Positions 1-64,000 of a DNA stretch of 64,000 nt are shown here, piece after piece. A program made the translations under genes and the position numbers. Source of the DNA: Azolla caroliniana (Eukaryota; Plantae; Polypodiophyta); contig JBHGNT010000008.1 of the NCBI GenBank assembly GCA_043228905.1, positions 682,001 through 746,000 of the forward strand. Direction: 5' to 3'. Position 1 is the stretch's first letter. The number at the start of each line of letters is the position of its first letter. The notes below the pieces were generated by a model. It was not told the origin of the DNA. It saw only the letters and a list, made by a program, of their open reading frames with translations, and searched no databases.

Positions 1-47
1 GTCCCTCCTCCTTTCTGCACGCAAGGGCGTAGCAACCCTCGACATCT

Positions 48-65
48 TGGTGAACCCGACGTGAA
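48..65 (+). promoter_or_regulatory. Primer-binding site complementary to tRNA-Trp 3' end
   Basis: TGGTGAACCCGACGTGAA, whose reverse complement TTCACGTCGGGTTCACCA matches the eukaryotic cytosolic tRNA-Trp(CCA) 3' end as I recall it. It lies 3 nt after the LTR end, and the same 18-mer recurs at 38237-38254. Confidence 0.85.
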
Positions 66-87
66 AGAGGCGGCAGAAGAGCAGGAA

Positions 88-2214
88 ATGAGGGGGTCGG
101 ATCTCGCAGAGGCCATGGCTTCGGCCGTGGATCGGATTGTAAACGCGCGCGAGAGCACCGGTGCCCTCGACAGAGCTATTGAGGCGGTCGTCGGCACGAT
201 CGGCCGGTTCGATGGGAAGGATGCCACGAAGTATTTGGCGTCCTACGGTGCAGAGATGCTGATGCGGGACATTCCGGAAGAAAGGCGTCTTGCCGGATTT
301 CCCCGAGTGGCGATGCCGAGCATCCATACGGAGGTGCTCGAGGTGCGGACGGAGAGCCGTACCTGGGAGGAGTTCGAAGGTCGGCTCCTAGAGAAATACG
401 GGCTGGACGACGCGCTCCGGCTTTCGAAGCGAAGGTTCATGGAATGGGTGGAGTCCCCGGGGAAGGGAAGAAACGCGTCGGCGCTCCTCCGGGAGTTCGA
501 GGAAAACTTTGCGCGCCTTTCGGCGCTTGACCGAACCATCCTGGACACGAGCCGGGTCTTGCTGTTTGTCAAGTCGGTCGACGAGCGGGATCGGGAGCAA
601 GTGGGCTTCTTGCTGGAAACCGAAGACGGGCTCACTACCGACTGGGCGGCTGTCAGGAAGGTCTGTGGCCGTTTCGACAAACGGCGAGAATGGGCGGATA
701 ACGGGGCGACCGGGTCGGGCTCGGTCGCAGGAAGGAAGCTCGAACCAGCGCCACAGGTGCGCAAGGAAGAGACCCGGGAGTGGTTGGAAACCGGTTCGGC
801 TTCGACCGGCGTAGTCAGAGGCTCAACCGGAGGAGCGGCGCTGGAGGAATTGACGAAGGCGATAAAGGACCTCCAAATCGCGCAGGCCCGAAGGGAAGGA
901 GGCGAACCGGCTCGTGACCGACGGCCGGCGGCAGGAAACAGGTGCATGTGGTGCGATGAAGTCGGCCACATTCGGAAGGACTGCGGCGACTTCGCGGAGG
1001 CGCTGAGGAACAGGGTGGTGTACCTGTGGGAAGGACGGGTGCATGCCAGCGACACCCGAAGGGCCCTGAGCCGAAACGACGGAAAAGGCTGTATGAAAAG
1101 GGTGATGGAAGAGGCGGCGGCCCGACACGCGGAAACCGTCCACTACTCGGCGTCGGCCGGCATTCGAGTCGGGGGCGGCGAGGCCCGGAGGGAAAGCAAA
1201 GCCGGATTCTGGCCAACGGTGCTGGAAGGCCTTGCCGATACGAGGATGAAGAGGGAGGAATCGGACCGTGCGGAGAAACGGGTACGGGAGATGACCGGGT
1301 GGAGCGACCCGGTCGAGGAAAGGACGGGCTTCGTGGAAGCTGCTTGCCAGAACTACGAGGCTCTGGTAGAAGAGAAGCGGGTGGGGAGACCCGGGACGAC
1401 CGGGCCCTCACAACGATACGAGACCCGGTCCGGGCCACGACGGGACGAAGCCGGCGGGGCCGGTACGCAAGATAAACCCCAGAAGGGCGGGTACCGTCTG
1501 GGGACGGAGATAGAAAGGACCACGGACTTACGAAAGGTCCTGGAGGAACGGATCCTCGACAGCAAGGTGGAGCTGTCGTTACGAGAGGTGCTGGGAATCG
1601 CCAAGAAGGAGTTCCACGACTCCATCGTGGACTTGGTGAAACGGAAGAGGCTGTCGACGGAGACAGAACCGGAAAGACCGGTGGAAGTGCGGACGACGCA
1701 CCTAGACGACATGGCGCTGGGAGACGAGTGGGCGGAAAGCCACTATTCGAGACCACACTGGGCCCGAGCGACCACGGAAACCCCGGTGAAGGTCGGCGAT
1801 GTCCAGGAACCGGTGATAGCTTTGGTGGACCACGGATCGGAGATCAATTTGATGTCCATGGACTTCTATAAGAAGGGCAAATGGCCGATCAACACCAAGC
1901 ACGGGTGGAAAATAAGGGCAGCAACGCGCGCCACCGAGGAACTGCACGGGGCCTGTCCGAATGTGTGGGTCAAGATTGGCGACGTCGAGATTGACCAACA
2001 CTTCTTCGTGCAGGAGACGTCTTCGCACCCGGTCATTCTGGGAGAACCGTACATTACGGCGGCGCGGATGGAGACCAAAGTGCTGGACAATGGTTCGGCC
2101 TACGCGAGGGTCAAAAGCCAAGACGGGCGCCATTCGGTCCAGTTTCTGACGGTAAGGCCGAACCACGAACGTAACCGTGATTCCCTCGGTTCCGAAAACC
2201 GAGAGGATTTTTAG
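88..2214 (+). CDS. gag: Gag + aspartic protease (ORF1 of gypsy element)
   Basis: ATG at 88 (MRGSDLAEAM) matches the paralog start MKGSELAEAM at 38279. CCHC knuckle CMWCDEVGHIRKDC. Protease motifs ALVDHGSEINLM and VILGEPY. Confidence 0.92.
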   Translation: MRGSDLAEAMASAVDRIVNARESTGALDRAIEAVVGTIGRFDGKDATKYLASYGAEMLMRDIPEERRLAGFPRVAMPSIHTEVLEVRTESRTWEEFEGRLLEKYGLDDALRLSKRRFMEWVESPGKGRNASALLREFEENFARLSALDRTILDTSRVLLFVKSVDERDREQVGFLLETEDGLTTDWAAVRKVCGRFDKRREWADNGATGSGSVAGRKLEPAPQVRKEETREWLETGSASTGVVRGSTGGAALEELTKAIKDLQIAQARREGGEPARDRRPAAGNRCMWCDEVGHIRKDCGDFAEALRNRVVYLWEGRVHASDTRRALSRNDGKGCMKRVMEEAAARHAETVHYSASAGIRVGGGEARRESKAGFWPTVLEGLADTRMKREESDRAEKRVREMTGWSDPVEERTGFVEAACQNYEALVEEKRVGRPGTTGPSQRYETRSGPRRDEAGGAGTQDKPQKGGYRLGTEIERTTDLRKVLEERILDSKVELSLREVLGIAKKEFHDSIVDLVKRKRLSTETEPERPVEVRTTHLDDMALGDEWAESHYSRPHWARATTETPVKVGDVQEPVIALVDHGSEINLMSMDFYKKGKWPINTKHGWKIRAATRATEELHGACPNVWVKIGDVEIDQHFFVQETSSHPVILGEPYITAARMETKVLDNGSAYARVKSQDGRHSVQFLTVRPNHERNRDSLGSENREDF

Positions 2215-5200
2215 AGAGGACTGCCAAGGCGTGGGGCCGCGACAGTCCGGACACCCCGGGAAAACCCCACACCTGTACGATAAAACCGAAGAAATCTTGT
2301 ACCATAGGTAGGGAATTTTTGTTCTCCGACAGCGGAGCGTGCACGACAGTCGGCATCGGCGGCCAAGAGAAGAGAAAGGCGGAGGGGAGACTTCGAGCGT
2401 GCGGAGTTCTCGGCCCTGACGAGGAAATCAACGGAACCGTGGAGGCGGTCTCATTCGACGACCCCTTGGGAATGCTGGGAAAGGTAGTCGAAGAAGGCCT
2501 TAACGAAGACCGGACGATACCGGTGTGTTCCGAGGAGATGTACGAAGTCATCGCGGACTTCGGTCGAGGGCTCGAGTCAGTTCGGACGGCCCACGTGAGC
2601 ACCAAGTACAAGACTGTGGACCGGAAGGTAAGGCCAGTCGCGGCACCCTTACCGGAGGACAGCGCGTCGAGAATCAAAGGGGTTGCATCGGACCCTAGTC
2701 TACGAGATCCGGCCTGCATAGGACACACCTTCACCGACGAGACGCTCCGAGAGCTCAAAATCGGTGGGGGCGGGTTCCTACTGCCGGCGGAGGAAGACCG
2801 GTTTCGGAGAATGCTCGGAAGGCACGGGAAAGCCTTCGCATTCTCGCCGGAGGAAATCGGGTGCGTTGACCCGACGATCGTGGAGCCGATGGTGATATTC
2901 ACGGTACCGCATGTACCATGGAATCTCAAGCCAATCCCGGTTCCGAGAGCTCACATCCCGAAGTTGATGGAGCTGCTGAGGCAGAAAGTTGATATGGGAA
3001 TTCTCGAGCCGTCGAGCGCCCCATATTCGAATCGATGGTTTACCGTACCGAAGAAAAACGGTTCGTTGCGCTTCATCCAGGACCTGCAGCCGGTCAATCG
3101 AGTGACGATTCGGAACGCAGGGATCGGACCGACCATAGACGAGTTCGCGGAGGCCTTCGCCGGAAGGTCAATTTACTCGGTCGGGGATCTATACTCAGGG
3201 TACGACCAGTTCCAGCTAGCCGTGGAGAGCAGAGACATTACGACGATGCGAACTCCCCTCGGCCTAGTTCGGATGTGTACACTGCCGCAAGGAGGGACCA
3301 ACTCGGTGGCCCACATGGTGAATGCGATGAACAAGGTTCTGAGGGACTGTATCCCGGACATCACCATGCCGTTTCTGGACGACATCCCGATCAAGGGATG
3401 CCCGGTGGAAGAAAAGGACGAGACGATTGGCCCGGACGGATGCCGGCGATTCGTGGTAACGCACATCGACGACTGCGAGAAGGTGCTACAAAGGCTAGAG
3501 GACGCGAGGCTCACCTTCTCGGGGGAGAAGTCAGCATTCGGGCAGTCGGAAATCATGGTGGTCGGACATTTATGTGGACCATATGGCCGGAAACCGTCTC
3601 CGGCAAAGATAGAAGCCATCTCCGCGATGAAGCCCGACTGCAGCTCGGTCACGGAAGTACGGAGATTCCTGGGGGCATGCGCGTTCTACCACATATGGAT
3701 CCCGCATTACGCACACGTCGCGGAGCCACTGTACGGGTTGCTGAAAAAGGGGCGAAGGTTCGAATGGCTAGACGAGCACGCGGAATCGGTCCGGAAGCTG
3801 AAAGAGGCTCTTGCAGCGGCACCGGCACTTCGGAAGGCGGTATACGGGAAGGGTACCCCGGTATTCATAACGGTGGATACCAGTCCGACCGGGATCGGAT
3901 GGGTCGTGAACCAGGGAGACGAGGACGGCAATCGGTTTCCGATCCGATTCGGCGCGAAAGTCCTCAGTGAACGGCAGCGAGGATATGCCCAGGTTAAACG
4001 CGAACTCTGGGGTATTGTTTCGGCGGTTAAGACCGACAAAGACTACCTGATAGGGACAGAAGTGATCATCGAGACGGATTGCCTGCCGATTCTCGGTATG
4101 GTTTCCGGATGCGCGACTCCGGACCTGGCGATGCTCAGGTGGATAGCGTACATCAAGTCCCTGGACCCGGAAATACGACACATTTCCGGGAAAGACAACG
4201 CCATGGCCGACATGCTTTCAAGAGCGAGGTTCGACGACGAGGGCGGCATGGTTTCGGAAGACGAAGAAGTCGGCGTGGATTTCTTCGAGGCGGCATACAT
4301 GACGACCGACGGGATGAGCACTCCGGCGCTTAACGAGTTCGACGCGAGCAAGTACGACGGGGAGTGGCTGCAGATCGGCGGGTTTTTGAAGACAATGACG
4401 CCCGATGCGTCGTGGACGAAGGACGAGGCCAACCGGATCCGGAAGAAAGCATATCGATTCTTTCTCCGAGATGGGCATTTGTGGAAGCACCCGAAGAAGA
4501 GGAACGGCGTCCCGCTCCGGGTGGTGGCGATGAAGGAAGAACAGGAGGAGCTACTGGCGGCCTACCACGACAGCCCTTGGGCTGGACACCGTGGAACGTG
4601 GGCGACATTTGAGAAGCTGAAGGGGAAGTACTGGTGGCCGGGATTGTACCGGGACGTGCATCGGTTCGTGTCAACTTGCGAGAGTTGTCAGATGCACTCG
4701 ATAGTCCGACACCGGGACGGGCTTCGCCCTACGTACCCTTTGACTATCCACTTCAAATGGATGGTAGATCTAGTGACGATGCCGATGGGGGTAGGACAGA
4801 TGCGGTATCTGGTCCTAGCGCGGGAAGACCTGACGAACCAGGTGGAAGGCCGAGCCCTTCAGAATAAGACGACCGCGGCCGTGTGTCGGTTCCTGATCGA
4901 AGACGTGATATGCCGGTACGGGTGCGTCGGGAAGATCGTGGCTGACCGAGGGGAGTTGGACACCGAGGAAGCCGCGGAGCTGTTTGATCGGCTGGGAGTC
5001 AAACTCTCGCTCACCACTGCGTACAACCCGGAGGCAAATGGAAAGGTGGAGCGCGGACACGGACCGATCGTTAAAGCGCTGGTTCGGGCATGCGGGGGCC
5101 AAATCGGTAACTGGCCGCGACTTCTACCTTATGCTTTGTGGGCCGACCGGACTACGCACAGTTCGGTAACCGGGTACATGCCGACAGAGCTCATGTTCGG

Positions 5201-5702
5201 CCAGAAGCCGATCATGCCGATGGAACGAACAATCTCCTCATGGGCAACGGTCGACTGGAGGGACGAGATGAGCCGGGAGGACTTGTTGGCAGCGCGTATA
5301 CGACAACTCGAACGGAGACCGGAGGACGTGGAGGCGGCTGCAGAAAGGATCCGAGTGGCGAGGATAAAGAACAAGGCCAGGTTCGACCGAACGCACTGAC
5401 TCCGACCGAAGAAGATCGAACAGGGTGACTGGGTGCTCGTCTACGACAGCAGCCTCGACAACCAGCACCGAGCAACGCGGAAGTTCGCACGGAGATGGTT
5501 CGGGCCGTACACGGTACAGAGCGCCAACGACAACGGGACGTATCATCTGGCGGAACTCGACGGTACGAGAATAGCGATACCCGTGGCCGGGAAGAGGATC
5601 AAAGCTTTCAAGAAGCGGCACGACGACGAACCCGACCCGATTCTCCTGGACAGCAGCGACGACCGATCCGAGGCCGAGGAAGGGCCGGCAGGCGAAGAGT
5701 AA
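2211..5702 (+). CDS. pol: Pol (RT-RNaseH-integrase) in the -1 frame, with one premature TGA at 5397-5399
   Basis: The frame is open from the ORF1 stop region. RT: DLYSGYDQF, LPQG, FLDD. RNase H: DTSPTGIG, RELWG, TDC, ADMLSR. Integrase: HHCC, WMVDL, ADRGE, NGKVERGH. The GPY motif (WFGPY) lies in the same frame after the TGA, and the frame ends at TAA 5700-5702. Confidence 0.93.
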
Positions 5703-5774
5703 AGGCGGGCCGGTTTTCTCCGTGCCAACTTAATTTGGCGCATGCCGGTGGATGCGCGGTTAGGTGGGGGCGGA

Positions 5775-6477
5775 TGTCGTGAAGAAAACCGCCCACAAGG
5801 GGAATCGGAGGAACAAGGCGTGGGGGAAACGGCTCTACACGCACACGCGCGCCAAGAAGTACCTAAGGACGAAGTAGGTACATACGAGGATCCTAGGTGG
5901 GTAGATTCGGTTGGTATGCAGTTAATGCCAAACGGCCTCTTGACGGGATATAAAAGGAAGAGGAAGAATAGAAGTGGGGTATCTCGCGCGGAGAGGACGA
6001 AGTGCTGCCGAACCGATTTGGAAGCTCCTCTCTCACTCCTGCTTTCTCTGTTTTCTGCTCCATCGCGTACCTGTGCAGGTTTCGAGGAGGCTTGCGCTGT
6101 TCCGTGGAACGCCCCGAGTGCGTCCTGCAGCACCTCCGACCTGTTTTCCCCTTCCCGTGCGTCGCGACATACAGGGGTCGGCATCTGTTCGCCGCCCTGT
6201 TCGTTTTCGTTAGTATCTATTTCGTGCCCTACCGTGGGTTGTAACGCTTTAGCCTGTTATTTTCTTGCATTCATAAGTACATATCTTTCGTGGTTGCGTC
6301 CATCTGCGTCGGCGTTTATTTGCGATCTCTGTTTGTTGGGCCGTGTCCCTGTGCAATCTTCGGTTCTGTGTAATCGGGTCTCTCTCCTCTTCTTCTCTCT
6401 CTCTCTCTTGCTCTTCGGTCCAAGACCCCCGTGGTCCCTCCTCCTTTCTGCACGCAAGGGCGTAGCAACCCTCGACA
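5775..6477 (+). repeat. 3' LTR (703 bp) of gypsy element
   Basis: Follows PPT AGGTGGGGGCGGA. TGTCG...CGACA inverted termini, TATAAAAG at about 5948, and its last 44 nt are identical to window bases 1-44. Confidence 0.95.
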
Positions 6478-9400
6478 CCGTGATCAGATTTGTGTAATCT
6501 CCATTCTTCTGCAGCCTTAGATGATAACCATCCAAGAGACTCAACAGAGCAATGATACAAAAGATTAGTAATCACTTGTAACAACAATGTTTGACCCTTT
6601 AAACACCAATCAATCCACGGTTGTTCTCCTGTTTGTAGAGGTAAGGGACCTTGCATCAATGGAATATTTCGTAGTTGTTGCCAAATAAACCCATAATTAG
6701 GCGGGATGTGTAATAATTGTCATGCTTCAACAAACTCCAAAATTCTTTGAGATGGAGCCTCAACTATATCTCCCACCTCTTTGACCCCCAAACGAAACAA
6801 ACAATTAAATTGAGAGCGTAATCTCTCCTTTCCTGGCCAACATAATAACCGAGAAGAAACAAGTAACTCTTTTTGCACAGAATTACGATGCTCTCTACTA
6901 GATGATGGTTTCCATACACATAACAAGAGTGCTTCTTGCCATGAGGTAACCAAGTGTTGAACACATGTAGAGCCCGGAATCCTAAGTGAAATACATCCAT
7001 TTAGTAATTGCCACCATGAAGCCTTAATTGTTGTCCTCCCATGTGTTAAACCCTTGTTCTCAATGAAATATTGAACAATAGATATCTATGGTTGTGAGTT
7101 TGAACACATGTCTTCTAATAATGAAAATCTACGAGCCATCATATGCTTAGATAAATTCAATACTCCAGCTCCCCCCAAGCGCTTAGGAGTTGCTAGATGA
7201 TTCCATGCAACCCAAGTGATTCCCATCTTATCCCTTTTCTTCCACAACAAATATCGAAGAGGTTGCAAAATAGAATGCAAAGCCTTCTTTGTCCACGGTA
7301 GCAATGGCAAGTATTATAATATCATAGGTTCCATAATACATTATACAACCTTCAAACGTACATGAAATGGCCAAGATTGTGATTTCCAATACATGAACTT
7401 ATCCCTCAACTTACTAGACATCCATTCAATCAATTGACCATTTGTAACATTCATTCCTAATGGATAGCCCAAGTGTCAAAAAATAGAGCCTTTCTTCACC
7501 ACGGATCGTTGTCATCCTAAACATTCCAAATCCCTTTCAGTACATGATATTAGACAAGACTTCCTCCAATTAATATGTAATCTTGAAGTCAATGCAAATT
7601 GGTTCCATACAAGCATCCCCTTCTCAAGATTCTCTCGTGAGGCTTGTAGAAACATGAAAGAATCATCGGCCAAAGCTTGTGCAATTAGTTGCCCTCCAAA
7701 CGGAAGGTGTAGACCCACAATATCACCATTTGTCACAAGCATTGATAGCATCACTAACAAGGGATGAGTAACAATAGCAAACAACAACGGGCTAATAGGG
7801 CATCCTTGACAAACAGTTCTTGTAAGGGCAATATCTGATGTAACTCCTCCATTAAGCATGACTCGAGACACCGCATCTTGTCCTAATAAAAATATGAGGT
7901 GAGACATACGAGGTCCAAAGCCCATTGTATGCATTAACCCAGAAACAAAGGACCAATTAACATGATCATAAGCTTTCTCCAAATCTAATTGCACCATAAT
8001 CAAATCTTGATGAGTGTTTCGAGCATAATCCATGGCCATTTGAACATTCAACACATTATGCAATATATTCCTACCTGCAATAAAACCATATTGGGTAGGA
8101 TGTATCAACTTTGGAAAATACTTTTGTAATCTATTTGCCAAGACCTTTGTAAATATCTTATACAACCCCCCCATCAAAGAAATAGGTCTCCATTGATGAA
8201 ATGACTCTGGAGATGCCACCTTTGGAACTAATTTAATTAGACCAACCTTCCAAGCTTGAGGCATATGACCAAAATCCCAAGAATGTTGAAACATCAAAGT
8301 TAAGGGGCCCTTTAAAATGTGTGAATATTGCTTAAAAACTTCATTTGTCAAGTCATCCCAACCAGGGCTCTTACCACTAGGAAGATGCCTTAAAACTGTG
8401 TCCACCTCATCCTCAGTGAAATCCGCATCCAATTCATGACTAATGAGATCATGCACAATACATCCCACCACATCATAAAACTCATGATGTGCTCTACTCG
8501 CCTCATTTGTCATTAACAATTGTGAGCCAATCAACTCCTTGAAGTAATGAACACATATGTCAATTATTTTAGTAGGATCCACTATCCATTCATCACCTTG
8601 CTTCACATGTACCACATTAGATCGAGTATAAGTAGGATGTAACACCTAGAAAAACAAATGGGATTGACATTGATTATCTATGAGCCCATCCCTCAATTGT
8701 CACATCTTCGCATAATGATAACTTTGGCATTGCAACTGAGAAATAATAACATGCAATTGACTTTGGATATCCAAAAGCTCCTCATCTAAAGGTGCACGTA
8801 TCAATAATGCATTACACCTAGAGAGAACTTGTGAGAATTTTAGAAGAAGACCTCTTCTTCGTTGAGCATTAGCTACTCCATACATACGATGAACAATCTT
8901 AATATTTCGTAATGTGATATCCCATGCTTTAACTCCTTTAAGATTCACTTCTTGTGAAAAATTTACCAAAATTTGCTCCATGAGAGAATCAAAGTGAGGT
9001 TGAAGCAAAAGAGAAGAGTTAAAGCGTAATGGAGGCTTTCCAAGTAAGGATTTATACATGTCAATTGCATGACCACAAATCTCCAAACAAATAGGAAAGT
9101 GATCTGAAGTTCCTACATCTTGTAAAACTGCCATACGAAGTGATGTCAGTAAAAACGAATCATTGTGCATCACATACATTCTATCTAACCGACTCCATGT
9201 TTGTCTATGTTGAGCGGATTGGAAAGTAAAACCTGGATAATTCCCATGCAACCATGTCCAAACATCCAACTTCAAAACCTCCATAGCCAATGAATCCCAA
9301 GCAAGTTGCTCAGGATCATCCATGATTGAATGTTCAGACATAGATTGAGATGCATCAACACACATGTTAAAATCACCCATAAGTAATCCTGGATGGCCCA

Positions 9401-11138
9401 CACATAGGGTTTGACGGAGTGAGCCCCATAATGCAATATGTTGAGTGGCTTGGTTAGGGGTATAAATCCCAACCACACACACAACCTCGCCAAAAAAAGT
9501 GATTTCTAGAACCAAAAACCGACCATAAGGATCATTGTGCACCACTTGAGAAAAATACTCATCCCGCACGATTAATACCACACTAGAATAATGATTATTA
9601 AGATGTTCTACATAGAATGATGAATATCCACACAAATGAACTGTGGATCCTGCTAACTCATGACATTAATGCTCAATTGCACATAATATATCCCATTCTT
9701 TACTTAATAAAGTTTGCCATAATATATACTTCTTATGAGGACAACATGCCCCTCTCACATTCCATGTTACCACTTTCATTCAGTCAACAATGTTATGGGT
9801 GCACTTGCTCCTTTAGAGCAACCAATGTCTTGAAACTAGTCAAAGCATGTTCCAATGCTACTTATGGATTTTCATGCACCACATCCTTAGAGTTGTCTAT
9901 CGAACTCTTTTGTTTAGGTTCTCCCGCTTGACGAAAACCTTGAGAATTCAATGAATTTACAACCTGTCCCAATGAATCAAAAATTGAAGGTGAAGGGGTA
10001 ATCCCTTATCCCTAAATTGTCTTTGCTAAGGAACTTTTCGAGGACCCTCCCTAGTTCCTGAATTACTTTTCCAAGTAGTCTCACGAGTAGTGGGCAAACT
10101 ATTACGTTGCATATTCATTAATTTGCCCTTCGACTTGCCCTTAACCTGATGCCAATCCTTTTCAACAATATCATTACTAGTTCTATCCATCGGTTTTTTC
10201 CCCTTATCTATAACCACCAAATTTTGTTTTTCCATATCCATAGATTGAGTTCCCTTATTCTTAGGGCCCAAACCTTGAAGTGAAACCTCTTTATAACTTG
10301 CTCTAGATGATGTTCCTTCATCCATAACAACCACCATATCTGACACACCAACATCTCTCCCAACCCCTTCCTTACCATTCCCTTCATTAGGAACCTCTAT
10401 AGTTGAAGGACAATGACGATGGCATTCCGCCATAAAGTGACCCCATTCACCACATCCAAAACAGTGACATGCAAATGTCTCCCACTTCAATTTAAATAAA
10501 AGTCTTTTCATTCCAGGTGTGTTCATACGCACCCATCTTGGCCTCTTACGACTTGTATCCCATAACACACAAAACTGCACTTATTTGTAACATTTGCATG
10601 TGGAGATACCAACATTTTACCCATTTGACTCATCAACTCTGGTAAAACTGGCCATAAAAAAGCATGCTTACAATCCACTGTTACCCAAACATGGCATTCT
10701 TGTTTCAACAAAGCATGATAGTCCACAACAGGACCAATCGTTTATCAAAAAACATTGGAACTTTAGCCAATAGTGCACTTCGATGTTCTGGTGAACGAAA
10801 CACTACATCATAAAACCCTCGTGGTCCTGCATATATATTTTCAACACAATTTGGTGACACGATTGTATTCAACCATTGTTTAATCCAATTAATGTATGGG
10901 AGTTTCCCAGTAAAAAACAATATAACTACACGATCATAGAATACATCAAAAGATTGCAACACTACCGTAGCATCAACATTCACATCATGTACATCCTCAT
11001 CAATGCATTCTTTCGCTGCATTTTCATTTTCTTCCACAATATCAGAAAATAAGGTATTGGCAATTCCCCATAAAGTATCCCAATTACAATTATCCTTATC
11101 AACCTCATCTACATGTATTACTTCGGCATATGTTGCTT

Positions 11139-11140
<2 letters not shown>
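6478..11140 (-). mobile_element. Degenerate L1-clade LINE (ORF1 + EN-RT ORF2), interrupted at its 3' part by the gypsy element
   Basis: ORF1 fragments at 10026-11100 with zinc knuckle CFGCGEWGHFMAEC and a DUF4283-like segment. Endonuclease 8700-9635 (GDFN, SRLDR, SDHFP). RT 7512-8645 (WRPISL, QYGFIAGR, DLEKAYD, QGCPISP, LADD). Downstream LRYLLW/VAW/GGAGV motifs. Several stops and frameshifts. Confidence 0.92.

Positions 11141-11189
<49 letters not shown>
11138..11189. repeat. (CT)n microsatellite at the junction of two head-to-head LINEs
   Basis: Directly visible CT run. Confidence 0.95.
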
Positions 11190-11190
<1 letters not shown>

Positions 11191-13375
11191 AAGGGGAAAT
11201 CTAAAGGGGAAACGTGTTGAGAGTTATGGTGACTTAACTCTTCACAACTTGTCTATGCATTGTAAGAATTTATATGAGTTATCTCTTGCCGGAAAGATGA
11301 TGTGTTATGGTTCTCTTTCATATATGTCTCCTTTCTTTACAATTGAAGATATATGCATAGGACTTAAGAAATTGGCCTCTCGAAAGGCAAGCGATCTTCA
11401 ATGTATAAAGGCTGAAATGCTCAAATGGACAGGAAAGGAAGCACATATATGGATAAGTGATATGTTTAATGATGCATTGCAACATGGTATGTCATACAAT
11501 TGGACTTCAAATTGGATCAAACTTTTACATAAAGGTGGAGATATAAATAATGTAAACAACTATCGAACCATCATGGTTGGCTCATTAATGGCAAAACTAT
11601 TTGGATGTATAATGGAATCAAAGATAAGTGTATGGGCTGAAAAAAGTGGTAAGAGAGCTTATGGACAAGCTGGCTTTCGGAAACACCATAGCACCATTGA
11701 TCACCTTATCACCTTTCGAGTATTAATGGAGGAAAGTCGCCTTAGAGGTAAAGGTTTATATTCTTGCTTTGTAGACTTCAAGAGAGCTTTTGATATGGTA
11801 CCTCGTGAGCATATTTGGAGGCGAATGGAAGAACCTGAGGTGCCAAGTGAATATATGCTTGCAATTTCCTGAATTTATGAGAAGGTTATATGTTGTGTGC
11901 ACATGAGAGATAAACTTTCAGATTTTTTCAAAAGCACTATTGGTGTTAAGCAAGGATGCCCACTCTCACCAACACTATTTGGTCTATGCATTGATGAATT
12001 GGAAGAAATGGTTACCAAGTTTGCAAAGGAAGAATGTGTTGAAGAAGTTGCCATTGGGAATGTTGTGATTATGCTTTTGCTATATGCAAATGATGTAGTG
12101 CTTTTTGCAAATACTTTAGGAGATGCACAAAAGCTTATGAAGGCATTGGAAAAAAATTGCATGCATACTAAATTAAGTGTCAATAGTTCTAAAACAAAGA
12201 TTATGCTTGTGAAGAGCCAAAAAAGAGATAAACCATGCATTATGTACAACAATGAGCCACTTGAATGTGCAGAAAGCTTCAAATATCTTGGCCTTGAAGT
12301 TCCTTCAAATCATAGATGGAATGAATGTGCTACACGCCGCTTAGAGGCGGGTAAGCGGGCATACCATGCATTTGAGAACACATGCAATCTTGGAGATATT
12401 AAGTGTTGGGTCCTCAAGAAATATCTTTTCGACACTTTGGTGACACCGGTTCTTCTCTATGGGGTGGAAGTATGGGGCGGTAGCATCCCTAAATCTATGT
12501 GGAAAGAGTTTGAAAATGTCCAAAAGCATTTTCTTACCAAGTTTCTACAAGTTAAGAAACAAACGCCCTACACCCTCCTCCTCCTTGAGACGGGATCGCT
12601 TCCCATTGAGATCATGGCCATGGAAAGGGTTGTTGAATACATGCTTAAGGTTCAAAAGAGTCCCTCACATCGACTTCCTAGAATTTTGTGTGGGAAGCAA
12701 GCAAAAAGATCCAAAAGACGCATAAAAGCAAAATTTTGTGTTCCGGTTGGATGCAAGATATAGAAAAATGGTTTGGTAGATGGGATGCAAGACACTTGCT
12801 TCATGATGCATCATTAGATTCCTCTGTAAATGAGGCATTTTTGCAACGCCAATGTATCATGACATGGAACAAATGTGGAGGCTCACGCTTCACACATTAT
12901 ACTACACATGTTGCACCTAACTACAAAACCATATTCTTTGCGGAACGGGAAAATCGTACACATCCATACATGTTAGAGCCCATACCGTTATCTGTCATTC
13001 GAACCATTGCTTCCATGCGACTTAGCTCACATGCATTGCGATGTGAAACAGGGCGTTGGAGCACAAGTGATGAGAGTGGTCGGTTATGCACACTTTGCCC
13101 TAAACAAGTTCGTGAGTCTGAGTATCACACTTTGATACAATGCTCTGCCTTTGATCATATTCGACCATGCTTTCCACATCTCTTCGATCGAGCCCAATCT
13201 TTGCATGAATTCCTCTCACAACCACAATGTGCACTCTCGATTGCAACATTCATTGGTAAAGTTCTTGAACATCGAGAATCACTACTCACTTTCACACGTA
13301 TCACGTGAAATGTAATATTTTTGGTCTCATAGGTCATATTTGACCTCCGAAGACGATAATATAATATAATCTATC
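11190..13375 (+). mobile_element. 5'-truncated non-LTR retrotransposon, RTEX/RTE-like, lightly degenerate
   Basis: RT motifs NYRTI, QAGFR..STIDH, FVDFKRAFD, GVKQGCPLSPTLF, YANDV, FKYLG. C-terminal RLSSHALRCETGRW...CTLC...ESEYHTLIQC. Ends in (ATAAT)3 then (CTAT)3. One stop (about 11872) and one frameshift (about 12690). Confidence 0.88.
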
Positions 13376-13700
13376 TATCTATCTCTCAATTAAACATGGA
13401 AAGTAAACTACAAAGAACTCATGAACAAGAGACTATAAGGATCTATATGGGCTCATGTACACCTACAAGACCGTTTGGCAAAGGGGCAAACTCAATTTTT
13501 GAATATGTTGGATGACCAAAACAATTTTTGGAACTACTTATGCAACAACCTCGATTTTTATTATAACCCCATATAAATACTTCCATCTCCAAAATCTCAA
13601 AGTCACCTCTCTAGATTTTGCCACCCTTAGGATTTACCTTTAGTTCTTGTTTTGGGTTTTACTGTACCTTTGGAAACCCGACTTACCTTACCATTGTATT

Positions 13701-13981
13701 AGAATACATCATGCATTTGTTTTGGTCCCACCATAATGTTTCTGAGCTCCAATAAATTTTGTGCCTATTTTCTTTTCTTGATTTCATGGTCATGTAGGTA
13801 ACAAAGTCTCTTTCCTTATGATTTATCCCCCTCTTTGTTTTTTTATTTTAATTAGCTTACCCTAGTGGTATGAGAATGCATCATACATTTGTTTTGGTTC
13901 CACCATAATGTTTCTAAACTCTAGTAGATTTTGTACCTATTTTCTTTCTTGGTTTCATGGTCATTGGTAATAAAGTCTCTT

Positions 13982-13986
<5 letters not shown>
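13701..13986. repeat. Imperfect direct duplication (about 115 bp, period about 172), followed by (CT)n
   Basis: AGAATACATCATGCATTTGTTTTGG...AAAGTCTCTTTCC at 13701-13816 recurs at 13873-13986. Confidence 0.85.
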
Positions 13987-14019
<33 letters not shown>

Positions 14020-17000
14020 GTTGTTGGTTCGGTGGTTTACACAATAGCATCAAAGTCATAAAATTGAGAACCTTCTTGTTTTCTTGTTTGTTCCAATAAA
14101 AATTAATTGAATGATTGTTACCTTCTAAGGTTGTGTGGCCTACTAGTGGTAAAAAACTACCCCCCCCCCACCCACCCCTCCAAAAAAAAAAAAAAAAAGT
14201 TTTTTATGATTACAATAATGGCTAGTTGAAGGTTGTCGTTTTGCACTAACTTCAAGGGAGGTGGGAAATTTCCAAAATGTGGGTTCAATTGATTGACCAT
14301 GGGCTTCTAAGGCTTGATTCCTTGGACTGCAGCATTATATACTAAACACAGACAATGTTTTGTCACAAGAAATGGCATAAGAGATGTTGGATAAAGACAT
14401 GTCATACATTACATATATATAGACACTTATTATGCCTCTTTTTTGTGTCAAAAGTCATCATGAATTTCCTAATAAATTGATGTATTAAAACATGGGCATT
14501 TGCATAGTCAAGCTCATCGACATTTTATGGGTGGGTTACACAACAAGAGATATTCAAATTTTAATTTGATTCCACAACAAAAATGTATACTCGTTATTAA
14601 ATGAGTTCCATGCACATTGCGCACAGCTCTTGCTACTTGCATGCTCATTGATTAAAACAAAACCACTCGCATGTAATCTTCCATGAAGCAAGATTTGACT
14701 TGTCCTTAGAAAGAGAGAATGTATGCAAAGATTAACTTGAATACTCATTGAAGCATATGATTTGATTATCATCTTGTCCTTTTCATATAGGAATGACAAT
14801 ACAACATAACAAAATGTGGAATTGCAATAGTGTATGAAGGTGTCAATAATACCAAGGGGAACAATTCATTGCATTTGTAGATGACTAGTCTATAAAAGGT
14901 TTAAAGTAGGGGTTAATTTGTGTCAATCACTCTACTAGGATTTCCTATACTGCAACATTGAGAAGCGTGAATTGATTCGAAGCCTATGTAACATCATTTA
15001 ATGATTGGCTGCTATTAGGCTCTATAGACGATGGCTAAACTCTTTTGTTTTAAAAATGGATGGATTCTTTATGGAATAATTGATGTAGAGTTGGCACTAA
15101 TGTGTCAGGCACAAAATGATGTAAACCATATAGCTTTCATAAATATGTGGTTCTTGTGGAGACAAGAAGTACATTCTTGATGCCTCTTTCTTATCTGGAT
15201 TATAGTTGTACAAAGTGCAACGCGTCTTACTCTATATAAATAAGAAAGCACATTCATCTAGTACATATTAATTCCCGCACATTTACAAGTGAAATCTCCC
15301 TTACAAAGGTCAATGTTATACCAATGATTTTTTAAGTCCACGGGGCACGGGATAACACTAAACTCCATAGATATTTTATAAGCCGATGACCGAAAATCGA
15401 GAATGTGGGGGATGCACATACACATGAAATGATCAAAAAAGAATGCATGTGTGTGTGACAAGGGTGAATATCTTGATGCATGCCTCTGAAAACATGAACA
15501 TTGTTGCTACATTTGAAATATGATTTAGCATCTAAGAGAATAATTTGGTAATGAAAGAGAGATTGCAATTACAAATATAGAGGGCACAATACTTGAGCAT
15601 TTAGGGTTCAAGTGTCTTAAAACCAAACCCTTTCTTTGGCACTAGGCCAACATCCCTTTGTTCGCCAACGACAAATATTCATTGGTATAGTCATGCCGGA
15701 GACAAATTTAATTGAACTTTGGAAAAATAGTTTTGCAGTTATTTAATTAGATGTAGACTGAATGCCGGTATGTCGAAGACGAGGAAGTAAAAATGGTCAC
15801 CTCAATTCTTCCATATTATTCGAAATTCCCTATAGAAACATATACAAATATACATAGATGTGTGAATGGAAAAAAAAACCTAAGCATGTTATTGACTCCA
15901 TTCTAACAATTCGTCAACTATTTATGTGAAATAATGAAGGCAAAAGAATATTGTACACTAATAATTATTGTGAAGGCATGAAATGGGGCCAAATAACCTT
16001 ATATTAATTATTTGGAAAGAAATACGCACACCCATACACATATAGACACACACATTATGTATGGTGATATATATATATACATATATCATTGATTTAATAA
16101 AGCTTATGTATAGGTATGATTTTCATGCTAATTGTTAATGCATGCCTAGCTGGTTATTTAGAGTCAATTTAACCAATGGAAGCAAAATGAATTAATCCTA
16201 ATGTTCGCATGAATAACTAGGACTAAAGTACCACTTTTTGGATTGGAGGCATCATCGTAATTAGCTTATACTCCTCATATGTGATTATTGGACCTAATTA
16301 TTACCACTTGCTAAATGCAGTTTACATATACATATATAAATAAAAGTTGAATTAATATGCTTGAAATAATCTTATTAATATTGTTGGTGAGTAGGAGATA
16401 CCATCTTTTGACTTAGGTGATTTTTAATGAAAAATTACACAAACATTCTTAATGGAATTTCTTCTAATACATACATATATTATTATGCATAGTTTTTAGG
16501 CGAATTTCTCCCTGGATTATAATAATATACATAACTTATAGGCATACACATACATATATAATGTATATACACATATACATTGTATGCATATTATGTATAT
16601 ATATATACAGATTACTTATTCAGTTCATGCATTGATAATTGATCCATTCTTGCAATGTGAATTAGAGGTACACTGGCAGCGTCATCAGGATTCTCGTCAC
16701 AATTCTTATCATCACATTTCTTCAAGTAGAAATCCGGCCAGGTTTGCAGTGGACAGCATCGAAGAAGTTGGGGAGTTTCATAAAATGTCTAGTAACAAGA
16801 GGATAAAACTTGAAACTGTGCTTAATTGCCCAATTGTTTCTCATTCATAATATATTATGAAGAAGAGAAATAAGTAATACCGATCAAAGAAGTGCGCCAG
16901 AGATTACCTTTTTTCTGTTTTTAAAACTAATCGGTACTGAGGAGGATAGATTGCATACGTAAGAGAATCATTAATTGAGATGAGAAAGCTGATGATGCTG

Positions 17001-17559
17001 CCCGAAATACCGATGATAAACTTCGCATAAATATATTAAATCCAGTAGTAAAGAAACAAAAACAACATGGAATTGCAAAGCAAAAATAATCAGCATACTG
17101 ATTATATAAACTTCTCTTATATATTAAGCCCACTAGTAAAGACATAAAAACAACAACAAATTGCAAAGCATAATAATCAGCATGCTGAGAAGTTTATGAT
17201 CAGTATATCATTCTATAATTTATGATTAATGTAGTAGTTACAGGAGTAAATAATGATTCTAACACTTTGTTATTATTGTAATTGTTTTGATGGATAGATG
17301 CAGATTTTCTAGCATAGACTTGGAAGGGCCCCAACGACCCATGATGATGATGATGATGATGATGAAGATGATGGTCATGGTCATGGTCATCATCATCACC
17401 ATCATGCGGGATTGGGATGATCACACAAATACAGATCCTGCAAAGGAAAGTGTTTCTTCACTATTTTATTTATAGCTCTAGCTATATAAAGTTTGTTAAT
17501 ATTCTCTTCTTCACTATAATTGATTTATTTATTATAGATAGATACCCCTCCCTCCTCTT

Positions 17560-17590
<31 letters not shown>

Positions 17591-20500
17591 TTAAGAGGGC
17601 ATCTCAAAATTGATGAAATCACACTAGGAACTTGGCCCCGGACCAAAAGAAGAAAAGGAATAGGAAAAAACAAATAAACAACCCTAGTCTTGGGAACTTG
17701 TGGATACTACTGTTCATCATAATAAAATGAGAATTATAATAACAAGACGAACATGTAGCTTAACCTTTGGATACCTACAATGTGAAACTAGGCGATCAAG
17801 AATCATTGATCCAATTGGATTCTCGCGCGTTTGGTGGATGTCAGCTCAAGACGCACCAAAGTGATGTTTTGGCAAACCTTACGATGATGATAGAGATATT
17901 GTCTCTATACCGGGTGCATCATATACATAACATGGTACACATACACAACGATAGAGATGGTGTGTCACCCATTGGTCCCTATACTCCATGCATTATGTTT
18001 GTAACAAGGTACATATACAAATCTATATATGCTACACATACACATCTTGCACCACAAACACATTTATAGCTTATATGTAACATCCATGTCTACATCCCAT
18101 AAACATAACCACAAAAATACCATACATGAATGTTTGCATCTATGTACATATGTTTAGTAGATGCGTGTAGCATACATATAATTGCAAGATACAAGAAACA
18201 TTGATGATGAGATATATTATTGTCCTCATGAGGTTTAGAGAAAGAGATGATACAATCACAAAGATGTCTCAAATTATACACCTTTGTCACATGCATAAGT
18301 CGTGATGGTATAGAAAGGTTACTATGCACAATACATGCGCACACATGTGCACGTACACACCACACACAAACATGTTAATTTTTGTTCCTCGATGTGTGTT
18401 TGAGAACTACTAGGCTAAAAAAATCCTTTTCTAATGTTCCCTTTTTTTAGATGTACAGAATTTTGTTTTTGAGAACTACCAGGTAACGACGTTCCACATC
18501 CTTTTTTTACGTGTACCTAAGTTTCCTTTTGAGAACTACAATGTAAGGTGGAACCCCATCTTGTTTAAACATTTGATCTCTTTTTTTTTTCCCAATCATG
18601 TCGCAAAAGGAATAGGACATTAGCGCGACACAGGACTTTATTAGGTATCAAGGAAGCGAGGGAATCATTGAAAGAGTATTGGACTATCTTCACCTTGTCC
18701 TGTTGTGTCCCCCCCTCCACTCCAACCTTGCACGACCTTCCAATTTGTGCATTGTTCATTTTATAAGTTTCCTATGAGATTTGAATACATTTCTTGGTTA
18801 AGTATTTCTCACGTAATGAGATTTGTAAAACAAAACATATGTGGCCACATGTTATAATGGTGGTTAATTCTCCAAAGTTTAAGTTAATGTTGTCAATTTA
18901 TATGCTTACTAGATTTTATAAAAGCCATCCTTACAAATTTGTGGAAGAAATATAAGATAGATTCAGAATCATAGGAAAGCCAAAATATTGATCATGGGAG
19001 ATAGAAATAGTCTAACTATTAACACTAAGAGTTCATGATACTTAAAATTTTCCTTGTTATCAAAGACACTTTATTTGAGACACATATTTTGTTATATATG
19101 TATTGGTAGTTTTCATCTTTCATGCAAAACATTTATTTCATTGAACATTTTCACACACACCCCACCATGCCCCCTACTTATTACACCCTTACTTCCATGC
19201 ACTCCCCTTTTCTACATGTGCATGTGCACCTAAGTGCACATCACATTTATACTTCACAAACTTTGTGGTATACTTTAGCACCTTACATTTCACCTTTCCT
19301 TATACATTCTACACACCATGTGTGTCCAAGGCCTAGTTTAGAAACCCCTTTTACATAAAACTTCGACAAATTATGGATACCATTCTTCTATTCAATATGT
19401 AAATACCTCCTTTTACATGGGTGGTTATGGAAGTAGAGAATGTATTCAAAACCTATCTTATGTTGGATCTCACATTAAAAATACAGAAAAATATTGGAGA
19501 TCAGGAATCCTAGTTTCATTTGTTTAACTAGATCCAAAGAAGAAATTATTGCAAATAACGAAATGTTGTATCTCTAATAATGAAATGTGGTATCCAAATT
19601 AATACAAAGAACAAACTATTACAACAATATCCAAATTTGATTCTGTATGGAAATGATGGATCCCGTGCATTCCATTTCATGATATAAATCCATTACGTCT
19701 TTATTGGTATGCCTTGGAGGTTTAGTGTTGAATTCACCCCTTGAAGAGAACTTATCCAATCCTATATGCTAATGTCAATTATCTCGATAATAATAAGTGT
19801 GATATTTTATTCTTGTGTAGTTTTTATTAGCACTTGTACACTTCAAGAAAAGGATGGACAAACAACACCATGAAATGGAATTTCATAATTATTAGAACAA
19901 TATTTGTGTCTCAACCAAAGCATTGTTATCAAGTATCATTTAAAACCCACAAATTTTTTAATATTGTTAATCTCATCTTGTGGTATACACAAGAAGGGGA
20001 ACCTCCTCTACCCTTTTGGTGGGCAAAGAGTCCACATATATAGAGACCCAAATGGGTTGTCACACAGTGTGCATGGCGCCCAACTTCGCATGGCCACTCC
20101 ACAATATGCTTGTATATTTAGTAGTATAATTAAATATACAAAAATTAAGAGGGAAAATAATTTGGCACACAAATGACAGTTTTGGAATAACAATTCAGAA
20201 GTTCCAAAATGAGATTGGCACACTACAAACACAAAAACATGAACCAATTTACCAATAGTAAAAAAATGAGAAAAATTGATTTACCTATTGCGTTCCTCAT
20301 GCATAAATCAATCGATCATTTGACAAATTAGTATCAAGTATTCTTCATGACATAAATCAATCAATCATGTAACAAATTAACAAGTGTCACATGCAATTTG
20401 AAAGTTTTGCTTTGGGATTCGAGGAATATCTTTGAGGGGTTGGGATATCTCTAACAATGATCAGACATTCTTGTATTGCAGATTGCTTCACTTGAAGAAC

Positions 20501-21626
20501 ACCCTAAAGTGCACAAATAATGAAGATGATAAATACGGTGATTGTCAAATGGTAACATTGAAGTCATCCATGTATTCTTATCAACTCAAAAACGACTTCA
20601 TTGCCATGTATCACCTTGCCAAAGTTCTGCAGTTCAAGTTAAATTTATCAAACATTTAGAAATGTAATTCAGCATCAACTACGACAATATAAGATTGCTA
20701 TGGTCAGCCAAAGCACAAAGCAACCCCAATAAACTACTTGATGAAGATAGTTACTTCCATCATAAACTTGAATTGTAAAGATGATCCATCAGCTTCTATT
20801 TATTCAAAGCTCATGGATAGCCTCAATATAATTCAAGTTGATGATTAAAGTAAAAGTCCATTGAGTAGCAAGTACACAATACAACAATACGACAATCTAT
20901 GGATAAAGATTTTACAGGCATGAAGGGAGATGATTAGAGGCATGCACCGATTTCACAATGATGTTTTTATACACAATGGTAAATTATAAAATTGTCTCAA
21001 AATAAATTTCTAATTCACTAATTCTTATTAGAAAATTGTTCACATCCTTTCTCAGCATGAAAACTGACAAAATCTTAACAAAGACCTAGTGTAAGTTTAG
21101 AATAGAGCTGTCTAAGAATCACAAATTTACAACCTTTAATAATTAGCACTCAATTTATTAAAACATGTTTATTCTTCTGATTTGAACATGTCTAAGCATA
21201 TGGATAATGATTCAATACTATCAAAGACCAAAATGCATGCTACATTCAATGCAGCAATCTTAGAACACAAAAATGATTACTTGGCAGTCTATGAAAACTT
21301 GTTTGCTTTTCTCAATTGCAAAAGCATGAATCTGGGGAGACACTATGCCCCCAATTTACATCATTCTACAGAACAGAAATTCCTCTCAGATATATCCCTT
21401 CCCAATCAAATACCTAAAACTAAATTACATCGAGCCTTTTCCTAACTGCTTATCCTACTGGCAAGCTAGTTACAAATCAGCTACAAAATTGGAAACAGCA
21501 GAGCAATAACATTAAGAAAGAGGATTCATCTCCTCTTAACATGACGTTAAGAAAGATATAATTTATCTCATCTTAAGGCAACATTAAGGAAGATGATTTC
21601 TCTCTTCTTAACATCCCTAGCACTTG

Positions 21627-24600
21627 CTAAGAGGCTTTAAATTTCTTTGTAGGCGGGCGCCGGAACATTGAAATAAGATCATCAAAGCCCTGTAATTTCA
21701 ATAAGCATAGAAATTTGATTAGTCCGCAATAATCTCTTCAATTTTTTGTCAAAAATTCAGACCTTGTGCTTTACTAGCATATTGATGAAGGTGATGACAA
21801 CGCACCTTGGTTGTTACAACAAGAACAACAAAAAGTATAAATAAGTATGCCATGACAGCCATCAAGACCACCAAATCCAATGCAACACTGGCAACCTGTC
21901 AGATGCAACTCGTAAAAGTCAGCTTGGGACTTTCAGATTCAAGGATATTTGCATACAGCTCTATATAACTACATTGAAACTTCCAAAATGTGAAAAACGT
22001 CCACCATAAGAGCAAAAATTCCACATTACATATTTTTACTAGTATCCTTGTCAAGAATTTAAAAGGCCTCCAGATGATATGCAGTAAATGAAAAATAAAA
22101 ATAACCAAAAGATACACCTACAGTTTGCAGGAAAGATACCTTCACCAATGTGAACAAGAATGGAGTGTCAGTAAGAAACAGAAGACAAACAAGTGGTATA
22201 TTCCCAATAAGTTAATATGCATTAAGATTAAGCTCATTACATGTCGACTTTTGAACATGACCTCCTCACCCCCTTATTTATAGTTCTCGAAGTGAGGCTC
22301 CTCGACTTCTATGAGTGACCACTGCCCTATTCTTTAAGCAGGGAGTCATAAGTACATCCTATGAACTATGTAATTTTTATTTTCTACTAAATTGATTCTT
22401 AAGAGAGACGTCTCTATTAGTTTAAAGATCCTGTGTGGGTGACAAAAGCAGTTAAAAAACAAACGGAAAGTTGGAACACACCTTATATATACTCAGCTCT
22501 GCCTTCGGTGTGTCATAAAATACAAATGTATCATCTAAACTTTCCTGTTGGATGTTCACGTCTTTTGTATGTAACAAAAACTCCTGTGAAAAACATCGAT
22601 TTTACTATTTTAAATCAACATATCAAAATTATAACTACCAAATTGATAAATCTGAATTCCTGTAAAAAAGGAGTATTCTATTAATCTGATGAAGTTGCAT
22701 GTTGAGAACATCTAAATAAGAATATGAATCTGCGTACCGTCTGCAGAGCTACCATAAAAGGATCAGCTTTACTGAAAAAAGCTGCTACTCTAGGTGTACA
22801 TGACAGCAAGCTTAACCATCTGCTAATATATGAGTGACTGATAGCCAAGCTACTCCCGTCAACAAAAAATTCAAAGTTTCCCTCTTCACGATCATATATA
22901 TGCCTCTGTAAAAGACAATAATCATATCCTTCATTTAAAGTTTAATCATATTGGAAAAGTTCAGAATTCCGTAACTCCAGAACTTACAGCGAGACTTTCA
23001 GCTACAAGTTTCACCACATGTACAACTGCAGCAGCATCTATCTTCTTACTATAAAAAAAAAACATAGTTGCAGAATTTTGCATATTATTTCAAATGTATA
23101 CATTTAAACGAGATAAATGAATGAAAATGTTTATATACTTGCCTCCTATCGACTAATCCTCCGGAATTCTCTAGCCAATTTGGTGCCTTATCAAGCTTGG
23201 AGAGAGTTGCTCCAATGACCCTGTGTCTAGAGAACTGTTCATGTTCCCAAGCTACCTGTAAAATGAAATGTAACTCACAGCTGAGATCCCTGCATACCAA
23301 CACACCTAACATGTATGTAATACTATTCATGCTTACTCTAGAATTTGATATGTTTATCTTCTTATGTCTAATTTTCACTTCCAACCCCAATTGATTGGCA
23401 ACACTTTCCAAACCCTGCATCAAAGAAACATTTGAGAAATAAACAATTCTTGAACCACATTCATGTCTATATGATGATAATAGAAGTGCCGATGTACATC
23501 ATATATTTGTTTGATATATTCACTCTCTGGAGGCTTAGACACGTGTAACCAGAGTTCATTTGAGCTTGACCCAATACTGTTTAAGCAAAGAGCATAGTCA
23601 ATGCTTTCACGAAGGCGTTGATCAAAGCTGCGTAACCACTGGATCACAAAATAACCAATTGAGTACTTCATGTAAAATGACATTCAAATGAGAAACTTCA
23701 TAAAGGAGTTACCTCTACCTCAAACCATTGTTGTAAAAAACTTAGAATAGTATGCACATACAACACACAAGCTCAGTATTTAAAAAGTATTCTACCTTTT
23801 TTCTTAACCTAGAATAGATATTCTGGAGATAAAGTACATAGAATAACGTTAACTATTTCTTATATTTGTATTGCATCTAACAAATTTTCTTTTTTCTTTT
23901 TATTTTTATTTTTAGGAAACATAAAATACTTGTTCAATACATAGAATACTTGAGAATACATGGAACATTTTAAAATGGCAGTTCTAAAATGTAGAATACG
24001 TGTTAAATACTTCAAAGTACTCTAAAATATATTCTATACATAAAGTACGTGTTTTTAACATCCGCACCTCAAACATAGAAATAGCCTACCTTGGCTGTAC
24101 CATTATAATTGTAAGGACCTCCAGATGTCAAACCAAATAAAAGATTGAACTTTCCTTGAGTTCTTGGGTTTGCATATAATCTGGAAAATAATCTGGCAAG
24201 TTCTAATAAGGCGACAACACCACTTCCATTGCTGTCACTACCTTCTGACAATGCCTAACATATATATCAATTCAAATCATTTAATACCTTAACAAAAATT
24301 ACATTTAGAAAACTATGACATGATACCCACAGGTGCGACCCCAAATGTATCATATGAGGCAACTATAGCAATGGTAGGAAGTTGAGATGTATCACCCTCA
24401 CTCCGCAATCCAGGAAGCCAACCCTGAAATATGATACATTTTCCAATCATAAAAACGTTTCAATAGCACTCGACAGACATCTCTTAATATAGATAGATAT
24501 ATGTGAAATCTAGCAAAATAGAAAATATTTGCACAATGATGATGTCATCTGATTGTTTAGCAACAGTTCAATTACCTGGATATTAGTCAAACTGGTGGCT

Positions 24601-27384
24601 GCCAATTTTCTGGGTTCTGCTATTGGAATTACAAACTTGTAACTGCATGCACAATTAATCAGCACATAAATTGTGTCACTGCAAGCAAATGGAATCGTTA
24701 GAAACATTACCCTCCAGTGATTGCGCTCGCATGCCTCCCTGCAGCATCATTTTCTTGCACTATATTTAGTAGGGAATGAAGATTTTCATCCTCATATGCA
24801 AAGTAGACAGGATACTGCAAGACAATTAACAACAAAACAACGCTCTCTTTTATGCAGAAGGAAAAATCACTCTCCCTAGGTATTTAAATCATTAGATTTT
24901 TTCTGAAATTCTAGCAATTAGGCCACCCAGGATTTCTTATTTTCATCAACTTCTGCAATTTTTAGAAACCCTCACAAAATGACTCTGAATGCCTAAATGA
25001 AGTGTGTCACATCGTGCATCCATTATAGATCAAATCTATTTCACAAGTTTTTGAAATGAGACAAAAAAAAATTAACAAAGCTACGAATTTCAGATGACAC
25101 TGCAGGGGCACAACACAGATTATGATGAGGATACTAGCATAGGAGCAGCTGTAATGAGGATAGGGGAGTATTATGATAAATGTAAGCCTTCCACATTCCA
25201 ACTTTTGATGATATACTACCTGATTAGGCTCAACGTGTCAATACATGAAGAGCAGCAAAGGTAGAGATACGGGCTTTTTTAAGTTCATATTTTTCATCCA
25301 TGATACACCATGAAATTGATATATCATGCTGTCCTCCCAATATTTGACAACCAAAGAAGTTCAACGTAGTAAAAAATGTATACATGATTCAATAAAGCAT
25401 GGAGATCCCCTCTTAGGATGTTTAGAGCATTATTAGATTGAATACTGAAATGGTATGGGAGAGGCCAATGCAGCCTCTAAGGATGAACATGTCTTCCTAT
25501 AAAGACTATCTGGCTATAGATGGCTTCCTAACACGATCAAGATACAAAGAGTAAATATAAAATTTAGTGTGCAGAACTTCCTGCAAAAATATCCATGTCC
25601 CTTACCTCTAATGCTCTAATGCTCTTGTGCTCTACCCATAGAGTGGATTCAGTTTCAAGAATGGATGTATACAAGTTTACAACTTAGCCAATTGGTGATT
25701 AGAAATGATATATAATAATTTCTCAGTAAAGTAGATTATCTGAAAAAGTATGTGCAACCATATTAGCAATTCGTCAAATATGGCTGTCTTGAACACAAGA
25801 GCTAAGATTTACACAAGCATATCTCTGGCATATATGCAGTGCTCAGAAACTAATTTATAACGATCATTTGCCTTTTTGTGTTAAGTACTATGAGTACAAC
25901 GCCAACATTTCTGCTTTGAAGAATCATATTTATGTCCAGAGAATAGTTCGAACATAAATGAAATAAAAAACAATACAATACAATTAAGCATATGCAAACT
26001 ACCTGGGAGACAAACGGAATTCATAATATCGGTCATAATATGGCTTTGAAATTAGAGAGAGAAAGTATGTTCAGCTTGAGAATGATAAGCATGAAAGTAA
26101 TATGATTGGTAACCTATAAAGAGTTGCTATGTAGTTACATACAGTGTGCAAGTAAAGACTGGCAAATTATCGTATTCAAAATGGTTTTTGATTCATTTTC
26201 CCACTCACAGTGCAGCTGGATATAATGAACCACCATATAAGATTTTGCATCACATGAACACTAAAATGAAAAGTATCTTCATCCCCAAATTTCATAATCA
26301 GTAAACTTAAGTTAATAAAGTGCAATGGCAAGCTTAAGAGAGAAAATAATTACAGGCACATTGCTGTGTATGAGTGATTGTTCAATCTCTGCGATTTTAC
26401 TAAATTCATCTGCATCCACGTCTTCAGGATCACCATTTTCCTTTACACTACCTTGATTGCTGAGTTTTGAAGGCAGAAGTAATATTAAACCACCTAAGAG
26501 CCGTTTGGTTTGCAACAGATCTGTAAATAAAATATAAAACTATATCAAAAAAATTTAAATCAGCATAACCTTATTCCAATAAATGAATTGTGCATCCTAC
26601 TTTTCTATCTTCAACATTTTGATTATGAAGTCGGTTTATCTTACACTGTGATAGATCCAAGATGCATACATTTTGATATCTTAGTACTTAATGCTTATAC
26701 TGCAATAGATGGATTGCACATGAATTGTAATAGCTAACCATTATACTCTAATAGGTCAGCTATGCATACTTCTTCCTTGTGATCTAATAGATAAACTAGG
26801 CATACATTTCCCCTATACTCTAATAGATCAACTATGGCATACATTTTCATTTCTTAAAATGCTCATCCCTACATTCCAACAGATCAACTAGGCATATACA
26901 TTTTGATCTTTTGACAGTTAAGTCCTATAGCCTATTATAGCAGTTATGCATACATTCCGACTTTCTAAATTCTCCTTTTCAAGTCGAAAATATTTCGGCT
27001 TTGAGAAAATTTTCTAAAATGATACTCTGATAGATAAACTATGCATCCTCCTAGATAGGGTACAGGAAGATCAAAGAAAGTAAAGAGCGAAAAAATACCT
27101 TTGAATATAGACACATTGGCTGTGGCAAGTGGAAGGATGAGAACCGAACGAGAGAGATCGGCATCTTTGTTGTGATAAGAAATAAAAGAGCTCACATGGT
27201 GGTTCAAAGAAGCTCTGCGAGATCCGAAAGGGATTCCATTGAGATCATACTGAATCATCCGATAAACATCAACCACTGCAACCGCATCGCAAACTTCTAC
27301 GTAAGTAACAAAAGCGAGGAAGCATAGAAGGAGGAGAAGAAGCGCGTGAGTGGAGTCCGCCATGAGAGCTCGCATAAACGCCAT
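21627..27384 (-). CDS. NCLN: Nicalin (nicastrin-like, BOS/ER translocon component), 14 coding exons, 565 aa
   Basis: Exons (minus): 27384-27099, 26520-26354, 24814-24711, 24642-24576, 24423-24331, 24254-24090, 23638-23498, 23414-23337, 23255-23143, 23048-22988, 22905-22738, 22583-22482, 21895-21806, 21689-21627, totalling 1698 nt in frame. Signal peptide, motifs VVDVYRMIQYD, GSDSNGSGVVALLELARLFS, TSGGPYNYNG, VAWEHEQFS, and a C-terminal TM with a ...RRPPTKKFKAS tail. Confidence 0.95.
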
Positions 27385-28992
27385 AGCTTTTCTCAGTCTC
27401 TGTCGGGGTCACTGTGAAGAAGGCGGAGACAATAACTTTCTGGTTTATTAATAGTCGTAAATTTCTGATTCCTTGATTTACAGAAATTACCATAATACCC
27501 CTCCAATGACTCCCAAGTTCCCATTGTACTTTTCAAATTTCCCAAAATGCCCCCCACCCAACACACCCTCCAAAAAAAACCCTCTTTGTTTCAACCATGT
27601 TTATTTGGATGTCTGCCTTTGCCTTTGCCTATCATCATGAATAACCAGAAAAATGGACGCGAAAAATTTTGAGCTACAAATGTATCAAATACGTATATAC
27701 TATCCATGTCCGGGGAAGTTTCACCAACATTTCGCTCGTTTGCTCGTGAAATTCTCAGAATACCTTTTCCCTTGTTCTTTGCGATTCCCACCAGCCCTGA
27801 ATTTCTCTTGCTTTTGTTGTTGTGCATATATCTTTGTCTTGCTCTCTACTTGTGTCATTTGAAGAAAAAGAAGAACACCACAACAAACGAAAGGATTTGC
27901 AAATAGTTATTTGAGAGAGGGTGTAGTATGCTCCTCCATGGGCTCCCATGGTGAATGGGATCCAATGTCCATCATTTATCATTATCCTTCACCTATAATA
28001 AACACCTTTTTGGGAAATAAAGTACAATTTTTTAGGTTCTTTTTATCCACTAATGTAGAAGGGAAAATATGACTCTTATGGCATTGAATTTAGTGATCTT
28101 GATCCCATTCTATTCCATTGTATATATTGTGGGAATTTCATCAAAATTTGCTTGTATGCTATGAACAAGATGACACCAAACAACATATATATCCATTTGC
28201 ATATCAATGGAAGAATTGCGTTAAGGCCTATTGGTTTAAATGTCTCATCTTTGTGATAGTTTGTCCTTGTTTACTTTAAACAACCTTTTCTCGCATAAAG
28301 ATGGATTTTTTAGTCAACCACATGTGTATTGCGATCGAATCCATATTGGTGGGTGATCTGAAAGTCGAGGATGTGTGATGATGGAAATTTTAGTCAACCA
28401 CATTGGTATATATTTGCTTCCATAAGTCAACCATAGACAATGTTTCATGCATCATATTTCACATAAAATAAATCTTCAGCTACTGTCTCCAAATTTTAGA
28501 GTGTTATTGAAATCTCCACATACATGCATTCTAAACCCATGGACAATTAGCGATTTGTTGCCATGTGTCAACTCTTAAATTTGAAGTATTTGATGCATAA
28601 AAAACACTGAACTCATAGATTTCTCCATCCATGGTATGAAGGATGAACATCCACCTACCATGAATTTCAATGCAAGCCAACATAAGATCAAACTATTGCT
28701 TGATTCAAATTAACAAACCAAAAGAAATCTCCTTAGCCACATAAAATACATTGTAGTTGACAAAGTATGTATCCCCTCCACTCAACAACTTCTAATGGCT
28801 TATACTCATTCTTCAATATAGATATTATTTATTTTGTTAATTTGGACACAATAGCAAAGTAGTTTCCATTTTAGAAACACAAGCAAAGTTTGTTTACATT
28901 ATGATGGCTTGTTTTTATTCTTAGCAAGATGTATAATTGCAATCACCATAGCATAGACATTTGGCTCTACGTGAACAACCACAGTGAACCAC

Positions 28993-29186
28993 TACATTAT
29001 AGTATGTGGCATGCACATGCAAACCTTGCACGTTGTAAATTTAGCTCGGTTCACCCAAGTCAATTATTCAACTACCAAAAAGCAACTATAGTGAGCTACT
29101 ACATTATAGTATGCGGCACGCACATGCAAACCTAGCATGTTGTAAATTTAGTTCGGTTCACCCAAGTCAATTATTCAACTACCAAA
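28993..29186. repeat. Tandem duplication, period about 107 bp
   Basis: ACATTATAGTATG...CAAGTCAATTATTCAACTACCAAA occurs at about 28994 and 29101. Confidence 0.85.
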
Positions 29187-30024
29187 TAGCGGGATTAACA
29201 ATGTTCCATAATACATGAAGCCTAATTATGTTACATGTTATTTGTTATTGTGCAAATGTAGATTGGTTCCACGTTGTGCAGGGGTGCAACATTAGCAAGG
29301 AAGCTTTTCTATATTATGAGTATTCGTGAAGGACACATTTTTGTTCACTCGGCTCACCCTCTTCTGAATAAGTATATAATATCAGGTAGAAATATTTACT
29401 CTCTCATCACAAGAACATGCCAATACATTTTGGGTAGCCTTTTCATCAGATAATTTTTATTTTCAGTGAGTTCGTATGCATCAAAGCTTTTATTTAGTAG
29501 GCTTATAGAACCTTAAATAACTTGGATAAAGGAGACATCTATAGAACCTTTTTGGCAAAGGTGAGTTTTCCAATCAATGTTTTGGCAAAACCTTAAATAA
29601 TTTGGATAAAGGAGATAATTTGGGCCAAACACAAGTTATTCTAGAATGCTAATGTTGTGTAGAGAAGAAGACTAAGTATTAAATTTGATAACCACTTTGA
29701 GGAGGAAAGACAAGGTAACCAAGAATAATGTATAAATAGTGACAAACATGACTTATGGGATCTATCAAAATGTTACAAACTGCCTTCTTTATAGATTGGG
29801 GATTATTTTAGAATGATAATGAAGTCGATTCCGAATCTCTGTGTCTGAATCTTCCTTGAGAGTTCTGTTCTGTTGTCTAATACATAGATGATGGAGAAAA
29901 ATGCAGTGGGTTTCTTTCTCATTATCCGCAGATACTCTTCAAAATGTACAAAAGACCCCACGATGACGATGATCGGTTGCAGGAAGACACACCATTGTAA
30001 TTTTCGTGAAAGAACAAGATAACG

Positions 30025-32001
30025 ATGCTGCCTCAGCCTTCATCCAGGAACCTAGTGTACAACATGCAGAACAGTTCAAGAGACAAAAACAGAGCTTCTG
30101 CTCTGCGACTGCGTGATTTCCTACATGAAAATGGATTCTTAAATGCCAATAGGTCATTGATTGCTGATTGTCTCGTGTCGATGTTTTGTGAAATTGGAAG
30201 CATTCCTGATGCACAAACAAGCTTTGATATGTTAGATTCCAAGAGCAAATCAGCATGGAGCTCCCTCATTATTGGATACCTCCAATGTGGCCACATCTCA
30301 GAATCATTCACCCTGCTTGAAAAGATGAAAGAAAAGTCACTCCATCCCAGTGCACACACATTCGTCGCATTATTGAAGGCTTGCAGTACGTTGAAAGATC
30401 TTCAGCAGACCATTCAACTTCATGCTCACCTCTCAGCTAAGGAATTAGATAGGAACCTCTTCATTGCCAGCGCTTTAGTCGATACATATGCCAAATGTGG
30501 TGCACTTGCAAAAGCACAAGAAGTCTTTGACAACCTTCCACACCGAGATGTTGTTGTGTGGACTGCATTGATTGCAGCTTATGTAGAACAAAAACGTGGG
30601 CAGGAAGCGTTGGATCATTTCAAGGAGATGCAATGCAGGGGTGTCCTTCCAAATGCTGTTACATATGTTTGCAGCTTGAAAGCTTGTGGCATCATCAGGG
30701 CCAAAGATAAAGGCATCAAGATACACGAGGAGATTTCCATGAAAGGTCTCATTGCAAAAGACCTTGTTCTTGCTGGAGCAATAGTTGATATGTATGTTAA
30801 ATGTGGTATGCTAAAAAAAGCACGGGAAGTGTTTAATGGCCTTCCAATTCATGATGGAATTTCATGGAATGTACTAGTCACAGGATATGCACAACATGGC
30901 CATGGTGAGGAAGCGTGGAATTGTTTTCAACAAATGCAGCTTGAAGGTTATGCTCCAGATGTTGTTACATATTCCTCTTGTTTAAAAGCTTGTGGAAGTA
31001 TTAAAGATAGAAGGAAAGGAAAAGAGCTACATGCTGAAATTTTGAGAAAAGGCTTGTTGGAAAGACACACAGTACTTAATAATGCACTCTTGGATATGTA
31101 TGCGAAATGTGGATTGCTAATTAAGGCACAGGAAGTGTTTGACAAAATTCAAGTCCGTAATGTAGTATCATGGACTGCATTGATCGCAGGTTATGTCGAA
31201 CATGACCAAGGTGATGATGCTCTCAACTGTTTCGAACAGATGCAGTCGCAGGGGATCATTCCCAATGCTGTAACCTTTGCTTGCAGCCTCAAAGCCTGTA
31301 GCATGACTGGTTCTGCTGGAAAAGGCATACAAATACATGCTGAGATTGCTAGAATGGGGTTATTGAAAGCTGACCTCATACTCGGGAATACATTGGTAGA
31401 TATGTATGCAAAATGTGGGATGCTAACAAAATCCCAGGAGGTGTTTGATTGTATCCCACAGCATAATGTAGTTTCATGGACTTCACTCATGACAGGATAT
31501 GCTCAGCTTGGAGAGATTGAGAACGTGAACTCTGTCTTTCAGAGAATGAGAGATGAAGGCAGTAAACCAAATCCAGTCACCTTCGTTAGTGTTCTGAATG
31601 CTTGCAGTCATGTGGGCTGGGTAGATAAGGGCCAGACATACTTCGAGGCCATGAGCAAAGCATATGGTATCACACCGACTCTTGAGCACCTTAGTTGTAT
31701 GGTTGATCTTCTTTGTCGTGCAGGACAATTGAATTTGGCAGTAGTAATGTTGAACAAAACACCATTCCATCCAAGTATTGTAATGTGGTTAACAGTGTTG
31801 GCAGGTTGCAGAAAGTGGGGTAATGTAGAGCTTGGGAGACATGCATTTCAGCAGGTAATAAGAATGGACAAAGAAGATGATTCAGCTTACCTTTGTATGT
31901 ACAACATCTTTGTTGATGCAAACATGAATGAGGAAGCACAATGCATTGAGGCAATGAGAGTTAGGAGGAAAGCACACAGAAAAAGAAGGCACTGTGGATA
32001 G
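30025..32001 (+). CDS. PLS-class pentatricopeptide repeat protein with E domains and no DYW (probable organellar RNA-editing factor)
   Basis: Intronless 658 aa ORF with repeated P-L-S triplets (LVDMYAKCG...VVSWTALIAGY...PNAVTF.CSLKAC). Ends with L2/S2 (VLNACSHVG, CMVDLLCRAG) and E1/E2 (WLTVLAGCRKWGNVELG, AYLCMYNIF), then a stop. Confidence 0.95.
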   Translation: MLPQPSSRNLVYNMQNSSRDKNRASALRLRDFLHENGFLNANRSLIADCLVSMFCEIGSIPDAQTSFDMLDSKSKSAWSSLIIGYLQCGHISESFTLLEKMKEKSLHPSAHTFVALLKACSTLKDLQQTIQLHAHLSAKELDRNLFIASALVDTYAKCGALAKAQEVFDNLPHRDVVVWTALIAAYVEQKRGQEALDHFKEMQCRGVLPNAVTYVCSLKACGIIRAKDKGIKIHEEISMKGLIAKDLVLAGAIVDMYVKCGMLKKAREVFNGLPIHDGISWNVLVTGYAQHGHGEEAWNCFQQMQLEGYAPDVVTYSSCLKACGSIKDRRKGKELHAEILRKGLLERHTVLNNALLDMYAKCGLLIKAQEVFDKIQVRNVVSWTALIAGYVEHDQGDDALNCFEQMQSQGIIPNAVTFACSLKACSMTGSAGKGIQIHAEIARMGLLKADLILGNTLVDMYAKCGMLTKSQEVFDCIPQHNVVSWTSLMTGYAQLGEIENVNSVFQRMRDEGSKPNPVTFVSVLNACSHVGWVDKGQTYFEAMSKAYGITPTLEHLSCMVDLLCRAGQLNLAVVMLNKTPFHPSIVMWLTVLAGCRKWGNVELGRHAFQQVIRMDKEDDSAYLCMYNIFVDANMNEEAQCIEAMRVRRKAHRKRRHCG

Positions 32002-32413
32002 AAGAATGCTGCTAAGTTTCAATAATCATTGTCATTGAAAGAATATTACAAAGGGAAACTCATTGGGGATAAAGATATCACTTCTCAGCTGTAGATGTTT
32101 GAAAATCTAGCAATGCTTATTACTTATAACAAAACACAACAACAACAACAACAACAATTGGTATCTGAACATCAGATTCATTACAATATGAATAGATTTA
32201 GTCTCTTTAGAATGATTCTCTTCTACCTCCTATTATCTGCAACAATATCACAATGATTGCAAATTGTCCTTAGCGCAGGGAAACATGGTTTATTTGTTAT
32301 AATTTCTAAAATAGAATTTCCCCCTCTGCCTTCTTCCCTCTTGTGTTCCCAATTTCTGACAAAATCATGAAATATAAGAAAAATCCCAACAGGCAAGGTT
32401 ATGAAACGTTGAA

Positions 32414-33723
32414 ATGACCACTTTGCGAGTGCTATTTGCTATAGTGGCTGCACTTGATTTGGAATTAGACCAAATGGATGTACATACAACTTTTTTGCGT
32501 GGTGACATTGATGAAGAGCTTTACATGAAACAGCCCGAGGGCTTTGTTATTCCTGGAAAGGAACATTTGGTATGTAAGCTTAATAGAAGCTTGTATGGGC
32601 TGAAACAAGCTTCTAGACAATGGTAAAAAAAAGTTTGATGCTTTTATGCTCAAATATGGGTACAAAAGAAGCCATGCCGATCGATCACTGTTTGTATACT
32701 AAAAGAGATGAAATTGGCAACCCAATCATTCTTGTACTATATGTAGATGATATGCCCATTGCTACCAAGAAAAGCAGCTGAAATTTGTTGATGTCCTTAA
32801 AAAGTAGCTAAAATCTGCATTTTCAATGAAAGACCTTGGGGAAGCTGAACATGTACTTGGAGTAAGAATTAGGAGAGAAAGGGAGCAGCACACATTGTAT
32901 TTAGCTCAAGAAAAATACATTGACAAGGTGCTGGACAGATTTTGTATGGCTGACACAAAGCCGCTTAGAGTGCCATTACAGCCATATGATAAAATCTCTA
33001 AGACTCAAGAAGCAATCAATGACATGCAAGGTGTACCTTATGCTTTAGCTTGTGGTTCACTTATGTATGCTAAGGTTGCTACTAGAGCTGATATTGCCTA
33101 TGCGGTGGGAGTTGTAAGCCGATTCATGGTTAATCCGGGCAATGCACATTGGAATGCAATAAAGCCCATTATGAGGTACTTAAAAGGGACTAAAAATAAA
33201 TGCCTCTGTTATGGAAAAGACCCATTAGAGCTGAAGGGTTTCTGTGACTCTGACATGGCAAGTGATGTGGATACACGGAAATCCACAAGTGGCTATGTAT
33301 TCACACATGTAGGTGGTGCAATATTATGGTGTGGTAGGCTGCAAAAGGTTATTGCTTTGTCCACTACCGAGGCAGAATATATCTCAACCACCTAGGCTTC
33401 CAAGGAAGCAATATGGTTAGAGCTTAGCACGTCTATACAGTGAGTTTGGTTTGCCTGAAAGGCACCCGTTCTTGGTTGTGATAGCCAAAGTGCCATCAGT
33501 TTGGCAAAGAATGCTATGTTTCACGCACAAAACATATTGATGTGCCATATCAGTTCATTCGAGAAGTGCTTGAGGATGGCCTTATCACGTTCATAAAGGT
33601 CCACACATCAACAACCCTATGGATGTATTGACCAAGTGCTTACTTGAAGCACAACATCAAATATGTATATAAATGGTGGGAGTCACGTAGCTTAAAGGCG
33701 TCATTTATGCCTTCAAGTGGGAG
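32414..33723 (+). mobile_element. Degenerate Ty1/copia RT-RNaseH fragment
   Basis: QMDVHTTFL, SLYGLKQASRQW, LYVDD, MKDLGEA, FCDSDMA, STSGY, ALSTTEAEY. PPT-like AAGTGGGAG at about 33715-33723, with no LTR following. Confidence 0.9.
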
Positions 33724-34349
33724 GTCTCGTACCTAAATGGCCCCCTTATAGTGTGCACGTGTGTATAGGCCTATTTATAAAGGCCAAAAGTCACTTATCA
33801 CTTTTTCGTTATTTTTGGGCCAAGTTCAGTGTGAACTTGGCCTACCCTAAATGGGTCATGTTGTAGGTTTTAGGGTTAGGGTTAATAATAATGATAATGA
33901 TGATGATTGATGATGAAGATAGACATGGTGTAATAGTGATGATGATGAATGGTATGATGGTGAGAGAGATCATGAAGACGTTGACAAGCATCGAGGGGTG
34001 GGGGTGGAGCCATTCTAGGCACGACCCCCTCCCAAGGGGTTCAACGTAAAGGACAAGGAAGAGAGAGAGAAAGAGAGATGACAAGAGAGAGAGGGAGAGA
34101 TTGAGAGAGAAATGTTCATTCTTCATTCATTCCCCATAAGGGGTTAAATAGTTGCAAATGGGTAGATACACAGAGGTGCAAGCCCCCTTGTCCATTCACA
34201 CTAATCACTCACTCACACCTCTTCGTATATGTCCACATGCACACACGTGTGCATGTGTTCACATACGTATTGATTCACACTCACAATTACACTTACACAT
34301 TTACACTTACACATCAACAACATTATAGCATTCCACCCTTGCTCATCAT

Positions 34350-37334
34350 ACTTGACTCTTTGTACCTCTCGTACGATAACAACGATGTCTCATCAAGAAT
34401 AGTTCTGAGACCTTCGAGAGCCGGATCGACCCGGCTATGTCGAAACCGGAGACAACACTACTTATTCGATTCGGCACATCGGCATTGTTCCATTTGGCAA
34501 AGAAGGTAACCAAACTTACATTGAGAATGTCTTGTGTGTACCGACCATCACGAAGAATTTGGTTTTAGTTGGCCAAATAGTGGAGCAAGGCATGCAAGCT
34601 CGATTTTACCAAGGTGGTTGTTTCATCGAAAAAGAGGGTCGACTCATCGCTTGCAATCGAAGGGAAGGTCGAATGTTCATTCTCGATTTGCATGAGAATT
34701 GGCCATGTTTGCAAAAGGCACCAAAGCCGACATAGACATATAGTTGTGGCACAAGAGGATTGGCCACATCAATCTCAATAAACTCAAGGCAATGCAATCT
34801 AAAGGAGTCGTCATCGGGCTCCCGATCTTCAAAGAGAAGGAGATTGAAGGCGTATGTGCAGCCTTCCAATTCAGCAAGCAACACTGGCACCCGTTCCTAA
34901 AAGAGAGGAACGTGGGCAAAGGCGTACTCAATGTAATTCATTCCGATGTACGGGGACCGGCCCAAATGAATACATTTGACGGATGCCGATACTACGTGGC
35001 CATTATCGACGACTTCTCCAGGCACACCTGGATCTACCCCATGCGACAAAAGAGAAATTCAAAAGAGAAGTCGAAATTCAAAAGAGAAGTCGAAAAGAGA
35101 ACCGGTCGTCATGTATGATGTCTTCGGTTGAATGGAGGAAAAGAGTACTTCTCCAATGAATTTTCGGCTTTTCTTTAGAAAGAAGGAATTCGGCGAGAGT
35201 TTTCGTGTCGACGAACATTGCAATAGAACGGAGTAGCCGAACGCAAAAATCGACACATCCTCGAAGTAGGACATGCCATGATGAATGAAAAGAATATGCC
35301 AAAGTCATATTGGGCCGAAGCAGCAAAATACTGTCATCTACCTCATGAACTGGTGCACAACATTCGGTGTGCACGAGGTTACCCCGCACAAAAAGCACTA
35401 TGGGAAGAAGCCGGATCTATCCCATGTAAGGATATTTAGTTCACTTGCATATGTGCACATTCCCGACGAAAAGCGACACAAGCTCGACCCTAAGTTGGAG
35501 AAGTGTATCCTCGTAGGATACTACTCACTGGAGCAAAAGCGGTACAAGTGCTATAACCCCTCTACTCGGAAGGTTCATGTAAGTTGAGACGTTGTCTTTG
35601 ACGAATTGACATCATGGTATGAACCCGAACCGACTCCTTCCGAACCATTTACGAACACAGAAGAAAGCCGATTATGACAAGGCTTAGTGGGCCACAAGAG
35701 CCCCCGAGCGACCAAAGCACATCTCCGCCTAGTCTGAAGATGGACAAAGGGAAGGCGAAAATGCCGGAATATGAAGACTATCAATTTCACAACAACGAAT
35801 CGACTCACTCCCTCGACATTGAGCGCGGTGGCTTCGATGTACCTATCATGAGGACACTTTGTGTAAAGAAAGCCATTGCCACTGCAAACAAAAAACTTTG
35901 TTGGTCCACCCATGAGAAGAATCCTGTTAGCCGATTCGGTTATAACGACGATATGGCATACCACTATGCCTTTATGATAAAGGTGGCGATAGTTCGTGAA
36001 CCGGAAAACTTTTCCAAAGTAGCGGAGGATCCACGGTGGGTCGAAGCAATGAACGAGGAGATGCATATACTATGCAAAAACAAGACATGGGATCTCGTCC
36101 CCCAGTCACCGCAAAAGAAGGCAATCGGCTGCAAATGGACTACAAAGTGAAGTATAATGTCGACGGTTCCATCAACCACTACAAAGCTCGACTTGTAGCG
36201 AAAGGATACGCACAAACACATTGAGTCGACTATGAAGAGACCTTTGCCCTGGTGGCCAAGATGACAACTGTGCGAATCGTGATTGCACTTGCTGTGGCGA
36301 AAGGGTGGCACCTCCATTAGATGGATGTCAAGAATGCCTTTCTTGAAGGCGAATTAGAAGAGGAGGTGTACATGGTGCAACCACCTAGCGTCAAATCCAA
36401 CATTCATTCGAAAGCCGTTTGCCAACTCAAGAGGCCTCTCTATGGCCTCAAGCAAGCACCACGTGCTTGGCATTCAAAGATAACACAATATTTTCATTGA
36501 ATCGGCTTTCGAATGTCGAAATCCGACAACTCCCTCTACACAAGAAGCGATTCAGGAAGTTTGATTATCATCATTCAGTATGTGGATGATTTGGTCATTG
36601 GAGGTGAACATCTAATCAACATTAACAAGGTCAAATCCCTCCTCTCTAGCAAACTCGAGATGATGGACATGAAGGAGCTCCATTACTTGGCATCGAGGTA
36701 ATTCGGACTCCAATCTTCATTATTATCTCTCAACGACACTACATCCTCAACTTGTTATACAAGTTCAAGATGATTGAGTGCAAATATGTGGCAACCCCTC
36801 TCGATCGAAACCTCAAATTGGATGCCGACTCCGGCACGAAAGAGTGCAAGCCGACTCAATATTGACAACTAATTGGGAGTCTCATCTACCTCACGATCAC
36901 TCGACCCAACCTGAGCGATCCGTGCGGCCTCCTTAGCCAATTCATGCAAACTCCACGTGATATCCGTTTGGATTGTGCTAAGTGAGTATTATGATACGTG
37001 AGTGACACAATGGATTGTGGTATTCTATACGAATCAACCACACCAATTCGACTCGAAGGGTACACAGATTCCGACTGGGCCAGCTATAGAGCCGATCAAC
37101 GATCGACCTCCAGATTTGTTTTCTCCCTTGGCAACAGAGCGATTTCGTGGAGTAGCAAGAAGCAGCCGATTGTTGCACTTTCGAGCATTGTGGCCGAATA
37201 CAGGGGTGCACCTATGGCTACATGTGAAGTCGTTTGGTTGAAGTGAATCTTGAAGGATACGGGCGTTCCCATCGAGGATCTGATTCCCCTCTACTGCGAC
37301 AACATGAGGAATATTTATCTAGCTCGGAACCCGG
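34350..37334 (+). mobile_element. Degenerate Ty1/copia internal region (PR end, IN, RT, RNaseH), cut at ...LARNP by a gypsy LTR
   Basis: WHKRIGH, HSDV, IDDFSR, KLDPK.EKCILVGY, YKARLVAKGYAQ, YVDD, GYTDSDWA. Many stops and frameshifts. Confidence 0.9.
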
Positions 37335-37808
37335 TGTCGTGAAGATTCCCGGCATGACGAAGGAAAAGGGGTCGAGAGCGTGTGAACGAGGTTTCCGATG
37401 CGAGATGGAGGACCGATCGGGCAAAGTGTGGGAATAGGAGTGTGCCAATAGGCACAAAAACAAGGGCCATAGGGCTAAATTGTAAATAGATGTTAAATAC
37501 TTATGTACTAGGTAGGCTAGTTAAAGGGGTACTTTATGTCCCCACACGTAGAAAGAATATTTTAGTATGAGGAAATCTAGGGAAATCCCTGACAGCCGTG
37601 GTTGCCTTTAATCGTGATGTAATGATCTCCCCTTGTCCTATAAAAGGGGAGGTTTGGGGACTGTTTTAGGGATCGATGTATGGGGAGGAGAAGGTGTTGT
37701 TGGTTAGAGCTCAGATCTCTCTCTCTCTCTCTGTGTGCTCTATGCTGAATGAGTGACGTCTTTGCTCGCTCAGGAAGCCCGTGCACTCTCGACCAGAGGG
37801 TCATCTTC

Positions 37809-37861
<53 letters not shown>

Positions 37862-40800
37862 TCGGAGCGTGCATCTCTGTCACCGGACGAGTCCGGTTAT
37901 ACTTACTTCTCTTATAATCCATTTCCCTTTTGTTGTGCCTTTGCCTTCTCCGTGTCAAGACTGCTTCTACTTATTCCTACTTGTTGCTCGTGGTTCCCTG
38001 AGTCACGAGCCTACATTCTCACTATTTATTGTCTACGACCGGATGGGAACATTTTTGTCCCAGTTCCCTTGCATTCGTTGTCCGGCACCCGAGAATGATC
38101 CGGATCGGATATGCAATAGGCAATCGATCTACTGAAGAACTCTCGAAGAGCATCCTACTTCGACCGGTTCCTTGGTCCGTGACCTCGGTGGCCCTGCCCC
38201 GTTTCGACATGCACGCGCGGATTTCCGCGACATCTTTGGTGAACCCGACGTGAATAGGGGTGATAGAGGTGTCCGAAGATGAAAGGAAGTGAACTAGCAG
38301 AGGCGATGGTGGTAACCGTCAATCGTATAGTAAATGCGGGGGAGGGTACAGATACCCTTGACAAGGCCATAGAGGCGATAGTCGGCATGATAGGCCGGTT
38401 CAATGGGAAAGATGTGACAAGTTACCTAGAGGCCTATCGGGCCGAAATGATAATAAGAGATATTTTGGAGGATAGTCGGTTGTCTGGATTCTCACAGGTG
38501 GTAACACCGGGCATCCACGTGGAAGTGCAGGTAGTGTGCCAGAATTGGGTGGAGTTCGAGAAACGACTACTAGAAAAGTATGGATTCGATTACTCGCTCT
38601 AGTTGTCGAAGCGCGAATTCATGGAGTGGGTCGAGAGCCCCGAAAAGGGGAGGAACACTTCAACGATCCTCCAAGACTTCGAGATGCGGTTTGCTCGTCT
38701 CTTAGTGTTGGATCGGACAATGCTCGATATGAGTGGTATTCATCAAGTTTGTTGATGTGGATGATCGAGAGAAGGTGGGCCTTCTACTCGAGACAGACGA
38801 GGGTCTCTTGACAAACTGGGCCGCGATGAAGAGGGTTTGTTGCACCAATGAGGTGACGTCTGTGGTTGCACCGGTTGCTGGTAAAAAGCCAGGAGAAGCA
38901 GTCCCACCGCAATCGGAAGAGATGAGGAATTGGCTTAAGTCAGGGATGATTCTAGCTAACGTGGTTGACGGACCAGCCGGAGGCGCAACACTCGAAGAGC
39001 GGACCAAGATGGTGCGGGACCTCTAGATTGCACAGGTTGGGAGGGACAACGAGGGTCAATCACGCGACCAAGGCCGCCGTTCGAACAAAAGTGTATATGG
39101 TGTGACGTCGTCAGTCAACGGTCAGAGGAACTGTGCTGAATTTACAAAGGCACCTAAGAATAACGTGGTGTACCTTTGGACGGTCGGGTGCATGCCAGTG
39201 AGACACAGAGACCCATAGGGGTGAACATCGGCCGAGGCGGAATGAAGAGGCTGATGGAGGAGGCTGCAGGCTGACATGTTGAGACTATTCACTACTCGAC
39301 TTCCGCTGGGATCCGGGCAGGAGGAGAAAGGAGCACCAATTCCGAATTCTGGTCGCTAGTGTTGGAGGGATTGTCTGGGGTAAGACTGAGGAAAGAAGAG
39401 GCGGATTGCGCGGAGAGGCGGGTCCAGGAGGTCCCTAGGTGGAACAACCCGGTCGAAGAAAAGACTGGCTTCATGGAGGCCGCGTGCCAAAACTTCGCGT
39501 AGAAGACAAATGGGCCGTGTTGAGCGAGCAAGCTCAACCGGATCCGGATCGGCATTCGGAAGGATGAGCTAGATTTGTATTCGAAAACAACCAGCCGGAT
39601 TGGGGAGACGGATCGGAGAGCCGGATTCGAGCGGGAACCAGAAGCTTAGTAGTAGCCTAGACTACTAGGTAATCATTGTCTCGTAGTTAGTGTCAGTCGC
39701 ACGTAGGAATATTGAAGTACCTGTCAGTACTTCTGTTAGTCCTTTGTGGACTTGTATAAATAGTGTTGTTATAGCACATTGTATAAAAAGAGTTTTAGGC
39801 TTATTTTTAAACCTACTTTTACGTTCTACTCTCTCTGTCTCTGTCTCTCCCGTGTATACTCTTTGTGCATTAAGCTTCTCCATTAAACCTTCATCTTATT
39901 CTCTGTTGCTATCCGGCAGAGCCGGTTCTGTCTAACGCTTCCGCATGTTAACATTCACATGGTATCAAAGCGCGAGGGTTGAGAGCCTCTGTAGCCGACA
40001 CTTGCTTTCATAGACGAACCCTTGAACCCGGTAACAACAGACAGAGAGAAGATATGGACAAAGGAATGGCAAGTTCACTTCCAACAGAGAAGCTCGACCG
40101 GAACAACTACGCGTCCTGGTCGTACAAGAAGCACCACTACCTGTTGGGGCATGGATATTGGAGCTTCGTGGAAAGAACAAACGAGGTAGCGCCGGAGCCG
40201 CCACACGAGGACTTCCCAGTATGGGAGCAAGGAGCGAGCCGAGTATTGTACTGCCAGGCGTCTTGTGTGCACGACCAAATGCTCGACTACATAAAGAATG
40301 CAAAAACGCCGAAGGAGGCCTAGGGAAATCTGAGGAATATTTTCGCTGCGAGTACCACAACCCGTAAGTTGCAGCTCTGGCAAGAGCTGAACAACATCCA
40401 ACAAAGAGACATGTCGGTTACGGACTACACCACCAAAATAAAGGAGATTTGTGACGCGCTCGAGTCCATCAACGTGACAGTGGACGAAGATGAGATGGTT
40501 CAAATTTGCCTCGGTGGTCTAGCACAATGGTACGAGCCAATCCGAACGACGATCTGCACCTTGGAGAAGCTACCGTCCTTCTTCGACTTACAATCAATGT
40601 TGATGGTCAAAGAACACCACGCGAGTGGGTTGAGGACCACTCAATCGGACAATCGGATGTTGTACACGGAGTCGGATCGGCCCCGTGGACGTGGAGGACG
40701 AGGTGGGTCGGCACGCAATGGAGGCAGCCGGCAAGAGCAGGACCGAAGGCACATAGACAATGCTGACAGTAATTCCGGACCCTCCACAAGCAGGGGGAGT

Positions 40801-42196
40801 CAAAGCGGCATCGGGAACCGGCAAGGAAAGGCCGACACGGAATGCTGGTATTGTGGCAAAAAGGGCCACAGGGAAAGCGAGTGTTGTAAGAAGCGCGCCG
40901 ATTCGGACAAATCTGGATCCAGAACCGGGAAGACCGGAAAGGGGCCAACCTTCGTGATGAAGCACAAGGCTAACTCGATGAAGAAGACTACTTCCAAATC
41001 GGAGGAAGTATGGTATGTTGATTCCGGAGCGTCCAACCACATGACGAGCCATGAAGAGTGGTTCTCTTTTTTGGAAAAACTGGAACAACCGGGGATTGTC
41101 AAAACTGGAGACGACACCCCTCACCCGATCGTGCATGTCAGAGAAGTCCCTTGAAGCCATGCCGGACAAACGGGGAAGCTAATGAACACACTACACGTTT
41201 CGACTATCACAAAGAACCTGGTGTCGGTTGGACAAATCGTCGACCAGGGGATGCAAGTGCGGTTTACGCACCTTGGGTGCTTCATCGAGGAAGAAGGCCG
41301 GATAATTGTGCAAGGGCACAGAGAAGGGAGGATGTTCATCCTCGAGACTAATGACGTCAACACTGCCATGTTTGCCAAAGGACAAAAGATTGAATCACAC
41401 ATCGATCTCTGGCACAAGCGGATCGGCCACGTCAATTACCGGAGGCTTCAGGACCTACAATCGAAACAGGTTGTGTTCAACTTGCCGAAATTCAGTGGTC
41501 GGAAGGGCCAAGTTTGTGAAGCCTGCCAAGTCGGGAAGCAATATCGGCTTCCATTCCCCCCCGAACGAAACCGGAGCCATATCAAGTTCGATTTAATCCA
41601 TTCGGATGTATGGGGACTGACACAAAACATTAGTCTTGGCGGGAGTCGGTATTTCGTCTCCTTCATTGACGACTACAACCAACACACGTGGATCTACCTC
41701 ATCGAGAAGAAAAGCGAAGTCTTCGAATGTTTTTGGAGCCTTCAAAGCTTAGTTGAACAGGAAACAGAGAGGAAGATCAAGTGTCTGCGGTCGGATGGCG
41801 GAAAAGAATATTTTTTCACCAATTCATCCATTATCTGCGGCAAAAGGGAATTCAGAGAGAATTCAGATGTAGATACACACCGAAGCAAAACGGTGTAGCC
41901 GAAAGGAAGAACCGGTCGATTGTCAATGTGGCAAGGGCAATGTTAGAGGAGAAGAGAATGACCCAATTCTACTGGGTTGGGGCAGTCTGGACGACCGTCT
42001 ACATCCAAAACCTGATTGGAGACAAGGTGTCAGCACATGAGTTGTATTTCCGGCGGAAGCCGAATTTGAGGCACCTTCGGATATTCGGTAGCATAGCATA
42101 TGTGCATGTACCGGATGAGAAGTGGAAGAAGCTAGATCCGAAGTCGGAGAAGTGCATCCTAGTTGGTTACTTGCATCAGCAAAAGGGGTATAAGTG

Positions 42197-42264
42197 TGTT
42201 AAGAATTGAGTTTGTGGTGATTGCAATGCAACGGAAGATGAAAGACTATGTGTGTGTGTGTAAC

Positions 42265-42300
<36 letters not shown>

Positions 42301-45300
42301 AAAGTGTATATGATATTAACAAGACGAAATACATCTAACAACAGTCACTAAGTTACAATGAGTTGGTTTATATACCAACTAAGCTAGGGCAAGCGCCCTT
42401 TCTGCTATTTACAAAATGAAGGGAACTCAACGCTCCTTATACACAACGCTCGGCCACAACCGAGCTTCTTTTCATACACAGGAAACAGGAAACGAAAACA
42501 CGCGACACAAAGGAGAGAAAAGGGTACACAGAATGTTTACGTGGAAAACCCAAAGAGGGAAAAACCACGGCAGCCCACAGGCTGCAAACTATCACTAAGT
42601 TGGAATGTACAAAACAGTGAGTTCACGAAGGCAACAAGCTCGTGCTCACGATCTTCGCCACAGGCGGCGGTTACAACAGAGGCAACGACCTCTTTCTCTC
42701 TCTCTCTCTGTACACTGTTACGTGCTCTCTCTACTTCTTGCACCAACAAGAAAATGACAACAACTACAACAAAAGTTTGCCCTAAGTCATATTTATACTA
42801 ATATGACTTTTCGGCTATTTACAAATGTAGCCTCGATGGGCTCTCAAAAACATATTTACGAATATGTCTCTTCCTCCGGTTCGCACCGGGTCTGCGTCAT
42901 CCGGCTCTCCGTAGCCGGGTGCTCCTCATCCGGTTCTCACCGGTTCTGCACCATCCGGCTCTCCGTAGCCGGGTACTCCTCATCCGGTTCACACCGGGCC
43001 TGCACCATCCGGCTCTCCGTAGCCGGGTACTCCTCATCCGGTTCACACCGGGCCTGCACCATCCGGCTCTCCGTAGCCGGGTACTCCTCATCTGGTTCAC
43101 ACCGGGCCTGCACCATCCGGCTCTCTGTAGCCGGGTACTCCTCATCCGGTTTCGGCCGAGATTGTTCGTCAGCACTGTTCTTCTCCCTTCCCATCCGGAG
43201 GGACCTGTCTCCCAACACAAAACTAGTATGGTATGTCCATGGGCTAGTGTGAACCTATTCCTATGGGAAGTTGAGTTCGATTCTCAACACACCCCTTCGA
43301 ACACAACTTCCATCTTTTCGGTTTGAAGTTCGGCGTACATATCTGCGTATCAATGCGTATTCTGCGTACTCCCCCTCAAGCTCGGCAATGCATGTGGCAA
43401 AAGACCAAGATCCGATGCGAATTGCCTGAGCTTGTCTACTCCTAAGGCCTTCATAAATATATCAACAACCTGAAGATGTGTGCTGATATGTTGGAGATCG
43501 ATTTCTCCGGCCTGTACGCGCTCGCGGATGAAGTGGTAGTGTACTTCGATGTGTTTAGTCCATGCGTGAAATACGGGGTTACGCGCGAGGTAGATACTAC
43601 TCATGTTGTCGCAGTACATGCATATTGGAACTTTGATGGGTATGCCTAGATCTTTTAGTATACGCTTAAGCCATATGGCTTCGCATGCGGCGATTGTTGC
43701 GCCCTTGTATTCAGCTTCCGTGCTCGACAGTGCGACTGTCGACTGTTTCTTGCTGCTCCAGGAGATCACTCCGCTGCCGAGGGAGAAGACGAATCTGGAT
43801 GTGGATCGTTTATCTGCTTTGTATCCTGCCCAGTCCGCGTCTGTGTACCCTTCAAGTCGAATGGTCGTATTCGACTTATACAAGATGTCATAATCCATTG
43901 TTGTGCTGACATATCGTAGTATCCTCTTAGCGCAATCGAGGTGAAGGTTTCTTGGATTCTGCATGAATTGGCTAAGTAGGCCGACTGAATAATTAAGGTC
44001 GGGTCGTGAAATGGTTAGGTAGATTAGACTGAAGATCAGTTGACGATACTGAGTCGACTGCCGTGCCGGAACTGGCATCGATCTTGAGATTACGTTCAAG
44101 AGGGGTAGTCACAAGTTTACACTCTGTCATTCCGAACTTGTAGTAAGTTGAGAATGTAGTGTCGTTGTGAGATCATTATCCTGACTGGTGTCCGAATTAC
44201 TTCAATACCTAGAAAGTAATGAAGTTCCTATAGGTCCTTCATTTTGAATCTGCTGGAAAGAAGTGATTTAACTTTGTTAATCTCGGCGAGATCCTTTCCT
44301 CCGATAACCAAGTCATCCACGTATAGAATGATGACTATCGGGCTATTCGACTCATTTCGGATGTACAAAGATGTATCGGATTTTGACATCCGAAATCCAA
44401 CTTGGTGAAGATACAACGTGATCTTCGAGTGCCAAGCATGCGGTGCTTGTTTGAGGCCGTAGAGTCGCTTCTTGAGTCGGCATACGACATGCGGATGATT
44501 ACGCGATTCGAATCCGGGTGGTTGTGTCATATACACCTCTTCTTCTAGCTCTCCTTGGAGGAATGCATTTTTCACGTCCATCTGATGGAGGTGCCACCCT
44601 TTTGTTGCTGCTAGCGCGATTACGGTCCGTACTGTCGTCATCTTTGCCACCGGGGCAAAGGTTTCTTCGTAATCTACGCCGTGTGTCTATGCGTAGCCTT
44701 TTGCAACGACCTGTGCTTTGAAGCGATTTACGGAACCATCCGCATTGTGCTTCACCTTGTAAATCCACCTGCAACCAATTGGTTTCTTGTTCGGGGGGGT
44801 GAGGAACGAGATCCCATGTCTCGTTTTTGTATAACGCTTCCATCTCCTCATTCATCACGTTGGCCCATTGCGGATCCTTTGCGGCTTCGGAAAGCGTTTC
44901 CGGTTCCCATATTGACGCTACCTTCATCATGAATGCGTAATGATACACCATGTACTCGTCGTAGCCGTAGCGGTTTACGGGGTTCTTCTCGCGCTTGGAT
45001 CGGTGTGGCTTGTCATTTGCGGATTCCAGAGGTTTCTTCACGCCGTCCGTGTGGATGTCAAGGCCTTCGAACTCACTGTCGAGATCGAAATGATCTTCAT
45101 ACTCTTGCATTTTCACCTTGCCTTTGTCTAGTAGTGGACTTGGCCGAGATGTGCTTTGATCACTTGGGGACTCTTGTGGTTCGCTTAACCATGTCGAAAT
45201 TGAACTTTCTTCATGTATATGTGTGAGACGATCTTCGGCTTCTATTCTTATTTCGGAGTCATCCACGTTGAGCGGAGTCGAAGTATTCTCTGTTGCGTAC

Positions 45301-47707
45301 CAGGATGCGGACTCGTCGAAGACTACATCTCGATTGATGCGAACTTTTCGGTTAGATGGGTTGTAGCACTTGTACCCCTTTTGTTTGAGTGAGTATCCTA
45401 CGAGGATACATTTCTCCGACTTCGGATCGAGCTTTTGTCGCGTATCGTCGGGAATATGTATGTAGGCGATAGAGCCGAAAATGCGGACATGTGATAAGTT
45501 CGGCTTCTTTCCAAATAACTTCTCATGAGGAGTATGTCGTGTACTCTTGAGGTTGTGCACCTATTCATGAGGAATACGGCTGTGTTCACTACTTCTGCCC
45601 AGTACGATTTTGGCAGGTTCTTCTCATTCATCATGGCTCGTGCGACTTCTACTATGTGGCGGTTTTTACGCTCAGCTACGCCGTTTTGCTGAGGTGTATG
45701 TCGACACAAGAACTCTCGTCGGATTCCTTCCTTGCAGAGATACGCCGAGAACTCATCCGAAAAATATTCTTTGCCTCCATCTGATCGAAGGCAACGTACA
45801 TGCCGGCCCGTGGCTTTTTCCACTTCGGCTTTGAATTTCTGGAAGTGGCCGAACACTTCACTCTTTTGCTTCATTGGATAAATTCGGGTATTTCTGGAGA
45901 AGTCATCGATGAACGTGACATAGTAACGGCGTCCATCGAAAGTAGCTATTTGGGCTGGTCCCCACACATCTAAAGTATAACATCTAGGATCCCTTTGCTT
46001 ACATTCCGCTCTTTTCATAATGGATGACGACGTTGTTTTCCGAATTGGCATGCTTCGCACACGCTCTTGATCTCCTTTGCCGTAAAGTTCAGGAGTCTGA
46101 TTACGACTCCTTTTGTTTGCATGTTCTGAAGCTTCTGGAGATTGATGTGGCCGATTCTCTTGTGCCACAATTTTAAGTCGGTTTCGACTTTCTGGCCCTT
46201 TGCGTACATAGCCAACTTTACTTCGCTTGACTCGAGGATGAACATACGGCCTTCTCGTCTGCCGTGAGCTATGATTTGATCGCCTTTTTCAATGAAGCAT
46301 GCATCATTGTTGAAGCGTACCTGCATTCCTTGTTCTACAATCTGGACGACCGAGACCATATTTTTTGTGATGGTGGGAACATGCAGTACGTTCTTGAGGT
46401 AGGTCTGTTCGCCGTCGTTTCCGAATGGGACATTCCCGATATGTTGTATTGGATGAGTCATATCATCGCTTGTTTCGACATATCCGGGACGTTCGGGCTT
46501 CCATAATTCCCGAAACCAATCTTCATGGGAAGTCATGTGATTGGAAGCTCTTGAATCGACAAACCATACACTATTAGGAGCGTAGGCGCTGGTTGTCGCA
46601 AATGCAGACATCGAGTGTGCTTTGTGCTTCATTATGAACATTCTGCTACGGTCGTTGTAGTCGGAGTTCGTGGCGTAATTTGTCAGTTGTCGGCCTACCT
46701 CACGGTTCTTCTTCCGGCACTCCTCTTCGTAGTGGCCGGGTTTTCGGCAATACCCGCACTCGACTGGGTTTCGGCGATTGCTTGGTCCGGCGTTATGACT
46801 CCCCCTTCCGTCGAACTCTCTAGGACCATTTCTATCCGTTTGCCATTGGTGAGAGTTACGCTCTTGATTTTGCTGATCATTACGACCTTGTCCGAAGCGA
46901 CCTCTATGACATCGGCCGAAATTCCTTCTATCATTCGACTGGGAGTAGAGCATATGACCATCTAGTGTGTTGCTCCTCTGCCAGACGTGATTCTCTTCGA
47001 CCAACAATATCGACTGAAGGTCGAAGAAGGAGGGAGGATTCTCCCTTACGAGAATAGCTGATCTAATCGCGCCGAAACGCGGTGCTAAGCCTCTGAGGCA
47101 TATATGCACCGGTTCGTCATCGTCAATGACAACGTTGATCGATCCGAGGGCGTCACATAACTCCTTGATCTTCAAGGTATAGCTTGAGATTGACATGTCC
47201 CTCTATTGGATGCTATTCAGCTCCTAACGAAGCTGGAGCTTGCGTGCGGCCGTGTTGGCTGCGAAAATCTTTTTGAGATTTCCCCATGCTTGCTTCAACA
47301 TTTTTACCTCTCGAATGTAGCCAAGCATGTGATCATGAACGCATGATGCAAGGCAATACAACACACGGCTTGCGGCCTGCTCCCAAGTGGGATAATCGGC
47401 GTGTGTTGGGTTGGGGTGTGATTCGTGAGCTCCTTCGATGTAGCTCCTGTAGCCTTGTCCAACAAGATATTGATGCATCTTGTATTCCCAGAGATGCAAA
47501 GTTCATTCTATTGAGCTTCTTGGTGGGAAGAGCGCTTCCCATTTGAGTATTCATGGTGATTTCTTCTCTATTGATGGGCCGGTTCTATTGATCGTCGACG
47601 TGCAACACAACACGGTCGAAAATGCTTGATCGGGCAACCACACGCTCTGATACCATGTTAAGAATTGAGTCTGTGGTGATTGCAATGCAACGGAAGATGA
47701 GAGATAG
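42197..47707 (-). mobile_element. Nested Ty1/copia element in opposite orientation: 3' LTR complete, 5' LTR truncated
   Basis: LTR 42197-43289 (TGTT...AACA). PPT complement CACCCCTT. RH/RT/IN/PR/gag fragments at 43350-47554. PBS complement GCTCTGATACCA 47644-47655. The second LTR starts at 47656 with the same TGTTAAGAATTGAG but diverges after about 50 bp. Confidence 0.93.
42869..43152. repeat. 54-bp tandem array (about 5.3 copies) inside the copia LTR
   Basis: Unit CCGGCTCTCCGTAGCCGGGTACTCCTCATCCGGTTCACACCGGGCCTGCACCAT starts at 42901, 42955, 43009, 43063 and 43117. Confidence 0.95.
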
Positions 47708-48166
47708 TACATTGTGTTGTGTTAACCATATGGAAACTCTTGTGAACTATCCACATTTGATTGTGAACTTGTATATATTGTAGAGTCTAGTGTATAGTAC
47801 ATTCAAGAATATTCTAGTCATTAATATATTCTAGAATTATTATGTGGTATATTCTAAACGGGTATATTCACGAGATATTTCTCGAGTATATTCTAGAGAT
47901 AATCAATCTCGAAAATTGTATAAATACTTGTAACATCCTTGGTCCCTTTCAAGGGATTCAACACCAGTCAATTGACACATCAATCTAGTATTCTCATTTC
48001 ACCTCATCTTTGTCTCCTTGATCTTTATTTCTGTCTTCATGCCCCCTCATGTCACTCACAACATCTAGAGTTCCTAGTCTCGTCACATCTAGCTCCAAGT
48101 TCATCCATTGCTCGTAGCCCCATAATTTGTGCTCCGTCCCAGTCCGTGCTTGGTGTGTCAGTGACA
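47708..48166 (+). mobile_element. Probable orphan LTR fragment of another family, ending ...GTGACA
   Basis: AT-rich segment with TATAAATA (about 47919) that is unrelated to the flanking LTRs. It ends in GTGACA exactly where the outer copia coding sequence resumes. Confidence 0.55.
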
Positions 48167-51100
48167 GTTTGAAGTGAGTAGTGGAGACTCTACCGTGCTC
48201 TCCCTGCGCAAGGAACCGAGGAGACGGTTCATGCACAAAGAGAAAGGGAAATGTCGGAGCACGAAACTGGCAACGTTGAGTCAAATCGGAGCGAATCCGA
48301 CTCCGGAAAGGATGAAAGAGGATCTTCAGGAACGAAGTCCGAACCGGCCAAGAAGGGCCCCAAACCGGTTGATGACAAGTTACGCCGGTCTTCCCGCCAG
48401 AAGAACCCCGTTACGCGGTACGGGTACAATGAGTACATCGCGCATCACTATGCATAAATGACCAAAGTGGCGGAAGTGCATGAGCTGGAGAGCTATGCAG
48501 AAGTAGCAAAGGATGCAAATTGGCGTGCCACTATGGAAGAAGAAATGTGGGCATTTGATGCCAACGACACATGGGACCTCGTTGACCCTCCCCGATATTG
48601 TAAACCGATCGGTTGCAAATGGGTGTACATGGTAAAGTACAATGCCGATGGTTCGGTTAACCGGTACAAGGCTCAGTTAGTGGCGAAGGGATACGCACAA
48701 ACCCACGGAATCGACTACGACGAGACCTTCGCTCCGGTAGCGAAGATGACGATGGTTTGTGTGGTACTGGCAATTGCTACGGTAGGGGGGTGGCATCTTC
48801 ACCAGATGGACGTGAAGAATGTGTTTCTTCAAGGTGACTTGAAGAACGGGTCTATATGATCCAACCTTCCAGTTTTCAGTCAGAGATGAACAAGTTGGCG
48901 GTGTGACGGCTTAAGAAGTAGCTTTACGGTCTGAAACAAGCCCCCCGAGCTTGGAATGCGAAGATCACGCACCGGTTGCGTAAGATGGGGTTTGTGACCT
49001 CTAAATCCGACTCATCGTTGTTCATAAATGTCTGGATGGTCCGGTTTGCATCTTACTTTATGTAGATGATTTAGTCATCACCAGACCTGGACTAAATCAA
49101 ATCGGTCGTGTCAAGGCCCAGCTGTCAGAAGCATTTGAGATGAAGGACCTGGGGGACCTTCATTATTTTTTTGGGATCGAGGTGATCCAAACCCTCGATG
49201 GCATACTGCTCTCACAAAGACACTATGTGCTTAATATGTTGTACACATTCGGCATGACGGAGTGCCGATCGATCTCCACAAACCTGGACCGGAACCAAAA
49301 GCTCTGTCCCAACTCCAGACTGGCCTAGATGATAAATAGTTTCAACCAATAGTCAAAAGCCTGATATACTTGACAATCACCCGACCCGACATTAGTTATC
49401 TGGTCGGTGTGATAAGCCAATTCATGCAGAAGCCAACCATGGAGCACCTTCAGTGCGCACATCGAATATTGCGGTATGTGAGCGGCACGAAGGACCGGGG
49501 ACTGTTATACCGGCATGGTATAACTGAAGAGCTAGTCGGATACCCAGATGTTGACAGGGTTGGTGATGCATCGGATCGCCAATCCACCTCCGGGTACATG
49601 TTTTCCCTTGGTAGCATAGCTGTTGCATGGAGCAACAAAAAGCAACCAACAGTGGCTCTGTCGAGCACCAAGGCTGAATACCGGGGCACTACCAATGCCA
49701 CCTATGAAGCTATCTAGCTTCGACGACTGCTACGAGATCTCTAGATCGAGGTGTCGACCCCGATCCTAATCTACTATGACAACATAAGCAGCATACAACT
49801 CGCCAAGAACCCTGTATTCCATGCTCAAACAAAGCACATAGAAGTGCATTATCACTTCATGCGTGAGTAGGTCTTGAGCGGTGAAGTCAAACTTTGGTAT
49901 GTTCAGACGGATCGGCAGGTTGCCGACATCTTCACCAAATTGCTCAGGTCGGACAAGTTGCAACACTTCACCGAAATGCTTGGTGTTCAGCATCTCGACA
50001 TGCCGCACTTGAGGGGGAGAACGGGCAAAGGCAAAGAAACTGCTGACGGCACTAGACAAGGAATCGGAAAGGGAAGAACCAACAAAGGGGGAGACAAGAG
50101 GAAAAAGGAAGTCGAGTCGAGGAAGGAAGTCGGCACATCTGAACAAGTCGGAATGAGCGGCAGCGGTGGTAGAGTCAAGAAGGATAGAGTCGACCGGAAG
50201 GAGAAGGCCAAGACTCGGACATGGTCTGATGTGGTGAAGGGCCTGGAACTGGAAGACGAGTTGGAGAACACAGAGTTGGGCAAGAGCGGGAAGGAATCGG
50301 AGACCGCCGATTCGCTTCAACAATTAGATTTAGAGGAGCCGGATCAACTAAAGGCCAAGCGAACACAGACGCAGCGGAAGTCGACACCAACACGAAGGAA
50401 CCGATGGATCGACAAGCATCGGAGTCGCATCAGCGAGGGAGCTGAAATGGGCCTGTTGAGCAGATAGGCCGACCGAGGAGGTCGAGGTGCGCAGAACTAG
50501 AAGGGTCGCGACAAACAGGACCAGACCGGACGAGGAGCGCGAGCAAGGCTGAGCGACGCCAAAAGGAGCTAGGTAGAAGAACCAGCTGCCACGGACACTA
50601 ACACCACGATCTGACCTCAAGTTGAGCTTGAGAGGGAGTGTTGAGCGAGCAAGCTCAACCAGATCCGAATCGGCATCTGGAAGGATGAGCCGGATCGGTA
50701 TCCGGAAACAACCGGTCGGATCGGGGAGCCGGATTCGAGCGGGAACCAGAAGCCTAGTAGTAGCCTAGACTACTAAGTAATCATTGTCTCGTAGTTAGTG
50801 TTAGTCGCACATAGGAATATTGAAGTACTTGCCATTACTTCTGTCAGTCCTTTGTGGACTTGTATAAATAGTGTTGTTATAGCACATTGTATAAAAAGAG
50901 TTTTAGAGTGATTTTTGAATCTACGTTTACGTTCTACTCTCTCTCTCTATCTCTCCCGTGTATACTCTCTGTGTATTAAAGTTCTCCATTAAACCTTCAT
51001 CTTATTCTCTGTTGCTATTCGGTTGAGCCGGTTCTGTCTAACGCTTCCGCACGTTAACATTCACAGGCCGGGAAGAGTGGAGGAGTTGAACCCTCAAACC

Positions 51101-51334
51101 GGTATGAAACTCGGAGCGCGCCAAGGAAGAATGATGGAGGCCTGGTCAGGCTACATGAAAGAACGAAGTTGAAGGGCTTCCGATTGAGCTCGGAGATAGA
51201 GAGGGCGACAGACCTATGAAAGGGCTTGGAAGAACGGATCCTTGATAGCAAGGTAGAGCTCTCGTTGAGAGAAGTGTTGGGAATTTCAAGGAAAGAATTC
51301 CACGACTCCATCGTGGATCTAATGAAACCACGAG

Positions 51335-52365
51335 AGGAATCGAGTCTCTATAACCACTTCCAATGTAAACTGGACGGAGTGTCTTTTTAGTGGATGCATC
51401 TAAATATTGGAAGTGGTTATAGAGTATGTAGATTCCTAGGAAGATCATACTTTTTCGTTGGTTATTAATCCATTATGCACTACCAGTTTGGGCCTAGTTA
51501 CGACAACTAAATAGTAAGTCATGTGGATTTGGTTGTGGATATACGATGGAATCAATTAAGCATGTATTGTGGTCTTGTCGTAAAATTATGCAAGTATGGA
51601 AGAGAGTATTAAGGCTGTTGATATTGATACATGCTAATTGTGTGATCGCTTGGGGTGCGGTTAGGTGGGGCATTCTAGAGAGACAACTATTGTTATATGA
51701 AAAGGAGGATATAGTGCAAGCCTTTCACATAGTTCCTCCTCATATACATATGGTTCAACCTTTTCTAATTGATAGTTTGCAAATTAGGGATGATATTATT
51801 TGGAAGACAATTTCATCTATTCTGATGTGGGTAATTTGGAAGGCGCGATTGTGATGTACATCAGTTTTTGACAACGTCACTCATGATTTTTTACGGTATA
51901 ATTGTTGAATTCTAGTTGTTACTTATTCATACATTACGTGGTCAGTACGAATGTTTTACAAGCAATGCTAATGTCATTTTCAGGAAGCAAATGCATTTTA
52001 AAAGGTTATGGAATTCAATGCTCATTTTTAGGGAAGATGGAGATCACATAATATGGATGTATAATGTTCTTGTCATTTTGGGAAACAATGTCTATTAACT
52101 TTATTTATGGATTTTGTTGCTACAGATATTGGTGGTATAGGTTACATTGCATGCTCACTTGCAGTCTGGGAGGAGTAGACCATAAAAATCTTGGAGATAT
52201 GGTGTACAAATACATGTAGTTCTTGTATATACACATCAAATCGGCTATGATGTGAGCACAATGGAGTCGGTTGGTATATACTCCTTTATTCAACACAACT
52301 TTTGTATTTCATATGATTTTATAATACCAAGGCGTATCTCTTTAGGGAAAAAAAAGAAAAAGAAA
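51335..52365 (+). mobile_element. L1 LINE 3' fragment (zf-RVT region + A-rich tail)
   Basis: IPRKIILFRWLLIHYALP, CGFGC...ESIKHVLWSC, MWVIWKAR. A-rich tail at about 52348-52365. Confidence 0.8.
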
Positions 52366-53781
52366 TAGGGAGATACTACCTAATGGATTTTTTTTTCGAG
52401 CAAATACGACCTGGTAGTCCTTGAAATATTTTGTGATCACCAATAGAACCTCATGGATCAAATGGCACAATGGGCGAAGCTCATTAAGGATTTTGATTTT
52501 CCATTACATAGCTTCAAATCATTTGTCAATACAATTGTTCATGCATTAAGTCATACTCATGAGGTTATTAGTCATATACAATTGTTGGTGCTTGATTCTT
52601 CGAAAATAGGTTTAAATAAACTATTATTTATGCCTCTAATTGTTGAGAATCAATCACAACCTAGTCTCGTGTGTGAACACACCTTTTGAGAATGTATGAG
52701 CATTCAAAAGTCAAAGGTCACCACTAACTCTTCAACATTAACTATGTGTAATTGAATTATATTCTATGACATATAACTAATGAGGCTCCACATTCCCCAT
52801 GACACACGAGCTTCTATACTTACTAGAGAGAGAGAGGGCGACTTTATATAAAGCACCCTCCTTCCTTTGTATCCGTTGGTTGTTTTCTATTGTATTTCTT
52901 ACTCATTGTTAACATACATTTGAGCGCTTTATTTCCTATCTATCTTGTGTCTCTTCTCTCCTCTTTCACACACACATCTCTAATCTATTCCGCATAACAT
53001 AATTACTGTAGCTAATTATTTACACTAATCACACACTTCCTTCAATCAATGCCCTAAAACCTATGATATTTTGTCGTGTCATTACAATCGCTATGTTGTA
53101 TCAATGGGTTTGGAGCTTAGGACAAATGCTTGACTGACAGTTTTTGAGATTGGAAACCTGCAACGTGTTGTCAAAATCTATTCCCCAGTTTGTTTGTTAG
53201 TGTCTCGACTTTTGATCATAGGATGCATTATAAAACAATGTCAGTTTGCGAGATAGGAAATCTGGGGCATATTGTCATCGGAGGAGAGCGTCAAATCTGT
53301 TCCCTATAGTCCAGTCCGTTTGTTAGCGTGTTGACTTTTGGTCATAGGATGCTGCGTATATGTGTACAACGAGAGTGGAGAAGAATGAAGTAAGTGAAGT
53401 CCGTTTGTGAGAGTTATGTAACATTTGATGTATTTTATTATCTATGTATATGTACATATAAATCCAAATACGGAAAACAAAATGAATGGAAAGCGAGAAG
53501 AGAAAGAAGAAAATGGAGAACTCTCACGGACGGCCTCAATAATAAGAAATGGCAGAGACAGACAGACAGACAGACAGAGAGAGAGAGACAGAGGACCCAA
53601 TCAGAAAAATGGAGAACTGAAAATAAATAAAAGGAAAGACAAACGAAATCAAAAAGATGGGAGAAGAAATGGAAGGAAAAAGGCGCGTGGGTGCAGATCT
53701 CTGAGAGACAGAGAGAGAGAGAGAGAGAAAGAAAGAAAGAGAGAGAGAGAGAGTCAGAGAGCGCGAGAGCGCAGAGATCCC

Positions 53782-56700
53782 ATGGCTTCTTCTTCTCCCT
53801 ACGACGATCTCCCACCGCGGCTCGCGGACATCGATGGACAGCTTCAGGATCATTTCAGAGCTCTACAGTAAGTCCTTTCTCTCTCAATGTATTTCACTTT
53901 GCCTTACATGGGCTGATCACACTTGCAGAGTTTTGTATGGACCTTCAGAAAAGTAAAAAAAAGAAGAAGCAAAGACCTTAGTGAACGTGTTCCTCTCTGA
54001 CAGGAAGATCTGATCTGTTACTAATGGGTGCGCAAGAAATGCTGTTTAAATTGTAGATAAATCTCAGTAAATATAGGATTGTGATAATAAATTTTGTATG
54101 AAAATAAGATAGTACCCACTGGAATTGATTAGGAAGTTCTAGATTTTTTAGAAGCAAAGATAGTGAAATGTAGAGACCTACGCTCGGATTTCTAAGTCGA
54201 AATGTTGATAGAGAAAGAGGGGCAGTGGAATTAATATTAAAAGATCTAGATTTTCTAGACAGACAGAAAGAAAATATCTTTGAAAATATAGATTTTATGG
54301 CAATATTAATTCAGTCCAAATGTTGCTGGAGGATCACGGCAGAAACATCCACCAAAATCCACTTTTTAAATGTTTTTTTAGCCTACAGGTATACCTGTTT
54401 TCCTACCTCAAAGGATCTCTTACACTTTTTGTCGGCAAAACCCATACTCTTATTCATTGCCAATTGAATCTTTCGCTTAGTTATGTCCAGTACGTCTCTC
54501 ACATCCCTTGAATGTCTTGAAGCACTTGGATTACGACTATATAATTCTATGGAAAATGGACATGCTAGCTAAATCCCAAAATTCAAATTGAACAAGGAAA
54601 ACTTAGCTGTCGAATGCTCCCATGATCCATACGGAAACTCAAGCAACGAAAACTAACTTTAAAATCTATCTGACAAACAACAGGCACATATGCCCTCAAT
54701 ATATCTTCCAGCATTTGGGTATTCCTTTCTGTTTAACCATTGATTTCAGAATGGTCCCTGCTACTATACTTCAATTTAGTGCCCAGCTTTTCTAACAAAA
54801 TTGTGTGAATTGTCCTGTGAAAGTAATAACTTGGTCTCAGATAGATTTAGGCAATACGTGAATGCAGAAGACATGCTGGATGAACAGATCATCCATGTAT
54901 GTAACAATTTCTTTCCTTTTAGTGGAAACAAAATGTGCCATTTTAATCAACTTGTCAACCACAACTAACACATCATGTTAATGTTAAGTATGAGGCAAAC
55001 CCACAGCAAATATACATGGATGCACTTTGCTATTTTATATCTGAGATGGCAAAGGTTACAACAATCCTAGATGACAGACTCTCTAAGATTTAGAGGTCTA
55101 ACAAGGAATGCATTGAGACACATAAGCACATCCTTACCCATACTCAGCCACCAATATTAGCACTTAATCAGCTCTAGAGTTTTCCTCATGTTCGGATGTC
55201 TATCACAAGGACTATCATGGCAATCCCTCATAACTTGGTTCCTAATACTTGGAATCTGTGGCACACATATCTTTTCTTTTCTTGTGAGCAACCATGGCTC
55301 TATGAAGGACCTCAAGGACAGTAGTCTAATGGATGAACTGCTCTCACTAGCATCTTCCATGCGGCTAGCCTCAAACCACTTATTCTAAACAAATATCTTC
55401 GCTTTTAAGTTTCCCATATTGGATATGATAGCTCACTTTTGGAAATAATGAAACTCATTTGGTACATAGCTCTAGCCAAAGCATTGGCCACTAAGCTATC
55501 TTTCCCTCTACAATATTGAATTTCTATATGGAAATCCTGCTGGAGTTGTGCCATATCTACCCTAGCTTGAGTTTAGGTTAAGTATAGAACTTTAGAAGTA
55601 CTTCAGAGTGGCGTTTTGGTCAAGACTTTGAACTCGGCTGCATACAGGTATTGACGCCATGTTTTGAGTGAATGTATGATCATACACAACTCTAGCTCAT
55701 GCGTGGGTCACTTCCAGTAGGATGTAGAGAGCTTTTTACTTTCAACTGCCACTGGTCTGCCTTGTTGAATAAGATGGCCCCTATAGCTACATGAGTAGCA
55801 TTAGTCTCTAGGATATAGAGTAACTGCAATTCGACCACTTTTAACATGGGTGCCGGAGCTACAAATTTCTTTAGCTGATCAAATGCTTGCTGCCTAATAA
55901 GAGTTCCAATCATAGGCTACATCGAACTGCAACAAATCAGGGAAAGGTGTGACTAAGGAACATATCTCTCAATGACTTTCTAATAAAAACCAGAAAGCCC
56001 TGAAAGAAATCTCAAATCCGATAAATTACTTATTATTCAGGATGACAGAGACTTTAAAAGATTCATCTTCATGCTGTTAGCAGATATCATATGGCCGAAG
56101 TAGTCAATGACCTCTTGGCACAAGAGGTTTTCTTTTCATTAACATATAATGCATGGTTCTTTAAAATTCCAAACACTATGTAAGTGATTAATTTGTTCGT
56201 TTAGAGTTTTATTGAAACCATTATATCATCCAGAAAGTCTAATAAATTTCCCCAATATCGAACACAATACTTCATTATTGATTCACTAACTCAATCTTGG
56301 GCACTCATGCAAGAGCTATGAATACTCAGTCATCCGATCCATACAAATAGATTTCTAGTGCTTATGACCACTTGTTTATACGAACTTGGTTACGAGATAA
56401 ATAAGAATGAACTGTTTCAGTATACCAAAATGGGATTTAAGATGAGCAATAAGTTCACAGTGCCTCCTATGCTTCACCTACACGAGTCAAATGGTAACTG
56501 ACAGAATATCATTGCATCCACTATATACCACAACATGTCTCACGACTGCACAAGCATTTTAGTATCACTTCTCTAAGCACATTTATGTTAATGAATTCAG
56601 GAAATATGAAACATTCTTACTCCTACCATAGTAGCAAAGTACATCCACAATTAATGGTTGATTAAACCATAGCATCCTTGGGATATACATGTATTCCACA

Positions 56701-59700
56701 TGAGAAACTACACAAGGCTCGTTAGGATCAGATTCAGACCATCAGACTTTGCTCTTCGACAAGGAGCAGATCCCAACATGAGTAACAAGAGAGATTCTTT
56801 CTGAAACATTTATCTAGAGCTTCAAGCTATGAAGATCAATCTATTCATGGAGCTGGCTCACAAAGCTCAAACGCATTGTCAGTGAGCAAGGTGGTCCAGA
56901 TGATGGAATCACATAAGATCTAACATCAATGCAAACTGCATGGGCATGATTCAGTATGAGATAAGAATGATAACATTTTCAGTCGGAGTTGCACAGTAGA
57001 TCCATATAAATGCATTCATGTGTTCTATACCTCACGGATGCAAATAAACTCACTACATTTCATTAAGTCTCAGACATCTGGTAAAAAATTGACAATCTAT
57101 CATCTATCCTCTAATGGATTATTGGTCAATAATCTAGTAGACATGTCATGTATTCCATTCATGACCGTGGGGATCAGCGCAACCTACAGAAACACATGCA
57201 TATCATAGTCAACATGGTTTCAACTAAGTCACAAGCATCTCTAACTAGCTTAGCTTTTGCTTAATGACTAATTCAATAGGTTTGGAAATGCCATGCAAAC
57301 TTACATTGCTCAGACACTATCCTACACGTGTCTCAATCCAAATATCTATCTACCAAGACATTACAAGACAATTATCACATTGACAATAGGCACATTCTGT
57401 ACATTCAAAGGCTGTGTTTTCGTCATAGATTGAACACCATGAGTGGCAAGGCAAATGTCCAGACAACCACAAGACGAATATCTGAACTAGATAAGGAGAA
57501 CTACATAAGACCTCATGTTGACTTACCAGCGAGATATTTTTATTTGATCTAAGCGATGGAGGCTCCATATATCCCTTCCCAACCTTCATGGTCTAAAGTT
57601 TAGTCAGGATACAACATATGATCTTTAGTCAGCCCATGGACTTTATGGTCAGGGATACAACAATTTCGTCATAGTATTCTAACTTTGCTATTCACCATGA
57701 CTAAACTCTAAGCTTATTCCTTCAGAGAGCGATAGACAAAGTACAAGAGATGATGTCCAATGTCATCTTTTTGAAGACCTCGTCAGAACTATACATAGGT
57801 TCTATTTTTCAGTCTCAGTTATCCATTCGATGAATCTTAACAATTCTACTAAGACACATGCTATGGCTAACAACTCACTATCTTGGAGGATTCTATTACC
57901 ACATTTCAAAGCCATCTTTGATCAATTTTATAATCTAATCATTAATGGTAGTGACATACAGTCCATACACTAAAGAGTTTAGTGATAGATATTCAGTCAC
58001 ACTGATTAACAGCCATAAGACTCAGATATTTGACAGAAATGTTGATGCTACCAACCACAATCATATCATAGCATAGCAGATCACTACAAACAAATACCTA
58101 TGAATCCTCAGACCAACACTCATAGTATGTACATAGTTCAAGAATTTTATTAATGTTACTATTCATATTTCAAATAATACTTATACACAGATAACCTACA
58201 TTCAAAGTTTGTTATGTAGATACATATGAGAAATCTCGATACAATAGTAATGATTCTTGTAATATGGGAAGTTAATCTTCGAAATTCGTGAGTGCTGAAT
58301 GTCTTTGTTGTCATTAGGGGTGATATTCACCTCTGTTTGACATCAATGGACGATCATTATGAAGGTATGACATCTCACACATTTCCCTGTGAACTCTATC
58401 TAGTATTTTAGTTTAAGAAGAACAAAAATTTAATGAGAACAAGCCATGGACACTTTTTCCTCATCAAACCCTCAACATATGAAAAGAATTCCTTCTGTCC
58501 TACAATTGTTTTTTCAACATGCAAAAGATCCTATCTGTAGCCCGTTAACACAAACTTATGTGGCAAATATTGATGTGGTGGTCACGATTGTGACAGATGC
58601 CATGGTGTTAGATTTGCATGATGGCTGCAATATACATGGTGGCGGATCACTATGGTGGTTGCAACAAATGCTGGGGTAGATTGCTACAGTGGCTGCTTGC
58701 TAACCTAGTGGTCTGATACCAATTGTCTTGACCCTCTAGTTGGGAGAAGGCTAACACATGGTACTTTGCCAAATTTTGCTTGAGGTTCAAAAGGATAAGG
58801 AATCAACTCTTATATTAGTACCCCAGGATGCAATGACAATTACACATTAGTGATTTCTTTCATAGCTCCAGGACTTTACTAAACTTGGCAAGGAATCACT
58901 ATAGAGTGAGTAGAGTAATGCTGGTGATAATGTGGACCGCGAGTATTATGTGATAGGATAAATGGGACATTCCATCACCAGACCACTGCTTGCGATGTTC
59001 AATCTGCATGAGGACACCTAGATGCACTTGTTGAACTTTGTCATAGCCTCACTCCACTGTATGAACCAACCTTGAATATGATGTCCAATCACCACTACTC
59101 AACTATACATAATAGTGATGCATTTCATGATTGCAAACCATCTCATTTCACGACAGGCACAAAGATCATGATCATGGAGCTTTATGAAACGTAGATCATT
59201 TATTTATTTTTCAGTAAAGATAATATGAATTCACCCATGTTTGTAATCATAAGTTGTCTCATAGACTGATTTCGGCCTCTAATAGATGTTAATATATCTT
59301 TCTTTCTTTCTTCCTTTCTTTCTCAGAGACTAGGGAAATGCAAATGGTGGAATAAAAGAATAAGAACAAAATAGGCATAAAGAGTTGTGTTTTTTATGGC
59401 TTCTCCTCCCAACTCTAGGATATGCTTTTATATAAAAGCCCCCCTCAATGGTCTCATGGCAATTATAGTCTCGACATAGAGAGACATGTCTTATGACTGA
59501 TGATGCAAGGGGGAGGTAGGTCTGAATCTGCATCTGGGGATTGTAAATGCTTCTCTCAAAAACAAGATGGCACCTTTGAAAATGTAGAGGCTATTTGCAT
59601 GTGTAATGAGTCAAACTGTTGTTATGAAAATTCTACGTGTAAATGGTTTTCTATAAGCCAAATATTACCTATGGATTGCAAAACCTATTGCAAACATTAT

Positions 59701-62700
59701 TGTGCCAAACTGTTGCTTGAGAGGTACAAGAATTAATGAGAAAGATCCAGTGAGATCCATTGTTTCTAAGAAGAAAGATAGCATATGGGAAATGCAGACA
59801 CCATGGCAATAATTACTGAACCATAATATCAATGGAATTACAAGAAGTTGAATTGGTCAAAAATATCTGCTGAGAATCTGTTTAAACAATTTGAATATAC
59901 TGATATGCTGAATCATTTGATTGACTGTTTAGGTGAGATCATAATTGTCCAGGAATCATCCTTCATATCAGTTGGATAATGTTGAAATACAATACACAAT
60001 GAAACAAATTATCCTGGAAAATATAACAGCTTTTGCTTGATTGCAAATTTTTTCTTCTTTTTACTAAAAATAACTTCATAAATTTGAAATTTGCAGGAAT
60101 GGATTTCAAAAGCTTGACAAAGTCAAGGATCCCAACAGGCAAAGCAAGGAACTTGAAGAACTCACTGCAAAGATGCGAGAATGCAAGAGGTTCAGTAGCC
60201 TTCCTGAAAATCCGTCTTGTAAATAATAGCCAATATTTTGAACTGCTTATAATAATGCCTGTTAGATCAGGTAAGATGTGAATGAGATAGTCCATGTGCT
60301 TAGGATTGTAATGGAGGAATTCCAAAGGGCAAAATGAATTGACTATTGCTTTTACTTTCCTTCTCTCACATTGACATGCATTTAATTGGTAACACTAAAC
60401 TATTCTGGTGTTTTGATGGTATATATAATAGTTGTACTTCTGTGAGGACTGAGAACACCATATTAAGAGGGTACATTTTATTAAGATATACTAACTTTGT
60501 CTTGGTTTCTTTGCCGCATTAAACTTTGAAGGGATACGGGGATAGTACATTGCTATAAGCTGGCCTTAGGCTGGTTCTTCCTGCTAGTTAACACTAGATC
60601 TTTGTGCAGAGCCTTGATAGTGTCAACTTGCATGTAGTTGGGACCTGGACCATTTGGATGCCACAGAGAACAAGCCAAACCTTCAATAAGATGTAATTCT
60701 ATAGACAGATTTCTGATAAGGTGGAATGGTTCTACTCTACACAGAAGTATTTATTTAAGCTAATGGTTAGAATTTAGGAAAGGAGCTCATTACCTAAAGG
60801 TACATCCTTTATGTATAGCCTTAGGATGTTTCTTAGGGATTGACACTTTGGTAATTCCATAGATGGAGTTTGGATTGATTAAATTAGGCATACATTTTTT
60901 TGCTTAATTTAAGCTCCTAGTTCCATCTTGGTAATGTGAGAAAAGATGTTAATAGCAGCAGCAGAACAGTTGTTAGAACAAAATAGACACAGCCAAGCTC
61001 TCAAACTATCAAGGCTCCTAGTTAATAATATGCTTTGTCTAGAGATTCTCTCAAACATGTCATACTTTGCGTTTCCATATATATTCCTTTCTACATACAA
61101 TTCTATCATGTATGATTGGCAAGCCATGAAAACTGAAAGGTTGGGCACCCCTGTTGCTAGGCTTATTAAAGATTTTGATCGTGAGATCAAAGAAGAAGAA
61201 TCAAACTACTCTCCAGCTACCAATAAGCAGCTCAATGAAAGAAAACAATCTTTGGTAAGGGATAGTTCCGTTACCTATATGAACTTCTGAACTATTTGAT
61301 TCCACCAGTCATAGCTGCTGGCTTATATTGGCAGATCAAAGAACTGAACTCCTATGTGGCAAAGCGAAAGACGTAAGTGTTTATTTTGCTTAACACTGTC
61401 AAATCAAAACCAATCCTTATCTTGAAAAATATCTGGGCAACAATATCTATTAATCTACTAGGTACACGGCGGTAATTGGGAACAAAAAAGCAGAGCTTCT
61501 TGATGGAGGAGGTGGAGGAGAAACCTTGGATGACAATGTGAGAATGGCTTCAAGTAAGTTCCCTAGTGCCTGAATCATTGCAACTATATACAAAAACATG
61601 AAGCTATGGCACCGTGAATTTGAATGTTTCTCCAATCATACTGCTTATGTCTAATTAAGTGCATGATCCAAATACAATGTCTTATGTCTTCTACATAGTC
61701 TTCATACAAAGTAGAGGGTGTTAGTCTAGACAACTATACATGATCACAATGTTAAAAAACTACATTATTGTATATGCAATTTGTATGATGATCATTACGA
61801 TTGATACATGAAATATACTTTTAAGGTGTTTATGTGAGATGCAGAGTATCTTATTTATGACATAATATGTTGCTTGATTGACTATCTGAAGCAATGACAA
61901 ATCAAGAGCTGATTGATACTGGGAAAAAAACCATGGATGAGACTGATCAAGTAATTGAAAGATCAAAGAAGGTATTATCTAATTCTGTGGATATTGTGAA
62001 GTTGAATTTCTGTGCTGGATTTGGATCATGAATTATGGTGTAATTTCATTATAGGTTGTTCAAGATACATTAAATGTAGGTGCTGAAACAGCTCAGTCAC
62101 TGAAGGGGCAGGTAGTAAACTGTAACAGTGACAATATTTGTTTTCTGACATTTTATTAGTCTTTGTGTAAATATATGAATGTAATGGTCCTTGAGTATAT
62201 CTCAATAGAAATATGCTGATATGAGAACTTACAACTCTTGCTTACTTCATTGAGATGCACCCAAGGACCATTAAATTCATAGATCTGTATTGTGGTAAAA
62301 TCTTTCAACGGCCTAGATACTATGTAAGACCTATAATGTAACTTGCACTGGGCTTTAATACAGTGAGATTTCTCTGCAGTATAAGACGCTGTACTACTGT
62401 TTGCATCTCTCATAAACTATTAGCCTTATGTCAAAAAGAATATGGTCGCAGAGACATATTAACATTATCTTACAAGCCACATGAAACATCATGTCATTGT
62501 AAATAAAGGAAGGAAAACAATTGTGGTTGCAAATTACAATGCTGTAAAATAATATTATTATATTTATGGTGAAATTTGAGAAGCATGCCTCAGCTATATA
62601 ATGAAGGACAAATTTTGGGCCTTTGAATTCAGATATCCATGGCTGGGCCCTTTTGATTTGTAGCTGAGTTCCAAACAATCGATAAGAACACAAATTTATC

Positions 62701-63308
62701 ATAACTAATACCTAGTATAAGGAATTTGGATATGAAAGTGTCTGTAAAGTGAATGAATTTAACATCTAGAAAATAGTAAAGGGTGCAACAAAATAGTTAA
62801 AATTTATCCCTTTTAAAATATGGGCTTTCAGACGGAGCAAATGGGTCGTATTGTCAATGAACTTGACTCAATTCAGTTTTCAATCAAGAAAGCATCTCAG
62901 CTTGTGAGGGAGATTGGTAGGCAGGTAAACATATGAAGCCATTTTATGTATATCTCTTTCATGTCTTACAGATGTAAAGGTAATCCTCTGATGTAACCTA
63001 CTGATAAAATGCAGATTGCTACCGACCGCTGCATCATGGCATTTCTGTTTTTGATTGTTTGTGGAGTCATTGCCATTATTGTTGTAAAGGTACTGTAAGT
63101 CATTTTCGATGCACTTGCATAACAGGAAAAGAAAGGTTAAAAGGAACTGGCATTTTTGTGGTATTAGTTTTAATTTGCTAGTTTTGTTTGTGTATAGATT
63201 GTTCATCCAAACAACAAGAACATTCAAGACATCCCAGGACTGGCTCCTCCTGCAAGTGGTAATAGCCGTAGGCTCTTGTTTGTGTTGGACTCAGACAGGC
63301 TTTTTTGA
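53782..63308 (+). CDS. NPSN: Novel Plant SNARE (Qb-SNARE, NPSN11/12/13 family), 10 coding exons, 272 aa
   Basis: Exons: 53782-53867, 60097-60189, 61161-61254, 61335-61372, 61462-61553, 61892-61971, 62055-62111, 62832-62924, 63015-63089, 63198-63308, totalling 819 nt, all GT-AG and in frame. Motifs NGFQKLDKVKDPNRQSKELEELT, LKGQTEQMGRIVNELDSIQFSIKKA, GRQIATDRCIM + TM, IQDIPGLAPP. Confidence 0.95.
55050..59155 (-). mobile_element. Old Ty3/gypsy remnant within NPSN intron 1
   Basis: Minus strand: RT FLDDI (about 56225), RNase H ETNATHVAIGAIL and VANALAR, integrase Zn CHDSP...HP...KT. PBS complement TCTGATACCA 58712-58721. Candidate LTR 58724-59155 (TGTC...GACA). Left boundary uncertain. Confidence 0.78.
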
Positions 63309-64000
63309 GTTTGATGGCTAGAGCTACAAAATGTGGTAAGAATCTCAAGTGATGACATAGCTGCTGCTCTCAAGAAAGATTGATGGTGTGAAATTTGTGA
63401 TGCTCTTTATAACCTGCCTCACTACACAAGCCTTGAAAGTTATCTTTCCTGGAAATGTGAGGCGGAGAGTTCTCCTCATGTGAATCAAGTTTTTGCCAAT
63501 GAACATTTTATGAGTAGGTTGAGCATGAGGAGAACTTTTGCAAGTTTTCAGTATAATATTGAATGTATTGTTAGGGTTTAAACAATGATGACTAAGTACG
63601 TCTATAGTCTCTGTTTTTGTTGGATTTGGCTGGAAGCTACATTCTTTCACAAATAGCCACCATAGTTGTTGGCATACATTCTTTTGGTGGACAGGTTTTT
63701 TAATGTTATGTAAAACTATGGTCTTTGTTGCCATCCCCTTGTAAGTAGATCAATTCAATCAGCATGTTGATAATACAATCTCCATTCATTAGATTTTGAC
63801 TGCTGTTGTTTGCTTTTCTTACCAACCTGATATTTAATCCAGTATTATGGTCATTCAGCCCCCCTTATTTTGACAATAACTGTCTTATTTTGACGTTGTT
63901 TGTGTAAGCACATACTTCCATATGGAAGATTCTGCCATTTTTTATCCTAACTATATTGTTGGCAGATGTCATTAATTAATGCCAATATATCGTCCCGTTT

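Follow-up and report, generated by a model that had tools for sequence, protein, structure and literature searches.

How does a gypsy retrotransposon make its reverse transcriptase (RT), RNase H (RH) and integrase (IN) when the gene for Gag and protease (PR) closes with a stop codon ahead of them? The question is raised by an element at the start of a 64,000-nucleotide stretch of Azolla caroliniana DNA (the window), in which the Gag-PR gene ends in G_GAU_UUU plus a stop and Pol lies in the -1 frame. Judged from sequence comparison, it is very probable that Pol is made when a predicted pseudoknot causes a minority of ribosomes to slip back by one base. The original prediction, that Gag-PR is made in full and RT-RH-IN through -1 frameshifting at G_GAU_UUU, is strongly supported by the conservation of the site in relatives; the stimulatory structure it proposed fared less well.

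What appears to be new is the position of a putative -1 signal, with its predicted pseudoknot, after the protease in a plant gypsy lineage; it is a variant of known recoding. If true, it would settle how the enzymes are expressed in an abundant lineage of mosses, liverworts and ferns whose organisation is listed as ND, and account for gene prediction treating ORF1 as a separate hypothetical protein. Dozens of natural variants (in heptamer, stop position and stem length) of one frameshift pseudoknot for plant ribosomes would make rules linking structure to efficiency testable. Further, a one-to-one output of protease and Gag would pose a question familiar from retroviruses, namely what restrains early processing.

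The element and its junction

The element, on the forward strand throughout, is a Ty3/gypsy LTR retrotransposon, with LTRs, a primer binding site (PBS) and the domain order PR-RT-RH-INT all present. The 3' end of the 5' LTR (1..44) is 100% identical to 6434-6477, the remainder preceding the window, and the 3' LTR (5775..6477, TGTCG...CGACA) has a purine-rich tract upstream and CCGT downstream, which fits NCGN. The PBS (48..64), which we take to be the complement of tRNA-Trp, has a motif following the LTR-ending CA that recurs in about 30 related loci. A scan of 200 loci (viral contigs) for a matching tRNA gene returned none; the matches were apparently due to chance and included no tRNA-Trp.

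ORF1 (88..2214, frame 1, open over 1..2214) encodes Gag-protease and contains a CCHC knuckle (943-984), a DUF4100 domain found with Pfam and the protease active-site Asp (1828-1830) within a D-H-G motif. The protease of the window copy gave no Pfam match and was assigned through its LVDHGSE motif and through relatives that are named Peptidase A2 or carry Asp_protease families. ORF2 (2205..5702) lies in the -1 frame and comprises a divergent linker followed by RT (~3045-3569), RNase H (~3765-4154) and integrase (from ~4533), recognised by Pfam in gypsy order; of solved relatives, Ty3 Gag-Pol is the best (E 6.8e-52). In the window copy the SH3-like integrase tail is lost to a premature stop at 5397-5399, a codon that is open in 10 sister loci. 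The 64-kb window holds one junction of this Gag-PR/Pol type.

As originally described, ORF1 ends on a slippery site and a stop, CGA GAG GAT TTT TAG. The heptamer G_GAU_UUU, in the ORF1 frame, occupies 2205-2211 and the TAG 2212-2214, the latter falling within a 6-nt spacer (2212..2217). The -1 relation of Pol and the distance to its first ATG were likewise borne out: Pol occupies frame 3, open from 2181..5399 and reading GFLERTAKAWG from the heptamer, and its first ATG lies 260 nt after the stop (about 260 had been predicted). GGATTTT occurs 13 times in the window (7 on the forward and 6 on the reverse strand), so the significance of this site rests only on the comparison with relatives.

Conservation of frame and heptamer

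Relatives were sought by protease peptide patterns, the heptamer not being used, and the best 80 of 167 loci were analysed. Because the families are related to each other, locus counts are not independent events, and a single series of short-read assemblies supplied 75 of the 80. Scans found no relatives in viral contigs. Among these best 80 of 167 loci, 61 had a Pol match, Pol being in frame -1 with respect to ORF1 in 58, in +1 in three and in frame in none. The heptamer, whose conservation had been named as a check on the idea together with the frame relation, is kept as G_GAU_UUY or G_GGU_UUU in 65 of the 76 loci with an ORF1 stop, again among the best 80 of 167; four of the 76 (L023, L068, L073 and L077) gave no signal by either method.

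Outside a small clade with Pol in +1, 27 non-redundant junctions carry GGATTTT (23), GGATTTC (2) or GGGTTTT (2), and the 6-nt spacer is gap-free in the alignment of these families. ORF1 ends in TAA, TAG or TGA in 14, 11 and 4 of 29 families, respectively. In the same ORFs, the background usage is 287/442 for GAT among Asp codons, 105/224 for TTT among Phe codons and 116/442 for G before Asp, and the first G of the heptamer is the third base of 10 different codons. Similarly, of 120 protein homologues, 66 end in DF, 3 in GF and 3 in NF, and in a further 24 DF or GF lies five residues from the C terminus. Amino acids without a G-ending codon never precede DF/GF (0/93 against a background of 28%). 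A protein-only cause of the terminal D-F is ruled out, as the constraint extends to synonymous positions and to the base before Asp.

The Pol frame is kept open as well. Over the linker (339-465 nt in 25 families) it contains no stops, versus 198 and 312 in the other two frames, and linker identity to the window is just 18-59%. Left out of this count and of the tree were L078 (+1; decayed, with four Pol-frame stops) and L021, L035 and L051, which have no Pol match. The upstream limit of the open Pol frame is just 3 nt before the heptamer in L018 and L059.

The stimulatory structure and rival routes to Pol

The stimulator is likely a covarying H-type pseudoknot, as modelled from the relatives, with stem 1 starting 6 nt after the heptamer. 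In the window, predicted stem 1 pairs 2218..2225 with 2241..2248 and predicted stem 2 pairs 2231..2236, within the stem 1 loop, with 2265..2270. Stem 1 is weak in the window copy (6 bp, one C-A mismatch and 1 bp), and it is part of the minimum free energy (MFE) fold in just 20 of 29 junctions. Across families, pairing in stem 1 reaches 82%, against 26-47% for slid controls, and 9 of its 11 pairs show double changes. For stem 2, pairing with the partner from the same family gives a score of 16.0, versus 13.4 for partners from other families (0/20000 permutations) and 8.9 for downstream windows. The pseudoknot score, a simple pair count and not an energy, exceeds all 60 shuffles in 24 of 29 junctions, the exceptions being L021, L034, L035, L056 and L071. 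No Rfam frameshift element matched over 2100-2400 at E up to 10. An upstream hairpin (~2184-2207) was considered as a core part and rejected for lack of generality (mean z -0.58; in 5 of 29, z falls below -2).

The original prediction had named a different stimulator, a bulged stem-loop with an inner CCGG hairpin, like that of dianthoviruses and umbraviruses. That a real -1 shift is stimulated by such a stem-loop, perhaps paired with a distant partner in the manner of RCNMV and PEMV2, or by one of two folds that alternate, seems quite unlikely. The strands named for it exist and make up the window copy's MFE when pseudoknots are left aside, the inner hairpin is of similar strength in the closest relatives, and the heptamer and stop match the viral sites, the RCNMV heptamer being G_GAU_UUU. 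However, the fold of the stem-loop is not distinguished from chance (z -0.41; 70 of 200 shuffles do as well), and it starts 15 nt after the heptamer, versus the 5-nt spacer given for those viruses. Further, it excludes stem 1, which covaries; the inner hairpin, a competitor of stem 1, has little strength in most families, scores 7 or less in 14 of 29 junctions and is not conserved. The likeness to these viruses thus holds for heptamer and stop but not for their bulged stem-loop with its long-distance partner. The covariation that had been called for was found in stems 1 and 2 of the pseudoknot, and the core of the proposed outer stem (GUGGGG/CCCCAC) is itself stem 2.

Routes to Pol without frameshifting were also weighed. 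Splicing has a precedent in Ogre, where GAG-PROT is described as joined to RT-RH-INT in this way (PMC6317226), and a Pol-frame AUG is always present somewhere downstream for internal initiation or reinitiation. Yet the first AUG of -1 loci lies anywhere between 1 nt ahead of the stop and more than 300 nt past it, and an intron or leader would have no need to avoid stops in one frame only; these routes, with the overlap incidental, are very unlikely. Three RNA runs of a related organism, with 139, 88 and 252 reads, contained no splice joints, weak evidence given the low depth, the presence of both orientations and coverage of 12-13% of each run. Skips in single DNA contigs (depth ~50 versus totals of tens to hundreds of thousands, and no GT..AG ends in the rows listed) were read as single-copy deletions. 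Transcriptional slippage on the run of four to five T at the site could place Pol in frame in some mRNAs. This is highly improbable, as the run is just three in the GGATTTC-C family L065 and the signal is codon-phased and at a ribosome-type spacer from the RNA structure; further, no insertions or deletions are listed in the RNA reads, at low depth. Finally, the frame change could stem from a mutation of one base, or a fault of assembly, in an element with a single ORF, and the window copy does carry another inactivating change, the stop at 5397-5399. We give this reading virtually no weight: it is refuted by the frames of relatives (0/61 in frame among the best 80 of 167) and by the absence of indels in the four runs compared over 2000-2700.

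Programmed -1 frameshifting remains the preferred reading, in which an in-frame heptamer conserved at the codon level is joined to a predicted 3' structure at a short, fixed spacer. Most ribosomes would stop at the end of ORF1 and release Gag-PR, so that protease would be made one-to-one with Gag. A fraction would pause while Asp-tRNA occupied the P site and Phe-tRNA the A site; the latter tRNA would re-pair on UUU, and translation would continue as ...E-D-F-L-E-R-T-A... into Gag-PR-RT-RH-IN. G_GAU is a non-canonical P site, as in PEMV2, and GGAUUUU is reported to be active as a -1 site for PEMV2 in wheat-germ extract (PMC4737148). The stop directly 3' of the heptamer may help, as it does in PEMV2; it is not needed directly at the site because several families stop five codons later.

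Variants of the signal and comparison with known systems

In the sister families L050 and L055, Pol is in +1, ORF1 ends in AG_GUU_UUU and the spacer lacks one base; these features suggest -2 frameshifting, a +1 shift being the alternative. The Pol frame (-2 = +1) is open for 1154 codons in L050 and 1101 in L055, and in L050 a -1 slip would meet a stop at once. Among the nearest P0023 matches listed, no family ending in VF-D/Y was found beyond these two; the ends of new matches were not tallied. We consider it about an even call that an old lineage in non-seed plants, and probably fungi, shares one post-protease pseudoknot on which slip distance evolved, L050 and L055 having lost a spacer base and moved from -1 to -2 while the knot stayed and the junction peptide hardly changed. 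If true, a cellular genome would hold a natural -2 frameshift driven by RNA structure, on which the spacer-tension model could readily be tested. The proposal that the length of the spacer determines how far ribosomes slip, described from engineered spacers in reporters, would gain a natural -1 versus -2 pair. A similar site (RG_GUU_UUU) serves the -2 frameshift of arterivirus nsp2TF, which is, however, described as stimulated by a protein complex without RNA structure (PMC5644247, PMC4937337), whereas L050 and L055 keep the predicted pseudoknot. A distant relative, L201, has the same heptamer-spacer-pseudoknot geometry but a different, canonical heptamer, U_UUA_AAA; its spacer is 6 nt long, and a stem 1 of 10 bp without mismatch is combined with a stem 2 of 4 bp (0/200 shuffles). 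Its -1 frame is open to the contig end, and its contig carries no RT.

The window element looks like a member of the Phygy lineage, a non-chromovirus Ty3/gypsy group. Its nearest named homologues are unclassified Physcomitrium protein predictions, and relatives also occur in Riccia and Adiantum. Phygy elements carry a PBS for tRNA-Trp; here the PBS is conserved and its Trp identity presumed. No chromodomain or aRH was matched by Pfam in ORF2 or its tail, as expected for Phygy, and the coding region fills the internal part in Phygy-like fashion. The right flank CCGT fits the target NCGN given in the REXdb supplement (PMC6317226), the left flank lying beyond the window, whereas the inferred length of ~7.1 kb is below the 7656-9968 bp listed for Phygy (PMC6317226). 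As REXdb lists the Phygy polyprotein organisation as ND (PMC6317226; Neumann et al. 2019), it gives no description of the layout and signal seen here.

Other gypsy elements, some in non-seed plants, have overlapping ORFs, namely the Tf1/sushi group (including Tcn1 and PpatensLTR2) and Selgy (bioRxiv 2022.12.06.519325; PMC6317226), and -1 frameshifting is stated for most of Tf1/sushi (bioRxiv 2022.12.06.519325). In contrast to the window element, their break is given as GAG:o:PROT-RT-RH-INT, before the protease. Ogre/Retand of the Tat clade differ in being described with a spliced intron (Ogre) or an in-frame stop and no slippery-site overlap (PMC6317226). PEMV2 shares G_GAU_UUU with full re-pairing only in the A site (PMC4737148), and both PEMV2 and RCNMV share plant ribosomes and a stop at or near the site (PMC4737148, PMC5009743). 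Their stimulator is described as a bulged stem-loop with a pairing partner at the distant 3' end (PMC4737148, PMC5009743), whereas a local H-type pseudoknot is predicted here. A bulged stem-loop ~5 nt after the heptamer was not found in this family, in which the conserved structure there is a simple stem with a locally pairing loop.

In alpharetroviruses the protease is encoded inside gag and so is made with Gag, as predicted here. Rous sarcoma virus likewise places RT and IN behind one -1 frameshift with a pseudoknot stimulator (PMC5009743), but it differs in heptamer, retroelement lineage and host kingdom, and the window element has no envelope gene. The likeness to the alpharetrovirus gag-pol organisation is likely convergent.

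The retrotransposon and its reading frames

The element lies on the plus strand and runs from a 5′ LTR remnant at the window start, of which the last 44 bases are present, to a 3′ LTR at 5775–6477. The internal region is complete within the window and has the gypsy domain order. A CCHC knuckle, DUF4100 and a protease motif are found in ORF1, which terminates on G GAT TTT TAG (2205–2214). ORF2, encoding RT, RNase H and integrase, occupies the −1 frame, is open from 2181 and has its earliest ATG 260 nt beyond the ORF1 stop. The junction sequence, the frame relation and the ATG distance agree with the original prediction. The protease motif (1828–1836) reads D-H-G in most of the plant group and DSG, DTG or DGG in some distant relatives, the usual motif being D-S/T-G. 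The integrase tail of this copy contains a premature stop (5397–5399) at a codon that is open in 10 sister loci. Elsewhere, the window holds a short fragment (51191–51317) 82% like ORF1 1505–1631, a broken minus-strand LINE with endonuclease and RT matches (7512–9665), several decayed copia-like elements that are ~72% alike and lie in both orientations (34400–48900), and a 663-codon open frame (30010–32001) which by eye looks like a host pentatricopeptide-repeat gene.

Conservation of the junction

Related loci were collected by protease peptide patterns, and the best 80 of 167 were analysed; four stop short of the ORF1 stop, leaving 76. An in-frame G_GAU_UUY or G_GGU_UUU, at the ORF1 stop or five codons before it, was found in 65 of the 76. 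Neither this count nor the frame counts below represent independent events, since a single series of assemblies supplied 75 of the 80 loci and the families are related by descent. Two further loci carry G_GUU_UUU and one A_GAU_UUU. Eight have no heptamer by the in-frame test; a covariance model recovers the signal in four of them, and upstream damage accounts for the displacement in the three inspected, so that four of the 76 show no signal by either method. In five families (L065, L071, L072, L075 and L076), which the tree does not unite in one group, the ORF1 stop comes five codons later than the heptamer and falls at the top of stem 1 of the predicted pseudoknot described below; two of these use G_GGU_UUU.

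Among the 61 loci with a Pol hit, Pol is in the −1 frame relative to ORF1 in 58 and in the +1 frame in three, and a continuous gag-pol frame occurs in none. Across 25 non-redundant families the linker is free of Pol-frame stops, while the other two frames contain 198 and 312. In two families the Pol frame opens just 3 nt 5′ of the heptamer, so that the point of entry is fixed. The position of the first Pol AUG varies among loci. Four sequencing runs compared at the junction gave no indels there, and three RNA runs of low depth from a related organism, a weak test, showed no joints.

The proteins bear the same mark. A search with the ORF1 C-terminus returned 240 relatives; of those listed, the named proteins come from Physcomitrium, Riccia and Adiantum. 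Among the 120 listed, 66 end in DF, three in GF and three in NF, 24 have DF or GF five residues short of the C-terminus and two end in VF plus one residue; the other 22 end differently, many being spliced gene models or truncated. None of the residues lacking a G-ending codon (F, Y, C, H, N, D, I) precedes DF or GF (0/93 versus 28% background), so the first G of the heptamer is visible even without DNA. Among distant 50%-identity representatives, 6 of the 20 with a protease motif similarly far from the end finish in DF. The NF ends of P0090, P0101, P0118 and P0210 would fit an N_AAU_UUU heptamer. At the level of sequence, the junction signal is real and conserved.

A predicted pseudoknot as probable stimulator

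From 67 junctions with enough sequence, 29 with <85% identity were aligned; the first 46 columns are gap-free except for a one-base offset in two. Predicted stem 1 joins 2218–2225 to 2241–2248, with 82% pairing (26–47% in slid controls) and both-side changes at 9 of 11 positions. It is weak in the window copy, and common variants in other copies keep or strengthen it (2220 giving G-U, 2224 giving U-A). Predicted stem 2 joins a G-rich strand in the stem 1 loop (2231–2236) to a C-rich strand (2265–2270) located 11–16 nt beyond stem 1, and each family's own partner outscores both those of other families (0/20000 permutations) and downstream windows. In a de novo search for H-type pseudoknots, 24 of the 29 junctions outscore all 60 shuffles. 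Rfam has no match to the junction region.

The GC-rich stem originally proposed as stimulator has to be recast. Its strands exist, but the fold is no more stable than those of shuffled sequences (z −0.41). Its outer stem is therefore stem 2 of the predicted pseudoknot, and its inner hairpin, a competitor of stem 1, has little strength in roughly half of the families. Another hairpin (2184–2207), just 5′ of and overlapping the heptamer, is confined to close relatives.

From the observed layout, heptamer, spacer, covariation and open Pol frame we infer the slippage step: a programmed −1 frameshift at G_GAU_UUU is very highly probable, and one with the modelled pseudoknot as its stimulator only slightly less so. 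The pseudoknot would stimulate −1 slippage with full re-pairing in the A site only, as reported for GGAUUUU in PEMV2 (PMC4737148), and the output would be abundant Gag-PR and minor Gag-PR-Pol.

Divergent relatives and known systems

Distant DUF4100 proteins end ~140 residues past the protease motif, on LKV, GKV or GKA. The one examined as DNA, L201 (2483–2550), reads T TTA AAA GTC TAA at the junction, followed after a 6-nt spacer by a perfect 10-bp stem whose loop pairs downstream (0/200 shuffles). Its heptamer differs from that of the window family and is canonical (U_UUA_AAA), whereas the pseudoknot geometry is the same. The −1 frame is open as far as the end of the 2.7-kb contig, which lacks RT and is filed in a bacterial MAG; since the Atlas neighbours of its family are Streptophyta and Basidiomycota, the contig is likely a eukaryotic contaminant there, possibly of fungal origin. 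As judged from its sequence, L201 is independent support for the heptamer–pseudoknot layout.

Two sister loci, L050 and L055 (support 100/100 in a tree of 25 rows, with four junctions left out), place Pol in the +1 frame, where it stays open over 1154 and 1101 codons, respectively. Their ORF1 terminates on CAG GUU UUU NAC UAG, and the predicted pseudoknot is retained with a 5-nt spacer (junction regions L050:2835–2900 and L055:2497–2562). QVFD is the C-terminus of six listed members of one protein cluster, and QVFY that of two of the other, so the clade is not a single-contig error. The arterivirus −2 site is RG_GUU_UUU (PMC5644247), spacers 1–2 nt shorter favour −2 shifting (PMC3458567, PMC4937337), and the Pol-frame peptide RF-L/F-TRT matches GFLxRT of the −1 families. 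A switch to −2 frameshifting thus has about an even chance of being correct; the same Pol frame may instead be reached if ribosomes slip +1 on that U run.

The right flank, compatible with an NCGN target, the absence of a chromodomain and the Physcomitrium relatives make the element a candidate member of Phygy, a non-chromovirus Ty3/gypsy lineage. In REXdb the organisation of Phygy is given as ND, and no plant lineage is assigned GAG-PROT:o:RT-RH-INT as its prevailing type (PMC6317226, supplementary file 3). A full-text literature search brought up no paper on this signal, an earlier mention being possible in Gao et al. 2003 or in subscription papers on fungal elements, and PMC7175516 and PMC6911290 add nothing here. 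From a 2003 survey, a 2016 review reports plant cases in the +1 frame only (PMC5009743). Frameshifting by −1 is already known in gypsy elements, including the Tf1/sushi group with its moss member (bioRxiv 2022.12.06.519325); in that group the frame break precedes the protease, whereas in the window family it follows it.
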